Of a DNA stretch of 64,000 bases, positions 1 through 64,000 are shown piece by piece. Under the pieces are notes generated by a model that saw nothing but the letters and a program-made list of their open reading frames with translations, did not search any database and was not told the DNA's origin. The position numbers were made by a program, and so were the translations under genes. Origin of the DNA: Candidatus Hydrogenedentota bacterium (GTDB lineage Bacteria > Hydrogenedentota > Hydrogenedentia > Hydrogenedentales > JAEUWI01); NCBI GenBank assembly GCA_016182605.1, contig JACPGE010000074.1, positions 1,694 to 65,693 of the forward strand, given 5' to 3'. How positions within the stretch are numbered: the first letter of the stretch is position 1; each line of letters starts with the position of its first letter.

Positions 1-28
1 GAAGTACACACAAGAGGAAAACCGAAGC

Positions 29-1195
29 ATGCTATCCGGCAGTTCGAAAACACCATGGTTTCTTGCGGCCCTTTTGGGCCTCATCACATTGCAGGCCGAT
101 GCACAGCAGCAGGGTCCCCCGCCGCCACCCCAAGTGGGCATCGTAACCGTGACTCCTGCCGCCATCCCCGTCAATTTCGAATATGTCGGCGTGGCACAGC
201 CCTCGCAGATCGTCGAGGTCCGTGCGCGCGTGCAGGGCTATCTCGAATCGCGCCAGTTTGAAGAGGGCGCGCTCGTGAACGAAGGCGAGCCCCTGTTTAC
301 CATCGATCCGCGCTCCTTCGATGCGGATCTTCAGATCGCCCAGGCGCGCACGGAACAGGCCGAAACCCGGTTGAAACTCGCCACCCAGGACGTGGCCCGG
401 CTCCAGTCGGTGAACGTGCCCGGCGCCATTGCGGCATCGGATGTGGATGCGGCCATGGCCGAACAGGCCGCCGCCGCCGCCGCGCTGCGCCTGGCGAAGG
501 CCGAACACGCCAAGGCCGAACTCGAAATGAGCTACACCAAGATCAACGCGCCCATCACCGGCTATGTGGACAAGGCCGAACTCGAGACCGGCAGCCTGGT
601 GGAGCCAAACCGCAACAACATGCTCACGCGCATGCGCAAACTCGATCCCCTCTACGTGAGCTTTGGCGTGAGTGAGCGGGACTTCCTCACCTGGCGCAAC
701 AGCACCGCAAGCGGCGAACTCGCCCTGCCCGAAGGCAAAGACGTGGAACTCGAACTGACCCTTCTCGACGGCTCCTCGTACGCGCATCACGGCACGGTCG
801 ACTACCAGTCCAGCGTGGTCGACTTGCAGACGGGCGCCGTGGAGATGCGCGGCACCTTCCCCAATCCCGACTTCGCGCTCAAGCCTGGCCAGTTCCTTAA
901 AGTAAGCGTGACGGGTTACGTGCGGGCCAACGCCATCGCCGTGCCCCAGCGCGCCGTCGGCCAATCGCCGCAGGGCCCATACGTCTTCGTCATCGGGCCA
1001 GAAAACAAGGTGGAACTCCGCAGCGTCACCCTCGGTCAATGGGCCGGAGAAAACTGGCTCATCGAGGGAGGACTCGCCGCAGGCGATCGGGTCATTGCCG
1101 AAGGCCTCATCAAGGTGCAACCCGGCATAGAAGTCGTGTCTTCTCCCTATGCCGGCGCGCCGCCCGCGGACACCGCTAGTCAGGCCAAGTCATGA
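29..1195 (+). CDS. efflux RND transporter periplasmic adaptor subunit (membrane fusion protein, HlyD/AcrA-like)
   Basis: N-terminal signal/lipoprotein-like segment, coiled-coil Ala/Gln-rich stretch and beta-barrel C-terminus typical of MFPs. The stop overlaps the downstream RND pump start (ATGA at 1192-1195). Confidence 0.75.
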   Translation: MLSGSSKTPWFLAALLGLITLQADAQQQGPPPPPQVGIVTVTPAAIPVNFEYVGVAQPSQIVEVRARVQGYLESRQFEEGALVNEGEPLFTIDPRSFDADLQIAQARTEQAETRLKLATQDVARLQSVNVPGAIAASDVDAAMAEQAAAAAALRLAKAEHAKAELEMSYTKINAPITGYVDKAELETGSLVEPNRNNMLTRMRKLDPLYVSFGVSERDFLTWRNSTASGELALPEGKDVELELTLLDGSSYAHHGTVDYQSSVVDLQTGAVEMRGTFPNPDFALKPGQFLKVSVTGYVRANAIAVPQRAVGQSPQGPYVFVIGPENKVELRSVTLGQWAGENWLIEGGLAAGDRVIAEGLIKVQPGIEVVSSPYAGAPPADTASQAKS

Positions 1196-4100
1196 TATCG
1201 AAGTTCTTCATCGACCGCCCGGTCTTCGCCGCTGTATTGTCCATTCTCATCGTGCTCTGCGGACTCGCCTCCATGTACTTTCTCCCCGTGGAGCAGTCCC
1301 CGGAGATCACGCCCCCGACCATCTCCATCGCCGCGCGCTATCCCGGCGCCAACGCGGAGACGGTCGCCGAATCCATCGCGACCCCGATCGAGCAGGAACT
1401 CAGCGGCATCGAGAATCTGCTGTACTACAGCTCCCAAAGCGCAAACGATGGCAGTCTTACCATTACCGTTACGTTTGAGATTGGCGCCGATCTCGACATT
1501 GCCGCGGTGGAAGTGCAGAACAGGCTCAAACGTGCCGAGCCACGCCTCCCCCAGGAAGTGACCCGCCAGGGAATCACGGTCGCCAAGCGCTCCAACAACA
1601 TCCTCGGCGTCGCCGCCCTTACGAGCCCAAGCGGAGAATACGACGACCTCTATCTCAGCAACTACGCGACCATCCAAATGCTCGACACGATCAAGCGCGT
1701 GCCCGGCGTCGGCGACGTGTCCATCTTCGGCTCCAAAGACTACTCCATGCGCATCTGGATCAATCCGGACAAGCTCGCGGCCAAGGGCCTCACCATTTCG
1801 GACGTGGCCGGCGCGGTCCGCGAACAGAACGGGCTCTACGCCGCCGGCCGTATCGGCGCCGCGCCCATCAATGGCGAGGTCGAACTGACCATCCCCGTCA
1901 TCACCAGCGGACGCCTCACCGAGCCCAGTCAGTTCGAAGACATCATCGTCCGCGCGGAACCCGATGGCTCGCTGCTGCGCGTGAAAGACGTGGGCCGGGT
2001 CGAACTCGGAGCCCTCAGCTACGACGCATTCGGACGCCTCAACTCGAATCCTGCCACGCTCATCCTGATTTTTCTCCAGCCCGAGGCCAACGCACTCAGC
2101 ACGATGACCGGCGTCAAGGCCGCGCTTCAGGAACTGAGCAAGGAGTTTCCCAAAGGTATCGAGTTTGTCATTCCTTTCGACACCACCAACTTCATCGAAG
2201 TCTCCATCACCGAAGTCGCCAAGACCTTTATCGAAGCGGCCCTACTCGTCATCCTGGTCGTCTTCGTCTTCCTCGGCAACTGGCGCGCCACCCTTATCCC
2301 GCTCATCGCCGTGCCGGTCGCCATTGTCGGCGCCTTTACCGGCATGCTGCTCTTCGGCTTCTCCATCAACTCCCTCACCCTTTTCGGGCTCGTGCTCGCC
2401 ATCGGCATCGTCGTCGACGACGCGATCATCGTCGTCGAAAATGTGGAGCGCATCCTCCACGAAGAAGACATCTCCGTGCGCGACGCCACCATCAAGGCCA
2501 TGCACCAGGTCACCGGGCCCGTCATCGCCATCGTGCTCGTGCTCTCCGCGGTCTATCTCCCCGTTGCCTTCCTCGGTGGCATCACCGGTGTCATGTTCCG
2601 CCAGTTCGGCATCACCATCGCCATATCGGTGGCCATCTCCGGGCTCGTTGCGCTTACCCTCAGCCCCGTCCTCTGCCGCTACCTCCTCCAAAAGAATGAA
2701 CACAAAATCTTCCTCTTCCGCTGGTTCGACGCCTTTTTCGCCCGCGCCACCAACCTCTACGTCTACTCCGTCCACTGGACCATCCGGCTCGGCGTGGTCT
2801 CCCTCTTCATCTTCGCCGGCCTCATCTACGTTACCGCAAAACTCTTCGAACAGGTCCCCAGCGCCTTCATCCCGCAGGAGGACCAGGGCTACTTCATCGT
2901 CGTCACCCAGTTGCCCCAGGGCGCATCCATCGGGCGCACCAGCAAAGTCATGCACGATGTGGAAGCCTTCCTCCTCCAACAGCCCGAGATTGAGGACGTG
3001 GTCGCCCTCGGTGGACAGGATTTCCTCGCGGGATTCAGCCCCAACACCAGCGCCGGCGCCATGTTCGTCAATCTGAAGCCCTGGGCCGAGCGCACCGGGC
3101 CCGGCCAGGATGTGAATGCGGTCGTCGGACGCGTCTTCGGCCATTTCGGCCCCTACCAGGACGCCCTCGTGCTCGCCTTCAACCCGCCTGCGGTCCGCGG
3201 CCTCGGCGTGCGCGCGGGTTTTGAAATGCAGCTCGAGAGCCGTGGCATTTCCGATGTGCGCAAACTCGCCGAGATCTCCAACACCTTCATGGGCGAGTTG
3301 CGCAAGGACCCGCTTTTCGTCGGCGTCTCCTCCATCCTCAACATCACCCAGCCGCAGCTCTACGTGGACCTCGACCAGACCCACGCCAAGGCCATGGGCT
3401 TGAACATAGGGGACATCTATGACAGCCTCCAGGCGTACCTGGGGGCGCTCTACGTCAACGATTTCAACAAGTATGGCCGCATCTACCGCGTGCAGCTTCA
3501 GGCCGAGTCCGAGTTCCGCGAAGAGCCCGAAGATATCCGCCGGATATTCGTCCGGAATGCCAATGGCGAAATGGTGCAGCTTGCAGGCGTCATCGACACC
3601 CACATGCAGGCCGGCCCCAACGTCGTCGGCCGCTTCAACAGCTTCCCCTCCGTGCAGATCTCGGGCGCGCCCGCACCCGGCATCAGCACCGGGCAAACGC
3701 TAGAACGAATCAATGAGATCGCCGCCCAAGTGCTGCCCGCGGGTTATGTGCACGAATGGAGCGGCGCCTCCTACCAGGAAGTGAAGACCGGCAGCCAGGC
3801 CCCGTACATCATCGGTTTCGGCCTGGTTATCGTCTTTCTCGTTCTCGCCGCACAATACGAAAAATGGAGTCTCCCGTTCGCGGTCCTGCTGTCAGTGCCT
3901 TTCGGCGTTCTCGGCGCCATCGTCGCCGTCTATTTCCGCGGGCTCGAACGCGACATCTACTTTCAGATCGGGCTCCTCACCCTCGTGGGGCTCTCCGCCA
4001 AAAACGCCATCCTCATTGTCGAGTTCTGCTCCGTCTTGCGCGCCGAGGGCAAGGGCATCGTCGAATCCGCCGTCGCCGCTGCGCGCCTGCGCATTCGCCC

Positions 4101-4341
4101 CATCGTCATGACCTCCCTCGCCTTCGTGCTCGGGGTGCTCCCCCTCGCCTTCAGCGACGGCGCAGGCGCGGGCGGACGCCGCTCCATCGGCACCGGCGTC
4201 ATGGGCGGCATGCTCGCGGCCACCTTCCTTGCCGTGCTCTTTGTCCCCCTCTTCTTCGTCATCATTCAGTACGTTACCGAGTTCCGGCCCTGGCGCGGAC
4301 GCCAGAAAAATAACGCCGTCAAGGAGGCGTCCCATGAATAA
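1192..4341 (+). CDS. efflux RND transporter permease subunit (AcrB/HAE1-like, 12-TM with two large periplasmic loops)
   Basis: 1049-aa protein. The N-terminus MISKFFIDRPVFAAVLSILIVLCGL is canonical for AcrB-family pumps, and the length and hydrophobic blocks match. Confidence 0.9.
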   Translation: MISKFFIDRPVFAAVLSILIVLCGLASMYFLPVEQSPEITPPTISIAARYPGANAETVAESIATPIEQELSGIENLLYYSSQSANDGSLTITVTFEIGADLDIAAVEVQNRLKRAEPRLPQEVTRQGITVAKRSNNILGVAALTSPSGEYDDLYLSNYATIQMLDTIKRVPGVGDVSIFGSKDYSMRIWINPDKLAAKGLTISDVAGAVREQNGLYAAGRIGAAPINGEVELTIPVITSGRLTEPSQFEDIIVRAEPDGSLLRVKDVGRVELGALSYDAFGRLNSNPATLILIFLQPEANALSTMTGVKAALQELSKEFPKGIEFVIPFDTTNFIEVSITEVAKTFIEAALLVILVVFVFLGNWRATLIPLIAVPVAIVGAFTGMLLFGFSINSLTLFGLVLAIGIVVDDAIIVVENVERILHEEDISVRDATIKAMHQVTGPVIAIVLVLSAVYLPVAFLGGITGVMFRQFGITIAISVAISGLVALTLSPVLCRYLLQKNEHKIFLFRWFDAFFARATNLYVYSVHWTIRLGVVSLFIFAGLIYVTAKLFEQVPSAFIPQEDQGYFIVVTQLPQGASIGRTSKVMHDVEAFLLQQPEIEDVVALGGQDFLAGFSPNTSAGAMFVNLKPWAERTGPGQDVNAVVGRVFGHFGPYQDALVLAFNPPAVRGLGVRAGFEMQLESRGISDVRKLAEISNTFMGELRKDPLFVGVSSILNITQPQLYVDLDQTHAKAMGLNIGDIYDSLQAYLGALYVNDFNKYGRIYRVQLQAESEFREEPEDIRRIFVRNANGEMVQLAGVIDTHMQAGPNVVGRFNSFPSVQISGAPAPGISTGQTLERINEIAAQVLPAGYVHEWSGASYQEVKTGSQAPYIIGFGLVIVFLVLAAQYEKWSLPFAVLLSVPFGVLGAIVAVYFRGLERDIYFQIGLLTLVGLSAKNAILIVEFCSVLRAEGKGIVESAVAAARLRIRPIVMTSLAFVLGVLPLAFSDGAGAGGRRSIGTGVMGGMLAATFLAVLFVPLFFVIIQYVTEFRPWRGRQKNNAVKEASHE
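4321..4327 (+). promoter_or_regulatory. Shine-Dalgarno (AAGGAGG) for the outer membrane factor gene
   Basis: Perfect SD 7 nt upstream of ATG 4334. Confidence 0.5.
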
Positions 4342-5893
4342 GCTTCGCTTTTTCCTCTTCGCGCCTCTCGCGTTCCTTGCAGGCGGCTGCATGACCGGAC
4401 CCGACTACGCCAAGCCCGAAATGGACCTGCCTGATACGTGGGCCTCGGAACGCGCCGGTGGCGAGATCGATCGGACTGCGGATATTGCATCGTGGTGGAA
4501 TACCCTCAACGATGCCCAGCTCGACACGCTCGTGCAGCGCAGCGTCGAAAACAATCACGACGTGCGCATCGCAGCGGCGCGGGTTCGCGAGGCGCGTGCG
4601 GCAATGGGCATTGCAAACGCTGCCCTGTGGCCGTCTCTGGGTGTTTCCGGATCCTACGCGCGCCGGCAGTCCGCGGCCTCGCCCGCATCGGGCGGCTCCC
4701 CCGTGGCCCTCGGGCTCGCAGCCGGCGCCGCCGGACTGACGCCCAGCATCACCGTGCGCGGCGAGAACGGATCCCTCACCGCGAGCAGCACCAACGGGCT
4801 CCCCGGTCTCAGTGGAACCCTCAGCCCCGGCGGGGGAGGCCCCGATCGGGTGACTGACCTGTACCAGGCCGGTTTCGATGCCAGTTGGGAACTGGATATC
4901 TTCGGCGGCAACCGCCGCGCAGTGGAGGCCGCACTGGCCCAGACAGATGCTGCGGAAGAGTTCCGCCGCGATGTTGTCGTCACGCTGGTCGCGGAGGTCG
5001 CCCGCCAATACGTGGAACTGCGCGCCGCGCAACGCCGCCTCGAAATCACCCATAAGAATATCGCTGCGCAGGCCACCACCGTGGAGCTGACGCAGAGCCG
5101 CGCCCAGGCAGGCCTTGCCAGTGAGCTCGACATGATCCGCGCCCAGGCGCTCCTGGCGTCCACCCAGTCGCAGGTGCCCCTCGTCGAAACCCTCGTGCGC
5201 AGTTCCATCTACCGGCTCAGCGTGCTCCTGGGCGTCACCCCAGGCGCCCTCATCGAAGAACTCAAAGCGGCCCGGAGCATGCCCGAGCCCCCAGGCGAGG
5301 TGCCCGTGGGCTTGCCCTCCGATCTGCTGCGGCGCCGGCCGGACATCCGCCAGGCCGAGCGCGAACTTGCCGCCTCCACCGCGCGAATCGGTGTCGCCAT
5401 GGCGGACCTCTTTCCGAAGTTCTCCCTCACGGGTTCCTTCGGCGGCGCGAACGGTGACCTGGGCAGCGTGCTCAGCGGCGGAAGCCAGATCTGGTCCTTT
5501 GGACCGGGCATTCGCTGGCCCATCTTTGAAGGCGGACGCATCCGCGCGAATATCGAAGTGCAGAACGCGCGCCAGGAACAGGCATTATTAACCTACGAAG
5601 GCCAGGTGCTTCTTGCATTCGAAGAGGTGGAGAACGGACTCGTCGGCTTCGCGCAAGAGCAGACGCGCCGCCAACTGCTGGCCGAAGCCGTTCGCGCAAA
5701 TGAGGAAGCGGTGAAACTTGCCAACGAGCGGTATGTCCGCGGACTCGACGACTTCCTCAACGTATTGCAGGCTCAGCAGCAGCTCTTCCTCTCCGAGGAC
5801 AGTCTCGTGGAGAGCGACCGTGCCGTCCTCACCAACCTCGTGGCGCTCTACAAGGCGCTCGGCGGCGGCTGGCCCGTGCCGGAAGGGCAATAG
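4334..5893 (+). CDS. efflux transporter outer membrane factor lipoprotein (NodT/OprM family)
   Basis: Start refined to ATG 4334 (MNKLRFFLFAPLAFLAGGC, a lipobox Cys), preceded by AAGGAGG at 4321-4327. The start overlaps the RND stop by 8 nt. Paired TolC-like repeats are present (LDxxQAxxxL..., YxRGLxxxLDVL). Confidence 0.8.
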   Translation: MNKLRFFLFAPLAFLAGGCMTGPDYAKPEMDLPDTWASERAGGEIDRTADIASWWNTLNDAQLDTLVQRSVENNHDVRIAAARVREARAAMGIANAALWPSLGVSGSYARRQSAASPASGGSPVALGLAAGAAGLTPSITVRGENGSLTASSTNGLPGLSGTLSPGGGGPDRVTDLYQAGFDASWELDIFGGNRRAVEAALAQTDAAEEFRRDVVVTLVAEVARQYVELRAAQRRLEITHKNIAAQATTVELTQSRAQAGLASELDMIRAQALLASTQSQVPLVETLVRSSIYRLSVLLGVTPGALIEELKAARSMPEPPGEVPVGLPSDLLRRRPDIRQAERELAASTARIGVAMADLFPKFSLTGSFGGANGDLGSVLSGGSQIWSFGPGIRWPIFEGGRIRANIEVQNARQEQALLTYEGQVLLAFEEVENGLVGFAQEQTRRQLLAEAVRANEEAVKLANERYVRGLDDFLNVLQAQQQLFLSEDSLVESDRAVLTNLVALYKALGGGWPVPEGQ

Positions 5894-5943
5894 CAAATCC
5901 TGCCCTCCCCGAAACGCCAAGCTGGGTTTCCTTCCGGCGCTAT

Positions 5944-5962
5944 CCCGAATAAATCACGGGCT
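5944..5962. repeat. solo 19-nt terminal motif (CCCGAATAAATCACGGGCT) of the MITE-like element family
   Basis: 18/19 match to the reverse complement of the conserved 3' terminus (AGCCCGTGATTTATCCGGG) of the elements at 21.8, 29.7 and 36.5 kb. It lies in the intergenic region downstream of the efflux operon. Confidence 0.45.
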
Positions 5963-6126
5963 CCAAACGATGTGGTCGTGTTCTCGTTACCAAGGTCCCC
6001 CTTGGTAATGCCGTCCCCGGTGCTCCGCACCCCGTCCTGCGCAGGCCTACGCCGGCCCGCAGAATTCTTGACGTGGTGAAAAATGCGGGCTTATCGGCTA
6101 CCATGGTCCGACACATCGGGTGAACC

Positions 6127-6729
6127 ATGGAACTATCCACGACGTATACAGGGACAGAGAACGCCGGGCCTTCGGATGAAGTGCTCATGGCCCGCGTCAA
6201 GGCGGGCGACGACGACGCCCTCGCGGCGTTGTTGCGCCGCTACGAGCAAGCACTGTTCCACTATGCACGCCAGATGCTGGGCAATGCCGCCGATGCCGAA
6301 GATATCTTTCAAGAAACCTTTCTCCGGGTTCACCTTCATCGGAGACGATTTTGGGGTAACGCGCTCTTCAAGCCATGGGTCTACCGCATCGCCACAAATC
6401 TGTGCAAGGACCGGCTCCGCTACCGGCAGCGGCGGCCCGAGGTGCAGCCCGGCAATGACGAGGACAGGCCCGACGTGTTGGATAACCTGCCTTCGGCCAT
6501 TTCCGCGCCGGATGACGTTGCATCAGCGAAGGAATTGGCCGCCAGAATGTCCCAGGCCCTGGCCTCCCTGAACGTGAAACACCGCGCGGTCTTCCTGATG
6601 GCGCACCAGGAAGGCATGTCCTACGCGGAGATCGCCCGCGCGCTCCGCATTCCGGCAGGCACCGTGAAGTCACGTATGAACAAGGCCGTGAGCCAGCTCA
6701 TGGCCGTGTTGGAGAGTTCGAAATCATGA
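6127..6729 (+). CDS. RNA polymerase ECF-type sigma-70 factor
   Basis: Region 2 (DAEDIFQETFLRVH..., VYRIATNLCKDRLR) and region 4 HTH (MSYAEIARALRIPAGTVKSRMNKA). A later start at MARVKAGDDD (6187) is possible. The stop overlaps the anti-sigma start (ATGA). Confidence 0.85.
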   Translation: MELSTTYTGTENAGPSDEVLMARVKAGDDDALAALLRRYEQALFHYARQMLGNAADAEDIFQETFLRVHLHRRRFWGNALFKPWVYRIATNLCKDRLRYRQRRPEVQPGNDEDRPDVLDNLPSAISAPDDVASAKELAARMSQALASLNVKHRAVFLMAHQEGMSYAEIARALRIPAGTVKSRMNKAVSQLMAVLESSKS

Positions 6730-7727
6730 CCGCAAACCACCCCTGCGAGAAAACCCGCGCCGGACTACAGCGCTACCTGCTGCAAACATCGCCCGATCGC
6801 GAACGGCAGGCCATCGAAGCCCACCTCCACACCTGTGCCGCGTGCCAGGAGGCCTTCGACGCCGAACGGGCCCGTCTCGCCATGCTGGACAGCCTGCCGC
6901 GCCACGAAGCGCCCGCGGGACTCGCGGAGCGGACCCTGGCGCGCATCCAGGAGCAACATGAATCCCGTACCCGCCCGGCGTGGTTCGCCCTAGGTACGGC
7001 TGCGGGCGTGTTGCTAGTGCTGATTTTTACCGTGCTGCCCATGTTGAACCGATCCCGGGAAGCTTCGATTCAATGGAGGACGCAAGACGTTATGAGGCAG
7101 CTTGGCATGGTTTTCATGATGTACGCGAATGAATTCCAAGGCGAGCGGTGGCCCAAACTGGCTAAGTTGGATCGGGCATGGGCTCCCGATCTCGCCTCCC
7201 TGTACCCCAATTTCATTGTTGATTCTGAAGCGCTCATTGCGCGTGAGCATCCGGAGCGCGAGAAACTCAACTTGGCGCTCCGCGAGGCACTGCAACAACC
7301 CAAACCTGACTTTGAAGCGGCAGAAGAGATCATGGGAGAGAGCTTCGGCTATCTGGGCTACGCCGTGACGAACGAAAAGGACTTCAACGCACTGCGGGAC
7401 GCGAAGGCGAACAAATCGCTTTCTGACACAAGCGGTACCCTGACGGACCCGGGCGGCGTCCGCGACCTCTACACACTTCGCGAAGGCGTCGAACGCTTCT
7501 TCATCACCGACATCAACAACCCCGCCGGATCAACAGATGCCCACTCCACGATCCCGGTGCTCGTCGAGATTGCCTCGTGGAAATTCAAGAAGTCCGTCGA
7601 ATCCTATCGCGGCGCCAACGTACTGTACCTGGACGGCCACGTGGAATTCGTCCCCTTCGGCGCCTTTCCCGTGATCCCCGCCGTACTCGACGCCCTGAGC
7701 GGTATCACGACCGATTCGGAGGAGTAG
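6726..7727 (+). CDS. zinc-finger (zf-HC2) anti-sigma factor fused to a degenerate DUF1559/H-X9-DG-like periplasmic domain
   Basis: HLHTCAACQEAF zf-HC2 motif, one TM (WFALGTAAGVLLVLIFTVLPML), then a segment resembling the DUF1559 N-region (SREASIQWRTQDVMRQLGMVFMMYANE). The C-terminus carries ITDINNPAGST and ANVLYLDGHVEFV motifs resembling DUF1559 TDGTSNT / H-X9-DG. It is translationally coupled to the ECF sigma. Confidence 0.6.
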   Translation: MTANHPCEKTRAGLQRYLLQTSPDRERQAIEAHLHTCAACQEAFDAERARLAMLDSLPRHEAPAGLAERTLARIQEQHESRTRPAWFALGTAAGVLLVLIFTVLPMLNRSREASIQWRTQDVMRQLGMVFMMYANEFQGERWPKLAKLDRAWAPDLASLYPNFIVDSEALIAREHPEREKLNLALREALQQPKPDFEAAEEIMGESFGYLGYAVTNEKDFNALRDAKANKSLSDTSGTLTDPGGVRDLYTLREGVERFFITDINNPAGSTDAHSTIPVLVEIASWKFKKSVESYRGANVLYLDGHVEFVPFGAFPVIPAVLDALSGITTDSEE

Positions 7728-7874
7728 ATCGCGGACCCGGCAACCCACTTATTCACCAGGGGACCGTACCCGATCACCCGCGCCCACTGCTTCTGATTCA
7801 GGTATCGATCCGTGCGGGAGCTAAAGTGGCATCCTGTCACTATAGTCTCGTCCCCAAGACCGGCGACAAGCGCA

Positions 7875-8741
7875 CTACTCACGTTTCTCATCCCAAGAGA
7901 ACGGAATCTCAAGGTCAACCTTCTTATTGTGAACGCGAAAGGTAACTTTCAAGAGTTCATCTACGATTTGAAAATCATCCACAGCCCAACGATTCGGATC
8001 CATTGCCTGCTCCCGCACGGTGCTCAAATCGATCTCCTGGGCCAATAATGAAATCTTCTCATCTCCATCAATCCATACCCGGAGTAAGTACAACTCCGAA
8101 GCGGCACGCTCAACATAATAACGGTGATTGAGCAGCGCACAAAAGGCACTAGAATCGGGTTTCCACTCGATATGCGATTGCACAAACCATTTCTTGACAG
8201 GCGGGCTTTCCGATTCGTCACCATAGCCTCCCTCGGGAAAGATTACGCCTTCCTGAACGTCGGTCTTGTCAAGGCGAAGCAGATTTACCGTCGGCCAGAC
8301 TTGAGCGTCTGTGGGATGCAAGGGGTAAAAGCTTTCCAGCGCCGCGTACTTGCCGTCAGGCGAGATTGAAACCTTTCTTCCCCAAACGTCTTGAATTGAT
8401 TCTCCCGTTTCACAAGCAATTTTGGTAATTGACTGAACGTTACTGTCGCTCAATACTGCATTAACAACAACGAGTTCCCCATGAAGTGTCAATTGCTTGA
8501 CACTTGTAACCGTGCTGGGCAATTTCGCAGCGACATTTCTATTCGTTTCGCTATTTCGTATGGTGACATGCGGAGTTTTGTTTGCCCCGCCATCAGGGAC
8601 GGCTTTCACTTCATACTTTAAGCTCTTTGCTGTTGGCGCACTTCGACCTTCGTCACTTGCCGCAACACCTATCAGCACGATACACAAGAGACACATCATC
8701 TGAATTCGTCTTATAGTCGACCAAATCTGGCGCTGATTCAT
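7875..8741 (-). CDS. hypothetical exported protein (low-GC segment)
   Basis: ORF with an N-terminal hydrophobic segment (MMCLLCIVLIGVAAS) and markedly lower GC than the flanks. No recognisable domain. Confidence 0.4.
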   Translation of the reverse strand: MNQRQIWSTIRRIQMMCLLCIVLIGVAASDEGRSAPTAKSLKYEVKAVPDGGANKTPHVTIRNSETNRNVAAKLPSTVTSVKQLTLHGELVVVNAVLSDSNVQSITKIACETGESIQDVWGRKVSISPDGKYAALESFYPLHPTDAQVWPTVNLLRLDKTDVQEGVIFPEGGYGDESESPPVKKWFVQSHIEWKPDSSAFCALLNHRYYVERAASELYLLRVWIDGDEKISLLAQEIDLSTVREQAMDPNRWAVDDFQIVDELLKVTFRVHNKKVDLEIPFSWDEKRE

Positions 8742-8752
8742 GGATGCTCTCC

Positions 8753-10783
8753 TCAATACAACTTAATAGTTTGAAAATTGCCTAGGTCTACAATAGACGC
8801 GCCGCAATGAACTACGTCGAGATCAAAATTATCTAGTTGATGCTCTTCGTCAAACCCATCATTGGGACTATCGGTGAAATCTCCCGAGTCTCTGACTGTC
8901 TTTACGGTGCCAACTCCGCCGCCAAGTCCCACAATCAGAACGCGATCATTGCAGTGAAGTATCTCACTTTGAAAATGACGAGCAACTGTTGTCCCATCTA
9001 CAGCAGCACCACAGCTTCCCATCGCCTGCTCCATGATTCTAAAGGTGCGATTCCTTACTGCATCTACCGGTCGTCCTTCACAATGATCGTAATCGTAAGT
9101 ACTCCTCGTGACTAATCCATGCTCTATCGTAGTACCGCTACCGTTAAGCAGTAATCTCTCTAAGAATAATGCATGCAAAGTTGCTTGGACCCACTGGCAA
9201 TCATCCGTCATATACACAGGTGGCGCCATGGTCCCATCACCTTGACAGGTGGCTTCTGCTTCGTCCGGTATATTGTAACGGCTGTGCCGGAACATCCCAA
9301 GATTTTCGAAGTGGTAATCCTTGTCGTCGCTATACTCAACGTTGTCGACAGTCCATTCCGCCGTGATGCCGGTGAATTCGGCTACAGGGAGATTCGCAAG
9401 GCCAAAGGATTCCACGTGCTGGCCTGCCTCACGAGAAGCTGACAGAATCTCGTGAGGTCCTCCTGGCCCCGTCAATGTCAAAACCAATGTTCCAATTACG
9501 CCGGTCGGGCCCAAGAGGACTTCAATCCGATCTTCTGTGACTTCTACATCACGAATTTTTACGGTAAGCTCGACAAATACTCCTGTCACCGTTTTGTCCG
9601 AGTCCATCGTCAGTTCGCCCGGATCGGCTTCGCCAGTCAGATCGCCCTCCCAGTGGTCGAATACCCAATCCACTTCCGCCGTAGGCGTGAGCGTTACGAC
9701 CGATCCTGACGTATAAGGCCCTTCGGCCGGCAAGACTTCGAGCGTGCCTTGGCCTGAAGTATTTGATGTCAACGAGAACCCCTGCACGAACACCGCCGTC
9801 ACGGTCTTGTCCCCATCCATCGTCAAGGTGCCGGGATCCGAATTGCCCGTCAAATCACCTTCCCAATGATCGAATACCCAATCCGTGGCCGGTGTGGGTG
9901 TTAGCGTCACTGTGGTTCCACTGTCATACGGGCCATTTTCCGGCGATACCTCCACTGTTCCCTGACCATCCGTTTCGACAGTCAAGGCAAACTCTTGCAC
10001 AAACACCGCCGTGATCAACTTGTGCCCGATCATGGTTATGGAAGCCGGGTTGGCGGAGCCCGACGTGCCGCCACTCCAATGGTCGAAGACCCAGCCACTG
10101 GCCGGCGAAGGCGTCACCGTGACCGTTGTCCCCTGCACGTAGGTGCCCATTTCGGGCGACACGGTCCCTTCGCCCTCCACCGAAACCACCAGGTAATACT
10201 GTGGATAGAACACCGCCGTGACGGACTTGCTTTCATCCATCGTCACGGTGGCCGGATTGTCCGAGCCAGAGAGGTCACCCGTCCAGTGGTGGAAGACCCA
10301 ATCGGGCACGAGGAGTCCACCATCCGTTTCGGGAATAGCCGTGACACTCACCTGGGTACCCTCGGGGTAGATGCCGGCTTCCGGCTCGACTCTCCCCTCG
10401 CCTTCCGTGGCGGTTTGCAGCCCATATAGCGGCACAAACACTGCCGTGATCGATTTGTCCGCGTTCATGGTCACGGTACCCGGATTCGACGTGCCGTTCA
10501 AATCGCCGGTCCATTCCTTGAAGGACCATCCCGTGGCAGGTGTGGGGGCGATGCTAACCTGGGTCCCCTCGGTATAGGTGCCGCTGGCGGGTGAAACGCT
10601 CCCTTGGCCAGTCGTCGCGACGCTCAGTGTGTGCGTGGCCTGTACGAAGTGGGCCGTGATCGATTTGTGCCCGTCCATGGTTACGGAGCCCGGGTTGACC
10701 GATCCGGAGTAGCCGCCGGACCAATCGTCGAATTCCCGACCGCTTGCGGTTGTGGCGGAGATCGTGAGTGTTTCATCCTGCAC
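8753..10783 (-). CDS. InlB B-repeat (Flg_new-type) containing protein with low-GC Cys-rich C-terminal domain; 5' end apparently disrupted (possible pseudogene)
   Basis: About 7 tandem ~75-aa repeats of the pattern GxGxVxxxPxxGxYxxGTxVTLTPTPAxxWxFDHWxGDLTGxxxPxxxTMDxDKTVTAVF. The listed Met lies in the middle of a repeat. An in-frame TAA sits 12 nt upstream and repeat-like sequence continues to about 11.0 kb in shifted frames, with no signal peptide. The C-terminal ~250 aa are low GC. Confidence 0.6.
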   Translation of the reverse strand: MQDETLTISATTASGREFDDWSGGYSGSVNPGSVTMDGHKSITAHFVQATHTLSVATTGQGSVSPASGTYTEGTQVSIAPTPATGWSFKEWTGDLNGTSNPGTVTMNADKSITAVFVPLYGLQTATEGEGRVEPEAGIYPEGTQVSVTAIPETDGGLLVPDWVFHHWTGDLSGSDNPATVTMDESKSVTAVFYPQYYLVVSVEGEGTVSPEMGTYVQGTTVTVTPSPASGWVFDHWSGGTSGSANPASITMIGHKLITAVFVQEFALTVETDGQGTVEVSPENGPYDSGTTVTLTPTPATDWVFDHWEGDLTGNSDPGTLTMDGDKTVTAVFVQGFSLTSNTSGQGTLEVLPAEGPYTSGSVVTLTPTAEVDWVFDHWEGDLTGEADPGELTMDSDKTVTGVFVELTVKIRDVEVTEDRIEVLLGPTGVIGTLVLTLTGPGGPHEILSASREAGQHVESFGLANLPVAEFTGITAEWTVDNVEYSDDKDYHFENLGMFRHSRYNIPDEAEATCQGDGTMAPPVYMTDDCQWVQATLHALFLERLLLNGSGTTIEHGLVTRSTYDYDHCEGRPVDAVRNRTFRIMEQAMGSCGAAVDGTTVARHFQSEILHCNDRVLIVGLGGGVGTVKTVRDSGDFTDSPNDGFDEEHQLDNFDLDVVHCGASIVDLGNFQTIKLY

Positions 10784-11068
10784 GAATGCGCCTTATACGG
10801 GCTTAACGCCTCCCTGACCTCCCACAGAAGTGAATAGGTAGTACGACGGAACGAAAACGGCGGTAACCGACTTGTTCGCAACGCGCGATCCTGTTGGCAC
10901 GCTTCTCCCCTCGGGCCATGCAGTTCACCGAGCTCCCGTCGCTCGTCCCTCGATTCGCAGCCCTTCCCGCCCCTTTTGACCGCCCCAAAAATAGAATGAA
11001 CCTTTCCTGACCCAGGGCGTACTACAGGGTGAACACCGCCACGCGGCGCCGGAGAAAGGATTCCCTCC

Positions 11069-13855
11069 ATGAGACCCATACTGCTGTCCCTGTTCCTTCT
11101 GTTCACGGCCCTTTCAGCACTTGCAGACGATTTGGCTACGCTGGCCCCGCCGCCGCCCGGCCCGCCCGATACCGAGTGGATCGTGCCCGAATTGCCCTCG
11201 GCAGACATGCGCCTGTCGTGGTCCGATTTTCGCACGCTGCTGCAACTGCTCCCCACGGCCGCGCAAACCGGGCGCGAGAAACCCGATCCGCCCCCCTGGC
11301 CCTGGGCCGTGACCAGCGCACGCTACCACCTGGACGCCACGGATCACCCGGCGGTCCCCGCGGAACTGAGTCTCGAAGTGGAGGTCTGGGCGGATGCCTG
11401 GACCACCATCCCGCTACTGGGCAATAGCATCGCCGTGAGCAGCGTGTCGATCGACGGTACTGCGTCGTCCCTGCGCGACCAGGACGGCTGGTTCACGCTG
11501 CTGCTGAAAGACCCCGGGCACTATCGCGTGGATATTGCCTTCTTCGCCCAGACCGTCGAAGCCGATGGCGAAGTGACCCTGCAGTTTCCCGCCGTTGCCG
11601 CACCGGTCACGGAGGTGCTGTTGCTCCTGGGCGGCGACGCGGCGGCCGTCTCCTCGCCCAATGCCGCCCGTGTGACCCTGCACTCCAACGCGGACGGTCA
11701 GGAGGCCCTGCTTGCCCTGAAACCCGCCGAGACTCTGCAACTGCATTGGCAGCGCCCATCGCTCGTAAAAGAAAAGCTTCCGCCTGCCCCGCCACGCATC
11801 ACGGCGGATCTCCGCACCCAGGTGCGGCTCTCCGGCGGGCTCCTGGAAGGCACGGCGCGGGTGAACTTCGAAGTTCTCCGGGGCGCCGTGAACCGCTTCG
11901 CGCTCGAACTGCCCAAGGACGTGGTCCTGCTCGAAGTGGAGGGCGGGGATCTGGAGTGGACCCTGGAGGACGAGCCCGCCGTCCAATGCCTGCACCTCGT
12001 CCCGGCCAGCAGCGTCAGCGGGGTCTACCCCGTGACCCTGCGCTACGAGCAACTTCTCGCCGAAGACGCCGGGCCCGTGACCTTGCCCAAGATCGTCGCG
12101 CGCGATGTGGCGCGCCAGAGCGGCGCCATAGGCATCTCCACCGCGCGCAATTTCAGTATGGAAATCGCCGAGCCCACCCTGGGCGTGACGCGCACCGATC
12201 CGGAAGGTCAGTTTGCCCTGGGCCTGGATTGGGAAATCCTGCACGCCTTCCGCTACAGCCAGACGGACTACCAGCTCACCGTCGCGGCGGCAGTCATCCA
12301 GCCCCGCATCGCCGCAGAGACCGAGATGCTGGCCAGTGTTTCCCCAACCGCTTTTCATGTACGGGCCAACGTGCACTACCGGGTCTTGCGCGGTGAAAGC
12401 AGCCGCCTCGCACTCGCGCTTCCCGCAGGCGTGAGTGTGCTGTCGGTCACTGGTCCCGGTATGGACTGGTACGCCGTGGACAGTGATGGCGGACAGCGCA
12501 TCGAGGTGGAACTGAACGAGCCGCTGACCGATCGGTGCACCGTGCACCTGCTGCTGGAACGCAACGTGGAGAACCTGGAAGAGGCCGTGCCTGTGCCGCC
12601 GGTTACCGTGCTGGATGCCGTGCGCCAGAGCACCTGGATCGGGATCGCCGCCGCCGGAAACGTGAAAGTGGACGTGGGCGCGGACACCGCCGGCCTTGGC
12701 CGTCTGGATGAATCGGAACTCCCGGCCGGCGTGCGCGCCCTGGCGGAAAGCCCGATACTGCACGCCTTCTCCAGCCAGTCGCCCACCTTCGTCCTCCCCC
12801 TGCTACTCAGCCGTCTCGACGACGTGGCCGTGCGCGTTGCTGCCATCGATGCTGCGGAACTCACGACCGTCGTCAGCGATGAGATGCTCATTACGCGCGC
12901 CCGCTACTGGGTGCGCAACAACCAGCGCCAGTTCCTCCGCATCGATCCCGGGCCGGATGTGGAAATCTGGGGCGCGCAGGCCGATGGCCACGCGGCCAGT
13001 CCGGCGAAAGACCCGGAGTCGGAGCATGGCGTGCTGCTGCCCATGCGCAAGTCCGTGGAAGGTGCAGGCGGTTTGGGCAGTTTTCCCATGGAGATCATCT
13101 TCATGCAACGGCCGCCCTTGCCGCGCTTTGGCCGCCTTGCACTCGCGCTGCGCGCACCCGCCACCGATATCCTCGCCGACCGTATGGCGTGGACGGTCTA
13201 TGTGCCTGAAGGCTACCGGGTGAGCGCTTCTGCGGGGGATCTCGCGCCCGTCGCCTTGCCGGTGATCCTGCCCAGTCCCAACCGGGGCGCCATGACCCTC
13301 GGTAATCCGGAAACGATTTACCGGCTGCGGGAAGGCATCGAACGCTTCTTCATCACGGACATCAACAATCCCGCCGGATCAACCGCAGCCCAGTCCAAGG
13401 ACTTCGCCGGCCAGACCTATGCCGCTGCCGAAGCGGGCGAGGCTTCTGTTCGTCTGGCTGGCGTGCTCCCCGTGCATATCAATCTGCCGCAAACCGGCGT
13501 CCCGCACCGCTTCGAGCGGGCATTGGCGCCCCAGGGCGCCGCGCTTCACCTGAATCTCGCATTGACCAATGCCCGCCTCATCTGGGCGTGGGCCGCCGCC
13601 AGCGCCCTGTCCTTCTTCCTGCTGGTCCTGGCCATCCGATTCCGCGCGCCCCTGCAGGAACGCGCCTCGGCCGCCGCGTGGCGGATCGCACTGGCGATCT
13701 TGCTCGCCGTGGCGTGCGCGTCGCTCCTGCAGGCGCCCGGGATCGGCGCCATGGCGGCCCTCGTTGGGCTGGCTGCCGCCGAGGCGCTCATCCGCCTGCT
13801 TCGTCTTCGCGCCGGCCGCGCGCCGCGCCACACAAGCACAGGGGACGCGGCATGA
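11069..13855 (+). CDS. large secreted/membrane-anchored hypothetical protein (928 aa) with a DUF1559-like ITDINNPAGST motif
   Basis: Signal peptide (MRPILLSLFLLFTALSALA) and C-terminal hydrophobic helices. It contains REGIERFFITDINNPAGST, which is nearly identical in DNA to a segment of the anti-sigma gene. The stop overlaps the next start (ATGA). Confidence 0.6.
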   Translation: MRPILLSLFLLFTALSALADDLATLAPPPPGPPDTEWIVPELPSADMRLSWSDFRTLLQLLPTAAQTGREKPDPPPWPWAVTSARYHLDATDHPAVPAELSLEVEVWADAWTTIPLLGNSIAVSSVSIDGTASSLRDQDGWFTLLLKDPGHYRVDIAFFAQTVEADGEVTLQFPAVAAPVTEVLLLLGGDAAAVSSPNAARVTLHSNADGQEALLALKPAETLQLHWQRPSLVKEKLPPAPPRITADLRTQVRLSGGLLEGTARVNFEVLRGAVNRFALELPKDVVLLEVEGGDLEWTLEDEPAVQCLHLVPASSVSGVYPVTLRYEQLLAEDAGPVTLPKIVARDVARQSGAIGISTARNFSMEIAEPTLGVTRTDPEGQFALGLDWEILHAFRYSQTDYQLTVAAAVIQPRIAAETEMLASVSPTAFHVRANVHYRVLRGESSRLALALPAGVSVLSVTGPGMDWYAVDSDGGQRIEVELNEPLTDRCTVHLLLERNVENLEEAVPVPPVTVLDAVRQSTWIGIAAAGNVKVDVGADTAGLGRLDESELPAGVRALAESPILHAFSSQSPTFVLPLLLSRLDDVAVRVAAIDAAELTTVVSDEMLITRARYWVRNNQRQFLRIDPGPDVEIWGAQADGHAASPAKDPESEHGVLLPMRKSVEGAGGLGSFPMEIIFMQRPPLPRFGRLALALRAPATDILADRMAWTVYVPEGYRVSASAGDLAPVALPVILPSPNRGAMTLGNPETIYRLREGIERFFITDINNPAGSTAAQSKDFAGQTYAAAEAGEASVRLAGVLPVHINLPQTGVPHRFERALAPQGAALHLNLALTNARLIWAWAAASALSFFLLVLAIRFRAPLQERASAAAWRIALAILLAVACASLLQAPGIGAMAALVGLAAAEALIRLLRLRAGRAPRHTSTGDAA

Positions 13856-14592
13856 AAGTCAGTGGCAAGGAATTCGCCTTCATCCTGGCGGCGCTCATCG
13901 TACTGTCCATCCTCGTCGTGCCGGCGCTGTCGCGTGCGCGGGAGACGGGCAAGCGCGCCACGTGCCAGAACAACCTCAAACAATTGGGCATCGTGCTGAA
14001 GATGTACGCCAACGAATCCCGGGGCGAATGCTATCCGCCTCTGTCCCCAAAATCTGGCAATTGGATGATGGACATGGACGCCGTCTATCCCGAGTATCTG
14101 AGCGATCTGACCGTGCTGAAATGCCCTGACAGTCCGCTGAACTTCGACCAGGACTTCACGCTGCGCGAAAACATGCGCCACCCCGGGGCGCCCCTGAACG
14201 TGCCGCACCCCGACTGCGTGACCGGCAAGTACTACACCTACACCGGGTACACCCTCACGGGGGACGAAACGGCATTGGCACTCTACTTCGCCTATCACGC
14301 CAACCCGGACGCGGTGCGAAAGAAGGGCGATCTCACGCTCCCCATACCGCACTGGGAACACAGCCAATGGAACGCCATGAAGGGCGGTTTCGTGGTCCTA
14401 TGGGATCGCGTCCCCGCGGATCCTGCGATGATGCCCCACAAGGCGGGCGCGATCAATGTCCTGGCGGCGGATGGCAGCGTTCAGGCCGTGCGTTACTCGC
14501 CCATGAATCAATCCGAAAACTTTCCCGCCACGGAAATCGCGGCACTCACCTTTGGCCTGGACGTCCCGGAAACCGATCCCGGCTGTTACTGA
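13852..14592 (+). CDS. DUF1559 / H-X9-DG prepilin-like protein
   Basis: Start refined to ATG 13852 (MKVSGKEFAFILAALIVLSILVVPALSRARETGKRATCQNNLKQLG), matching the DUF1559 N-terminus LPAVQAAREAARRxQCxNNLKQIG. The C-terminal HKAGAINVLAADGSV fits H-X9/10-DG. Confidence 0.75.
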   Translation: MKVSGKEFAFILAALIVLSILVVPALSRARETGKRATCQNNLKQLGIVLKMYANESRGECYPPLSPKSGNWMMDMDAVYPEYLSDLTVLKCPDSPLNFDQDFTLRENMRHPGAPLNVPHPDCVTGKYYTYTGYTLTGDETALALYFAYHANPDAVRKKGDLTLPIPHWEHSQWNAMKGGFVVLWDRVPADPAMMPHKAGAINVLAADGSVQAVRYSPMNQSENFPATEIAALTFGLDVPETDPGCY

Positions 14593-14656
14593 GAATATTC
14601 GAATGGAAGACCATGTCCGCGCAAGCGCTGCCGCGCCGGGGTGGCCCCCCTATTCA

Positions 14657-15385
14657 CTACCCGCTCCAGCTAAAACTCTCCAGATGCTGCCGCAGCCGCG
14701 CCGCGCTGGGGAAGCGCTGGGCGACCAGCCCGCGCTTGAGCCCGCAGCAGATCTGCTTTGCCTCCGGAGGAAGGGTGTGGTAGTGCGTCCGCCCACCGGT
14801 GATATCGTAAAACACCTTCACGATATCGAAGATGTCCTCCACTACCCGCGTGCGTGATTGCCGCCCGCGGTGGAAGAAGTCAATCATCTTGACGTCGTAA
14901 CCGATTCCCTTCCGCCGTATCAGCACGTTCTCCATGTGAATGTCCCCATGATACTCGCCCGCGGCATGGATCGATTCAAGCCCAGCCGCCAGCTCATGGA
15001 GGATATGCATTGCCTCGAACGGGCGGATGCGTTTTCCGCGAAGCCCGGAGATGTAGGTTTTCAGCCCTTCGCCTTCCACCAAATCGCTCACGAGAAAAAA
15101 CACGTCCTCGCCACGAACCTTGCAGCGCTCATGCGTGCAATAGCGCAACAGGATGGGGCAGGCGGAAAGACGATCCAGTTTCACCGCGTATTGACGCAAC
15201 GTGCGATTGCCCTCGTTGCGTTCTGGAAAAAAGAACTTTGCCGCGCGGTGGATCCCCGTCGCCGCTTCGCAGATGCGGTACACCTCGCCCTCCCAGCCGC
15301 CGCCCAGACGATCGACAATGAGGTACTTGCCGAGTATGGTCTTTCCGGGGATGAACCCGAAACCTTTCTCCCGCATTTCTGGCAT
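14657..15385 (-). CDS. small RIO/Kdo-type protein kinase-like protein
   Basis: Gly-rich loop GGGWEGEVY, Lys in AAKFF, and catalytic-loop-like YHGDIHMENVLI (compare HGDLxxxNIL of RIO/Kdo/aminoglycoside kinases). Length 242 aa. Confidence 0.55.
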   Translation of the reverse strand: MPEMREKGFGFIPGKTILGKYLIVDRLGGGWEGEVYRICEAATGIHRAAKFFFPERNEGNRTLRQYAVKLDRLSACPILLRYCTHERCKVRGEDVFFLVSDLVEGEGLKTYISGLRGKRIRPFEAMHILHELAAGLESIHAAGEYHGDIHMENVLIRRKGIGYDVKMIDFFHRGRQSRTRVVEDIFDIVKVFYDITGGRTHYHTLPPEAKQICCGLKRGLVAQRFPSAARLRQHLESFSWSG

Positions 15386-15451
15386 ACGTTCCCACTTTCC
15401 CGCCGTGAACTATTCCGATGCAGTACTCGGGGCCGGGCGCTGCACCCGCCG

Positions 15452-16471
15452 CTACGAAAGCCCGCGCAGGAATTGAACTACGGCGGGCCCCAGATTATCA
15501 ATGTTGTACCCCCCTTCCTGAACCACGGCCGCCGGGATGCCCAGGCCCGCCACCGCCGCGCCCACGGCCTCCAAATCGCCCGGCAGCAATTCAAAGGCTC
15601 CTTCCGGATCCCCCGCACACACATCGGCGCCAAAGGAGACCACGAGCCAGGAGGGCCCAAACTGGGCCAATGCCTCCAGCGCGATTGCCAGCGCCCCCAT
15701 GTATCGATCTTTCGAGGCGCCCGGCGGCAGGGGAAGGTTCAGGTTCGTGCCCAGCCCCTCGCCGGCGCCACGCTCATCCGCATGACCGGCAATGTACGGA
15801 TAAGCGAGACCCGGATCGCCGTGAATGGAGAGCACCATCACCGCCGGATCCGTATAGAAAATGTCCTGCGTCCCGTTGCCATGGTGGTAGTCCAAATCGA
15901 GCACGGCGCCCCGGCTCTGCGTCTCGTGCGCGAGGCAGCGGGCGGCGATGGCCGCATTGTTCAGGTAACAGAAGCCGCCGCAATAGCCGGGACCCGCGTG
16001 ATGGCCGGGAGGCCGGCACAGGGCATAGGCGCTACGCTCTCCCTGGAGCACGGCTTTCGCGGCAGCCAGCGCCGAAGCGGCCGACGCCATGGCGCCGCTG
16101 AACGTGGTCTCGCACAGCGGCGTGTACGTGTCGAAGCAGTACCAGCCTGCGCAATCGGCGAGATCCGCGGGAGGCGGCGCATCCACCCGGCGTGGAAAGG
16201 TACTCGGGAAGAGCAGGGCTCCGCCGGGTTCGCGGGCCTGCCAGGCGGCCCACGCGCCCTCCAGAAACTCCAGGTAGGCCGCAGTGTGTACCCGTTGAAT
16301 CCAGCGCATATCGGGGAGTGCGGGCTCGCTCAGCGTATGGCCCGCGGCGACGAGCGCTTCGAGAAGCACGGTGGCACGGTGTGCCGGCTCGGGGTGGGGC
16401 GCAAGCCCGGCGGGGAGCAATTGATGTGCGGGAGCATGCGCAAGTTGATTCGGGCTGAAGTACACCTGCAT
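15452..16471 (-). CDS. histone deacetylase-family hydrolase (acetylpolyamine/acetoin-utilisation amidohydrolase-like)
   Basis: Start refined to MQVYFSPN (ATG at 16471). Class-defining DLDYHHGNGTQDIF motif plus the PPGHHA motif. The long upstream extension of the raw ORF was rejected. Confidence 0.8.
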   Translation of the reverse strand: MQVYFSPNQLAHAPAHQLLPAGLAPHPEPAHRATVLLEALVAAGHTLSEPALPDMRWIQRVHTAAYLEFLEGAWAAWQAREPGGALLFPSTFPRRVDAPPPADLADCAGWYCFDTYTPLCETTFSGAMASAASALAAAKAVLQGERSAYALCRPPGHHAGPGYCGGFCYLNNAAIAARCLAHETQSRGAVLDLDYHHGNGTQDIFYTDPAVMVLSIHGDPGLAYPYIAGHADERGAGEGLGTNLNLPLPPGASKDRYMGALAIALEALAQFGPSWLVVSFGADVCAGDPEGAFELLPGDLEAVGAAVAGLGIPAAVVQEGGYNIDNLGPAVVQFLRGLS

Positions 16472-16581
16472 GACGCCGCTCCGGGAAGCTGCCCGGGATT
16501 CACGTCCCGGACGCGGTCGGGATAGGGATGCTGTACCGCGGCTACCGCGCGAACCCGCGATTGCCGCTTGCGGCGGACCGG

Positions 16582-17646
16582 CTATTTGCGATCCAGGTCC
16601 TCGAACAGGGCTTTGACGAGGAGCGGAAGCACGACCGTCGCGTCGGCATAGACTTCGGCAAACTGCCCGCCGGCGGAGGGCGGGACAAACTTGCCCCAGC
16701 TCACGCCTTCGGTGTAGGTGCAGCCCGAAAGTCCGCCCCAGTGCACGGGTTCGGGACAGATCCGGACGCCGTAGTGGAAGCGCGGTTCCGGGAGGGTGAT
16801 GTCCAGCCGGTGGGAGGTGATGTCGAAATACGGGGCGACTTGCTGGGCCCAATTCCGCGGCACGCCGCCGCCGATCGTGAAGATGCCCAGTTTCTTCTTG
16901 TTTCGCACGAGCCGGGCATACTCCTGGAGATCCAGGAAGGGGTTGTAGTTCGGAACCACGTCGAAGATCGCGTCGTTGTTTTGCGCGTTGCCCAGACTCT
17001 TCCGCATGGCCCATGTGGCGACGTCCAGACCGAGTTCACTGTCCGTGAAGGCGGGGATGAATATGGGAACGTTGTTTTCCCACGCCGAGCGGACGATGCC
17101 TTTGCCCATGTCTTGTTTGGCAAATTCCTTGCCCAGGGCGCGGCAGAAACGTGCTGAGGACCACGCGCCGTCTTCCGGCTCGTGGTCGCTCAGCACGCTC
17201 GAAACAATCTCTGCCAGATAGTTGAGGTTGGACTCCATCTCCACGGTATCGTAGATCCGGTTGTAGCCCATCTCAAACAGCTTCTCGTCGTCAACGCCTT
17301 CCGGAACGGCATAGTGGGCGCAGCCCACCGATTCCGAAAGGCCGTGGGCCATCAGCGCGCCCGTTGCCACCACGGCATCGATCACGCCGCGCTCTATGAG
17401 CGACGCAAAGATGCCGCCCTGTTTCGCCACGGTCATCGCGCCGCTTACGGTGAGCACCCGGAGGCACTCCTCGTCGCGCGCCATGCCTTGCAGCACTTCG
17501 AGCGCGCGGCCCACATTCCTGCCCCCAAAGGCCGTCGACCCCATGGCGCGGACGAGATCCCCGAAGGAATGGACCGCGTTCAGGTCGAGACTTTTGAGCG
17601 CAATGAGCCCGTCACTTTCACCGTCATGAAACGAACGACAATTCAC
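16582..17646 (-). CDS. deoxyhypusine synthase-like protein (homospermidine-synthase-like, NAD-dependent)
   Basis: DHS-family features: TIGGGVPRNW, SELGLDVATWAMRK, length ~350 aa. Confidence 0.75.
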   Translation of the reverse strand: MNCRSFHDGESDGLIALKSLDLNAVHSFGDLVRAMGSTAFGGRNVGRALEVLQGMARDEECLRVLTVSGAMTVAKQGGIFASLIERGVIDAVVATGALMAHGLSESVGCAHYAVPEGVDDEKLFEMGYNRIYDTVEMESNLNYLAEIVSSVLSDHEPEDGAWSSARFCRALGKEFAKQDMGKGIVRSAWENNVPIFIPAFTDSELGLDVATWAMRKSLGNAQNNDAIFDVVPNYNPFLDLQEYARLVRNKKKLGIFTIGGGVPRNWAQQVAPYFDITSHRLDITLPEPRFHYGVRICPEPVHWGGLSGCTYTEGVSWGKFVPPSAGGQFAEVYADATVVLPLLVKALFEDLDRK

Positions 17647-17662
17647 GCTGCTGATTCTTTCT

Positions 17663-18127
17663 TTAGGAGGCTAATTCCGGCACCAGTTTATGGAAGGCCG
17701 CGTCGCACTCCAGAGCCGCATCAAACCGGCCGCATTGACGCACCGAAACTTCCCCCAGGTCGATTTCCTGGAGGATGCATTCCAGCACGTCCCGGGGATC
17801 GGTGGTGCCACACGTGAAGATGTCCATGGCGATGAGGCCTTCATCCGCATACGTGTGGGCCGAACAGTGGCTCTCGTCCAGAAGTACGAACGCCGTGAAG
17901 CCTGGGGGGGAATCCAGGCCAAACTTGTAACGCACCTGGGAAATCACGTTCGCACCGGCGCGTTCCGCACCGCGGGCCATGGCTTCCAGGACGCGCTTGT
18001 CATTGAGACACACGTCGCGCGCGACGCCGCGACAATCTACCAGTAGGTGTTTTCCCTTTGACAACTCATAAACCCTCCTACAGTTGGAACCGAGTGAATC
18101 GACAGAAAAATGGAGCGTAATGTACAA
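17663..18127 (-). CDS. speH: S-adenosylmethionine decarboxylase proenzyme, small pyruvoyl-dependent (SpeH/class 1) type
   Basis: ESHCSAHTYADEG matches the AdoMetDC self-cleavage/active-site motif ESHxSxHTxPE. Size 154 aa. Confidence 0.75.
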   Translation of the reverse strand: MYITLHFSVDSLGSNCRRVYELSKGKHLLVDCRGVARDVCLNDKRVLEAMARGAERAGANVISQVRYKFGLDSPPGFTAFVLLDESHCSAHTYADEGLIAMDIFTCGTTDPRDVLECILQEIDLGEVSVRQCGRFDAALECDAAFHKLVPELAS

Positions 18128-18190
18128 CTGGCAGGCCAGTTGATGGAAAACTTATGGTAAAGAAACGGTAAAGTTTCCTGGGTGCGGGCT

Positions 18191-20113
18191 TCACGGCCGG
18201 AACCCCGCCGGGCTGGCGTAGCGCTCTTGGGCCGCTTCGATGATCATGCGCAGCAGATCGCCGTAGCTGTAGCCCGCGAATCCCGCCATTATATTCAATT
18301 TGCCGTCCCAGCACCAACCCGGATTGGGATTCACCTCGAGGAGTTTTATTTCGCCTTGGGAATCCGCCCGGTAATCGAAGCGTACGTAGTCACGGCAGCC
18401 CAGGCGCTCGAAAAGCAGCATGGAACTGTCGATGAGCCGGCGCTTGTAGCCTTCGCTCAGTTTTGCCTCGTGGTAAGAGATCTGGCTCCAGTAAGGCGAG
18501 CCGGGCATCCACTTCGATTCGTAGCCCAGAATCTGGGGCAGCCCCTTGTCGAGCCCGGAATAGTCCACCTCCAGCAGCGGCAGCACCGTAACGTTCATAC
18601 CGGGATTACCGATAATGCCCACACTATATTCGGATCCCTGCAAGAATTCTTGAACGAGCAGCGAACGGTTCGGGAATTCGGTGCGTAGCAGCTCCCAATA
18701 GGCCAGCAGTTCCTGCTTGTCGCTTACCACGGCATTCTGGGTAATCCCCTGGCTGCTGTCCCCCATATTCGGCTTCAGGAGCGCGGGAAAGGACGAGGGC
18801 AGCGTCGCCATTTGATCGTCGGGGGCGAAGTAGGACTCCAGGGGCACCGCAATGTCCATCGACATGGCCAGCGCGCGCACGTGGGCCTTGTTGTAACAGA
18901 GCCCGAGACAGGAGGGGCCGCTTCCGCTGTAGGGGATGTTAAACATCTCGAGCAGCGCCGGAACATGCAGCTCCTTGAAGGCGTCGTTCTTGTAGCCCTC
19001 GTCGCACAGGTTGAAAACGAATTCCGGCTTCTCCTTCAACAGGGAGGGCAAGAGCGCCTCGTGGTCGTAAAAATAGGCGAACTCGTAATCGCCCAACGAT
19101 TTCAGGGCGTCGCGCATCTTTGCGTTGGTGTCCAGATCCTCGGGATTGAACTGCCCGTTCAGTTTCACAATGTCCGGAAGTTGCGGATCGCCCATCAGCA
19201 CGGTCACATTGCGGAAGCGCACTTTGGGGTGCTGGCGCGGCTCCACCTGCACCGGCTTCTTCGCCACCACCATGATCCGGCGCGTAAGCATCCCCAGATC
19301 CTGCTGGCGCGTGGAGGCGGTCGCGGGCGCCTCGTGCTTCACGATCGAAATGAAGCCCGCGCGCCGCAGCAGGTCCTGAATCTGCTCGTAGGTGTAAAGC
19401 CGTTCCGCGTAGAATTGATCCGCGATGATGCCCCGCTCGGCGTGGGTCACCACTTCGCGCGAGATGAGCCGCTGGCCGTCTTTGGCCACCGCGCGTTCCC
19501 GGCACACGAAATGCTGCTGGTCGATCCACTCCCAGGAACGGGGCTCGTAGTGCTCGCGCATCCAGTCGCCGTTCACCAGATCCAGCACCACCTGACCGCC
19601 CGGCTTCAGCACGCGGCGCACCGACTGCAGTACGGCCAGATCGTCTTCCGCGCGCTCGAAGTATCCGAATGAATTGCCCAGGATGCCCACGCAGGCCATG
19701 GATTGCTCCGGCAGGCGGAAACGGCGTGCGTCCCCCTCGCGGAAGGTGGCGGAGAGCCCCTCGCGCTGGGCGCGCTTGCGTGCGAGCCGCACCAGATAAC
19801 GCGAACGGTCCAGCCCGGTGACGCGCGAGTATCCCCGCTTCGCCAGTTCCAGGCAGTGCCGGCCCTGGCCGCAGCACAGGTCAAGAAAGGCATCGTCCTT
19901 CTGCAACTGGGCAATCTCGACGAGCCGGTCCACGTCCTGCACGGTGTTCAAGCCGTTCTCTACGACATCGCCGTCCGTCTTGAGATAGACGGCGTTGAAG
20001 AGGGTGCGCCACCAATCGGCGGGCAGGTGGCGCTCGAGATCGGACACGGGGCCCAGGGTCTTTGGCGCCTGCGATGCCGAGAGCGCAATACGATGGTTGT
20101 TCAGGGGATCCAT
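18191..20113 (-). CDS. fusion protein: class I SAM-dependent methyltransferase domain plus ATP-grasp (D-Ala-D-Ala ligase-like) domain
   Basis: N-terminal half has the MTase motif I DLCCGQGRHCLELAKRGYSRVTGLDRS. C-terminal half has ATP-grasp features (EYSVGIIGNP..., KLLEVNPNPGW). Confidence 0.7.
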   Translation of the reverse strand: MDPLNNHRIALSASQAPKTLGPVSDLERHLPADWWRTLFNAVYLKTDGDVVENGLNTVQDVDRLVEIAQLQKDDAFLDLCCGQGRHCLELAKRGYSRVTGLDRSRYLVRLARKRAQREGLSATFREGDARRFRLPEQSMACVGILGNSFGYFERAEDDLAVLQSVRRVLKPGGQVVLDLVNGDWMREHYEPRSWEWIDQQHFVCRERAVAKDGQRLISREVVTHAERGIIADQFYAERLYTYEQIQDLLRRAGFISIVKHEAPATASTRQQDLGMLTRRIMVVAKKPVQVEPRQHPKVRFRNVTVLMGDPQLPDIVKLNGQFNPEDLDTNAKMRDALKSLGDYEFAYFYDHEALLPSLLKEKPEFVFNLCDEGYKNDAFKELHVPALLEMFNIPYSGSGPSCLGLCYNKAHVRALAMSMDIAVPLESYFAPDDQMATLPSSFPALLKPNMGDSSQGITQNAVVSDKQELLAYWELLRTEFPNRSLLVQEFLQGSEYSVGIIGNPGMNVTVLPLLEVDYSGLDKGLPQILGYESKWMPGSPYWSQISYHEAKLSEGYKRRLIDSSMLLFERLGCRDYVRFDYRADSQGEIKLLEVNPNPGWCWDGKLNIMAGFAGYSYGDLLRMIIEAAQERYASPAGFRP

Positions 20114-20652
20114 GGTCTAACTCCGCGCCCGTTGCGTCCGCGCTGCGCGGCTACTGGTGGCCTCTACGTTCATGTACTCACCGGATCTCGCGTGCACTTC
20201 GGTGCCCGCTGGGTAGGCGCACACCATACACTTCGCGTGGTTGTGCGTTCTGGGGTTGTTGTAGCGCTGGCTTCATTCGAGGGCTGTGCCTCCGCCCAGA
20301 TGCCCGCCCAAGGCGCCTGTGCCGCACAGCGGAGGTATCAAATCGTCGTAAGGCGGGTAATACGGGTCCGAAGCCCGGCAGCGCGTCTTTTGCCGCCGGA
20401 CACAGTTGCCCGCAACGATTTCACGCAGCGCGAATTCTTCGCGCTGTCCATCCGTTCCAAGATGTACGTCGGCGCCATGGCGATGTACTCTATTCCGGCA
20501 GGCGCCGGGTGGTTGTTGCCCCGAATCGGCAACAACATACTATGATGCGGCCCGGAATGCAAGCCTCTTTTCAGGCAACCCGGAAATTCTTCCTCCCGGG
20601 ACCCGATTTCCGTCTGTTGACCCCGCGCCGTTATACTGTACGGTGCCATCCC

Positions 20653-21783
20653 ATGGAAAACTCTTTGTATAGCGAAAGTAAAGAAATGGCAAATTCAACC
20701 GCTTCGCCGGATCAGGCTCCCGACCCGCTCACCGCCGAGCCGGGCCTGGGCATCGCGCCCGATGGCGCCGTCCGCCAGCCCAATGCGGCGCTGCTCCAGT
20801 TGCTGGGCGTGCCTTCCACGGTGCTGGAGGGCCTTCCGGTGCACTCGCTTGAAGCCCGCAAGGAGATCCCCGAAGGCATCGCCTGGAGTCTGGCGCAGCT
20901 TTTCGACGAGATGGCCGCTCCGGAGGCCCCCCCGGCCCTGGCCATGCTCGCCTCGGAAGGCGAACGGGTTTTCTGTCTCAAGGCCTTCCGGCGTGCGGGC
21001 GGCGGCGGACTCTGGGTGCGCGTGGATGAGATTACGGACGCGTATGAAACCCACTATTACGACGAGACGGCGCACCACAGCCGCTGGCAGGAGCTGGAAG
21101 CGGAGAACCGCGAACTTGAGGCCTTCGCCTACAGCGTGGCCCACGATCTGCGCGCGCCCCTCCGCTTCATCGCCAAGTTCGCGCACCTGCTCATGGAAAA
21201 CCATGGCGAGGAACTTTCCAATGAGGCGCTCCAATACGCCGACCAGATTCGCGAGGGCTCGCGCCAGATGGCCCAGTTGATCGAGGACCTGCTGGAGTTT
21301 TCCCAGGTGATCGGCCAGTCCATCGACCGCGAGCCCGTCGACCTCGGGGCGCTCGTCGCCCAGGTTTACGAAGAGATGGCGGAAGAGCGCGAGGACCGGG
21401 CGGTGGAATTTGTGCTCCATGAACTGGCGCCCTGCCACGCCGACCCCGCGCTGCTGCGGCGGGTCCTCTACAACCTCCTGGGAAACGCGTTGAAATTCAC
21501 CCGGACCCGCGAACGCGCCCGGATTGAGATCGGTATGCACTGGGACGCGGAGGAGGAGGAGGCCGTGTACCACATTCGCGACAACGGCGTGGGTTTCGAC
21601 TCGGAATTCAGCGACCGGCTGTTCCAGGTTTTCAAGCGCTTTCACCAGCCGGACGAATTCGAGGGCACGGGCATCGGCCTGGCGCTGGTGAAACGCATTA
21701 TAGAGCGCCACGGCGGCCGCATCTGGGCCGAAAGCAAGGTCGGTGAGGGCGCCTGTTTCTATTTTACGCTCGCGCCGGAATGA
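20653..21783 (+). CDS. sensor histidine kinase (PAS-like N-terminus, HisKA, HATPase_c)
   Basis: Start refined to ATG 20653 (MENSLYSESKEMANST...). H-box FAYSVAHDLRAPLR, N-box LYNLLGNALKFT, G-boxes DNGVGFD and GTGIGLALV. Confidence 0.8.
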   Translation: MENSLYSESKEMANSTASPDQAPDPLTAEPGLGIAPDGAVRQPNAALLQLLGVPSTVLEGLPVHSLEARKEIPEGIAWSLAQLFDEMAAPEAPPALAMLASEGERVFCLKAFRRAGGGGLWVRVDEITDAYETHYYDETAHHSRWQELEAENRELEAFAYSVAHDLRAPLRFIAKFAHLLMENHGEELSNEALQYADQIREGSRQMAQLIEDLLEFSQVIGQSIDREPVDLGALVAQVYEEMAEEREDRAVEFVLHELAPCHADPALLRRVLYNLLGNALKFTRTRERARIEIGMHWDAEEEEAVYHIRDNGVGFDSEFSDRLFQVFKRFHQPDEFEGTGIGLALVKRIIERHGGRIWAESKVGEGACFYFTLAPE

Positions 21784-21810
21784 ACACGCGCCGGCCAATG
21801 CCGGGGCTGG

Positions 21811-22014
21811 CCCGCATATTTCATCACTCTGAGGCCTCCAGATTAGATTCGGATTGGCCCCGTGGTGAAATCTGCTCAGCGGGGCGATGGCGCTGGCGTT
21901 CACCGGGCAGGCTAAATCACGGGCTGTTGGTCATTCCCAGATTTGAAGTTGGGATAACGATAGGTGTGAGTGGGTGTTAAGACTACATTGTTAGGAGCCC
22001 GTGATTTATCCGGG
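21811..22014. repeat. MITE-like double-hairpin intergenic repeat, copy 1 (between the HK and RR genes)
   Basis: Shares with the copies at 29738 and 36499 the 5' end CCCGCATATTTCA(C/T)CAC, internal GTGGTGAAAT(A/C)TGC, conserved core GACGATGGxGCTGGCGxTCxCCGGGCAGGxxAAATCACGGGCTGT, and an identical 3' end GGAGCCCGTGATTTATCCGGG. Confidence 0.6.
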
Positions 22015-22029
22015 CAGGGGTGAACGGCA

Positions 22030-22749
22030 GTGGCTGAAACACGGATTCTGGTGGTGGACGACGACCACGAAGTGGCCGAGAAGGTGCGCAAACTCCTTAC
22101 GCGCGAGGGCTATGCCGTCGATTGCGTGGGCGATGGCGACGCCGCGTTGAAACGTATCGTTCAGTTTGAGCCCAACCTGGTCATTCTGGACATCACCCTG
22201 CCTTTTGCCCGCGACGAAAAGGACGGGCTCGATGGGATCGACATCCTCCGCCGCGTGCGGGAGGAATATGAAACGCCGGTGCTGATGCTGAGCGCAACCA
22301 GTGTCGGCGCCGTCAAGGTCATGGCGCTCACCATGGGGGCGGATGACTACCTGACCAAGCCCTTCAACCCGCAGGAACTGCTCGCGCGTGTCGGCGCGAT
22401 ACTCCGGCGCGCCCGGAACAGCATCCCGGGCGACGGCACGCTCGAATTCGAGGGGCTGCGCATTGAGCCGCAGACCCGGCGTGTCTGGAAGGGCGAGAGC
22501 CCGGTGGACCTCACGGTGATCGAATTCGAACTGCTCTATACCCTGGCGCGCCGGCCGGGACTCATCTTCTCGCGGGACCAGCTCATCGAAAACGCCTGGA
22601 AACACTCGTATTACGGCGTTCCCAAGGTAGTGGACGTCCATATTGGCCACATCCGGCGCAAGATCGAGGACGACCCCACCGCGCCGCGCTACATTGTGAC
22701 GGTGCGTGGACTCGGCTACCGCTTCGAAGGCAACGCCCTCAAGACCTGA
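22030..22749 (+). CDS. OmpR-family two-component response regulator (REC plus winged-helix)
   Basis: ILVVDDDHEVAEK...DYLTKPF receiver and a C-terminal trans_reg_C domain (YRFEG). Confidence 0.9.
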   Translation: MAETRILVVDDDHEVAEKVRKLLTREGYAVDCVGDGDAALKRIVQFEPNLVILDITLPFARDEKDGLDGIDILRRVREEYETPVLMLSATSVGAVKVMALTMGADDYLTKPFNPQELLARVGAILRRARNSIPGDGTLEFEGLRIEPQTRRVWKGESPVDLTVIEFELLYTLARRPGLIFSRDQLIENAWKHSYYGVPKVVDVHIGHIRRKIEDDPTAPRYIVTVRGLGYRFEGNALKT

Positions 22750-22970
22750 ACGCGATTCACTTCGGAACGGCGGAGTCTCCCCTGTCCCACTTACCCGGTT
22801 TCGTTGTCTTGCCAGGCCGGTCATTTACCGAAACTTTACCCTTAATTTGCCCCCAGTTTTCTCCCCGCCCCTACACTCCACGCCGGAATGGTCCCCGTTT
22901 ACCATGAATGCGAAGGGCAATCGCTCCTTCGCCCGTGCCCCAATCCGCACGTTTCCAGAGGCCTCCCTGC

Positions 22971-23408
22971 ATGCGAAAAGATCCCGTCGAAATCATTGTC
23001 ATTGAAGACAAGATGGAAGACCGCAAGTCCATCGTCGCCGCCCTTTCGCGCATTGTACCCGCGGCGTTGATTGCCGACTTCGACGATGACCGCAGTGCCC
23101 TCCACTTCATTCGCGCCGAAGTCTCCGGCGATCCCAAGCGCAGCGCCGCGCTGCGCCTCATCGTGCTCGACTTCCACTTGAAGAACCGTACGGCGCCCCG
23201 GGTGATCGGTGAACTTCGTGCCCAGAAAGGCCTCGGCCTGATTCCGGTCGTCATCCTCTCCGATTCGGGCGACACCAAAGACATCCGGGAAAGCTACGAG
23301 CACGGCGCCAACGCGTTTATCCGCAAGCCCGTCGATTTTGGCGAGTTTAACGAGACGGTCGACCTGATAGGACGATTCTGGCTCGAAGCCAATGAATCGG
23401 GTTCCTGA
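22971..23408 (+). CDS. single-domain CheY-like response regulator receiver protein
   Basis: Start refined to ATG 22971 (MRKDPVEIIVIEDK). Acidic pocket, phospho-acceptor D in LIVLDFHL, and K in FIRKP. Confidence 0.7.
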   Translation: MRKDPVEIIVIEDKMEDRKSIVAALSRIVPAALIADFDDDRSALHFIRAEVSGDPKRSAALRLIVLDFHLKNRTAPRVIGELRAQKGLGLIPVVILSDSGDTKDIRESYEHGANAFIRKPVDFGEFNETVDLIGRFWLEANESGS

Positions 23409-23477
23409 ACCTTCGCATTTCATCCGGGCGCCTGCCCGTGAGCCCGGCCAAAACACAAGACACCCAGAGATCCCACG

Positions 23478-24020
23478 ATGAGCACCGCCGACTTCCTTAC
23501 CGCACTCCTAATCTTCGGCCTTCGCGTCACCGATGTCAGCATCGGCACCACCAAGCTCCTCTTTCTCGTCCGGGGCTACCGCATACTGACCCCGCTGCTT
23601 TCGTTTCTTGAAGCGTGCGTCTGGCTTTTGGCCACCACGATTGTCTTCCGGAATCTCGATAGCCTTCTGAACGGATTCGCCTTTGCCAGTGGTTTCGCCG
23701 CGGGCACCGTGGCCGGTATGGCCATCGAACGGTGGGTCGGGCTCGGCTATACCTTGGTGCGCATCTTCACCCGGGAAGACCCCGCGCGCATTACCGCCAT
23801 CCTTCGCGAGAGCAACTTCGGCATGACCTCGTTCCGCGCCGCCGGCTACGAGGGCGAACTCGCTGTCCTGCTGGTCGTGACCACCCCCAAACAGGCCGAC
23901 CGCCTCATACGCATCATCAAGGAACTCGACCCCAAGGTCTTTGTCACGGTGGACCCGGTGCGTTCCGTGATCGGTGGGTACTCCCCCATGGGGCGCACAC
24001 CGAGCCTTTTGAGGAAATGA
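23478..24020 (+). CDS. UPF0316/DUF2179-family small membrane protein
   Basis: Two or three N-terminal TM helices followed by a soluble C-domain, ~180 aa. The family assignment is from overall architecture only. Confidence 0.45.
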   Translation: MSTADFLTALLIFGLRVTDVSIGTTKLLFLVRGYRILTPLLSFLEACVWLLATTIVFRNLDSLLNGFAFASGFAAGTVAGMAIERWVGLGYTLVRIFTREDPARITAILRESNFGMTSFRAAGYEGELAVLLVVTTPKQADRLIRIIKELDPKVFVTVDPVRSVIGGYSPMGRTPSLLRK

Positions 24021-24156
24021 GCCGGAGCCGTGTTTCGTTGGCGTGCCCACGCCGGGACCCAATACTATGCCCTTTTGTTGCACTCGGCCCCTGGAACCGC
24101 AGTCCAAACGAGGGGCCGGGGGGATGGACGACATGGACTCGATGGACGGGGATAGA

Positions 24157-24293
24157 CCGTGCGAAACGAGGGGTCGGGGGGAAAAATCAACCACGGATGG
24201 ACACCGGTGGACACGGATGGGAGGAGGAGGGGATGAACCACGAGTGGACACAAAAGTCACGAAATGGGGGGAGAAGCCGTGCGAAACGAGGGG
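24157..24293. repeat. purine-rich intergenic region with 17-nt direct repeat CCGTGCGAAACGAGGGG (24157-24173 and 24277-24293)
   Basis: Exact 17-mer repeated 120 nt apart inside a ~450-bp G/A-rich non-coding stretch upstream of the PSCyt gene. Confidence 0.4.
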
Positions 24294-24477
24294 GATTTGA
24301 TTGACTTTATGGGAAATTTTTACACTTCGTGTCTTTGCAGCGTGGAATAACGCTCGCAGCACATATTAACTCGTAGACTCTCCCCGGCAGTTCGCCGCAA
24401 CTGCCGCCCCGCACACCCTTCTCTCCCCTGCGCGGCTGCATTTGTGGGGATCCCGGCCTATCGAGTAGAATCGAGGT

Positions 24478-27400
24478 ATGAACCGGGCAGGGGGCAAACG
24501 GCGTGAGGATTTGGGCGTGCAAGCATTGAGTGCCATTCCAGTTGTTTACTTTCCGCGGCCCGTGGCCTGTGCCGCTCTGGTCCTGGCGTGGACCCTCCCG
24601 GCCCTCGCGGCGGAACCGGTTAACTTCAACCGCGACATCCGCCCGGTGATTTCGGACAAGTGCGTCTCGTGTCATGGTCCGGACGAGAAGACGCGCAAGA
24701 TGGAACTGCGCCTGGATCGGAAAGACGGTCTGTTTGGGGTAACGAAAGACGGCGCCGCCATTGTGGCCCCGGGCAACCCCGATGCGAGCGCGCTGCTGCA
24801 ACGCATCACCCACGCGGATGTGGACGAGCGCATGCCTCCGGCGGAGACGAAGAATCCGCTGAGCGCGGAGGAAATCGAGGCGCTTCGGAATTGGATAGTC
24901 CAGGGCGCGCCCTGGCAGGACCACTGGGCTTTTGAACGGCCGGTGAAACCGGCGCTGCCCGAGGTTTCCAACCCGGCTTGGTGCCGCAACGAGATCGATC
25001 GGTTTGTGCTTGCGAAGCTGGATGAAGCCGGCTTGCCCCCCGGGGCGGAAGCCCGCAAAGAAACGCTTCTCCGGCGCGTTTCATTCGACCTCACTGGATT
25101 GCCGCCCACGCCCGGCGAGGTGGACGCTTTTCTCGCGGACACGAGCGACGGCGCCTACGAGACGTTGGTCGACCGCCTCCTCGCCACGCCGCAGTATGGG
25201 GAGCGCATGGCCTTCACGTGGCTGGACGCGGCGCGCTATGCCGATACGAATGGATACCAGCGCGACACCAAGCGGTACATGTGGCACTGGCGCGATTGGG
25301 TGATCAACGCCTACAACGAAAACATGCCCTTCGACCAGTTCACCATTGAGCAGCTCGCGGGAGATTTGCTGCCCGACGCCACGCTCTCGCAGAAGATTGC
25401 CACGGGCTTCAACCGCAACCACCGGATCAATGGTGAAGGCGGCATCATCCCGGAGGAGTATGCGGTGGAGTATGTGGTGGATCGGGTTGCCACGACCAGC
25501 ACCACGTGGATGGGGCTGACCATGGGCTGTGTCCGCTGCCATGATCACAAGTTTGATCCCATCTCGCAGAAGGAATTCTACGAGATGTATGCCTTCTTCA
25601 ACCGGGTCCCGGAGAATGGCAAAGGCGAAGAGCGCGGCAACGATGTGCCCTACATCGCCGTGCCCACGGCGGAAGAGACCGCGCGCCGGGAGGAACTCAC
25701 CGGGAAGATCGCGGCGGTGGAGCAGGAGCTTGCCGCCCCCGATGAGCGGCTCGATGGCTTGCAGCGCGCTTGGGAAGAGCAGCTCTATGCCACGTTCTCG
25801 GAACTCAACTGGCAGCCGATCGGCAATCCCACCGTCGCGGCCGTGAATGGCGCCGTGCTCACGCCACAGGCCGACCAGAGCCTGCTCGCGAGCGGCCCCA
25901 GCCCGGACAAGGAAGTCTATGAGATTTCCTTCGAGGCCACCGGGGCCGTGCGCTCGTTCAAGCTGGAGATCTTTACCGATCCGTCGCTGCCTGCGGGCGG
26001 TCCCGGCCGCGCCCCGGAAGGCAACCTCGTTATCTCCGGCTTCGAAGTCGAGCGCACTCCTGCTGGTGGCACGGGCGCAGCCGAGCCTGTGCGCGTTGCG
26101 GATGCCATTGCCGATTATGCGCAGGACAACGGCGACTACCGGGCCATCAACGCGATCGACGCGAGCGATGACACGGGCTGGGCCACGGGATCGCCCTACC
26201 GGCGGGAGAACCGATCTGCGATCTTCACACTCGCTCCGGATGCGGGCATTGCCGCGGGCGATCGCGTGACGGTGCGCATCCGTCAGAACTCTCCATATCC
26301 CCAGCACACCGTCGGGAGATTCCGTTTGCTGCAATCGGCCTCGGGCGCCGCGGCGGCGTGGGCGCGGCCCGAATTTGGGCCGTGGCATTACGTGGGCCCC
26401 TTCCCCATCGAGAACAACAACGACAGCATGCTCATTGAGCGTGTCTTCGCCCCGGAACGCGGCTTCGATCCCGATCGCGAACACGGTCCGGAGCGTCTGC
26501 GCTGGCAGGAACGGCCCGAGTGGGAAGATGGCAAGCTTGTCAATTTCGATGCCTCCGGACGCACTGCACACTACCTCCACCGCAACCTGCGCCTCGCCAT
26601 TCCCACCACCGTGGTGCTTTCCCTGGGCAGCAACGATGCCATCAAAGTCTGGGTGGACGGTGAGGTGAAACATCTTTTCAATGGCGGCCGGACGGTTGCC
26701 CCCGATCAGGATCGGGTGGAGCTTTTCCTTCCCGCGGGCGACCACAGCCTCCTGATCAAGATCGCCAACTTCGGCGGTGCGTGTGGCTATTATTTCCGCC
26801 ATGTGGACGATGGCGGGCAGGCGCTTTTCGCGATGATGCACCAGCTTGCGGCGCCGCCGGAACAGCGCGACGCGGAACAGCGCAGGATCCTGCAGGAGCG
26901 TTTTCGCGCGCAGGACGCCCAATGGGTTGCACGCAACGGCGCATTGATTGGCCTGCGGAACGAACTGGGCACGCTCGACAAGAGCATTGCCACCACCATG
27001 ATCATGGAGGACATGGCCACGCCGCGCGACACGTATCTTCTGAAGCGCGGTGTCTATGATGCGCCCGACACGACGGAGAAACTCTTTCCCAGCGTTCCCG
27101 AACGCCTGGGCGAAATGGATCCCGCCCTGCCGAAGAACCGGCTGGGTCTCGCGCAATGGCTTATGGACCCGAAACATCCGCTTACGGCGCGCGTGCAGGT
27201 CAACCAGTTCTGGCAGACACACTTTGGCCGGGGCCTGGTGAAGACCGCCGAGGATTTCGGCACCCAGGGCGCCGCCCCCAGCCACCCCGGACTGCTCGAC
27301 TGGCTCGCATTGCGCTTTATCGAGTCCGGCTGGGACGTGAAGGCGATGCACAAGTACATCGTCATGAGCGCCACATACCGTCAATCTTCGGTCGTCTCGG

Positions 27401-28095
27401 ACAGCGCCCGCGAGGCGGACCCGGAAAATGTCCTCCTCAGCCGCGCGCCGCGCTTCCGGTTGCCCGCCGAGATGGTCCGCGATCAGGCGCTTAAGGTCAG
27501 TGGATTGCTGAACCCGGAGATTGGCGGCCCCTCCGCCTTCCCCTATCAGCCCGGCGATCTGTGGTCCGCACTTACGTTTCAGAACATGGACGAGTTCGAC
27601 AGCAACTTCTACACGCAGGACAAGGGCCCCAAACTTTACCGCCGCGGACTCTACACCTATTGGAAGCGCACCATCGCGCCGCCGGGGATGCAGATATTCG
27701 ACGCCGGTGATCGCGACCGCTGTTCGCTCTACCGTGAGAAGACGAACACCCCGATGCAGGCACTGATGCTACTCAACGATCCCACGTTCGTCGAGGCGGC
27801 CCGGCACCTGGCCGAGCGCATGATTCACGAGGGCGGTGAACGATCCGCGGATCGCATCCGCCTCGGTTACCGCCTGGCGCTCGCCCAGGAACCTTCCGCG
27901 GAAAAACAGCAGGTCCTGCTCGGCGGACTCAACGATTACCAGACCCACTTCAACAGCCGTCCGGACGATGCCACGGCACTCCTCGGCGTGGGGGATTCCC
28001 CGCACGACCCGGCCATTGCGGACACCGAACTCGCGGCCTATACGGCCATTGCTACGGTCATGCTCAACCTCGATGAAATCATCACACGGGAATAA
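24478..28095 (+). CDS. PSCyt1/PSCyt2-DUF1549-DUF1553 family protein (Planctomycete cytochrome-c-like CxxCH, PSD1)
   Basis: [10 protein letters not shown] haem-like motif near the N-terminus. The central region is conserved with the two paralogs at 32449-35616 and 48056-50512, and there is a C-terminal DUF1553-like region. The true start is possibly the internal GTG before [11 protein letters not shown] (signal peptide). Confidence 0.85.
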
Positions 28096-28100
28096 GCACC

Positions 28101-29549
28101 ATGGATCCCATCCTCGAACAACGGCTTCACATTAACCGCAGGCAGTTCTTTGGCAAGTGCGCGACGGGCATCGGCACGGCGGCGCTCGCGTCGCTGGTCA
28201 GCCCGGATCTGTTTGCGTCCATGTCCGACCCGATGGCGCCGCGCGCGCCCCACTTTGCCCCCAAGGCCAAGCGGGTCATCTACCTCTTTCAATCCGGGGC
28301 GCCCTCGCAACTCGATCTTTTCGACTACAAGCCGCAGATGGCCAAGATGTTCGATCAGGATCTCCCGGATTCCATCCGCATGGGCCAGCGCCTTACCGGC
28401 ATGACCTCCGGCCAGACCCGCTTTCCCGTGGCGCCTTCCATCTTCAAGTTCCAGCAATACGGCCAGGGCGGCGCGTGGATCTCTGAAGTGCTGCCGCACC
28501 TTTCAAGCATTGCCGACGAACTGTGCATCATCAAGACCATGCACACGGAAGCGATTAACCACGACCCTGCCATGACCTTTTTCCAGACAGGCTTCCAGAT
28601 CGCGGGCCGCCCCAGCATGGGCGCCTGGGTCTCCTACGGTCTCGGCTCCGCCAACCAGGATCTGCCTGCCTTTGTTGCCCTCAGCTCCCGCGGCAGCGGC
28701 CGGCCCAGTTGCCAGCCCCTTTACGACCGGCTCTGGGGCAGTGGCTTCCTGCCCACGGTGTATTCTGGCGTCAAATTCCGCGGCGAAGGCGATCCGGTCT
28801 TGTATCTTTCGGATCCGCCCGGGGTCGACAAGACGCTGCGCCGGAAGATGCTCGACGATATTGCGGCGATCAACCATCAGACCCACTCGGAATACCAGGA
28901 TCCTGAAATCGTCACGCGCATCGAGCAATATGAACTTGCCTACCGGATGCAATCGTCCGTTCCGGAGCTCACCGATCTCTCCAATGAGTCCGATGCGACA
29001 TTCGAGCAGTACGGCCCCGAGTCCCGCACGCGCGGCACCTATGCGGCGAACTGTCTCCTGGCGCGCCGCCTTGCCGAACGCGGCGTGCGTTTCATCCAGC
29101 TTTACCATATGGGCTGGGATCAACACACCACGCTGCCCAAAGAATTGCCCGGTCAGGCCCGCGACGTCGACCAGCCGACGGCGGCGCTCATACTCGACTT
29201 GAAGCAGCGCGGCATGCTGGAGGACACCCTGATCATCTGGGGTGGCGAATTTGGCCGCACGATTTACAGCCAGGGCGCGCTGACGGCCACCGACTACGGC
29301 CGTGACCACCACCCGAAAAACTTCACCATTTTCATGGCGGGCGGCGGGGTGAAGCCCGGCCTCGTCCACGGCGAAACTGACGACTTCTCTTACAACATCG
29401 TCAAGGACCCGGTCGATGTGTTCGATCTTCAGGCCACGATCCTCAACCAATTGGGCCTCGATCACGAGCGCCTCAACTTCAAGTACCAGGGCCGCTATTT
29501 CCGGCTCACGGACGTGCACGGGAAGGTGAAGCACGAGTTGCTGGCGTAG
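28101..29549 (+). CDS. DUF1501 (sulfatase-like) Tat-exported protein, partner of the PSCyt/DUF1553 protein
   Basis: Twin-arginine signal [21 protein letters not shown]. Conserved with the paralogs at 30977-32428 and 50518-51969. Confidence 0.85.
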
Positions 29550-29737
29550 GGGCGCCTGCTGTTGTACCTAAACTCGCAATGCATGAGGCCACGTGGGTCC
29601 GGCCCACGCAGGACCGGCACATGCTGCCTGAACCCAATCTCTCCCAAAAGTACAGGACAGGCCAGGAAGTGTGCCGATGGTGACTTCCCAGCCTGTCTGA
29701 CGTGTTTCATCTCGTGCGCTGAGGTGGCGGGAGTTAA

Positions 29738-29913
29738 CCCGCATATTTCACCACTTCAAGGCTTCTTGGCAACGAGTTCGACTTGGAAGGTGGTGAAATA
29801 TGCTCAGCGTGACGATGGTGCTGGCGTTCACCGGGCAGGATAAATCACGGGCTGTCTGGCGATACCGCCGAGCATGTTACGGAACGAACGCGTGGAGCCC
29901 GTGATTTATCCGG
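29738..29913. repeat. MITE-like double-hairpin intergenic repeat, copy 2 (flanked by GTTAAC/GTTAAC)
   Basis: Hairpin 1 is CCCGCATATTTCACCAC...GGTGGTGAAATATGC. Hairpin 2 is GGATAAATCACGGGCT...AGCCCGTGATTTATCC. The termini form an imperfect TIR (CCCGcATAtttCAC / CCCGgATAaatCAC). It is flanked by a TTAA duplication-like sequence. Confidence 0.6.
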
Positions 29914-29918
29914 GTTAA

Positions 29919-30509
29919 CTACTTCGGCTCTGCCACCGGAACTTCGGCCGGTACTTCAGGCTTGGCTGCGGGTGCTTCAGGCTTGGCCGCGGGTGCTTCA
30001 GGCTTGGCGGCAGGAGCCTTGGGCTTGGCTGCGGGCGCCTTGATCAGCGCTGCAGTTTCCTTCCCCATACCCTTCATCATCGGACACTGCGCCCCGCCTT
30101 CGGTGTCCATTGGCATATGTTCCATCATGTGACCCATCATAGCATCACCCAGTTTGGCTTCACGCGCATCTGTGGCTGCCCGTTGCTCTACCATCAGGGT
30201 TATCACCGCGGCCATCAGTTCCATTTTCTTTCCTTCCGGCGCGCTATTCATCTTGGCGAGTTGCTTGGCCAGTTCAACATCCTGGGCCTTTGCTTCTTGG
30301 GCCGCCTTCTGTTTCTGCTGCATCATCGATTGGCAGTGATTCATTTTCTTATCGTCTTTTTTCGCCTTCTCCACCACCTTCTGTTCGGCGGGCTCGGCAT
30401 CTTGTGCTTGAACGGGCGACCAGATGACCAAGGCCAAGGCCAGAACCAGGGCAAAGGTCACTGCGAGAATGGAACGGCTGGCGAGACTTGGATGCAATTC
30501 GTGTTTCAT
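29919..30509 (-). CDS. exported Met/His-rich protein with C-terminal PAAKPEA tandem repeats (possible periplasmic metal/copper-binding protein)
   Basis: Start refined to MKHELHP (ATG at 30509) with a signal peptide. MMGHMMEHMPMD and MMQQ motifs resemble Met-rich Cu(I)-binding motifs. The C-terminus has (PAAKPEA)n. Confidence 0.5.
   Translation of the reverse strand: MKHELHPSLASRSILAVTFALVLALALVIWSPVQAQDAEPAEQKVVEKAKKDDKKMNHCQSMMQQKQKAAQEAKAQDVELAKQLAKMNSAPEGKKMELMAAVITLMVEQRAATDAREAKLGDAMMGHMMEHMPMDTEGGAQCPMMKGMGKETAALIKAPAAKPKAPAAKPEAPAAKPEAPAAKPEVPAEVPVAEPK
29952..30035. repeat. four tandem 21-nt repeats (CTTCAGGCTTGGCTGCGGGTG-like) encoding the PAAKPEA repeats
   Basis: Direct visual tandem repetition within the 3' end of the Met-rich protein gene. 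Confidence 0.6.
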
Positions 30510-30976
30510 TTTTCTTCTCTCTTCACGTTTGGGTTTGTAGTTTGGGCCGGAGGCTTGGAACACCACCGGCAGTGAATGAAAACACAGGCGCGCCCTTGGT
30601 CTGGACCAAGGCGGGCACAGCCTGGAACTACTTCTGGACGAGCCTATTGCTGACATAGAACTGCTTGCCATCGCAATTTGCACACAAAGCTGGAGTTTCT
30701 ACTTGTTGGGGGACAGACCATGACAGCTTTCGCGCAGGTATCTGCCCTTCCACGTCCCAAGGATATCTGCACCGGGTGAAGTTCAGGCAAGGCTGCGGAT
30801 AAGGTTTGGCAAGTCTGGGATGGGGGTTATCGTGCAGGGAGATCGGTGCGGCTGCCACGCCCGATCAAGATACTCATGCCCCGGCGAGAAACGTGCAACG
30901 GCCCAAGAAAGGGGGGCGCAGCAAAGTCCCGGCTGAACCATATGGGCAGCCGGGTGGCAGGAAGAATGGAGTGCGA

Positions 30977-32428
30977 TTAGGCCAATAGCCCGGGAATGGG
31001 GTCGTGTTCCTCGACGCCGGTGAGGCGAAGGTTGAGCCCCTGGTAGGGCACGGACAACTGCCGGTGGTTGATGCCGAGGCAGTGGAGCATCGTGGCGTTA
31101 AGGTCGTTGACGTGGACCGGGTTCTCGACGATGTTGTAGCTGAAGTCGTCAGTCGTGCCGTAGACCTGGCCGGCCTTGATGCCGCCGCCCGCGAGCCAGA
31201 GGCTGAAGCAACGCGGGTGATGATCGCGGCCATAGGTGACGTCGGTCACCTTTCCCTGGGAATACACGGTGCGGCCAAACTCCCCACCCCAGACCACGAG
31301 CGTATCCTCCAGCAAGCCGCGCTGCTTGAGATCGGTAACGAGCGCGGCGCTGGCCTGGTCGGTATCGTAGCATTGCTTGGAGAGGTGGTCCGGCAGGTTG
31401 TCGTGATGGTCCCATCCCATGTGGTAGAGCTGTACAAAGCGCACGTCGCGTTCGGCCATCCTGCGCGCGAGCAGGCAGTTTCTTGCGAAGGTGCCGGGCC
31501 GGTGCACGTCGGGGCCGTACATGTCGAGGATGTGTTTGGGCTCGTCGGAGATGTCGGTGAGTTCGGGCACGGCGGTCTGCATGCGGAAGGCGAGTTCATA
31601 CTGGTCGATACGGGTGAGAATTTCCGGATCGCCCACGGCCTCGTGCTTCTCCTGGTTTAGCGCGCGGATCTGATCGAGCATGCTGCGGCGCGTTGTGGGG
31701 CTGCACCCGCCGGGGTTGGCGAGGTAGAGCACGGGCTCTTCCCCGCTCCGCAATTTCACGCCCTGGTAACGCCCCGGGAGCACGCCGCTCCCCCAGAGCC
31801 GATCGTAGAGGGGCTGGTCGGCCGCGCGTCCGCTGCCGCGGGAGATCATGACCATGAAGGTGGGGAGATCGTCGTTCGAGGAGCCGAGTCCATAGGCGAC
31901 CCAGGCGCCCATGCTGGGCCGGCCCGCAAGCTGGGAGCCGGTCTGACAGAAGGTAATGGCGGGGTCATGATTGATGGCTTCGGTGTACATGGTGCGCACG
32001 ATGCAGAGATCGTCCACGATGCCCGCGGTGTGGGGCAGAAGTTCCCCCATCCACGCGCCGCTTTGGCCATGCTGCGCGAATTTGAACTTGGAGGCGACCA
32101 CGGGAAACGTTGTCTGGCTGGCCGTCATGCCGGTAAGGCGCTGCCCCATGCGGATCTCGGCCGGGAGTTCCGTCATGTGGATTTTTTCCAGGCTGGGCTT
32201 GTAATCAAAGAGCTCTATCTGCGAAGGCGCACCGGATTGAAAGAGGTAGATGACGCGCTTGGCCTTCGGCTTATGGTTTGGAAAGGCCGCCGCGCCTGGG
32301 AGGGCGGCGTCCGCGCGGTTGGGAACCGTCATGCCATAGAGGCCCAAGGCTGCGGCGCCCAAGCCTCCGGCCGCGTTGCGCAGGAAGAAGCGGCGGTTCA
32401 TTTGCTGGGTAAGGTGTAACGGATCCAT
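30977..32428 (-). CDS. DUF1501 Tat-exported protein (paralog)
   Basis: [23 protein letters not shown] Tat signal. Collinear similarity to 28101-29549. Confidence 0.85.
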
Positions 32429-32448
32429 GGCTCTGTAATGCTCCGTGT

Positions 32449-35400
32449 TTACTCGATGGTAATGGCTTCGTCCAGATTCAGGATGACCCCGGCGATGGCC
32501 ATGTAGGCCGGCAATTCAACGGGATCCAGCTTCGTGTCCGCGGGCGCCTCGCCCTGGGCGGCAAACATGGCGGCGGCTTCCGGATCATTCGCATAGGTGC
32601 GCAGGTGATCCTGCAAACCGGTGGACAGGATTTGCCATTCGGTTTCGTTGGGGTAGCGGCCCGTCACAAGCCGGAATCCGTAGCGCACCCGTTCCATGGC
32701 ATCGCCCGGGGCCTCGCTCAGCATGCGTTCGGCCAGTTTGCGCGACGCTTCCACATAGGTGACGTCGTTGAGGAGCGCGAGCGCCTGCAACGGCGTGTTT
32801 GTGCGCGCGCGAAGCACACGGCAGATCTCCCAACTGGGCGCGTCGAAGGTGCTCAGGGTGGGATGCGGCACGGTGCGCTTGCGGTACGTGTACAGGCTGC
32901 GCCGGTAGAGGTCCTCGCCCTTGCTCTGCACATAGGGCCCCTCCCCCGCGCCACCAGCAAGTTCTTCCCAAAGTTTGTCGGGCTGATACGGTTTCACAGA
33001 GGGCCCGCCAATCCTTCGCGCCAGAAGGCCGCTCACCGCGAGGGCGTTGTCGCGAATGCTTTCGGCCGCCATGCGGAAGCGCGGACCGCGCGCATAGAGA
33101 TCGTTCTCTGGGTCACGCTCTGCAAGCACGGTGGACACGGCAGAGTCCTGTTGGTAGGTGGCGCTCATGACAATACGTTTCTGGAAGGCTTTCATATCCC
33201 AGCCCATGGCGATGAACTCCGTCGCCAAATAATCGAGCAGTTCGGGGTGGGACGGCGGATCGCTCTGGGTGCCGAAGTTGTCGGGCGCCTTGACGAGACC
33301 CTTTCCAAAAAACTGCAGCCAGAACCGGTTCACTGCAACCCGCGCCACCAGGGGGTTGGCGGGGTCCACCAGCCACTGTGCGAGCCCGAGCCGGTTCGCG
33401 GGCGCGCCTTCGGGCAGCGGTGGAAGAAAGGCGGGCACACCAGGGGAAAGCGTCTCGGTGGTGTCAGGCGCGTCGTAGAGGCCGCGTAGCAGGCGGTAAG
33501 TCGGACGCGGTTCGGGCAGTTCCTTCATCACCATTACGGTGGGAACTTCCTTTGCCGCATATTCGTTCCGCTCGTCTTCGATTTTTTTGACTGCGGCGAT
33601 CTCCGATGTGAGTTGATTGGTGCGCTCGGCCTCGAGGAAGGCTTCGAGGGATTCCTTCTTGTCCTCCGGCACGCCCGCGCCGTAGGTGGCGTCCAGAGCG
33701 GTGTCGCGAATCGATCGGATCTGCGGGGCATCGAGCACGCGCGAAAAATACTGGAAGTCGGCCACGGCGCCCTTGAAGAACGCGCTTTCGGAGAGGCGTC
33801 CCAGCAGGACGGGCGCCTCGGCATGAATGGATCCGGCAAGCGCGTCGGTTTCGGTCTTCAGGGGCGCCGCCGCGCCGCCAATGAAGATCTGCACGCCCTG
33901 GGCCTTGGCCGAACCGTCGTACGCAATGCACACGTGCGACCACGTGCCCATGCGCAGCCCCTTCTCGGCGATAACCTTGAGGGCATTTTCCGGCCAGGCG
34001 TGCACCAGACGCACCACCAGGGATCCATCGTCGCCCAGCAGGGCATCGACGCCGCGGAACTGCCGGGCATCGTCCATACGGCTGAAGATGGCGCCGGACG
34101 TTTCCGGACGCACCCAGAAGGAAATCGTGAAGGGCCGGTCTTTTTCGAAGTCAATCGCAGGGCCCAGATCCGCGTGGGACTCGGCGGTACCGTCGAGGTG
34201 GAGCGCGGGTCCGGTAAGGCCCTCTTGAAAGACGGGCCCTGTGGCGGCGGCATAGCGGACCGGGGATTGAATCTGTGCGGCGTATCCCGCCGTGGCGCTG
34301 GCGCGGAGGTGGCCACGGAGCGGCAGGCGCAGATCCGAATCGGGCGCCGGGGGCGCGGGCGCGGGATCTTCCCACACCATGAGTTGCTTGTCGAGTTCCG
34401 CGCGCTGCTTGCGCAGGCTGCGCCTGGCGTCTTTCAGGGCTTCGTCAAACTCCGCGAGACGGGCGGTGGTTTCCGGAGTTGCGATGGTAACGATGGGGCC
34501 CGCATTGCCCCGGGTTTCCTCGTAGAAGCCCTTGTCTTCGGTGCTGTTGAAGATTGCGAAGAACCGATAGAACTCTTTCTGGCTGATGGGATCGTATTTA
34601 TGGTCGTGGCAGCGGGCGCAGCCCATGGTGAGACCGAGAAAGACGGCCGAGGTCGATTCCACGCGATCGATGATGTTCTCGACACGCCACTCGTCTTCGA
34701 TCGAGCCGCCTTCGGTGTTGGAGCGGTTGTTCCGGTTGAAGCCCGAGCCGATGCGCTGGGCGTCAGTGGCGTCCGGCAGGAGATCGCCGGCAATCTGCTC
34801 GACGGTGAACCGATCGAAGGGCATATTGTTGTTGAAGGCCTGAATAACCCAATCGCGCCAGGGCCACATCTGGCGGTTGAAGTCGTTCTGAAAACCGTTC
34901 GTGTCGGCGTAGCGCGCGCCATCGAGCCATATGCGCGCCATGTTCTCGCCGTAGTGGGGCGAAGCTAGAATCCGATCCACGAGCCGCGCATAGGCATCTG
35001 GCGCGGTGTCCGCGAGAAAGGTGTCGATTTCCTCCGGCGTGGGCGGAAGACCGGTGAGATCGAGGCTGAGCCTGCGGATCAGGGTCTCGCGGGATGCGGG
35101 CTTCGCCGGAGAAAGGGCCTCGGCCTCGATTCGAGCGAGTACGAAATGGTCCAGTCCATCGCGCGGCCACTCCGGGTGCGATACCGCAGGTAACGCGGGT
35201 GCGGCGGGCGTCTCGAATGCCCAGTGCTGGGCCCAGGGCGCGCCGGCGGCGATCCAGGTGCGCAGCAGTTCCACTTCCTCAACAGTGAAGGGCTTGCGCC
35301 GGGCTTCGGCGGGGGGCATCTGCTCCTCTGGGTCGGTGGAGAGAATGCGCTTGAGCATCTCGCTCTCTTCCGGCTTGCCCGGCACGATGGCCTTGGCGAG

Positions 35401-35616
35401 GGCGGAGTCTTCCACGTCGAGCCGGAGTTCTGCCTTGCGCTGTTGACTGTCGGGACCGTGGCATTGGTAACAACGATCGGCGAGGATCGGCTGAATCTGC
35501 CGGGTAAAGTCGATGGCTTGCGGTTCCGCCGCCTGAACGGCGAGGGGCGTTAAACAGCCGATACCGGCCAGAATAAGCTGGGCACATCGCGGAGGTATTC
35601 GAAAGATCATGAGCAA
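32449..35616 (-). CDS. PSCyt-DUF1549-DUF1553 family protein (paralog)
   Basis: [14 protein letters not shown] motif. Conserved blocks (WDxxAxxYVxxAxxxAxxxL, [16 protein letters not shown]) are shared with the other two paralogs. Confidence 0.85.
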
Positions 35617-35784
35617 ACCCTAAAGTACGCAAGCTGGCTTCTGCGCTGGTACTATACTGCCTCTGGGCGTCACATTGAACCGTCATGGGGCCTCAGCCTC
35701 AGGCCGCACCGGTTTGACGCTGCACAAGCCGCCATGGTAACACGTGGCCGGTATTTTTTCATTTCGACAAAGGGAGTGTGCGCC

Positions 35785-36498
35785 ATGGATGAATCCGTAT
35801 CCATAAGGAGCCAGTTTAACGGCCCGCCCGGCTCGGGCAATGGGGGCTACGTCTGTGGATTGCTGGGCAAACACTTTGGAGACGCACCGGCGGAGGTCAC
35901 GCTGTTTGTGCCACCGCCGCTGGAAAGACCGCTCCGCCTGTTGCGGGACGGGGAACACCTTGCCCTGATGGACGGGGAGCAAAAGGTGGCCGAGGCGAAA
36001 CCCGCCGCGCTGCAGCTGGAGGCGCCGGGCCCGCCCACGCTCGCGGTGGCCGAAGAAGCGGTGCAACGCTACCGGGGCTTTCACACGCACAGTTTTCCTT
36101 CCTGTTTCGTCTGCGGCCCGGACCGTGCCGAGGGCGACGGGTTGCGCATCTTTTCGGGCTGGGTTCCGGGCAGTGACGTGCTGGCGGCTCCCTGGACGCC
36201 GGGCCTCCAATTCGCGCAGGCGGACGGCACCGTGGACCCGGCGATCTGCTGGGCCGCGCTGGACTGTCCCGGCGCCTTTGCGATCTATCACGCCACGGGT
36301 GACGCCGCGCCCACAATCGTGCTGGGCCGCATGACCGGGCGGGTGCTGGCCAGCGCGCGCGCGGGCGCACCGCACGTGGTGATCTCCTGGCCCCTCGGGC
36401 ATGAGGGGCGAAAACACCACGCGGGCACGGCCATCTACACGGAGGATCATCAGTTGCTGGCCTGCTCGCGCCAGACATGGATCACGATCAAGAGCTAA
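35785..36498 (+). CDS. hypothetical protein (possible hotdog/thioesterase-like fold)
   Basis: Start at MDESVS. The stop TAA is immediately abutted by the MITE copy 3 terminus. The family call is weak. Confidence 0.35.
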   Translation: MDESVSIRSQFNGPPGSGNGGYVCGLLGKHFGDAPAEVTLFVPPPLERPLRLLRDGEHLALMDGEQKVAEAKPAALQLEAPGPPTLAVAEEAVQRYRGFHTHSFPSCFVCGPDRAEGDGLRIFSGWVPGSDVLAAPWTPGLQFAQADGTVDPAICWAALDCPGAFAIYHATGDAAPTIVLGRMTGRVLASARAGAPHVVISWPLGHEGRKHHAGTAIYTEDHQLLACSRQTWITIKS

Positions 36499-36693
36499 CC
36501 CGCATATTCCGCCACATCAAGACTTTTTGGCAACAAGCTCCACTTGGAACGTGGTGAAATATGCGTAGCGCGACGATGGAGCTGGCGCTCGCCGGGCAGG
36601 CCAAATCACGGGCTGTCTGGCGGTAGCGCCCTGCATGATGTGGCAATTGCGGGTCCAAAAAGGAGTTAGGGAACAGACGCGCGGAGCCCGTGA
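36499..36693. repeat. MITE-like double-hairpin intergenic repeat, copy 3 (flanked by TAA/TAA)
   Basis: Same architecture and conserved termini as copies 1 and 2. TAA is present on both flanks (the left one is the stop codon of the upstream gene). Confidence 0.6.
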
Positions 36694-36775
36694 TTTATCC
36701 GGGTAAGCACAATACTGGGCTTGGGCGCCCGCGGAAAACTGTGGTGCGCCGGCTCTCCAGAAGAGTACAAACCGA

Positions 36776-38020
36776 ATGCCTTCTCACAGCGCGAATACAT
36801 GGATGCTGTTCCGTTTCTCTCTGTATGGATTTTTGAAGAACCAGCAGTATTACGAGCCGTTCTTTATACTGGCGCTCCAGGAGAAAGGCCTGAGTTTTTT
36901 CCAGATCGGCCTGCTCATCGCCATTCGCTCCGTCTGCACCAACGTGATGGAGTTGCCTTCGGGGGCGGCGGCGGACAGTTATGGGCGGCGCCTGTGCATG
37001 GGGGTGTGTTTTTCGGGCTACATCCTCTCCTTCCTCGTCTTCGGCGCTGGCGCCACGTTCTGGCACATGGCCCTGGCCATGGCGCTCTTTGCCATTGGCG
37101 AGGCCTTCCGCACCGGCACGCACAAGGCCATGATTTTTGACTGGCTGCGGGCGCAAGGCCGGGAATCGGAGCGCACCCGGATCTATGGGTATACCCGGAG
37201 CTGGTCGAAACTGGGATCCGCACTCTCTGCGATCGTCGCGGCGGGCCTCGTGCTCACGTTGCATCATTACAGCTACGTCTTCTGGCTGTGCGTGATTCCC
37301 TATGCGCTCAACATGATCAATGTGTTGACCTATCCCGCCGCGGTCGAGTGTACGCGCCCTGCCACCGGAGAAGGGGGCGCCCTGTCGACGTTGATGCACG
37401 CCCTGCGCGAGGGCTGGCACAACCGCAAACAGCGACGGCTCTTCCTGGAATCCATGGGCTTTGAGGGCATGTTTGAAATCGGAAAGGACTATCTTCAACC
37501 CGTTCTGAAGAGCGCCGCCCTGTCGCTTCCGGTGCTCCTCTATCTGGAGGACAAACAGCGCACGGCCATTCTCGTGGGCATCGTCTATACCGTGCTCTTT
37601 CTGCTGGCCAGCGCCGCGTCGCGCCAATCCCACCGGGTGGCCGCGCATTATGGCGGTGATGAGGATCGGGCAGCCCGCCTGCTCTGGCGCGTCGCCTTCC
37701 TGAGCTATCTCCTGCTGATTCCCAGCCTCTTCTGGAACTGGCATGTGTCCAGCATCGTGTTCTTCGTGGTTTTGTACGCCATTCAAAACCTGTGGCGGCC
37801 CGCGTTGATGGCGCGTCTGGATGAATGTTCCGACGCCTCGACGGGCGCCACCACGCTGTCGATCGAGTCGCAGGCGCAATCCCTCTTCACCATGGCCGGG
37901 GCCCCCTTGCTGGGTTATTGCGTGGATCGGGCGGGCCTGTGGCCGGTGGGGGTGCTGGGGGCCGCGCTGGCCCTCCTGGCGCTGCTCTCGCGGCGGCGCC
38001 TTAGCAGCGCAAGGCCATAG
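36776..38020 (+). CDS. MFS transporter
   Basis: 12 predicted hydrophobic helices. MFS-like motif GRRLCMGVCFSGYILSFLVFG after TM2. Confidence 0.75.
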   Translation: MPSHSANTWMLFRFSLYGFLKNQQYYEPFFILALQEKGLSFFQIGLLIAIRSVCTNVMELPSGAAADSYGRRLCMGVCFSGYILSFLVFGAGATFWHMALAMALFAIGEAFRTGTHKAMIFDWLRAQGRESERTRIYGYTRSWSKLGSALSAIVAAGLVLTLHHYSYVFWLCVIPYALNMINVLTYPAAVECTRPATGEGGALSTLMHALREGWHNRKQRRLFLESMGFEGMFEIGKDYLQPVLKSAALSLPVLLYLEDKQRTAILVGIVYTVLFLLASAASRQSHRVAAHYGGDEDRAARLLWRVAFLSYLLLIPSLFWNWHVSSIVFFVVLYAIQNLWRPALMARLDECSDASTGATTLSIESQAQSLFTMAGAPLLGYCVDRAGLWPVGVLGAALALLALLSRRRLSSARP

Positions 38021-38528
38021 CCACGCGTTTCGCCGGGTCCAGTCCGGAATCCGTTTCCCGTTCAAGGATGGCCCTTAAATGATCCTCCAATTCGTCCGGG
38101 GATACCTCCAGAAATCCGAGCCGCGCGTAAAAGGGGGCGTTCCAGGGGAGGTGACGAAAGGTGGTGAGGGTCACTGCGGAGAGTCCTGCTTCCCGGGCCC
38201 ATTGGATCACCGCCTGCACGAGCCGGGCGCCCAAGCCCTGCCGCCCATGTTCGGGCAAGACATCCACTTCACCGAGATGGGCGCAGGAACCCTGCTGTTC
38301 CGCGCAGGCGAAGCCCACCGCGGCGCCCCGCGCATCCAGCGCCACCCAAAGTGTGCCGTTGTTGCAAGCCGCCTCCAACGCGCCCGGGTCGGTGGTGCCC
38401 CAGCGCAGTTCCAGGGGAACATCTTCCTCCGGGAACAGCACGGTGGCGGCGCGCTCTATCCCGGCAAGCGCCGGAAGGTGCTCGGGCGTGGCGACTGCGA
38501 TTCTATAGGCGGACGGGACGGGGCTCAT
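38001..38528 (-). CDS. GNAT family N-acetyltransferase
   Basis: Start refined to MSPVPSAY (38528). Acetyl-CoA-binding motif RQGLGARLVQAVIQWAREAG and FYARLGF. Confidence 0.75.
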   Translation of the reverse strand: MSPVPSAYRIAVATPEHLPALAGIERAATVLFPEEDVPLELRWGTTDPGALEAACNNGTLWVALDARGAAVGFACAEQQGSCAHLGEVDVLPEHGRQGLGARLVQAVIQWAREAGLSAVTLTTFRHLPWNAPFYARLGFLEVSPDELEDHLRAILERETDSGLDPAKRVAMALRC

Positions 38529-38739
38529 GGCGGATTCCTGTAGCCAGTGGACTATATCGAATTGGGTCCGTATACTCAATGCCGCTGTGGGCAGCCTACT
38601 TGGGGAAGATCTACATGCGCTTTCGCCGGGCCATTGATTTTTCGACTGGAGTGTTCGCGGCTGTGCCCAGAGACACTGGCGGGCCCGGGGCCGTGTATGA
38701 ATCTGCAACGGGGTAATAAACAGAGCGGGAGATTCAAAG

Positions 38740-39717
38740 GTGATTAAGACACGCATTACCGAGTTCTTTGGAGTGGAGCATCCTGTCGTTCAGGGCGGCC
38801 TCATGTGGGTGGCCACAAGCCAGCTCACGGCTGCCGTCGCCAATGCGGGGGCCATGGGATTCATGACCGCGTTGAGCTTCGGAACGGCGGACCGCCTGCG
38901 GGAGGAGATTCGCAAGTGCCGGGATATGACGGACAAGCCCTTCGGAATTAACCTGACCTTCCTGCCCACGCTGACCCCGCCGGACTATCCCGGCTATATC
39001 CAGGTCTGCGTTGAAGAGGGCATCCGTTTCATCGAGACCGCGGGCAGGAACCCGGAGCCGTACATGCCCTACCTGAAAGAAGCGGGCATCAAGGTGATTC
39101 ACAAGTGCACCTCGGTGCGGCATGCGATCAAGGCGCAGAAAATCGGTTGCGACGCCGTGAGCATCGATGGTTTCGAATGCGCCGGGCATCCCGGAGAAGA
39201 CGACGTGACCTCGCTGATCTTGATTCCGCTCACGGCGGATGCGCTCACGATTCCCTTCGTGGCGTCGGGCGGATTTGGCGATGGCCGGGGCCTTGCCGGA
39301 GCATTGGCCCTGGGCGCGGACGGCATCAACATGGGCACGCGCTTCGTGGCGACGAAGGAAGCGCCGGTACACGGCAATGTGAAGCAGGCGCTGGTGGATC
39401 ACGACGAACTGAATACGCGCCTGATCATGCGCACGCTGCGCAACTCCGAGCGCGTATTGTTGAACGAGGCGGCGCAGAACGTGCTCGACATCGAGGCCGC
39501 GGGGAACGCGAGTATAGATGACATCCGGCACATCGTTTCCGGCAAGGTGGGTCTGGACATGATCCGCGAAGGCGACACCGAAAAGGGCGTGCTTTCAACG
39601 GGCCAGGTCATGGGGCTCATCCGCGATGTCCCCAGTGTTGCGGAACTCATTCACCGGATCGTGGGCGACGCGGAGTCGATCATCAAGCGCCGGCTGGCGG
39701 CAATGGCCCAGGCGTAG
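38740..39717 (+). CDS. nitronate monooxygenase / 2-nitropropane dioxygenase-like FMN-dependent oxidoreductase (FabK-like)
   Basis: HPVVQGGLMWVA...ANAGAMGFMTA, GFECAGH, and VASGGFGDGRGLAGALALGADGINMGTRF motifs. Confidence 0.85.
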   Translation: MIKTRITEFFGVEHPVVQGGLMWVATSQLTAAVANAGAMGFMTALSFGTADRLREEIRKCRDMTDKPFGINLTFLPTLTPPDYPGYIQVCVEEGIRFIETAGRNPEPYMPYLKEAGIKVIHKCTSVRHAIKAQKIGCDAVSIDGFECAGHPGEDDVTSLILIPLTADALTIPFVASGGFGDGRGLAGALALGADGINMGTRFVATKEAPVHGNVKQALVDHDELNTRLIMRTLRNSERVLLNEAAQNVLDIEAAGNASIDDIRHIVSGKVGLDMIREGDTEKGVLSTGQVMGLIRDVPSVAELIHRIVGDAESIIKRRLAAMAQA

Positions 39718-39740
39718 GGCGGCGCGGCATCCCGGGAATG

Positions 39741-40547
39741 TTATTTGTGGCGTTCCAGTTCAATCTGGAAGCGCCTGGTCATGCTGCGCTCGTAGAAGCC
39801 CGGAGCGAGGCGGGAGACCCACCACGCCAGTTTGCCGGTGGTAGACAGTACCAGGAGACGTTTGCGTTTGCGCGCGGCATGGAAGATGGCTTCCGCCACG
39901 GCATCCGGCGATAGAAACTTGCCCGTGGTGGATCGGTCGAAGCCGAGCGGCTGCCCCGCGCTGTCCAGTCCCCTGTCCGCGAAGCGTGTGTCTACAAAAC
40001 TGGGGCAGACCACCGTGACGCCCACGCCGTGGCCGGCAAGTTCGCAGCGGAGGGTGTCGAAGAAGCCGTGGAGCGCGTGCTTGCTGGCGCAATAGCCGGT
40101 GCGGCCCAGCAACGGCGCGAAACCGGCAATGCTGCTGAGCACGACGATCTGACCCCTGCGCGCGACCAGCGCATCGAGGGCGCAGCGGGTCATGTGCACG
40201 GCCCCGAAAAAATTCACTTCCATCACACGGCGGTAAACGGACAGATCGTTTTCAATGAAGGGCCCGACCTGGGTGAGCCCCGCGCAATGCACCAGCACGT
40301 CGATGCCGCCGAATTCCGAACTGGTCTTCGCTACGGCCCCGACACAGTCCTCCGGACAGGTGAGGTCGCCCGCGATTCCGAGCACTTCCGCAGTCCCGGC
40401 GCGCAACGCTGCAGTTGCGGAGTCCACAGCCTCCTGACGCAGGTCGAAGAGCGCAATTCGTGCGCCGTCCGCGGCGAAACGCCGTGCAATGGCCATGCCT
40501 ATGCCGCCCGCGCCGCCCGTGATGAAGACGGTTTTCCCTCGGTACAC
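39741..40547 (-). CDS. SDR family short-chain dehydrogenase/reductase
   Basis: TGGAGGIGMAIARRFA Rossmann motif, catalytic YCASK. Confidence 0.85.
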   Translation of the reverse strand: MYRGKTVFITGGAGGIGMAIARRFAADGARIALFDLRQEAVDSATAALRAGTAEVLGIAGDLTCPEDCVGAVAKTSSEFGGIDVLVHCAGLTQVGPFIENDLSVYRRVMEVNFFGAVHMTRCALDALVARRGQIVVLSSIAGFAPLLGRTGYCASKHALHGFFDTLRCELAGHGVGVTVVCPSFVDTRFADRGLDSAGQPLGFDRSTTGKFLSPDAVAEAIFHAARKRKRLLVLSTTGKLAWWVSRLAPGFYERSMTRRFQIELERHK

Positions 40548-40551
40548 GGCA

Positions 40552-41529
40552 TTACCCTTTGTGCCGGTTGTGGGCCATGTAAAACTCGAAGGCCTCCCGG
40601 CTGGTCTTGGCCGGAGTGAATCCGAAATCTTGCAGGAGCCGCGTATTGGACAGCACCGGGCGGTAGCGAAGAAAGTTCACCTGTTCTGGGCCATACTGCG
40701 TTGCGCCCACAATTTTGAGTGCCGCGATAGCCGCCTTCAATAAACTGGCGGGCACCTCAAAATAGGGCTTACCCAGCAGTCCGGCAATCTCACGCAGGGT
40801 GAGTGTGCCCGTGCCTGCGAGGTTGTAAATGCCGGCCGCGTTCGTGCGCAGTCCCAACAGAATCGCGTCTGCCACATCGCGATCCCAGACGAAAACAAAG
40901 GGCGATGAGGCGCCGGCGATGCCCATGATGCGTTTCTTGTGGAAGAGCGCCGTGATCTGGTTGCCGGTGTTCTTGCCGAGGATGGTGCAGGGCCGGAAAA
41001 TGAGCTGCTTCAGTTGGGGATGGGTCTCCCGGTAGCGCGCGAGCATCTCCTCCACCAGGCGCTTGTGATCCGAATAGGCAAATTCCGGATTGCCGCGGAG
41101 GGCATCGTCTTCCTTCAGGGGCACGGGATTGCTGGCATAGTAGCCGTAGGCGGCGCCGCTGCTCGTGAGAACGATCTGTTCCACCCCGGCGGCAATGCAC
41201 GCCTCCAGGAGATTCCCCGTGCCCTCCACATCGACGGAGTAGAGGAACGCGCGATCGTCCTTCTTGCCCGGGCTGACAACCGCTACCAGGTGCGCCACGG
41301 CGTCGATCCGGTGCGCAAGGAGTATTTCCCGGAGTGCACGGTCCCGGATGTCGCCGGTGATGTAGGTGACTCCCGCGATCCGCTCGTGCGCAGGGGTCTC
41401 CCGCACGTCCATGGCCACGAGCGCATCAAAACTCGCCCCGTGCTCGTGCATGCAGGCGAGGGTCTCTCTGCCGAGATAGCCCCCGGCCCCCGTGATGAGC
41501 ACCCGCCGCGCAACGCGATCGGCGGTCAC
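40552..41529 (-). CDS. NAD-dependent epimerase/dehydratase family protein
   Basis: VLITGAGGYLGRE Rossmann motif. Extended-SDR length (~325 aa) with YSDHK catalytic motif. Confidence 0.8.
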   Translation of the reverse strand: MTADRVARRVLITGAGGYLGRETLACMHEHGASFDALVAMDVRETPAHERIAGVTYITGDIRDRALREILLAHRIDAVAHLVAVVSPGKKDDRAFLYSVDVEGTGNLLEACIAAGVEQIVLTSSGAAYGYYASNPVPLKEDDALRGNPEFAYSDHKRLVEEMLARYRETHPQLKQLIFRPCTILGKNTGNQITALFHKKRIMGIAGASSPFVFVWDRDVADAILLGLRTNAAGIYNLAGTGTLTLREIAGLLGKPYFEVPASLLKAAIAALKIVGATQYGPEQVNFLRYRPVLSNTRLLQDFGFTPAKTSREAFEFYMAHNRHKG

Positions 41530-42449
41530 GGCTCAGCCCCTTCCAGCGCCAACTCCCGCGGGGGGTCGAGGGACCAGTACCATGCGAGCGGCAGCCCCAC
41601 GATGATATGCCACAATCCCCACGTTCCCGCGACGAGCGCCATGCCGCCCATGCCTTCGAAGAAACCGAAGATGAGGATGAGTCCGAGGGCGGAGTTTTGT
41701 ATGCCCACTTCAATGCAAACCGCGCGTGCATCGCGCTGATCCAGCCGGCAGAGCCGTGCGGCGCCGTAGCCCACCAACAGGGCTGTGGCATTGTGAAGGA
41801 TGACCGCCAGTGCGACGCGGTGAATGGTATTCACGAAGACGTCGTAGTTGCTCATGAACGCCATGACCAGGAAGGAAATGAAAAACAGAATGGAGAAGTA
41901 TTTGAAGGGACCGTGCAGACGCGCGCTGACTGCGGGCACGTAGCGGTTGACGATCATGCCCGCGGCCATGGGCACGCACAAGATGGTCAATACGGTGAGA
42001 AACAGCGTCATAAAATCGAGCTCCACCGCCTGCAGAATGGGGCGTGTGGACGGATTGAGGTAGCCGTAGATCTGCACATTCAGGGGCGTCATTACCACGG
42101 CCGCCACGGTGGATACGGCCGTCATGGTTACGGAAAGCGCCGCGTTCCCACGGGCAAGGTGGGTCAGGAAATTCGACATGTTGCCGCCGGGACACGCGCC
42201 GATAAGGATCATGCCCAGGGCGATACTGGGCGACGGCTGCAGGACCAGGGTGAGCAGGAAGGTGAAAAAAGGCAGACCGGCAAACTGCGCCAAGAGCCCC
42301 ACCAAGGGAGCCTTGGGCGACTTGAAGACTTTGGTGAAATCGCCGGGCGTGAGATCGAGCGCGATACCAAAAATGATCAACCCGATGAGCACGTTGAGAA
42401 AGATCAGGCTCTCGCTGGAAAAATTCAGCCGTACGGCATCGAGATCCAT
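41526..42449 (-). CDS. bile acid:sodium symporter (BASS/SBF) family transporter
   Basis: Polytopic membrane protein. GACPGGNMSNFLTHLARGNAALSV signature-like segment. Confidence 0.7.
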   Translation of the reverse strand: MDLDAVRLNFSSESLIFLNVLIGLIIFGIALDLTPGDFTKVFKSPKAPLVGLLAQFAGLPFFTFLLTLVLQPSPSIALGMILIGACPGGNMSNFLTHLARGNAALSVTMTAVSTVAAVVMTPLNVQIYGYLNPSTRPILQAVELDFMTLFLTVLTILCVPMAAGMIVNRYVPAVSARLHGPFKYFSILFFISFLVMAFMSNYDVFVNTIHRVALAVILHNATALLVGYGAARLCRLDQRDARAVCIEVGIQNSALGLILIFGFFEGMGGMALVAGTWGLWHIIVGLPLAWYWSLDPPRELALEGAEP

Positions 42450-42472
42450 TCACCTCATCCTCGCAGGGTTGC

Positions 42473-44206
42473 TCAGCCCTTCGGCTCCTGGTGCATGTCC
42501 TTGAACTTGATCAGATTGGGGGCCCACATGTGCTTCACGGGCTCGACGTTCACCTGAATGACCGCACACGTGTTTGCCGCGCGCGCCCGCGCAATGGCGG
42601 GCCCCAATTCGTCGATGGTGGTGACGTATTCCCCGTGGGCGCCCATGGCCTCGCCAAGCTTGTCGTAGCGCATGGGCAGCAAATCGGCATTGATCGTTTC
42701 TTCCGGGCCGAGCGACTTGAAGAGCAGCGTCTTCAGCGGACGCAATGCAAAGGACTGGTTGATCTTGACCATGCCCCACTGGTTGTCCGCGCAAACGAGG
42801 TAGATGACCGGGAGCTTGTTGCGCACGGCAGTTTCAATTTCCTGCTGGTTGAAGCCGAAGGCGCCGTCGCCGATGACGCAATAGACCTCCCGCGAAGGCA
42901 GGGCCGCCTTTGCGCCCAGGGCCTGCGCCACGCCGGCGCCGAGCATGCCCATCTTGGGTGTGCCCAATACCGTGCCCGGGGTGTGGATGACGTGATAGAG
43001 GTTGGTCCACACCGCCGTGTTGCCGCCGTCGATAACGAGGATGGCGTCTTTCGCGAACTGTTCCTGGCACGCCCGGGCCACGTGGGCCGCGGTCAATGGC
43101 AGCGATTTCTCCTGAAACACCTTGTCCAGGCGCGCGCGTTCTTTTCGAAGTTCGCCCTGATAGCGTTCCACAACGGCCTTTCGCGCCGCGGGCGCCACAT
43201 GGCCTTCGCGCTTGAGGCGGTCGCGCAGCGCGGCAAGAAAACGGCGGGCACAGCCGAAGATGGCCAGGTCCACCGGCTTGTTCAACCCGAGAATGTCCTC
43301 GTCGAGATCCACCTGGATGTGCGTTTGCTCCGAGGCGTGCCGCCAATAGGGGGGCTTTCCCCACCAATCGGTCTCGCCCACGCGCGAGCCGAGCGTGAGC
43401 ACCACATCGGCCTCGTTGCGCGCGAGGTTGTTCAGATCGATGGCAATCATGGGCAGGGCAAGATCGCTGGTTTCCGGAATGGCGCCGCGGCCGCCCCAGC
43501 TCGTGCAGACGGGCGCCTGAAGCAACTCCGCCACTTCGAGCAGTTCCGCATGGGCCCGGCTGTGAATGATGCCGCTGCCCGCGTGAATCAGGGGTTTCGC
43601 TGCCTTGCAGAGCAGATCCGCGGCCTGGGCCACCAGCGCGGGATCGGGCTCGAGCGCCGCCGTGCGCCGGTAGTTCACGGCGCCGGGGATAACGACGCTG
43701 TCTTTGTTGTTGATCAGGCTTTCGGCAACGTCGACATGCACCACACCGGGGCGCCCCTGCCAGGATTTGCGGAAGGCGCGCTTCATGATCTCCGGTATCC
43801 GGCCAAACGTGGTGGCGGTGCCGCTCCATTTGCTCATGGGCTTGATCACGCCCACCTGGTTGAAATACTGGTAGGCGCCTCCGCGATCGGGATAGCCGAT
43901 GCCCAGTCTGCGGGAACTGGTGATGAGCAGAACGCGGTTCCCCTCGGCGTTCTCCACGGCAACGCCCGAGATCGCGTTCGCGACGCCCGGCCCATTGCTC
44001 GCCATGCACACGCCGAGCTTGCCGGTCACCCGCGCATAGGCTCCCGCCATGTGCACGGCGCAGGCCTCGTGCCGCGGTGAAATCAGGGCGATGCCGTGCT
44101 TGCGCAGGCTGGAATAGAACCCGAAGTACGTTCCGTCGATGATGCCGAATACGGTGTCCACCCCTTCATTCGCCAGCATCCGCGCCATCACCTCGCCACC
44201 GAGCAT
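42473..44206 (-). CDS. thiamine pyrophosphate-dependent enzyme (acetolactate synthase large subunit-like)
   Basis: N-terminal TPP-Pyr domain (GVDTVFGIIDG...HEACAVHMAGAYARVTGKLGVCMASNGPGVANAISGVA), central domain, and C-terminal TPP-binding GDGAFGFN. Start assigned at MLGGEVMARML. The listed ORF start at 44254 is also possible. Confidence 0.8.
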   Translation of the reverse strand: MLGGEVMARMLANEGVDTVFGIIDGTYFGFYSSLRKHGIALISPRHEACAVHMAGAYARVTGKLGVCMASNGPGVANAISGVAVENAEGNRVLLITSSRRLGIGYPDRGGAYQYFNQVGVIKPMSKWSGTATTFGRIPEIMKRAFRKSWQGRPGVVHVDVAESLINNKDSVVIPGAVNYRRTAALEPDPALVAQAADLLCKAAKPLIHAGSGIIHSRAHAELLEVAELLQAPVCTSWGGRGAIPETSDLALPMIAIDLNNLARNEADVVLTLGSRVGETDWWGKPPYWRHASEQTHIQVDLDEDILGLNKPVDLAIFGCARRFLAALRDRLKREGHVAPAARKAVVERYQGELRKERARLDKVFQEKSLPLTAAHVARACQEQFAKDAILVIDGGNTAVWTNLYHVIHTPGTVLGTPKMGMLGAGVAQALGAKAALPSREVYCVIGDGAFGFNQQEIETAVRNKLPVIYLVCADNQWGMVKINQSFALRPLKTLLFKSLGPEETINADLLPMRYDKLGEAMGAHGEYVTTIDELGPAIARARAANTCAVIQVNVEPVKHMWAPNLIKFKDMHQEPKG

Positions 44207-44285
44207 TTTGTCCACGTTGATCCCTCCCAAGCGCACTTCCCAACCCACATGCATACACCCGCAAAATCCGGGTATACCATGAAGC

Positions 44286-45998
44286 CTATTGCCACAGCAA
44301 CCAGAACACCCCGATCATTAGCCCCACGCAAAGCCACCCCACCACGAAACCGGCAACGGAAAGGAGGCTTATCATTGGCATTTCAAAACCCATTCCGCGA
44401 AAAAGCGCCTTGCGTTCCCCCGATTCCGAACCGGGCGGAACGGTGCATGGCGCTTCAATGTGTTCGCCCGGCTGGACCGGCGTGCGGATGAGCCGGTAAA
44501 ATCGGTCAAGCTGTGCCGCGGGCGTGGGCCGCGAGACGGCGCTGACGATCAAGCCCGCGAAGGTGGCCGCACAAAGATAGGCCACAATCTGCCAGGGCAG
44601 ATAGGTGACCATTTCGCCCCGCTCCATCCAGACGAGCCGCCAAGAGTCCGCCACAGGCAGGCCGCCCAGCCAGGATACAAATGCGGGCCGTGTGGTGCCG
44701 AACCAGACCCCAAATCCCGTGAGCGTGCTCGCCCACGCGCCCAGTGCCGTATACGGCCGCCAGACAAGCCCAATCCAGAAGGAGATGCCCATCATCGGCG
44801 CGATCATGAACCAGATCTCCAGGGCCTTGATAACGTTGGGCACCCAAAAGGCAAAGAGGATGCCCCCAATCACCACCAGGACGCTGGTGATGCGGCCGAC
44901 AAGTAGATAGTGCGTATCTGCGAGGCCGCTGCGCAGGGGCCGGTAAATGTTCTGGGTGAAAAGCGCGGCGCTGGAGAGCATGTAGGCATCGCACGAACTC
45001 ATGACGCCGGCCAGCATCGCGGCGACAAAAAGGCCCAGCGCCCCCGGAATCAACTGCGGCAGAAAGGCCTGCGCCAGATCGCCGTAGAGCCGATCCGCGT
45101 CCAGCGCCTTGGGCGCGATGCCCTGTTGCGCATACCACGCCACCCCGGCGATAGCGGTGACACACCAGGCGATGGTGCAAAGCCGCTTGAGGAAGTTGCC
45201 GAACATCATGCCCACCCGGCCTTCGAACTCGGTCTTGCCCGCGCCGCAGATCCCCATGACGAAGGGCTGGGCGACGATGCCGATCAGCGCCTGCAGGGAC
45301 ATCATGACGATGAAGAAGCCCGTGATTTTCTCGGGCGCGACCAGGGAAAGCAGGGCGGGATCCAGCGACGCCTCAATCCCCGCGATGCCGCCCGCGGCCG
45401 ACAGCACGAAAGGCAGGAGCATAAAGGAGAAGACCAGCGTAAGGAGGCCCTGCACGGCATCGGTTACGATGGCGCCGGCGAGACCGCCCAGGGTGCCATA
45501 GAGGACAAAGAGCGCGGCGGTAATGAGTATGGCGGCATCGGCATTCACGGAAGCGCCCGTACAGGCCTCGATAAGGGCGCCCGTGCCCTTCAGGAGCAGG
45601 CCGGTCTTCACCATGAGGCTCGCGATGCCCACCACCGCGAAGAGCCCCGCCACACCGCGGTCGAAGCGAAGCGCGTAGACATCCGCCGTGGTCACGGCAC
45701 GGAAACGGCGGAAGAGGGGCGCGATAAGCCAATAAAAAGGCGTGACAAAGAGCCAAACCCACTGGTACCAGATGCCGGAAAGCCCGGATCGGGCCGTGCC
45801 GGAGGCCACACTGACCGCCTGATCGGAGGCCGTGCCCGTGCCGAAGGCGTTCATGAGCATCATCAATTTGCCAAAGCGGCGCGGCATGAAGAAGTCGCCG
45901 GTGCCAAGGGCGCCGCGGCCGGCCCAGATCCCGAGCACAGTCACCCCCGCAAGGTAGACCACCAGCACAAAAAGGTCCATTGCATGAAGTCCCAACAT
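44286..45998 (-). CDS. sodium:solute symporter (SSS) family transporter
   Basis: About 13 hydrophobic helices over 570 aa, with SSS-type N-terminal organisation. Confidence 0.8.
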   Translation of the reverse strand: MLGLHAMDLFVLVVYLAGVTVLGIWAGRGALGTGDFFMPRRFGKLMMLMNAFGTGTASDQAVSVASGTARSGLSGIWYQWVWLFVTPFYWLIAPLFRRFRAVTTADVYALRFDRGVAGLFAVVGIASLMVKTGLLLKGTGALIEACTGASVNADAAILITAALFVLYGTLGGLAGAIVTDAVQGLLTLVFSFMLLPFVLSAAGGIAGIEASLDPALLSLVAPEKITGFFIVMMSLQALIGIVAQPFVMGICGAGKTEFEGRVGMMFGNFLKRLCTIAWCVTAIAGVAWYAQQGIAPKALDADRLYGDLAQAFLPQLIPGALGLFVAAMLAGVMSSCDAYMLSSAALFTQNIYRPLRSGLADTHYLLVGRITSVLVVIGGILFAFWVPNVIKALEIWFMIAPMMGISFWIGLVWRPYTALGAWASTLTGFGVWFGTTRPAFVSWLGGLPVADSWRLVWMERGEMVTYLPWQIVAYLCAATFAGLIVSAVSRPTPAAQLDRFYRLIRTPVQPGEHIEAPCTVPPGSESGERKALFRGMGFEMPMISLLSVAGFVVGWLCVGLMIGVFWLLWQ

Positions 45999-46076
45999 GG
46001 ATCTATGCTTCCCTTATACTTGCCCAAGCCTTTAGGGTTCGAGGTGAACATACCACAGTCCGGAGGAGAGGCACAC

Positions 46077-47105
46077 ATGAAAACGTACCGCGTGTTTCAA
46101 TTGGCCCTGCTCACCGTCCTCACGGTAGCTTCGATCGCCCCCGGACTGGGGGCGCAGGGGACCGACGCTTTTGTGGTGCGGAAACACCCGGGGCGGATGG
46201 ACATCCTGTTCGGCGAGTCTCCGGTGGCCACGTATGTCTGGGAAGATCCCAAAATACCGCGCCCCTACTTCTGCCAGGTGACCACCCTTCAGGGGATTCC
46301 GGTCTCGCGGACCTCGCCCCCCGATCCCATTGCGGACCGGGGAAACGAAGATCACCCTGAGTTTCACCCGGGGATCTGGCTCGCTTTCGGGGATCTCAAC
46401 GGGATGGATTTTTGGCGCAACCGGGCACGGGTGCGCCACGACGGCTTTGCGATGGAACCGGAAGCCAACAGCAAGCGCCTTCAGTTCGCCGTGCGCAATG
46501 TTTACGAGACGCTGGAAGAGCCGGCCACGGCAATCGCCGAGGAGCACTGCACCTACTCCTTCCAAACCGTGCGCAATGGCGTGCTGCTCGTAACGCAGAC
46601 GGAAATCAAGCGCATGGATGGCGCCCTCATTTTCGGCGACCAGGAGGAGATGGGATTCGGCGTGCGCATGGCCACCAAGCTGCGCGTAAAAGGCGGCGGC
46701 GGCCACTTGGTCAACAGCCGCTTTGGCCGCAGCGAAGCCGGCATCTGGGGCAAGACGGCCGACTGGTGCGCGGGTGACGGGCGCGTGGGCGACCGGGTGG
46801 CGGGCATGATGGTGATGCCGGGACCCGAGAATTTCCGGCCTTCGTGGTTCCATGTGCGCGACTACGGATTGATCCTGGCCAATCCCTTTGGCAAAAAAGC
46901 CATGACCGGGCCCGACGACCCCATGGTTTTTCCGGATCATACGGAGCGCAGCAAGGGAACCCCCATGCGGCTTAGCTTTGGCGTCTATATCTTTGACACG
47001 CATTGGACCCGAACGGGAGACTATCAAGAAATGTATATCGAATTCTTGAAGTGCCTGAAAAGTCTCCCCGAACCCAAGGCCGCACCCAAGAATACCGGGA
47101 ACTAA
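46077..47105 (+). CDS. hypothetical exported protein
   Basis: ATG 46077 is preceded by GGAGGAG at 46062-46068, with a signal peptide MKTYRVFQLALLTVLTVASIAPGLGA. It is the only plausible part of the long 44910-47105 ORF. Confidence 0.6.
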   Translation: MKTYRVFQLALLTVLTVASIAPGLGAQGTDAFVVRKHPGRMDILFGESPVATYVWEDPKIPRPYFCQVTTLQGIPVSRTSPPDPIADRGNEDHPEFHPGIWLAFGDLNGMDFWRNRARVRHDGFAMEPEANSKRLQFAVRNVYETLEEPATAIAEEHCTYSFQTVRNGVLLVTQTEIKRMDGALIFGDQEEMGFGVRMATKLRVKGGGGHLVNSRFGRSEAGIWGKTADWCAGDGRVGDRVAGMMVMPGPENFRPSWFHVRDYGLILANPFGKKAMTGPDDPMVFPDHTERSKGTPMRLSFGVYIFDTHWTRTGDYQEMYIEFLKCLKSLPEPKAAPKNTGN

Positions 47106-47108
47106 CGC

Positions 47109-47966
47109 ATGAAACTGGGCCTTGTGGGATTGGGGCTGCTGGGAAGCGCCGTGGCGGAGCGCTTGCATGCCGCGGGCTGCATCGTGCACGGCTACGATGT
47201 GCGGCCTGAAGCGGTCCTTGCCGCAGCGGCGCTGGGAATACACGCGCATGAAAACGCGGTGGCGGTGCAGGCGCCGTTGGTCATCTTGAACTTGCTCACT
47301 TCCGGCGACCGCCGGACCCTGTTGTGGGGCGATCAGGCCTTCGCACAGGCGCTGCTGCCGGGCACCGTGGTGCTGGACACTTCGACCGGGGATCCCGCCC
47401 ACCTGGTGGAGGATCATCAACGGCTGCATGAGCAAGGGGTGCGCCTGATTGATGCCTGTGTCGCGGGATCGAGCGACGAAGTGCGCAAGCAGGAAGCCCT
47501 CCTGCTGGTGGGGGCTACGGCGCAGGAGATGGCGCCCTTTGCGCCGATCCTGGAGGCCATTTCGCGCCGCCAGTTCTACTTCGAAAGTCCAGGCCAGGGA
47601 TGCCGCGCAAAGCTGATCTTTAATACGGTGCTGGGGCTGCACCGGCTTGTGCTGGCGGAAGCGCTCGGGCTTGCGCGCAAGAGCGGCTTCGACCTGGCGG
47701 AGATGCTCTCCCTCTTGCAGGCGGGCGCCGCCCATTCCGCCGTGATGGACACGAAGGGCGTCCGGATGGTGACGGAACACTATGCGCCTCCCGTGGCGCG
47801 CCTTTCGCAACATGCGAAGGACGTGGATCTGATCCTGGCCTTTGCCGAGTCCGTGGGCGCCGATGTGCCGGTATCCAGGCTGCATCGCGATCTGCTCACA
47901 GAAGCGCTGGCGCTGGGCGCCGGGGAACTGGACAACGCCGCGATATTCACGCGCTACCCCAGGTGA
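47109..47966 (+). CDS. NAD(P)-binding 3-hydroxyisobutyrate/6-phosphogluconate dehydrogenase-like oxidoreductase
   Basis: MKLGLVGLGLLGSAVAERL Rossmann N-terminus. Length ~285 aa. Confidence 0.8.
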   Translation: MKLGLVGLGLLGSAVAERLHAAGCIVHGYDVRPEAVLAAAALGIHAHENAVAVQAPLVILNLLTSGDRRTLLWGDQAFAQALLPGTVVLDTSTGDPAHLVEDHQRLHEQGVRLIDACVAGSSDEVRKQEALLLVGATAQEMAPFAPILEAISRRQFYFESPGQGCRAKLIFNTVLGLHRLVLAEALGLARKSGFDLAEMLSLLQAGAAHSAVMDTKGVRMVTEHYAPPVARLSQHAKDVDLILAFAESVGADVPVSRLHRDLLTEALALGAGELDNAAIFTRYPR

Positions 47967-48055
47967 GCCGCCACTGCGTCGTCGCGTTGCCCCGCCCGCA
48001 TGCCTCTGATAAACTGTTTCCCGCGAACCCTGTGCACATTTCTTGTGGTACCGCT

Positions 48056-50512
48056 ATGATTAAAGCCCTTCCCACAATTGCCATCTTCCTGGCCGTTCTT
48101 GCGCCGCTGCATGCGGGCCGGGCCAGTGCTGCCCCGATCTCCTTCAATCGCGACATCCGCCCCGTACTGTCGGAGACCTGTTTCAAGTGCCACGGTCCGG
48201 ATGGCGGTGCGCGGAAGGCGGGCCTTCGCCTCGATCTCCGCGAGGGCGCGCTTGCGCCGCTGGAGCCCGGGGTGGCGGCTATCGTTCCGGGTGATCGCGC
48301 GGCCAGCACACTCTACCAGCGCGTGACGGCGGCGGATCCGGATGACCGGATGCCCCCGGCGGAAACGGGCCACACCCTGAGCCCGGCGCAGATCGCGGCG
48401 TTGGGACAATGGATAGATGAGGGCGCGCCCTATCAACTGCACTGGGCCTTTCTTCCGCCGGTGAAAGCTGCGCCACCGGATGTGGCACAGAGCGCCCCGG
48501 CGAAGAATGCGATCGATCGTTTTATTCTTGCGCGCCAGGAAGCGGCAGGGCTGGTCCCATCGCCCGAAGCCAACCCGAGCGCGCTCCTGCGCCGGGTCTA
48601 TCTCGATCTCACGGGCCTCCCCCCGGCGCCGGATGCGCTGGCGGATTTCCTGGCAGACACCGCCGGCGATGCCTATGAGCGCGTGGTGGATCAACTGTTG
48701 GGCTCGCCACAATTCGGCGAGCGCTGGGGGCGCCACTGGCTGGATGCGGCGCGCTATGCCGATTCCAATGGTTACAGCATCGATGGGCCCCGCTCGATCT
48801 GGCCCTACCGCGATTATGTGGTGAACGCGTTTAATGCGAACAAGCCCTTCGACCAGTTTGTGATCGAGCAGATGGCGGGGGATTTGTTGCCCGGCAGCAC
48901 CGTGGAGCAGCGGGTGGCCACGGGCTTTCACCGCAACACGATGATCAACGAGGAAGGCGGTGTCGACAAGGAAGAATTCCGGATGGAGGCGGTGATCGAT
49001 CGGGTGAATACGGTGGGGACCGTGTTTCTGGGCCTGACCCTGGGCTGCGCGCGCTGCCACGATCACAAATACGATCCGATTGCCGCGAAGGAGTACTTTC
49101 AACTTTTCGCGTTCCTGAACAATGATGAGGAGGTGGACCTTCGGGTGTCCAGCGCGGAGGCGGAAGCGGGTATAGCCCGCGCGGAAACGGCGATCGCAGA
49201 GGCAAAGGCGCAGATCGTGGCCTACCTCGCGGAGAGCGCGCCGCAGCAGGTGGCGTGGGAAGAGGCGCTGACGCTGCCGCGTATTCGCAGCTTTACCGAG
49301 CCGGAACAACAGGCGCTGTTGATCGCGGACGAAAAACGCACGGAGGAGCAGCGCAAGCTGGTGCTGGAACGTTTCAAGCAGGACGACGAGACCATTCAAC
49401 GCCTGGAAGCCAAGATAAGACGGCATGCGCCGCGCCTGGAAGGCGTTCCGAAGTCGATGGTGCTGGCCCCACGCACCACGCCCCGGGAGTCCTGGTTCCT
49501 GGAGGCGGGCGACTACACGCGCAAGTCGGAGCGTGTGTTTCCTGGCGTGCCTGCGGTATTGCACGATCTCCCTCCGGACGCCACAGGCACGCGGCTGGAC
49601 CTGGCGCGGTGGCTGGTGGCTCCCGAGAATCCACTGTTGGCGCGCGTGACGGTGAACCGCTTCTGGCAACAGTTGTTTGGCCGGGGGCTCGTGGAGACGG
49701 AAAACGATTTTGGTTCGCAGGGCCTGCCGCCAAGCCACCCCGAGTTGCTGGACTGGCTGGCCACGGAGTTCGTGGATCGCGGCTGGGACACAAAATCCAT
49801 CTTGAAAAGTATCGTGATGTCGGCGACGTACCGGCAGTCCTCGGCGCGCCGGGAAGACCTGGAACACAACGATCCGAACAACGTGCTGCTGGCGCGCCAG
49901 AACCGGCTGCGCCTCGACGCGGAAATCATTCGCGATGCGGCGCTCTCGGTGGCCGGTGTGCTGGACAAGCGCCTGGGCGGGCCGCCAGTCTATCCGCCTC
50001 AGCCCGAAGGCGTGACGAAGCTGGGGCAGCAGCAGCGCGACTGGAATGCGAGTGTTGGCGGCGACCGGTACCGGCGGGGACTGTATACCGCCTTGTGGCG
50101 TGCGACACCGTACTACGGGCTTTCGGTCTTCGATGCCCCGAACGCGCAGGAGACCTGCACACGCCGCATACGATCCAACACGCCGCTTCAGGCGCTCACC
50201 CTGCTCAACGATCGGTCCTTCGTGGAACTGGCGCAGGCCGTGGCGCGGCGCCTCTCCACCATGCCGGATCCATCGCCTGAAGCGCGGCTGCATCAGGCCT
50301 TTCAATGGTGCCTCGCACGCACCCCGGACGCGCACGAAACGGCGCTTTTGCTCGAACTTTACGAGGCACAGCGGCGCGCATTTGCGCAGGACGCGCCGGA
50401 AACCGTGCAATCCGTGTGGGGCGCTGCAGCACAGGCAAGCCCGGAAAACGCGGCGTGGACCATGGTGGCGCGGGCGCTGCTCAACCTCGACGAATTTGTG
50501 ACGCGGGAGTAA
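48056..50512 (+). CDS. PSCyt-DUF1549-DUF1553 family protein (paralog, shorter)
   Basis: Start refined to MIKALPTIAIFLAVLAPLHA (signal peptide). CFKCHGPDGGARKA motif. Conserved blocks are shared with the two longer paralogs. Confidence 0.85.
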   Translation: MIKALPTIAIFLAVLAPLHAGRASAAPISFNRDIRPVLSETCFKCHGPDGGARKAGLRLDLREGALAPLEPGVAAIVPGDRAASTLYQRVTAADPDDRMPPAETGHTLSPAQIAALGQWIDEGAPYQLHWAFLPPVKAAPPDVAQSAPAKNAIDRFILARQEAAGLVPSPEANPSALLRRVYLDLTGLPPAPDALADFLADTAGDAYERVVDQLLGSPQFGERWGRHWLDAARYADSNGYSIDGPRSIWPYRDYVVNAFNANKPFDQFVIEQMAGDLLPGSTVEQRVATGFHRNTMINEEGGVDKEEFRMEAVIDRVNTVGTVFLGLTLGCARCHDHKYDPIAAKEYFQLFAFLNNDEEVDLRVSSAEAEAGIARAETAIAEAKAQIVAYLAESAPQQVAWEEALTLPRIRSFTEPEQQALLIADEKRTEEQRKLVLERFKQDDETIQRLEAKIRRHAPRLEGVPKSMVLAPRTTPRESWFLEAGDYTRKSERVFPGVPAVLHDLPPDATGTRLDLARWLVAPENPLLARVTVNRFWQQLFGRGLVETENDFGSQGLPPSHPELLDWLATEFVDRGWDTKSILKSIVMSATYRQSSARREDLEHNDPNNVLLARQNRLRLDAEIIRDAALSVAGVLDKRLGGPPVYPPQPEGVTKLGQQQRDWNASVGGDRYRRGLYTALWRATPYYGLSVFDAPNAQETCTRRIRSNTPLQALTLLNDRSFVELAQAVARRLSTMPDPSPEARLHQAFQWCLARTPDAHETALLLELYEAQRRAFAQDAPETVQSVWGAAAQASPENAAWTMVARALLNLDEFVTRE

Positions 50513-50517
50513 TCGCG

Positions 50518-51969
50518 ATGGATTTGGAACAGGAACTCAATCGGCAGGAAGCGAAGGCACTGCACGCGGTGACACGGCGGCACTTCTTCCGCGACTGCGG
50601 CGTGGGTCTGGGCGCGATGGCTCTGAGCAGTCTGATGCAGCGCAACGCCGCGGCGAGTATCGCCCCGCAATTGAGCCATATCGCGCCCAAGGCAAAGAGC
50701 GTCATCTTTCTCTTCATGGCCGGTGGTCCGAGCCAGTTGGAGCTTTTCGACTACAAGCCGGTTTTGCAGCAATACACGAACACGCCCATCCCCCCCGCCT
50801 ACCTCGAAGGGAGGCGCTTCGCCTTCATGGATTCCTCGTTCCCGGTGGACAAGGTGAAGCTGCTCGGCACGCAGCGCAAGTTTGCGCAGCACGGGCAGTG
50901 TGGCGCGTGGGTTTCGGAATGCCTGCCGCACACGGCGGGCATCGTGGACGACATCACCATCATCAAGACGATCGAAACGGAAGTGCCGAACCACGCACCC
51001 GCGAAGATTTTCATGAACACGGGTTCCGCCCAGTTTGGCCGGCCGAGCATGGGCGCCTGGGTGAGCTATGGCATCGGCAGCGAGGCGGACGATCTTCCGG
51101 GCTTCGTCGTGCTGCAATCCGGCCCGCGCGGGCCACGGGGCGGCGCGGTGAACTGGGCGAGCGGCTTTCTGCCCACGACACACCAGGGCGTGCCCTTCCG
51201 ATCCAACGGCGACCCGATCCTGAACCTGAGCAATCCCGCGGGCATCTCCGCACTGCGGCAGCGCGATCTGATCGACACCGTCAACGCGCTCAACGAACAC
51301 CGGCTGGATGTCACGGGCGATCCGGAGATTGCCACCCGGATCGCGGCGTACGAAATGGCCTATCGCATGCAGACGAGCGCGCCGGAGCTGATGGACCTCT
51401 CCCAGGAAACCCCCGGCACGCTGGACCTCTACGGCGTGAAACAGGGCGAATCTTCCTTCGCGTACAATTGCTTGCTCGCGCGCCGTCTCGTGGAACGGGG
51501 CGTGCGCTTCGTGCAGTTGTATCACACGAACTGGGATCACCACGGTGGTTCGGGCGAAACGCTCACCGGCGACCTGGACAAGGTGTGCCTGGAGGTGGAC
51601 CAGGGCGGCGCGGCCCTCGTGCGCGATTTGAAACAGCGCGGTCTGCTCGACGAGACGCTGGTGATCTGGGGCGGCGAATTCGGGCGCACGCCCATGGGCG
51701 AGTTGCGCGACACCATCGGACGCAACCACCACAACGACTGCGCCACGATGTGGATGGCGGGTGGTGGCGTGAAGGCAGGCTGCGTATTCGGGGAGACCGA
51801 CGAACTCGGGTTCAGCCCCATAGAGGACAAGGTGCATGTCCACGATTTGCACGCAACCATCCTGCACCTGCTCGGCATAGAACACACCAAACTGACCTTC
51901 CGCTTCAAGGGCCGCGATTTCCGCCTGACCGATGTGGCCGGAAACGTCGTGCACAAACTGCTGGTCTGA
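50518..51969 (+). CDS. DUF1501 Tat-exported protein (paralog)
   Basis: Start ATG 50518 (MDLEQEL...TRRHFFRDCGVGLGAMAL). Collinear similarity to the two other DUF1501 genes. Confidence 0.85.
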   Translation: MDLEQELNRQEAKALHAVTRRHFFRDCGVGLGAMALSSLMQRNAAASIAPQLSHIAPKAKSVIFLFMAGGPSQLELFDYKPVLQQYTNTPIPPAYLEGRRFAFMDSSFPVDKVKLLGTQRKFAQHGQCGAWVSECLPHTAGIVDDITIIKTIETEVPNHAPAKIFMNTGSAQFGRPSMGAWVSYGIGSEADDLPGFVVLQSGPRGPRGGAVNWASGFLPTTHQGVPFRSNGDPILNLSNPAGISALRQRDLIDTVNALNEHRLDVTGDPEIATRIAAYEMAYRMQTSAPELMDLSQETPGTLDLYGVKQGESSFAYNCLLARRLVERGVRFVQLYHTNWDHHGGSGETLTGDLDKVCLEVDQGGAALVRDLKQRGLLDETLVIWGGEFGRTPMGELRDTIGRNHHNDCATMWMAGGGVKAGCVFGETDELGFSPIEDKVHVHDLHATILHLLGIEHTKLTFRFKGRDFRLTDVAGNVVHKLLV

Positions 51970-52097
51970 TTGACCCCAGGCAAGGCGCAAGTTGACTCCG
52001 GGCAGGGTCTCGCAGCACTATGGAGCAAGCGGCGTGACACAGCGCACCGGGCTGCAACGGCCAGCGTGCACGATACCCGCCCAAGGAGAACCTCATC

Positions 52098-52505
52098 GTG
52101 AAGTACGTATTGCACTTTCCCCTCTTCGCCCTCGCCCTGATTGCCTACAACGCGATCATGATCACGGGAGACGCCTTCCGCACGAATCCCGACGTGATCT
52201 CGATCCCCCTCATGGCGAATGACGATGTCATGCCCCTGAAACTGGGGGATATTTTCGTGATGCTCGGGGTCATCCTCCTGTACTTCGAGATCCTGAAGGC
52301 GACACGGGCCTCGCGCAGCACCATCGTCGATCACGCGCTCTCCATGCTCGTGTTCGTCGCCTTCCTGATCGAATACATCGTCGTCGCCGGTGCGGGCACT
52401 GCCACCTTCATGATCCTGACCCTGATGGCGCTCCTGGAGGTCATCGCCGGATTTACCATCACCATCTCCACCTCACGCCGCGATGTGTCGTTCGGTGGAA
52501 ATTAG
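52098..52505 (+). CDS. small hypothetical membrane protein
   Basis: GTG start preceded by AAGGAGAA at 52083-52090. Four hydrophobic helices. Confidence 0.45.
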   Translation: MKYVLHFPLFALALIAYNAIMITGDAFRTNPDVISIPLMANDDVMPLKLGDIFVMLGVILLYFEILKATRASRSTIVDHALSMLVFVAFLIEYIVVAGAGTATFMILTLMALLEVIAGFTITISTSRRDVSFGGN

Positions 52506-52570
52506 GCGGGGTGCGGCTCTGGACACGAGCGATTTGGGCTTCGGGCGGGACCTCAGTTCGCGGGTTCCAT

Positions 52571-52828
52571 CTAGGCAGGGAGCGCAGAACCCGTGGCCTT
52601 GGCATAAAGGACTTCCGGGGCAATCTGAATTTCCCCCTCCCACGTGAGGACGCCAAGTTCTTCGTCCACACGAAAGCGCTGGAAGAAATCCGTGTCCTTG
52701 AACGGCTCGAACACACCGCCGCGCTGCGAGTAGGCAGAAAAGTCAACCACGCCACACTGCCCATCATCAAACTCGAGTTCGATAAGGTACCCGCCACGAT
52801 GGGTTGCCGCGACTATATCGTGAAGCAT
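52571..52828 (-). CDS. DUF2442 domain protein (orphan, no DUF4160 partner seen)
   Basis: 85 aa. YLIELEFDDGQCGVVDFS pattern typical of DUF2442. AAGGAG SD upstream on the minus strand. Confidence 0.65.
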   Translation of the reverse strand: MLHDIVAATHRGGYLIELEFDDGQCGVVDFSAYSQRGGVFEPFKDTDFFQRFRVDEELGVLTWEGEIQIAPEVLYAKATGSALPA

Positions 52829-53088
52829 GGGTTTACTCCTTCGGGGTGTCTGGAATGACGGAAGGGAATGGGCATTACTCTCGTTCAGATTATCACATTC
52901 TGGAATCGCAACGTCCGGCCCCGGATCCGTGCGGAGAAGCCGAGTACAACTCGGCGATCCCAGGCTTGCAAGCCCATCTCCGCACCCCCCGCTGCATGAG
53001 GGAACATCGTTCTTGCCTTTCTGGCCGCGCAGGAAGCAGTATGTTGCTCCAATTGGTTGGGGCGCTAAGGCGATAACTGGCAGGAGAT

Positions 53089-53856
53089 TTGGACATGGAA
53101 GTGAAGGGCAAGTCCGTCGTCGTCACCGGCGGCGGAAGCGGGATCGGCGAGGCGCTGGCGCGGCGTTTTGCCGCGGAGGGCGCGCGGGTGGTGGTCTCCG
53201 ACATCAATGAGGCGGGCGCCGCGCGGGTGGTGGGTGAGATAGGGGGCGTGGCCGTGCGGACCGACGTGGCGCGGGAAGAAGACGTGATTGCGCTCGTCGC
53301 GGCGGCGGAACGCGCCCATGGCCCCATCGACCTTTTTGTGTCGAACGCGGGCATCGGCTGCCCGGACCCCGGCCACGCGGCATCGGCATCGAATGAGGAC
53401 TGGCAGCGGATCTGGGAGATCAATGTGATGTCTCACATCTTCGCGGCGCGCGCGCTGCTCCCGGCGATGATGGCGCGGAAGTCGGGGGCCTTTCTGATTA
53501 CGGCTTCGGCTGCGGGACTCTTGAGCCAGATCGGTTCGGCCCCGTACGCCGTGACCAAGCGGGCGGCGGTGGCCTTTGCGGAGTCCCTGGCGATCACGCA
53601 CGGCGACGACGGCGTCGAGGTCTATTGTCTCTGTCCGCAGGGCGTGCGCACGCCGATGGTGGGTGACAGCGGGCCGCAGCATGTGGACGGCGTGATCGAG
53701 CCGGAAGAAGTGGCCGAGTGTGTGATGCAGGCCCTGGCGGAGGGGCGCTTCCTGATTTTGCCGCATCCCACGGTGCAGACCTACATGGAGCGGAAAGCGG
53801 GCGACTATCAACGCTGGATCAAGGGCATGCAGCGCTTCCGGCGGCAGTTCATATAG
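53089..53856 (+). CDS. SDR family short-chain dehydrogenase/reductase
   Basis: VVTGGGSGIGEALARRFA Rossmann motif, YAVTK catalytic motif. Confidence 0.85.
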   Translation: MDMEVKGKSVVVTGGGSGIGEALARRFAAEGARVVVSDINEAGAARVVGEIGGVAVRTDVAREEDVIALVAAAERAHGPIDLFVSNAGIGCPDPGHAASASNEDWQRIWEINVMSHIFAARALLPAMMARKSGAFLITASAAGLLSQIGSAPYAVTKRAAVAFAESLAITHGDDGVEVYCLCPQGVRTPMVGDSGPQHVDGVIEPEEVAECVMQALAEGRFLILPHPTVQTYMERKAGDYQRWIKGMQRFRRQFI

Positions 53857-53896
53857 CAATGACGTGGACCCTTGGGGCCGATGTTGAGGCTGCGGC

Positions 53897-56032
53897 CTAC
53901 CAGATCGGCTTGAGGTGCGCCAGAGCGAGGCTGCGTACCGTCGCGGCGCCGCCTTCGGCAAAGACTGTTACGCCCTGCGCTTCCTTCTCAAAATGGACGC
54001 CCATGGGCATGTAGATCTGTCCCTGATTGGCAAAAATCTCGAGGGACATACGATCGACGAGCACTTCGAGCATGATCGCGCCATCGTGGAGTGTGACAGG
54101 GGCGCGTTTGTCCCCACAGCGGAGTTCCTGCGCGGCGGTGTCGAAGGTGACGGCGACGCCGCGCACCTGGAGGCCCACCGTGGCCGCGGAGCCGGGCTCC
54201 AAGACGACGCGAATGCGCGCGGCGTCGACCGTGGCAACCACGTCCCGCGTGCCCTCAAGCGATACGTCCTCCAGCGTTTCCGTCGCGCCATGGAGAGTCA
54301 CGATTTCCCGCACGGGATTCGCATGCAGGCGCAGGCCGTCTTCGGTGGCGTGCAGGGTAAGTTCGACGGGAAAATTCATCATCTGGTTGAAGGGCATAGA
54401 GGCATCGCCAATCTGTCCCCACGCGATCTGGATGCGCCGTCCGTCTTCCTGCGGCAGGTTGTTCCAGGTCTGTGAGGCGTAGAAGCAATTGCCGTGTTGA
54501 AACCGGATCTTCTTCGTCTCCGGTGTGAACTGTTTGCCATCGAAGCTGCCGGCCATGTAGCCGCCATCCGCGCCATAGACCACCCACTTCGATTCGCCGG
54601 CGCCTTCCACTGAAATCTCAAAAAGCTCGGGGCACTCGTAGAAGCCCTCCACGCTGCCCGTGGGCGTCCAGGATTTGAGATCGGTTGAGGTGAAGAGGTC
54701 GAGGCGTTTGCCATCGATGAAGAGAATCATCACCCAATGCTGGCCCGGGGCGTACCAGATGACCTTGGGATCGCGGTTGCCGCCAGCGATGTGCCCGATG
54801 ACGGGATTGCCCTCGAACTTGGTGAAGGTGCGGCCGCGATCGTTGCTGTAGGCGATGCACTGGGTGAAGGGCTGCCCCTTGGATGCGGGGTTGAGATCGC
54901 CCGCGGCGGTGTAGAAGCACACGATGGGCGGCTCGGCCCCGCTTTGAAAACCCGAAGTATTCTTCTCGTCCACCACCGCGGAACCCGAGAAAATGGCGCC
55001 CAGATGATCGGGGTGGATGGCGTCGCCGAGTTCGTTCCAATGGAGGAGGCCGGTGCTGACGGCGTGGCCCCAGGTCATGTTGCCCCAGTTCCAGCCGAAG
55101 GGGTTGTGCTGGTAGAAGAGGTGGTATTCCCCGCCGTAATAGACGAGGCCATTGGGATCGTTGATCCAGCCGCGTTGTGTGCTGAAGTGCATCTGGGGCC
55201 GAAGCTCCTCGCGGTAGAGGTCCTCGGCGTCCAGCAGGGTGTCGGCCTGGCGTATCGTTTCAAGCGCCCGGGAATCGGCCTCCACGTCGTCTATCTGTAT
55301 GCGGAGTTCCGCGCCGGCGAATGGCTGCAGATCGAGCACGGTGTAGAAGTCTGGATCGGCGGGGGCAAGTTCGATATCGAATTCGCGCACGAGCGTTTCC
55401 CCCTGATAGACGTGCACCCACGACTTGGCGGCGCCATTCTTCACGGGGAAGTTCAGGTAGCGTCGCTCCGCGCGCACTGTAATGGTCTTGGTGGAAACAC
55501 GCGGCGCGTCGCACTGCATGATCTGGTCCACGTTGATATGGCCCCAGCCGCCGGTGTGTAGATCCACAATCTCGATTACCGCCTCCTTCCCCGCAAAGGC
55601 ACTCACTTCCCAACTCGTCCAGCGCAGGGCCTCGGAACCGCCGGGCGCGCTGTTGGGTCCGGTGGCGGTGCGCACCATCGTGCCGTCGATCAGCAGGTTG
55701 ATGCAGGTCTCCCCCGGGTGAGCACCGCCGCCGATCAGGAAGCACAAGTAGGGCTGCGTGAGGACAAAGGGTGGCGAGGTGAGCCGGCCTGTCGCAGCGT
55801 CCCCGCCGTGGAAGCTGTTGACGAGTCCCGCGCCCTGATAGCCCGTTACGTCCATTTGGCCTTCCAGCGTGCCGCGGGCCGGGGCGGCGCCGAAGGCCGT
55901 GCCCTCCAGCTTCCACGCGCCGTAGTCTGCGCCGTCGAAGTCCGCGATGAGTTGGTCCTCCCCACGGGCAGGGATGGAAAACGCGGCGAAGAGGCAGAAG
56001 AACGCGAGGAGAACGCGGTGAGATGCAATCAT
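53897..56032 (-). CDS. glycoside hydrolase family 32 (beta-fructofuranosidase/levanase-like) with N-terminal accessory domain, exported
   Basis: Start refined to MIASHRVLLAFFCLFAAFSIPA (signal peptide). GH32 catalytic signatures WINDPNGLVYYGGEYHLFYQHNP and an RDP-like block. About 200-aa N-terminal extra domain. Confidence 0.85.
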   Translation of the reverse strand: MIASHRVLLAFFCLFAAFSIPARGEDQLIADFDGADYGAWKLEGTAFGAAPARGTLEGQMDVTGYQGAGLVNSFHGGDAATGRLTSPPFVLTQPYLCFLIGGGAHPGETCINLLIDGTMVRTATGPNSAPGGSEALRWTSWEVSAFAGKEAVIEIVDLHTGGWGHINVDQIMQCDAPRVSTKTITVRAERRYLNFPVKNGAAKSWVHVYQGETLVREFDIELAPADPDFYTVLDLQPFAGAELRIQIDDVEADSRALETIRQADTLLDAEDLYREELRPQMHFSTQRGWINDPNGLVYYGGEYHLFYQHNPFGWNWGNMTWGHAVSTGLLHWNELGDAIHPDHLGAIFSGSAVVDEKNTSGFQSGAEPPIVCFYTAAGDLNPASKGQPFTQCIAYSNDRGRTFTKFEGNPVIGHIAGGNRDPKVIWYAPGQHWVMILFIDGKRLDLFTSTDLKSWTPTGSVEGFYECPELFEISVEGAGESKWVVYGADGGYMAGSFDGKQFTPETKKIRFQHGNCFYASQTWNNLPQEDGRRIQIAWGQIGDASMPFNQMMNFPVELTLHATEDGLRLHANPVREIVTLHGATETLEDVSLEGTRDVVATVDAARIRVVLEPGSAATVGLQVRGVAVTFDTAAQELRCGDKRAPVTLHDGAIMLEVLVDRMSLEIFANQGQIYMPMGVHFEKEAQGVTVFAEGGAATVRSLALAHLKPIW

Positions 56033-56224
56033 GGTTCGGCTTTCCGTTGGATGGAAGGTGGTAGTACAACGCAGTCTATTATCGTGCATGGGCAGGCGAT
56101 GCGCAATGTGCCGGTGGGTTGACAGCATCGGGACAGCGTGCTAGTGTGCGCCGGGTGGCCAGTTGTGGTCCGATTACGCAAGCCCACGGAGGACCGTGGG
56201 AACGAGCCAAGGAGCTTTCCTGAA

Positions 56225-57307
56225 ATGAAAAAGAATTTCATCCGCACGATGGGTATGGGTCTGGTCCTGGCGGCACTGTCCCTTTCGGCGCGCGCCGCGG
56301 ATCCCTGGGTGACCTATGCAGGCGGGTCGGGGCCCGGCCAGGGCAAACACGTGGTGCTCATCTCAGGCGACGAGGAGTACCGATCGGAGGAAGGGCTTCC
56401 GCAACTGGGCAAGATCCTTTCGGCACACCACGGGTTCGCGTGCACGGTGCTCTTCGCGATCAATCCAGAGTCGGGGCTGATCGATCCCAACTATGGGAAG
56501 AACATTCCTGGGCTGGAGGCGCTGGACACGGCAGATCTGATGATCATACTCACGCGTTTCCGCGATCTGCCGGACGAGCAGATGACGCACATCGACGCGT
56601 ACCTGAAGGCGGGCAAGCCGGTAATCGGCCTGCGCACGTCAACCCATGCCTTCAACCCGCCGGCGGACTCGGCGTGGGCCCATTATGGCAACGGGTATGA
56701 CGGTGAGAAGACGGCGTGGAAAGAGGGCTTTGGGCGGCTGGTGCTGGGGGAACACTGGATCAGCCACCATGGCGAGCACAAGCAGGAGAGCACGGTGGGC
56801 CTGTTGGCGCCGGGAGCGGCGGGCCATCCCATCTTGCGCGGCATTGGAGAGGGCGCCATCTGGTGTTCCACCGATGTCTATGGGGTACGGCTGCCCTTGC
56901 CGGGGGACAGCGCGCCACTGGTGCTGGGTCAGGTCACCAAGCGGGACGGCGCCTACGACGAGAAGGAACTGGACTATGGCATGCGGCCCACCGATCGCAC
57001 GGCGGTGGAAGGCAAGAAGAACGATCCCATGATGCCCGTGGCGTGGACGAAGACGTATCAGGTTCCCGGCGGCGCAGCGGGCAAGGCCTTTACAAGCACC
57101 ATGGGCGCTTCGGCCGATCTGCAAAACGACGCGCTGCGCCGGCTCATTATCAACGCTGCCTACTGGGCCACGGGCCTGGAAGCACAGATCCCTGCAGAAG
57201 GTGCGAAAGCGGATCTGGTTGGCGCATACACGCCCACGCAATACGCGTTTCGCGATGCGGCGTACTGGAAAGAACGCGCCATGTCCGTGGACGAGCACCG
57301 GAAATAG
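56225..57307 (+). CDS. ThuA-like (trehalose-utilisation, class I glutamine amidotransferase-like) exported protein
   Basis: Start refined to MKKNFIRTMGMGLVLAALSLSARA. Conserved ThuA-like blocks (HVVLISGDEEY, DLMIILTRFRDLPDEQM, GKPVIGLRTSTHAF). Confidence 0.65.
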   Translation: MKKNFIRTMGMGLVLAALSLSARAADPWVTYAGGSGPGQGKHVVLISGDEEYRSEEGLPQLGKILSAHHGFACTVLFAINPESGLIDPNYGKNIPGLEALDTADLMIILTRFRDLPDEQMTHIDAYLKAGKPVIGLRTSTHAFNPPADSAWAHYGNGYDGEKTAWKEGFGRLVLGEHWISHHGEHKQESTVGLLAPGAAGHPILRGIGEGAIWCSTDVYGVRLPLPGDSAPLVLGQVTKRDGAYDEKELDYGMRPTDRTAVEGKKNDPMMPVAWTKTYQVPGGAAGKAFTSTMGASADLQNDALRRLIINAAYWATGLEAQIPAEGAKADLVGAYTPTQYAFRDAAYWKERAMSVDEHRK

Positions 57308-57455
57308 GGACGCAATGCGGGAGCGACATATATTGACACTCTAATTGATTGGCTCAAAAGACGCCCTTTGTTTTTGAATAAAGATGTGGTGCTTCTGTAT
57401 CGAGGTCCGCGTTCCCGATGGCCCAGGTTTTGATGCATATTTCTTGACATTTATG

Positions 57456-60263
57456 CTATTTCCTTGCACCCACCGTGAATTCTTCTGAATCAAGTTTGAT
57501 ATATTTCTTCCACGCATCACCGAAACGGATATCGAACTCTTTCTCCTTCCCTTTCACGGTGTTTGCCGCACCTCTAAAACAAAAGACAATCTGACCCGTA
57601 CTATAGTCTTTCCACGTCTTGATCTCTGCGGGACTGGTAATGGTCTTTTCCTGATCCGCCGGACTTATGAAATGGTACCGATTCCATTCTTGCAGACTGT
57701 CACACATGCCAAGCATGAATGCCATAGCCAAATCAATCCGCCATTTTTCATCAGTGTCCTCTGAAACCGCAGACAAGGTAATTTGCCGAAGATTGAACTG
57801 TTTTTTTGCATCGAGCGTAGCAGGCTTGTACAAAACGCCGTCCGGAAATTCTTCCCTATTCTCCGGATAGATATTGTGCGCGGCAACAGCCAGCAGCAAA
57901 TCCGAAACCTCCCCTTTGTACTTCCGCCAAAAGCTTGTTGGGTCATTGGTGCGTGCCCATTCTTTTATTTTCTTGACTTTGTTCTTGCTCATGCCTGGGA
58001 CATTCACTGTTGTGAGGCGGTCTCCGTTTCTATTAACGCAATCCGCCCAAAGCTCGTCCGTTAGGCGCACCCATTCAATCAAGCTGGCGGACATGAATCC
58101 ATGGTCCCAAAAAGATTCTCTTCCGGCTCCGATCTTACCGTCGGGTTCGTTCCCAGCCAAGAAATGGAAGATGTCTTTCAATCCACCCTCACTTAGCTCC
58201 ATATTTTTCTGGGCATCAAGCGGCAAAGCTGCGAACAAATGAGCCTTATCTGGAAAGCTTTTTGGATTTTTGATCTTGTCGCCAATAATAGACTCGGCGT
58301 TGATTGCTTTCACAAACGCCCCATTATCGAAGCTATTCACTGAATTCTTCTTGGCCTTGTATCCGCCCAGAACAACCAGCTGCACGTAGAACTCCCGGAA
58401 ATGGTTCAACTTATCCAGAGCGCGCTTCCGGTTACCCGCATAAGATGCATCCTTGCTCTCGAAGATATAACCCAAGTCATGGGTTAGCGCCGCAAGCGCC
58501 CAGTTCCGCATGAAGCGGTTCTCCACCGTGGGCCGAAGCAGTTCCTCCGGATTTTCTTGCTCTCTCTGAACAAGCGCGCGGATCTTCTCCGACTCGACAT
58601 AGAGATAGATGCCGAGAAGATAGACCATGACTGTATGCACGGTATGGTCCCGGTAGCCGGAATAGAAGGCATTATCATATTCCAGACGAAGCATAAAGCG
58701 GGTTATTATGGCAAGAGAGGGCACGCCAATACGCTCAAAGGTTTTGTCGATGATCTCTAATGCAAGCTGCGTCCGCCGGTCGCTTTTTTGGGTTCGCAAA
58801 AAACGCGCTATGAGGTCCAAGTCTGATTTCTCAATCAGAGCGGTCGCGCCTTCCGGTATGTCCGTTCTTTGCAACAGGTTAGTTATCGAGTAGTATATGC
58901 TCCCGTTGATGCCTTCGAGGTGCCCCTCTTCAGCCAAATCCCGGGGGATATCACCCAGCTGCCGTTCTATTTTCGAGCGGATCGTGGCCGGCGACTCAAG
59001 ACATAGTGCCCCCCCTTGCCTCGAATTGTTAATCTCCCCTACCCGTCGCTGAAGGGCCGACCGGCATTCCACAACATCGACAATGTCGTTGCAAGTTTCT
59101 AGTTCTATGGCTAACGCGCCGGAGAAGAATTCCAGCGTTCTTTTTCCATTGTTCTTTAAACGTTCTTGTTCTTCCATGTGCTCCAGATAGAGCACCAATA
59201 CATCGTCGAATGCCTCCAAGTCCCTGAAACGGCCGAGCGGAGAGTCCACCCAATGTGCGCCGACGGCATGATCGGCAATATGGGCGTGGAATATACGGGG
59301 GCGAAGGGCGCGGAGAAGCTTCAGATTCGACTTGGCGTCCTCCCCACCTCTTTTTTCTCCCTCCCGGTGCTTTATCCGCTCCTCCCAGACTTTGTAGTGA
59401 CCGATATCAAGATTTATACCAAGATGACTCTTTAATGCCTCTTTGTCTGTAATATCTGGTCGTTTCAACTCATCTATTGCAGCGTCAACGCATTCCAATA
59501 TTTCGTTGAGCCCCTTGATATTGTCCGCCATCGCAAGCGCGTAGGGTTCCATCTCCAATGCAATGCCGACATACGGCCACCGTTTGAGATGGGATCTCGC
59601 CCCAACAAAGGCGTCGATTAATCCCGTAGCGAAGGCCTTGCGCAACAGATTGTTCGCGAGGGAATCTGTCGGTGAGGAGACATATTCACTTTTTTCCTCG
59701 ATTTCACGGCTTATGGTCTCCCCGTCATCCCCAGCAATCTGAATAGTCTTCTGCGTACCAGGATAGGCGGGAATGCTCAGGACATTTCGGCCACAAACAA
59801 TTTCTACTACTCTTGTATTCAGCAGGTCAGCCAGAATGAGGGTAATCGTGACGTTTGCAATTGCCCGCTCACGCAACTTGGCAATTTGATTCTGGCGCTC
59901 GCTCAAAGCGCTGTCCTCGCCTGATCCCCCTGTTAGTAGAGGAAGGCCCAGATTGGGGAAATTGGTGGCCAGCGCCGGTATTTGCAGCGGCACAGCACCC
60001 GCACGTACGGCTTCGCTCACCTGGTTTGCCAGCGCCTCGGCGACCTTCAGGTGCCTCGACGGGTCTACGAAGCCGTTTTCGTCATCGCACACTCGCTTGC
60101 TGGCCCGGCATATGTCTGCCTCAGTCACAATAACGTCAACAGCATGGAAGCTATGGGAGGCGAGTGTTTTACAGGTGCGAGCCAGCGATGAAAATGGATC
60201 GCTGTCAGAGTTTGCCAATGAGTCGAATGACGATATCACTGAAATCATGAAGAGCCTCGTCAC
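57456..60263 (-). CDS. hypothetical fusion protein: endonuclease-IV/xylose-isomerase-like TIM barrel (AP_endonuc_2-like) + HD-domain phosphohydrolase + ~280-aa unknown C-terminal domain (low-GC island)
   Basis: TIM-barrel metal-site-like motifs in Nfo order (FHAVDV, LEMEP, NLDIGHY, HAHIADH, HWVDSPLG, YLEHME). HD motifs DHTVHTVMVYLLGIY and ALTHDLGY. Likely first ATG at 60248 (MISVISS); the listed start at 60263 is GTG. GC is well below the genome background. Confidence 0.55.
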   Translation of the reverse strand: MTRLFMISVISSFDSLANSDSDPFSSLARTCKTLASHSFHAVDVIVTEADICRASKRVCDDENGFVDPSRHLKVAEALANQVSEAVRAGAVPLQIPALATNFPNLGLPLLTGGSGEDSALSERQNQIAKLRERAIANVTITLILADLLNTRVVEIVCGRNVLSIPAYPGTQKTIQIAGDDGETISREIEEKSEYVSSPTDSLANNLLRKAFATGLIDAFVGARSHLKRWPYVGIALEMEPYALAMADNIKGLNEILECVDAAIDELKRPDITDKEALKSHLGINLDIGHYKVWEERIKHREGEKRGGEDAKSNLKLLRALRPRIFHAHIADHAVGAHWVDSPLGRFRDLEAFDDVLVLYLEHMEEQERLKNNGKRTLEFFSGALAIELETCNDIVDVVECRSALQRRVGEINNSRQGGALCLESPATIRSKIERQLGDIPRDLAEEGHLEGINGSIYYSITNLLQRTDIPEGATALIEKSDLDLIARFLRTQKSDRRTQLALEIIDKTFERIGVPSLAIITRFMLRLEYDNAFYSGYRDHTVHTVMVYLLGIYLYVESEKIRALVQREQENPEELLRPTVENRFMRNWALAALTHDLGYIFESKDASYAGNRKRALDKLNHFREFYVQLVVLGGYKAKKNSVNSFDNGAFVKAINAESIIGDKIKNPKSFPDKAHLFAALPLDAQKNMELSEGGLKDIFHFLAGNEPDGKIGAGRESFWDHGFMSASLIEWVRLTDELWADCVNRNGDRLTTVNVPGMSKNKVKKIKEWARTNDPTSFWRKYKGEVSDLLLAVAAHNIYPENREEFPDGVLYKPATLDAKKQFNLRQITLSAVSEDTDEKWRIDLAMAFMLGMCDSLQEWNRYHFISPADQEKTITSPAEIKTWKDYSTGQIVFCFRGAANTVKGKEKEFDIRFGDAWKKYIKLDSEEFTVGARK

Positions 60264-60289
60264 AAACGGTTGGTTTTCCCTGCTTCAAT

Positions 60290-62038
60290 TTAATTGGGAT
60301 AGGAAATGGAAACCTGTTTCTTCTCCGCAGGATCATATCCCTTTATTGTAATTCTTGCAGTGCCATCGGGCCTTCTGTTGTAGCTTCCCGTGAATCGCGC
60401 CTCGCCGCTATTGGCCCGCGTATCGATAATCTCTCCCTTGAATCCATCCCCCAAACCTTCCGCATTCTTTTCATCCTCTTCGAGTATCCACACATGAAGG
60501 GGAATGTCGACTTTCCGAAGCCTTTCCCTGAATTCACGCTCTTGCTGCAATAGACCGGGCGATGTGCTCAATGCCTCATACTGTTCCGGGAAGACACGTT
60601 GCAGGAGGTAGCCGCGCAATTGGCTTCGGTTCCGTAAAATTAACTTTGGCTTGCTGCTGGAATGAAAACTTGAAGCTCGCTCAATCCAGTGATCTGAGTA
60701 GCCCTGCTCGAAATATTTCGGTACGCAGACGTAGAACGCATGCACTGCGCCGCGGCCATGGTCTAATCTTCCCTCGTCTGCTTCGATTATCATCCGGCTG
60801 GCCCAAAGCCTCTTCATGGTGGTGCGGTGGAAGAGATCCCCGTTCCGGTGGAGATCGGTGCTGTCTGAAAATACGAAGTAAGGCGAAGGCGGCGCAAAAT
60901 GAGGTAATTTCTCCTCGGCGTCGGCTGTACCTTCGGCTGACCCACGGTTGGAACGAGCCATTCCGTGAATCAGGACCATATGCTGGTTCTCGGGCTTCGT
61001 TGGTCCCGGCGTCGCAGTCATGTCTGCAAGAAGTTCGCCGTCATCCTTGTCGCTGTACAATCGCTCTCTATCGACGGGGAAAAGGACCGGCATTCCTTGA
61101 TAGATGTAAGACGCAAGCTGTTCCACATATTCAGCTTCATCATCATAGTCATTGGCTGCTGTTGATTTGGGCGCGATATGCTCAACGAGAACTCTTCCAT
61201 TACAATATGTTTTGACCAGATCTTCCATGCGCTTTGGATTCATCGCGCCGATCTCGTATAGGTTAATCGGCGTACTTGCGACTTTTTCCAAACCCCAATT
61301 GAACTCACGTTTGGAAGGATTGGGTGCGTCAACCGTCAAGTGGGCTTCAAGAACCGCGAGTTCGTAAGGCGAATATATTGGCGCGAGGCCGCTCATAAGT
61401 ATGGCCGTTGCCAATACATTGTGTCCACACGCAGACCCAAAACTAGACGAAAAGAAGGGCAAACCGACAAATGGCCGGACGCCATAGGGTTTGGCATAGT
61501 AATTCATACACTGGGAATAGAAGGGGGACAAATTCATCGAGACCGGGGGACGCACATAACCCTCGCACACAGCTGGGTGACCAAAGGCATGTTTTTCCGA
61601 AAATTCTGGAATTGTGGCGTACTCCATGTGGACCGCCCAAGGACGCACAAAGAGAAATCCTGCATATCTTTCTGCTTGGTATTCACCATCCACAATGGCG
61701 GACTGAAAAAAATGAACCCGCCAAGCCCACCTTTGTTCTGTATCGGAGAGATACTCCCGTTCGTGGCTATACACAAAGGAATTGCCAATCTCTGGTTCTG
61801 AAAAAAACAGAAAGTCGCCAAAGCAATTGGCCATGGCCCGGAAGCTTTCCAAGAGCACCCTTGAGACTTCCTCATCACCGGCCTGCAATGTGCGTTTGTC
61901 CTTGAGACGAGAAATAAGGAATTTCTCCCCTGCTTCGTGAAACCTTTTTCCCGCCCCCGGAGCCGTCACGGGAACCAATCTCCGCACCGAATATGCAGGT
62001 GGATAAGCTATCCGATACTCCGCATCTTTGTCGCTCAT
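60290..62038 (-). CDS. hypothetical protein with papain-like (C39/BtrH_N-like) Cys motif (low-GC island)
   Basis: SFGSACGHNVLATAILMSG resembles the catalytic-Cys block of peptidase C39/BtrH-type papain-like enzymes (xxCGxxxLAxxL). Candidate His sites lie downstream. ATG 62038 is preceded by GGGGAG. An upstream TTG at 62149 would add a hydrophobic 37-aa extension containing a T9 run. Confidence 0.45.
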   Translation of the reverse strand: MSDKDAEYRIAYPPAYSVRRLVPVTAPGAGKRFHEAGEKFLISRLKDKRTLQAGDEEVSRVLLESFRAMANCFGDFLFFSEPEIGNSFVYSHEREYLSDTEQRWAWRVHFFQSAIVDGEYQAERYAGFLFVRPWAVHMEYATIPEFSEKHAFGHPAVCEGYVRPPVSMNLSPFYSQCMNYYAKPYGVRPFVGLPFFSSSFGSACGHNVLATAILMSGLAPIYSPYELAVLEAHLTVDAPNPSKREFNWGLEKVASTPINLYEIGAMNPKRMEDLVKTYCNGRVLVEHIAPKSTAANDYDDEAEYVEQLASYIYQGMPVLFPVDRERLYSDKDDGELLADMTATPGPTKPENQHMVLIHGMARSNRGSAEGTADAEEKLPHFAPPSPYFVFSDSTDLHRNGDLFHRTTMKRLWASRMIIEADEGRLDHGRGAVHAFYVCVPKYFEQGYSDHWIERASSFHSSSKPKLILRNRSQLRGYLLQRVFPEQYEALSTSPGLLQQEREFRERLRKVDIPLHVWILEEDEKNAEGLGDGFKGEIIDTRANSGEARFTGSYNRRPDGTARITIKGYDPAEKKQVSISYPN

Positions 62039-62172
62039 GTCTCCCCGTTGCCCTCTATCTTTCAGCGTGCCGAGCCCCAAAAAAAAACTGCCGCGCCACA
62101 CAAGGACGAGACAGTATAGTACACCGCCAACTGAATTATGTAAAGTCAATTACATAGGAAATGCTTCGCTGG

Positions 62173-62544
62173 TCACTCTGGCCTCGATCTGATTCGTGCG
62201 TTCGAGGCAGCGAAACAATTGGGCCGGTCCTTAGACGTCAATGCATTTAACCGGTTCACAGCGTTAATAACAGTTGCATCCGATGCCCTTTTCTGGGTGT
62301 ATTTGAAGACAGTGTCAATCAAGTCTTCAAGCCCTGAGCCAAAAAGAAGCAGAAGCCGATTTGACACGTACTCATTCCTGCGCCAAGACGTAATCAACCC
62401 AACTGCAGTATCAGAAAGACCTTTAGTATTTGAATCCTCACTGAGACTTTTTCGAAGTTTTTTCCGCTCTTCATCAGTCAAATTGGCCAACGTCGGCACT
62501 GGCGTTGACGTAGTAGATCTAACCGCCGTTTCAGTCGTCATCAC
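62173..62544 (-). CDS. small hypothetical protein (first gene of the low-GC island operon)
   Basis: 123-aa ORF with a GAGGTGG SD-like sequence about 8 nt upstream. N-terminal Thr/Ser-rich region and a KKLRK basic patch. No recognisable family. Confidence 0.4.
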   Translation of the reverse strand: MMTTETAVRSTTSTPVPTLANLTDEERKKLRKSLSEDSNTKGLSDTAVGLITSWRRNEYVSNRLLLLFGSGLEDLIDTVFKYTQKRASDATVINAVNRLNALTSKDRPNCFAASNARIRSRPE

Positions 62545-63469
62545 TTTTCCACCTCACCGGGCTGCACATTTGGCAATATGCTTTCCATTCGTTTAGGAGT
62601 GCCATGGTACCGGTTCATAAATGCAAAATCAAATTCACGGCGGCGGCTCGATTGCAGTCTAAAGGTATAGATTGTCCAAACGTTATCACACCGCCTCTGT
62701 GAAGTCAAGGGATTTTTACCCTAATCGCATTAATGTTCATAACAAATCCAGATCATGCATCAAGGGCTGGGCGATGCCATAACTCCACGTGCAGATTCTA
62801 ATCATCATCTCCACAGTAAGCAAACTTCATGCCCATTCCAATAAAGCTCGAGCCTACCGTTCAGGGACGCATTCCCGACATGCACCCGAGGAAATACCGT
62901 AACATCCTAAAAACAGACCGCCTTTTGCAGCAACTAGACCACCAAAAGCACAAAAACATTCACGTGGCGATTGTTCACAGACACCTAATGCCGCATTTAA
63001 TGTTCGACTGCCAGTAATTGATTTGTCATGAATGAAATACATTTTGTTAAGTTAAGGCGGGCTTGCCAATTCGCAAAAAGCTACCGTATCGTAATCTGTC
63101 GACAGGCGTCAAACGGTCTGGTATTGCGTTCTGCGAGTCTCTTGACCATCCAATTTCGATGAATTGAACCCTGTCCACGGATAGTAGCCGCTCAGAACTC
63201 GACTGCGAACAAAGCTCCTCCAACAAATAGTAACACTGGAGCGGCCAAGTATTACAAGGCTATTCCATAATAATTGACGAGCAATAAACCCATTTCGCGC
63301 CTTGACTGCCTTTGCCGTTGTCGTCTTTCAATCCGTCCAAATGCCACGAGCTTCTGCAAGCCCTGAGCACTCCCTCCCCACAAATCACCTGGATTACCTC
63401 TGGACAAAATGCATAGAATCAATAATTCACGGTTCAGGCCGTCTCGAACCCTGCCGGTTTGCAGTGGCG

Positions 63470-64000
63470 TCAATCCTGAAAATCGCTTCGTAACTCAAAC
63501 CTGCCCACGGGATAGCCCGCTTCGTATCCAATGATGTAGGCGCCGGTGGGGCCCTCATAACGCACTTGGCCATCCCGCAGATCGAAATCATTCGGACCCT
63601 GGCGCCGCAGGCACGTTGCACTGGCCGGGTTGAGCCAGGTATCTGCCACGCGCTGCACAATGCGCGTCCGATCGCCAAGACTGTGTGCCGCGTCGGTGAA
63701 GACCTCGTTGTCCACTTGGGCTGCGTCGATAAAATGGGGCACTACATCAAGGCCGGCCCGGCCCATGACATCCACCATGTCCCGTTTGTCCTCGAAGGGG
63801 CACGTGGTGTCTTCCACACCGTGCACCGTGACGATCTTCGCGTTATTCCCCAGTTCTTTCATCCGCAGAAGATGGGGAAGGTACACCAGATCGCGCAGCA
63901 ACTGCCCGTCTGGATGCAGGTAGCGGGGACTCCTGGGATCGCGGCTGTAGCCGGCATTGAGTTCGCTGCCCGCGGGAAAATTGAAGGCCACGTCGTCGCT
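63470..64000 (-). CDS. alpha/beta-hydrolase (dienelactone hydrolase/peptidase S9-like) C-terminal part; gene continues beyond the window end
   Basis: C-terminal alpha/beta-hydrolase hallmarks: IVTVHGVEDTTCPFE (acid-loop region) and catalytic-His region AAHS. GC content returns to the high background. No start codon lies within the window. Confidence 0.55.
   Translation of the reverse strand, partial: SDDVAFNFPAGSELNAGYSRDPRSPRYLHPDGQLLRDLVYLPHLLRMKELGNNAKIVTVHGVEDTTCPFEDKRDMVDVMGRAGLDVVPHFIDAAQVDNEVFTDAAHSLGDRTRIVQRVADTWLNPASATCLRRQGPNDFDLRDGQVRYEGPTGAYIIGYEAGYPVGRFELRSDFQD

Follow-up and report, generated by a model that had tools for sequence, protein, structure and literature searches.

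The biosynthesis of sym-homospermidine through the combined action of SpeDA and SpeY has already been published (JBC 2023 and 2026; PMC10407285, PMC13625781). A proline that is completely conserved in true AdoMetDC is lost in SpeDA, which has several independent origins and no clean sequence signature, and whose genes occur mostly in speY clusters (PMC10407285). Every bacterial SpeY tested so far uses agmatine and makes N1,N9-bis(guanidino)homospermidine (G44G), whereas eukaryotic deoxyhypusine synthase (DHS) does not make this product (PMC13625781). In Gimesia maris, speDA is the gene just upstream of speY, while aguA and aguB are found elsewhere, and in Capsulimonas corticalis the order is speDA-speY-speB (PMC10407285, PMC13625781). 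The word Hydrogenedentota has no text match in either paper. The locus considered here lies in a 64-kb stretch of DNA, called the window below, from a Candidatus Hydrogenedentota bacterium. It shares with the published clusters the adjacency and order of speDA and speY, a decarboxylase without the AdoMetDC proline and the lack of a nearby speE, and with G. maris a hydrolase that is presumably unlinked. It differs from these clusters in its phylum, in a SpeY clade that falls below the NCBIfam equivalog cut-offs, and in an acetylpolyamine amidohydrolase (APAH) gene that follows speY. The pair in the window is a further case of a known pathway, beside unrelated genes, and the route, which the preliminary description had taken to be unusual, was in the literature already. 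The surrounding block of five genes is probably a set of separate units placed side by side and not one pathway, with speDA-speY as a conserved functional core whose products would catalyse steps one and two on the agmatine-dependent ('diagmatine') way to sym-homospermidine.

Five minus-strand open reading frames are present in the block (14657-20113), as originally described, and each has a strong family match in a Pfam-type domain search. They can be regarded as real genes because each of the five proteins has full-length homologues of approximately 50-70% identity in other phyla; an exact-sequence look-up returned no identical record for the window SpeY or the fusion protein. The block is bounded by genes on the opposite (plus) strand, a DUF1559 gene at 13588-14592 and a histidine kinase gene at 20062-21783. 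Five co-directional genes in a row are nothing unusual in themselves. With TTG 18064 as the speDA start, the gaps from the fusion gene to the kinase gene measure 126, 16, 110 and 66 bp; the tight spacing first reported for the whole block applies to the SpeH-type/DHS-like junction, the only tight one, but not to the others. Promoter and terminator predictions did not outnumber those in shuffled sequence, none fell inside the block gaps, and the folding of these gaps is unexceptional (z -1.3 to +0.9). With no terminator found in the gaps, all five genes could be co-transcribed.

The SpeH-type gene (17663..18064, minus strand) encodes an AdoMet_dc domain (PF02675, E 9e-23). The mechanical ORF reaches TTG 18127; the start is most likely TTG 18064, which has AGGAGG 9 nt upstream and gives a product of 133 aa, like the homologues. 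The protein shares its fold with class 1b AdoMetDC, as in SpeD/SpeH from Bacillus subtilis and Thermotoga maritima (1TLU), and has kept the Glu-Ser site for self-processing as well as the His and Cys of catalysis: its E-S-H processing site, His and the Cys of FTCG align to T. maritima S63/H68/C83. It departs from the class 1b AdoMetDC plus SpeE arrangement in that HTWPE has become HTYAD (motif ESHCSAHTYAD), a Pro-to-Ala change at what the SpeD1 domains of Fig. S5 (PMC10407285) suggest to be the diagnostic site, in that 1TLU gives only 46 bits, and in having SpeY as the constant partner. The SpeDC (ornithine decarboxylase) signature, represented by the second domains of the same figure, is not matched by the window motif. 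Homologues with 63-73% identity are encoded directly upstream of speY in other genomes (loci L081/082, L085, L087, L088, L090, L091 and L171/172), and the proline is missing from all seven of these as well as from the window protein. Because the AdoMetDC-diagnostic proline is absent and the clade always adjoins speY, the protein is most likely SpeDA, an AdoMetDC-fold pyruvoyl-dependent L-arginine decarboxylase. The assignment was made by motif, context and published criteria. An arginine decarboxylase at this position implies no dcSAM or aminopropyl chemistry, and the AdoMetDC of the preliminary description is not supported, given the HTYAD motif and the speY-linked clade.

Only 16 bp further on lies the DHS-like gene (16582..17646, minus strand), the product of which matches the DS family (PF01916) at E 2e-76 and 258 bits. 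The catalytic lysine of its VSWGK motif is invariant in the SpeY alignment and aligns to ISWNK of archaeal DHS, and the protein is distant from true DHS (archaeal 8PUT, 78 bits; human, 48 bits). Its SpeY-membership score is 180 bits against a cut-off of 500, and the best NCBIfam model, NF002006, gives 232 against 434. The whole clade lies under every NCBIfam equivalog cut-off; it is a different clade, and no assayed member of it was identified. Among 88 speY loci, relatives with 51-68% identity have SpeDA, pyruvoyl arginine decarboxylase (ADC), agmatinase-family or AguB genes as neighbours. For relatives of at least 60% identity, speDA is upstream in nine loci; an agmatinase-family gene is directly downstream of speY in L085, L086, L091, L103 and L173-175; and more distant relatives have pyruvoyl ADC and agmatinase, or aguB, alongside. 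The association with an arginine decarboxylase and a hydrolase holds for the SpeY family, and the window locus has the decarboxylase partner only. The speDA-speY pair is the only unit of the block that recurs in related genomes. By motif and context, the DHS-like protein is most likely SpeY, a diagmatine (N1,N9-bis(guanidino)homospermidine) synthase, and the homospermidine function first suggested for it agrees with relatives encoded beside arginine decarboxylase, agmatinase and AguB genes.

It is unlikely that the SpeH-type protein is a genuine AdoMetDC and that its partner acts like eukaryotic DHS, with spermidine as the aminobutyl donor and SpeE encoded elsewhere. The decarboxylase does pass TIGR03330, the AdoMetDC 'equivalog' model, narrowly (80.7 vs 75.65 bits), and no catalytic residue (Ser, His, Cys) is missing. 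Against this stand the Pro-to-Ala change throughout the speY-linked clade, the agmatine use of the tested bacterial SpeY proteins, and the speDA-speY-agmatinase triplets of close relatives, which are sensible only with agmatine.

According to the preferred agmatine-dependent reading, SpeDA would generate its pyruvoyl group by cleaving its own Glu-Ser bond and would convert L-arginine into agmatine. SpeY, NAD-dependent and with a catalytic lysine, would then move the 4-guanidinobutyl part of one agmatine onto a second, yielding G44G. The third step may be carried out by a G44G ureohydrolase, or by an iminohydrolase together with an amidohydrolase, encoded outside the window and presumably elsewhere in the genome, as in G. 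maris. Within the 64-kb window there is no speE, agmatinase, aguA/B or pyruvoyl ADC gene; agmatinase, AguB and pyruvoyl ADC sequences used as tblastn probes gave only chance matches to it, and no agmatine deiminase (AguA) domain appeared in Pfam scans of window ORFs of at least 150 aa. The DHS-like enzyme, as stated earlier, does not point to the classical SpeE route. Several Hydrogenedentota relatives likewise have no adjacent hydrolase, so an unlinked hydrolase is normal.

The HDAC-like gene (15452..16471, minus strand; Hist_deacetyl, E 2e-68) begins at the ATG at 16471, internal to a 520-aa ORF. In the PDB, each of its five highest-scoring matches is an APAH (9GKZ, 262 bits; 3Q9B from Mycoplana ramosa, 243; 6PHR, 242; 3Q9C, 238; 3MEN, 230), and the matches to 3Q9B, 9GKZ, 6PHR and 3MEN (230-262 bits) extend over the full length with all catalytic and zinc motifs. 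PPGHHA, DLDYHHGNGTQ, GADxxxxDP and EGGY are retained in the alignment to 9GKZ, and the His-His dyad, Asp-His-Asp zinc site and catalytic Tyr of the class II HDAC fold are in place. The protein is of the polyamine-related APAH type, in line with the polyamine link first suggested for it, with its substrate predicted. It adjoins a homospermidine module, an arrangement absent elsewhere in the sample. It most likely frees polyamines from N-acetylated forms, in salvage or homeostasis, and would be a plausible, loose functional neighbour that is not conserved, as no APAH gene is found near speY at any of the 88 loci. By the original proposal's own standard this counts in part against it: the DHS-like protein falls with SpeY and the HDAC-like protein with APAH, both of characterised function, although these functions are polyamine-related.

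The first gene of the block (18191..20113, minus strand) encodes a 640-aa fusion with Methyltransf_25 (E 5e-20) and Dala_Dala_lig_C (E 6e-17) domains. It is a putatively bifunctional protein with an N-terminal class I SAM methyltransferase and a C-terminal ATP-grasp part of the D-Ala-D-Ala ligase type. The nearest solved structure to the methyltransferase part is the bacillithiol N-methyltransferase NmbA (9RI2, PMC12719100), nearly all of which is covered by the alignment at 94 bits, and the C-terminal half matches Ddl and VanA. These known enzymes differ from it in that no characterised enzyme has this fusion, and both halves are far below the Ddl family cut-offs; the NmbA paper makes no mention of an ATP-grasp fusion (PMC12719100). 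At least 568 relatives are found across species genomes, and the best 80 of these, from many phyla, are full length with approximately 56-67% identity. Within 10 kb, speDA and speY are absent from all of the best 80, and none has a full kinase gene nearby; the sole match to the kinase is a fragment of 43 aa at the L080 edge. When the ORFs of the same 80 loci were clustered, no neighbour was common to different phyla. A 16-locus cluster corresponds to a housekeeping gene, RsmB-like, that is restricted to Hyphomicrobiaceae and to alphaproteobacterial MAGs related to them, and the sporadic partners are AstE/AspA-type and MATCAP-type hydrolases. The fusion adjoins the polyamine genes but is not their conserved partner.

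At the other end of the block, the gene at 14657..15385 (minus strand) encodes a small Hanks-type Ser/Thr protein kinase of about 240 aa (Pkinase, E 5e-14), consisting of the catalytic core only. The earlier family assignments agree with the profiles for all five proteins, except that the RIO/Kdo label of the kinase has to be dropped: no family other than Pkinase exceeds its cut-off, Kdo (21.1 bits) is just below its own, and the RIO profile gave no match. Homologues with 46-59% identity occur in many phyla with variable neighbours, among which PP2C_2 adjoins in L167, L169 and L080. A gene for the fusion, SpeDA, SpeY or APAH was near the kinase in none of four kinase loci, and a link of the kinase to polyamines has no support. 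Like the fusion, the kinase belongs to a widespread family whose neighbourhoods elsewhere are unrelated to polyamines.

These results bear directly on the proposal that the five genes form a single operon for an unusual polyamine, possibly acetylated, methylated or amide-conjugated, with dcSAM from a true AdoMetDC. Of these genes, three are related to polyamines, all five run in one direction with gaps of 16-126 bp and without a predicted terminator, and ATP-grasp enzymes can form polyamine amides, e.g., glutathionylspermidine synthetase. Nevertheless, the five-gene set occurs elsewhere in none of the 80 fusion loci (the best 80 of at least 568), the 88 speY loci or the four kinase loci; the decarboxylase lacks the AdoMetDC proline, no aminopropyltransferase is encoded in the window, and the sporadic partners of the fusion are not polyamine genes. 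Such an operon is very unlikely, and the novel five-enzyme polyamine pathway, as first posed, is not supported. Slightly less probable still is that the block forms a genuine unit in this lineage, in which APAH would be a new final or deprotection step and/or the fusion would make N-methylated or amide-linked homospermidine. If true, this would give the first substrate for a family whose conservation reaches about 60% identity in more than 10 phyla.

It is more doubtful again that the APAH-type enzyme took over the last step of the pathway by hydrolysing G44G, bis(carbamoyl)homospermidine or an acetylated intermediate. APAH and arginase belong to one fold superfamily, an arginase-family gene is immediately downstream of speY in close relatives, and APAH occupies that slot in a window without ureohydrolase or AguB. 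Even so, a cryptic ureohydrolase was rejected as the main reading, with all deacetylase zinc and catalytic motifs intact and true APAHs as the best matches. The speY-APAH gap is 110 bp, none of the 88 speY loci has APAH, the kinase or the fusion, and the unlinked hydrolase is normal among Hydrogenedentota relatives. The least probable reading of all is that the DHS-like protein, as a DS family member with the catalytic lysine kept, acts on the lysine of a protein, as in hypusine formation, instead of making a free polyamine: it is distant from true DHS, its neighbourhoods belong to small-molecule polyamine synthesis, and no translation-factor gene was found near speY.

The preferred reading, a speDA-speY core beside separate units, extends the agmatine-dependent homospermidine route of SpeDA and SpeY to Hydrogenedentota. 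It also illustrates that a pathway is easily misjudged from an 'AdoMetDC' annotation. The most useful by-product of the analysis is the methyltransferase/ATP-grasp fusion family, which is very widespread, strongly conserved and uncharacterised.

The gene block at 14657–20113 is best explained as a probable instance, in a further phylum, of the SpeDA-SpeY homospermidine module known from the literature, with an acetylpolyamine amidohydrolase (APAH) gene after it and two unrelated genes flanking. All five genes are located on the minus strand. The first (18191–20113) encodes a 640-aa fusion in which Pfam recognizes a class I SAM methyltransferase and a D-Ala-D-Ala ligase C-terminal domain. Next come an AdoMet_dc gene (putative speDA, ORF extent 17663–18127), a gene of the deoxyhypusine synthase (DHS) family (Pfam DS; putative speY, 16582–17646), a Hist_deacetyl gene (15452–16471), the ATG of which at 16471 falls within a longer 520-aa ORF, and a small Pkinase gene (14657–15385). 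The fusion, the DHS-like protein, and the kinase have full-length homologues with 46–70% identity in several phyla. The most likely start of speDA is TTG 18064, because AGGAGG is present 9 nt upstream and the predicted 133-aa product has the length of annotated homologues. With this start, the intergenic gaps, from the fusion towards the kinase, are 126, 16, 110, and 66 bp. The preliminary description of a tightly spaced cluster therefore holds for the five minus-strand ORFs and their clear Pfam assignments, but the spacing is tight at one junction only. Plus-strand genes border the block on both sides (DUF1559, 13588–14592; histidine kinase, 20062–21783). Matches to consensus promoters and terminators were not commoner than in shuffled sequence, with none inside the gaps, and the folding of the gaps was not exceptional. 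On the minus strand at 18125–18142, 49 nt past the fusion stop codon, the sequence can form a hairpin (CAACTGGCCTGCCAGTTG; 7-bp stem, 4-nt loop), and a T-rich stretch starts approximately 14 nt beyond it. Although not a canonical intrinsic terminator, this structure is the sole candidate for a boundary that would separate speDA from the fusion gene.

The recurrence of the gene set was analyzed from several of its members. Homologues of the fusion were searched for with an alignment of 20 sequences in one genome per species, and the 10 kb flanks of the best 80 of at least 568 loci were searched by tblastn with the other four proteins. Neither SpeH nor DHS genes were found in these flanks. The same 80 loci contained two HDAC-family genes, both on the opposite strand (L035 and L043), and a single 43-residue kinase fragment at the edge of L080; clustering of all adjoining ORFs revealed no neighbour common to these loci across phyla. 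APAH, kinase, and fusion genes were absent from all 88 speY loci sampled (80 metagenome loci and those obtained via exact look-ups). For the kinase, the neighbouring genes differed among four loci, and the other four genes were missing from all of them. Consequently, the five-gene architecture is specific to the window. The AdoMet_dc/DS pair is the only part that recurs among the sampled loci, and the proposed five-gene polyamine pathway is not supported.

The conserved pair is explained by published work on SpeDA and SpeY from one laboratory (PMC10407285, JBC 2023; PMC13625781, JBC 2026). SpeD/AdoMetDC homologues have repeatedly been turned into pyruvoyl-dependent decarboxylases of arginine (ADC; SpeDA) or of ornithine (SpeDC). 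The majority of speDA genes belong to speY clusters, and the main sequence difference of SpeDA is the loss of a proline that is fully conserved in true AdoMetDC (PMC10407285). The processing and catalytic residues of the window protein align to S63, H68, and C83 of T. maritima, while its motif is ESHCSAHTYADEG as opposed to ESHLTIHTWPEYG in T. maritima. The same change from proline to alanine occurs in each of the seven homologues located immediately upstream of speY at other loci. The diagnostic proline was picked from the true SpeD1 domains in Fig. S5 of PMC10407285, which keep WPE and have no proline after the cysteine. The SpeDC signature of that figure is absent from the window protein. 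The TIGR03330 model for AdoMetDC is passed narrowly, with 80.7 bits against a cut-off of 75.65.

All bacterial SpeY proteins tested convert two agmatines to N1,N9-bis(guanidino)homospermidine (G44G), which dedicated ureohydrolases or iminohydrolases then take towards homospermidine (PMC13625781). The DHS-like protein of the window keeps the catalytic lysine (VSWGK), is no more than a remote relative of true DHS (78 bits to archaeal 8PUT and 48 bits to the human enzyme), and is below the cut-off for every NCBIfam equivalog. In nine loci, relatives with at least 60% identity have speDA upstream. An agmatinase-family gene is directly downstream of speY relatives in L085 (9084–9989), L086, L091, L103, and L173–175 (7070–8002 in L173), and many loci with relatives of 51–56% identity contain a pyruvoyl ADC and agmatinase, or aguB. 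By association, these SpeY-type neighbourhoods support the prediction that the window protein is a SpeY.

In the 64-kb window, genes for spermidine synthase, agmatinase, AguB, or a further ADC were detected neither by Pfam scans of ORFs of at least 150 aa nor by tblastn probes. The last homospermidine step must be encoded beyond these 64 kb or else be performed in some other way. The last-step genes of G. maris are likewise unlinked to its speDA-speY, and in two other Hydrogenedentota genomes the last-step gene also seems to be away from the speY locus. The HDAC-like protein is predicted by homology to be a polyamine deacetylase, because the five solved structures that it matches best (230–262 bits) are without exception acetylpolyamine amidohydrolases and it retains the His-His dyad, the Asp-His-Asp zinc site, and the catalytic Tyr. 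Its place beside a polyamine module therefore makes sense, although the adjacency is not conserved in the 88 speY loci. In the window, the slot directly downstream of speY is taken by this deacetylase gene, whereas several close relatives have a gene of the agmatinase family (arginase fold) there. APAH-type deacetylases and the agmatinase family belong to the same fold superfamily. On the basis of the slot position, the APAH-type enzyme might be read as a new final or deprotection step, which is improbable.

The small kinase, initially described as RIO/Kdo-like, is better assigned to Pkinase as a minimal Hanks-type enzyme, since its Kdo match is just under the Pfam cut-off and RIO gives no match. 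PP2C_2 phosphatase genes adjoin the kinase in L167, L169, and L080. In L080 (1–7342), from a gammaproteobacterial MAG, a fragment of the small-kinase family, the PP2C_2 gene, and a MATCAP (DUF1704) carboxypeptidase gene are upstream of the fusion gene, and MFS and AstE/AspA genes come after it. Two unrelated genomes, those of the window and of L080, thus have the small kinase only a few kb away from the fusion; this link is absent in the other 79 of the best 80 fusion loci and in the four kinase loci.

Elsewhere in the window, an RND efflux operon (HlyD-type adaptor, AcrB-family pump, and outer-membrane factor; 29–5893) is followed by genes for an ECF sigma factor and a zf-HC2 anti-sigma factor (6127–7727). 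Three paralogous gene pairs (24478–29549, plus; 30977–35616, minus; 47963–51969, plus) each combine a PSCyt1/PSCyt2/PSD1 (DUF1549/DUF1553) protein with an adjoining DUF1501 protein, which is typical of Planctomycetota-like genomes. The G+C content is 0.50–0.57 at 8001–10000 and 56001–64000, compared with approximately 0.63 elsewhere, and this DNA may have been acquired. It contains the gene for a protein of 676 aa in which Flg_new_2 is repeated six times (8753–10783) and two large ORFs without a Pfam match (57456–60263 and 60290–62149).

The fusion family is very widespread and strongly conserved, with no characterized member. Relatives occur in at least 568 loci across species genomes. The best 80 share 56–67% identity over the whole length and span more than 10 phyla, including Nitrospirota, Hydrogenedentota, Planctomycetota, Omnitrophota, and Sumerlaeota, as well as Alpha-, Beta-, Gamma-, and Deltaproteobacteria and Dehalococcoidia; cultured carriers include Hyphomicrobium zavarzinii and Filomicrobium insigne. 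Among solved structures, the methyltransferase half is nearest to NmbA (9RI2, 94 bits), an enzyme that methylates bacillithiol at the amine nitrogen of its cysteine, and the ATP-grasp half is similar to Ddl and VanA. An AstE/AspA-type hydrolase gene adjoins the fusion in 7 of the best 80 loci, from three lineages (L023, L029, L031, L035, L038, L050, and L080). Together with the MATCAP, PP2C, and kinase-fragment genes of L080, these neighbours hint that a ligase and a hydrolase work as a pair, with a substrate of amino-acid or peptide-like nature rather than a polyamine. Among the findings here, this family most deserves a study of its own.

Follow-up and report, generated by a model that had tools for sequence, protein, structure and literature searches.

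A histidine kinase gene (stop codon at 21783) and a response regulator gene (start codon at 22030) are separated by one copy of a repeat, the density of which is four copies in the window, that is, the whole 64-kb stretch of DNA analysed here, plus a fifth 0.7 kb beyond it. The copies, with their flanking nucleotides, are as follows:

21811..22014, plus strand: copy 1, 204 nt, full double-hairpin form, flanked by CTGG and CAGG
29738..29914, plus strand: copy 2, 177 nt, the best paired of the copies, flanked by TTAA and TTAA
36499..36703, plus strand: copy 3, 205 nt, flanked by CTAA and TAAG
5944..6089, minus strand (read 6089 to 5944): copy 4, 146 nt, termini-only variant, flanked by TAAG and ATAG
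positions 1–25 of contig L013, ~703–727 nt to the left of window position 1, minus strand: copy 5, with left flank TTAG

The copies are intergenic throughout, and both orientations are represented. Copy 2 lies between convergent genes, a DUF1501 gene (plus strand, ending at 29549) and a 254-aa open reading frame (minus strand, stop codon 29919–29921), and its TTAA flanks sit inside the palindrome AGTTAACT. Copy 3 starts directly 3′ of the TAA stop codon (36496–36498) of a 237-aa gene (P0001), with an MFS transporter gene (36776) downstream of it, while copy 4 lies between an outer-membrane efflux gene (ending at 5893) and an ECF sigma factor gene (6127). The full copies 1–3 have the same orientation as the upstream gene and are located at or near its 3′ end.

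A profile made from copies 1–3 re-finds each of them in the window (nhmmer, E 1e-56 to 1e-64), and the same profile matches copy 4 on the minus strand at 6089–6061 (element start) and 5979–5944 (element end). The 21-mer GGAGCCCGTGATTTATCCGGG forms the 3′ terminus; the window has three exact occurrences and one with a single mismatch, against an expectation of zero, and the 21-mer includes the half-site GGATAAATCAC (reverse complement). Its positions are:

21994..22014, plus strand: 3′ terminus of copy 1, exact
29894..29914: 3′ terminus of copy 2, exact
36683..36703: 3′ terminus of copy 3, exact
5944..5964, minus strand: 3′ terminus of copy 4, one mismatch

The three full copies of the original prediction are therefore real, far beyond chance, and so is the identical 3′ end that it assigned to them. 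The positions that it gave for copy 1, between kinase and regulator, and for copy 3, abutting a stop codon, agree with the gene coordinates above. Its start positions stand, but two of its ends (29913 and 36693) need correction to 29914 and 36703, and what it described as a solo terminus at 5944–5962 is the 3′ end of the complete, internally different copy 4.

The fifth copy was seen in a Logan contig from the source sample that extends 728 nt to the left of the window and opens with the reverse complement of the first 25 nt of the element (CCCGCATATTTCACCACTTCAAAGC); its left flank reads ...GCGGTTAG. Logan contigs from this sample (SRR12113422) terminate inside copies 2, 3, 4 and 5, with contigs L003 and L004 breaking within copy 2, which is the expected effect of a repeat on an assembly graph. 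The source is a Candidatus Hydrogenedentes metagenome-assembled genome: the proteins encoded next to the copies are 100% identical to those of an NCBI MAG with this label (locus tag HYV27_15520).

Several other features lie in and beside the window. Positions 61–110 of L013, to the left of the window, hold a promoter-like TTGACA ... TACTAT pair together with a 22-bp perfect palindrome (CTATACCGTCTAGACGGTATAG); both precede a TetR gene, which is followed by an HlyD–RND–outer membrane efflux operon (window 29–5893), and the palindrome is probably the TetR operator. A gene of lower G+C content at 8753–10783 (minus strand) encodes six InlB B-repeat (Flg_new_2) domains, with repeats of ~213 nt. Three paralogous pairs, each of a PSCyt1/PSCyt2/PSD1 protein and a DUF1501 protein, lie at 24478–29549 (plus strand), 30977–35616 (minus strand) and 47963–about 51950 (plus strand), the second being bracketed by copies 2 and 3. 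The 254-aa open reading frame next to copy 2 (29919–30683, minus strand) has no family match, and a 21-nt tandem repeat at 29947–30030 encodes (KPEAPAA)n at its C-terminus. An island of low G+C content (57300–63500; 47–53% versus 61% overall) is possibly acquired DNA. It contains open reading frames of 935 aa (57456–60263), 619 aa (60290–62149) and 122 aa (62173–62541), all on the minus strand and all without a Pfam, NCBIfam or PADLOC match, and a DUF2920 fragment follows at 63470–63991. In searches of four island proteins against PADLOC, and of these four and two repeat-flanking proteins against NCBIfam, no match was found.

The full form of the repeat comprises, in order, a closing pair of the 5′ CCC with the terminal GGG, hairpin 1, a 34-nt linker and hairpin 2. 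In copy 2, these parts are located as follows:

29741..29803, plus strand: hairpin 1, with arms GCATATTTCACCAC (29741–29754) and GTGGTGAAATATGC (29790–29803)
29804..29837, plus strand: linker, fixed at 34 nt (TCAGCGTGACGATGGTGCTGGCGTTCACCGGGCA), not present in copy 4
29838..29914, plus strand: hairpin 2, with arms GGATAAATCACGGGCT (29838–29853) and AGCCCGTGATTTATCC (29896–29911)

The arms of copy 1 that are equivalent to hairpin 1 are 21814–21827 and 21862–21875. The tip of hairpin 1 is variable (35 nt in copy 2, and 34–35 nt in the full form), and the loop of hairpin 2 is 42–70 nt long depending on the copy and poorly conserved. The element is bounded by 5′ CCCGCATATTTCAC ... GTGATTTATCCGGG 3′, and its outer arms form an imperfect 14-bp terminal inverted repeat, CCCGSATAWWTCAC, with 9–11 of 14 matches in all four complete copies (null P = 5e-5 for at least 11 of 14), so that the terminal inverted repeats claimed for the family are borne out. 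In addition, the full form has an internal inverted copy of each end. The half-site GSATAWWTCAC thus occurs four times per full element, once in each arm and in alternating orientation, and this arrangement generates the two long hairpins joined by the fixed 34-nt linker. The window holds 16 matches to this half-site, against ~4 expected, of which 12 or 13 lie inside the elements; all four half-sites are matched in copy 2, and the three or four matches outside the elements correspond to the chance level.

Conservation is uneven along the element. Pairwise identity is 82–100% in the stem arms and 79–91% in the linker, versus 31–80% in the tip of hairpin 1 and 24–49% in the loop of hairpin 2, and the last 19 nt are 100% identical among the three full copies, the two ends being nearly invariant overall. 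This pattern does not suit the decaying element that had been proposed: with arms and linker 79–100% identical beside loops of 24–49%, the termini and core are under constraint, and there is no uniform decay. It fits either the evolution of sub-families under constraint for transposition, or a role at the level of the host.

Copy 4 departs from this plan. Approximately 33 nt of its 5′ end (CCCGCATTTTTCACCACGTCAAGAATT) and ~40 nt of its 3′ end (...GGAGCCCGTGATTTATTCGGG) are homologous to the other copies, and these termini pair with each other. Everything from the second arm of hairpin 1 to the first arm of hairpin 2, linker included, is replaced by an interior of ~70 nt of unrelated, G+C-rich sequence with small palindromes of its own.

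The region around copy 1 was compared with that of relatives whose response regulator homologs share 64–72% identity with that of the window, and which are thus relatives rather than strains of the same population. The gene order of the window (deoxyhypusine synthase, AdoMet decarboxylase, methyltransferase/ATP-grasp, kinase, regulator, single-domain regulator) is found in an NCBI Hydrogenedentes MAG (L005) and in an ENA Hydrogenedentiales bin (L006/L007). In a TARA-derived contig set (L010–L012), the methyltransferase/ATP-grasp gene still adjoins the kinase and regulator. The kinase, regulator and single-domain regulator stay together on a third ENA contig (L008), and two short JGI contigs retain the kinase–regulator pair. 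The distance from the kinase stop to the regulator start is 3–4 nt in six of six independent relatives versus 246 nt in the window, and copy 1 accounts for 204 of these 246 nt; copy 1 is therefore an insertion. Such a short spacing in the relatives is consistent with translational coupling. In the alignment with the relatives, the flank CAGGGGTGA on the right of copy 1 falls on their AGGGG ribosome-binding region, and the sequence to the right of copy 1 (CAGGGGTGAACGGCAGTG) aligns with both this region and the start codon. On these alignments, copy 1 is an insertion in the 3′ tail of the kinase gene that left the translation signals of the regulator intact, and at least one copy of the family is, by the same comparison, a lineage-specific insertion.

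The kinase in the window ends three codons past a conserved FTL motif (21781–21783 and 21784–21810), and those of the relatives run on for ~10 codons; its present TGA may be a secondary stop gained once the insertion disrupted the original tail. Exact excision of copy 1, without removal of any duplication, recreates an in-frame stop like that of the relatives, 6 nt ahead of the regulator start; this plausible junction leaves room for a duplication-free mechanism. The protein upstream of copy 3 stops where its homologs stop, which places copy 3 at a native TAA stop codon, with no truncation of the gene. When the element profile was run with nhmmer on 128 kb of fetched loci, ~93 kb of which came from relatives, no member was found outside the source organism.

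We note that the flanks of the element also carry a signal of duplication. Read as direct repeats, the flanking 4-mers of the four complete copies agree at 10 of 16 positions, against a mean of 4.2 under the null (P = 0.003), and the signal is strongest at 4 nt. Copy 2 is perfect and copy 3 has a 3-nt TAA, while copies 1 and 4 match at three of four and two of four positions, respectively. The TAA/TTAA target-site duplication that had been suggested is therefore clean in two of the four complete copies (2 and 3) but not in copies 1 and 4. Further out, four of five copies have G at position −5, and three of four have C at position +5. The evidence for flanking repeats is real but inconsistent, its length and sequence differing from copy to copy; the direct repeats of MITEs are known to wane with time (PMC10969869).

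Taken together, the repeat is small (146–205 nt, below the ~500 bp of MITEs), has no coding capacity, bears terminal inverted repeats and is dispersed in several copies, and the junction in the relatives provides an empty site to compare with the occupied one. No consistent open reading frame was found: the six-frame translations are interrupted and unconserved as protein, and no homolog of the six-frame translated element was found among 5.8 billion protein sequences. The core also suggested a conserved small peptide, M-x-LAFTGQxKSRAV, but this candidate was discarded, as the substitutions are mostly non-synonymous and copy 1 is without the first ATG. We consider it probable that the repeat is a small, non-coding, non-autonomous MITE-like (foldback) element, moved in trans by a putative transposase that recognises its termini. 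The original prediction of a mobile element, in preference to a structured RNA, is supported in this respect by the insertion of copy 1, by copy 4 and by the terminal inverted repeat.

Among bacterial MITEs are the Correia element of Neisseria, ERIC/IRU of enterobacteria and RUP of Streptococcus pneumoniae (PMC10969869; PMC2229807); MITEs favour A/T-rich intergenic sites for insertion, and their transcripts form stable stem–loops (PMC10969869). Like the Correia, ERIC and RUP elements, the present repeat is small and non-coding, has terminal inverted repeats, lies between genes or 3′ of genes (including inside operons), occurs in multiple copies with internally differing subtypes, is flanked by partly eroded short A/T-containing repeats, and could fold as long stem–loops when transcribed. 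Unlike them, it has two hairpins with a conserved 34-nt linker and not a single foldback, is G+C-rich (53–61%, in a genome of 61% G+C) and has no sigma-70 promoter consensus in or beside copies 1–3; no sequence similarity to them was found by blastn on plasmids and phages or in Rfam.

With regard to the type of transposase, IS5 duplicates a 4-bp 5′-YTAR-3′ target (PMC5009759). This motif fits three of the five left flanks (TTAA, CTAA and TTAG) and one right flank (TTAA), but not copy 1 (CTGG/CAGG), copy 4 (TAAG/ATAG) or the right flank of copy 3 (TAAG), and no IS5-type transposase was found in the window. The termini of the repeat (CCCGCATA...) also seem unlike the ends of IS5. In copy 2, the arrangement TTAA/CCC...GGG/TTAA is presumably the signature of piggyBac-type ends and target, and is treated here as a lead only. 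IS1380 transposases are prokaryotic relatives of piggyBac (PMC10140906). Unlike such elements, the repeat has TTAA on both sides in only one of the four complete copies, and no transposase of this type was seen in the window. More generally, among the predicted proteins of the 64-kb window, Pfam identified no transposase, integrase or Y1 (HUH) transposase.

Searches beyond the window were made with the sequence of the element itself. Neither pattern scans of viral contigs nor blastn against plasmids and phages gave a match, and an exact-pattern scan of genome and metagenome contigs for the 3′ terminus returned only one unrelated Omnitrophica site. This exact 20-nt match (L001 5340–5359 and L002 10374–10393, the same organism in both collections) lies in an A+T-rich MAG, 18 nt upstream of the start codon of a response regulator, and has no partner arm. 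As ~2 chance matches are expected in 596 Gb, we regard it as a coincidence and not as a member of the family.

The main rival, ahead of a single-strand mechanism and of an array of binding sites, is that the repeat is primarily a host-useful cis-acting RNA or DNA module like REP/BIME or ERIC, in which the two hairpins, carried on the mRNA of the upstream gene, would stabilise or process the transcript, or set the relative expression of the neighbouring genes, with site-by-site selection keeping the arms and linker. This reading is compatible with a transposon origin, and we regard it as unlikely. The contrast between conserved arms and linker (79–100% identity) and diverged loops (24–49%) speaks in its favour, as does the placement of the three full copies, which share the orientation of the upstream gene and lie close to or at its 3′ end. 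Moreover, two single-sided changes in hairpin 1 retain pairing as G-U or U-G wobbles on the plus strand, and the hairpin 1 tip of copy 1, only 46% and 31% identical to those of copies 2 and 3, still pairs. Against it, none of the 32 stem pairs in the three full copies is changed on both sides and 27 are invariant, in line with the lack of compensatory changes noted originally. With three full sequences, the power of this comparison is low, so that absent covariation alone neither supports nor excludes structure.

The folding calculations bear on the same question. It had been claimed that each copy folds into two long hairpins; this holds for the minimum-energy folds of copies 1 and 2, but the best fold of copy 3 is a different one, at −83.8 kcal/mol versus −73.7 kcal/mol for its double hairpin. 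Compared with shuffled sequence, only copy 2 folds clearly better (z −5.9), and the other three of the four copies, which are no better than shuffled, have z-scores of −1.6 (copy 1), −2.4 (copy 3) and −1.35 (copy 4). A search for intrinsic terminators (G+C-rich stems with a U-tract behind them) found no such site at or inside copies 1–3, the sequences 3′ of which are CAGGGG, TTAACT and TAAGCA, respectively. Rfam 15 gave no match in the whole window at gathering thresholds, and only chance-level matches around copy 1 at E up to 10; together with the lack of covariation, this argues, as did the original prediction, against a structured RNA. Integron attC sites, dif/Xer sites, DnaA boxes, retron RNAs and IscB/TnpB guide RNAs were also considered and set aside, because the repeat seems to match none of them in sequence or architecture, and Rfam gave no match to HEARO. 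Finally, copy 4 has both termini but is without the linker and without one arm of each helix, which sits badly with an RNA dependent on both hairpins. It also runs in the opposite orientation, and the element is absent from the ~93 kb of relatives' DNA.

The conserved linker is a point contrary to the MITE-like reading as well, being not obviously needed by a simple model of transposase binding. Further points contrary to that reading are the lack of a transposase gene in the 64-kb window, the inconsistent flanking repeats and the fit of the copy 1 junction to an insertion with no duplication; in addition, the empty sites belong to relatives with a regulator of only 64–72% identity, and no presence/absence polymorphism was seen within the population. 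One could imagine, at rather low probability, that the full form is a functional module spread by a transposon, its four putative protein-binding half-sites and length-invariant linker being under selection (e.g., for a part in RNA processing or stability by which adjacent genes are uncoupled, as at the kinase–regulator junction), or else the substrate of a type of transposase as yet undescribed in the uncultivated phylum Hydrogenedentes, in which case copy 4 would be the smallest form able to move.

Movement as single-stranded DNA through the hairpins, with the repeat as an IS200/IS605-derived, REP/RAYT-type or other HUH substrate, is improbable. Like the palindrome-associated IS200/IS605 elements and REP/BIME, the repeat is hairpin-forming, non-coding and intergenic, and its long subterminal hairpins have related arms at both ends. 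IS200/IS605-type elements insert beside a short recognised sequence without target duplication; in keeping with this, the flanks of copy 1 show no clean duplication and its exact excision gives a plausible ancestral junction. In one relative (L010, an ENA ERZ3421808 contig), a 226-aa open reading frame at 11244–11924 has a weak Y1_Tnp (IS200/RAYT-like) match and lies 3.4 kb from the kinase–regulator pair. However, the left flanks vary and share no fixed tetra- or pentanucleotide (CTGG, TTAA, CTAA, TAAG and TTAG), a true terminal inverted repeat is present here whereas IS200/IS605 elements are without one, and the window has no Y1 transposase. The loops of IS200/IS605 ends and REP hairpins are far smaller than the 35–70-nt loops of the present repeat, and copy 4 keeps the termini without the hairpins.

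It is very improbable that the clustered GSATAWWTCAC sites are an operator array for a host DNA-binding protein and not mobile DNA: their excess (16 versus ~4), their concentration in the elements and their alternating orientation would suit such an array, but the similarity spans 146–205 nt with non-site sequence included, the copies lie 3′ of genes or between convergent genes and not at promoters, copy 1 is an insertion absent from the relatives, and matches outside the elements are at chance level.

As a MITE-like element, which we favour, the repeat would be moved in trans by a transposase encoded elsewhere in the genome that recognises its termini. Insertion would prefer short A/T-containing sites of the YTAR/TTAA type, which in a genome of 61% G+C would be found mostly at stop codons and between genes, and would leave a direct repeat of 3–4 bp that later erodes. 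Only the termini would be strictly needed, as copy 4 suggests. As side effects, the copies would probably be co-transcribed with their neighbours, and copy 1 has split the kinase–regulator pair while preserving the AGGGG ribosome-binding region.

Small elements with inverted repeats, such as this one, are widespread among bacteria, and the family opens no new biological question. Its uses are modest: in a candidate phylum that is poorly sampled, it marks mobile DNA and the points at which assemblies break, and it offers an example of a miniature transposon that splits a two-component operon and spares the ribosome-binding site of the regulator, while its four repeated half-sites provide a concrete handle for tracing the transposase responsible.
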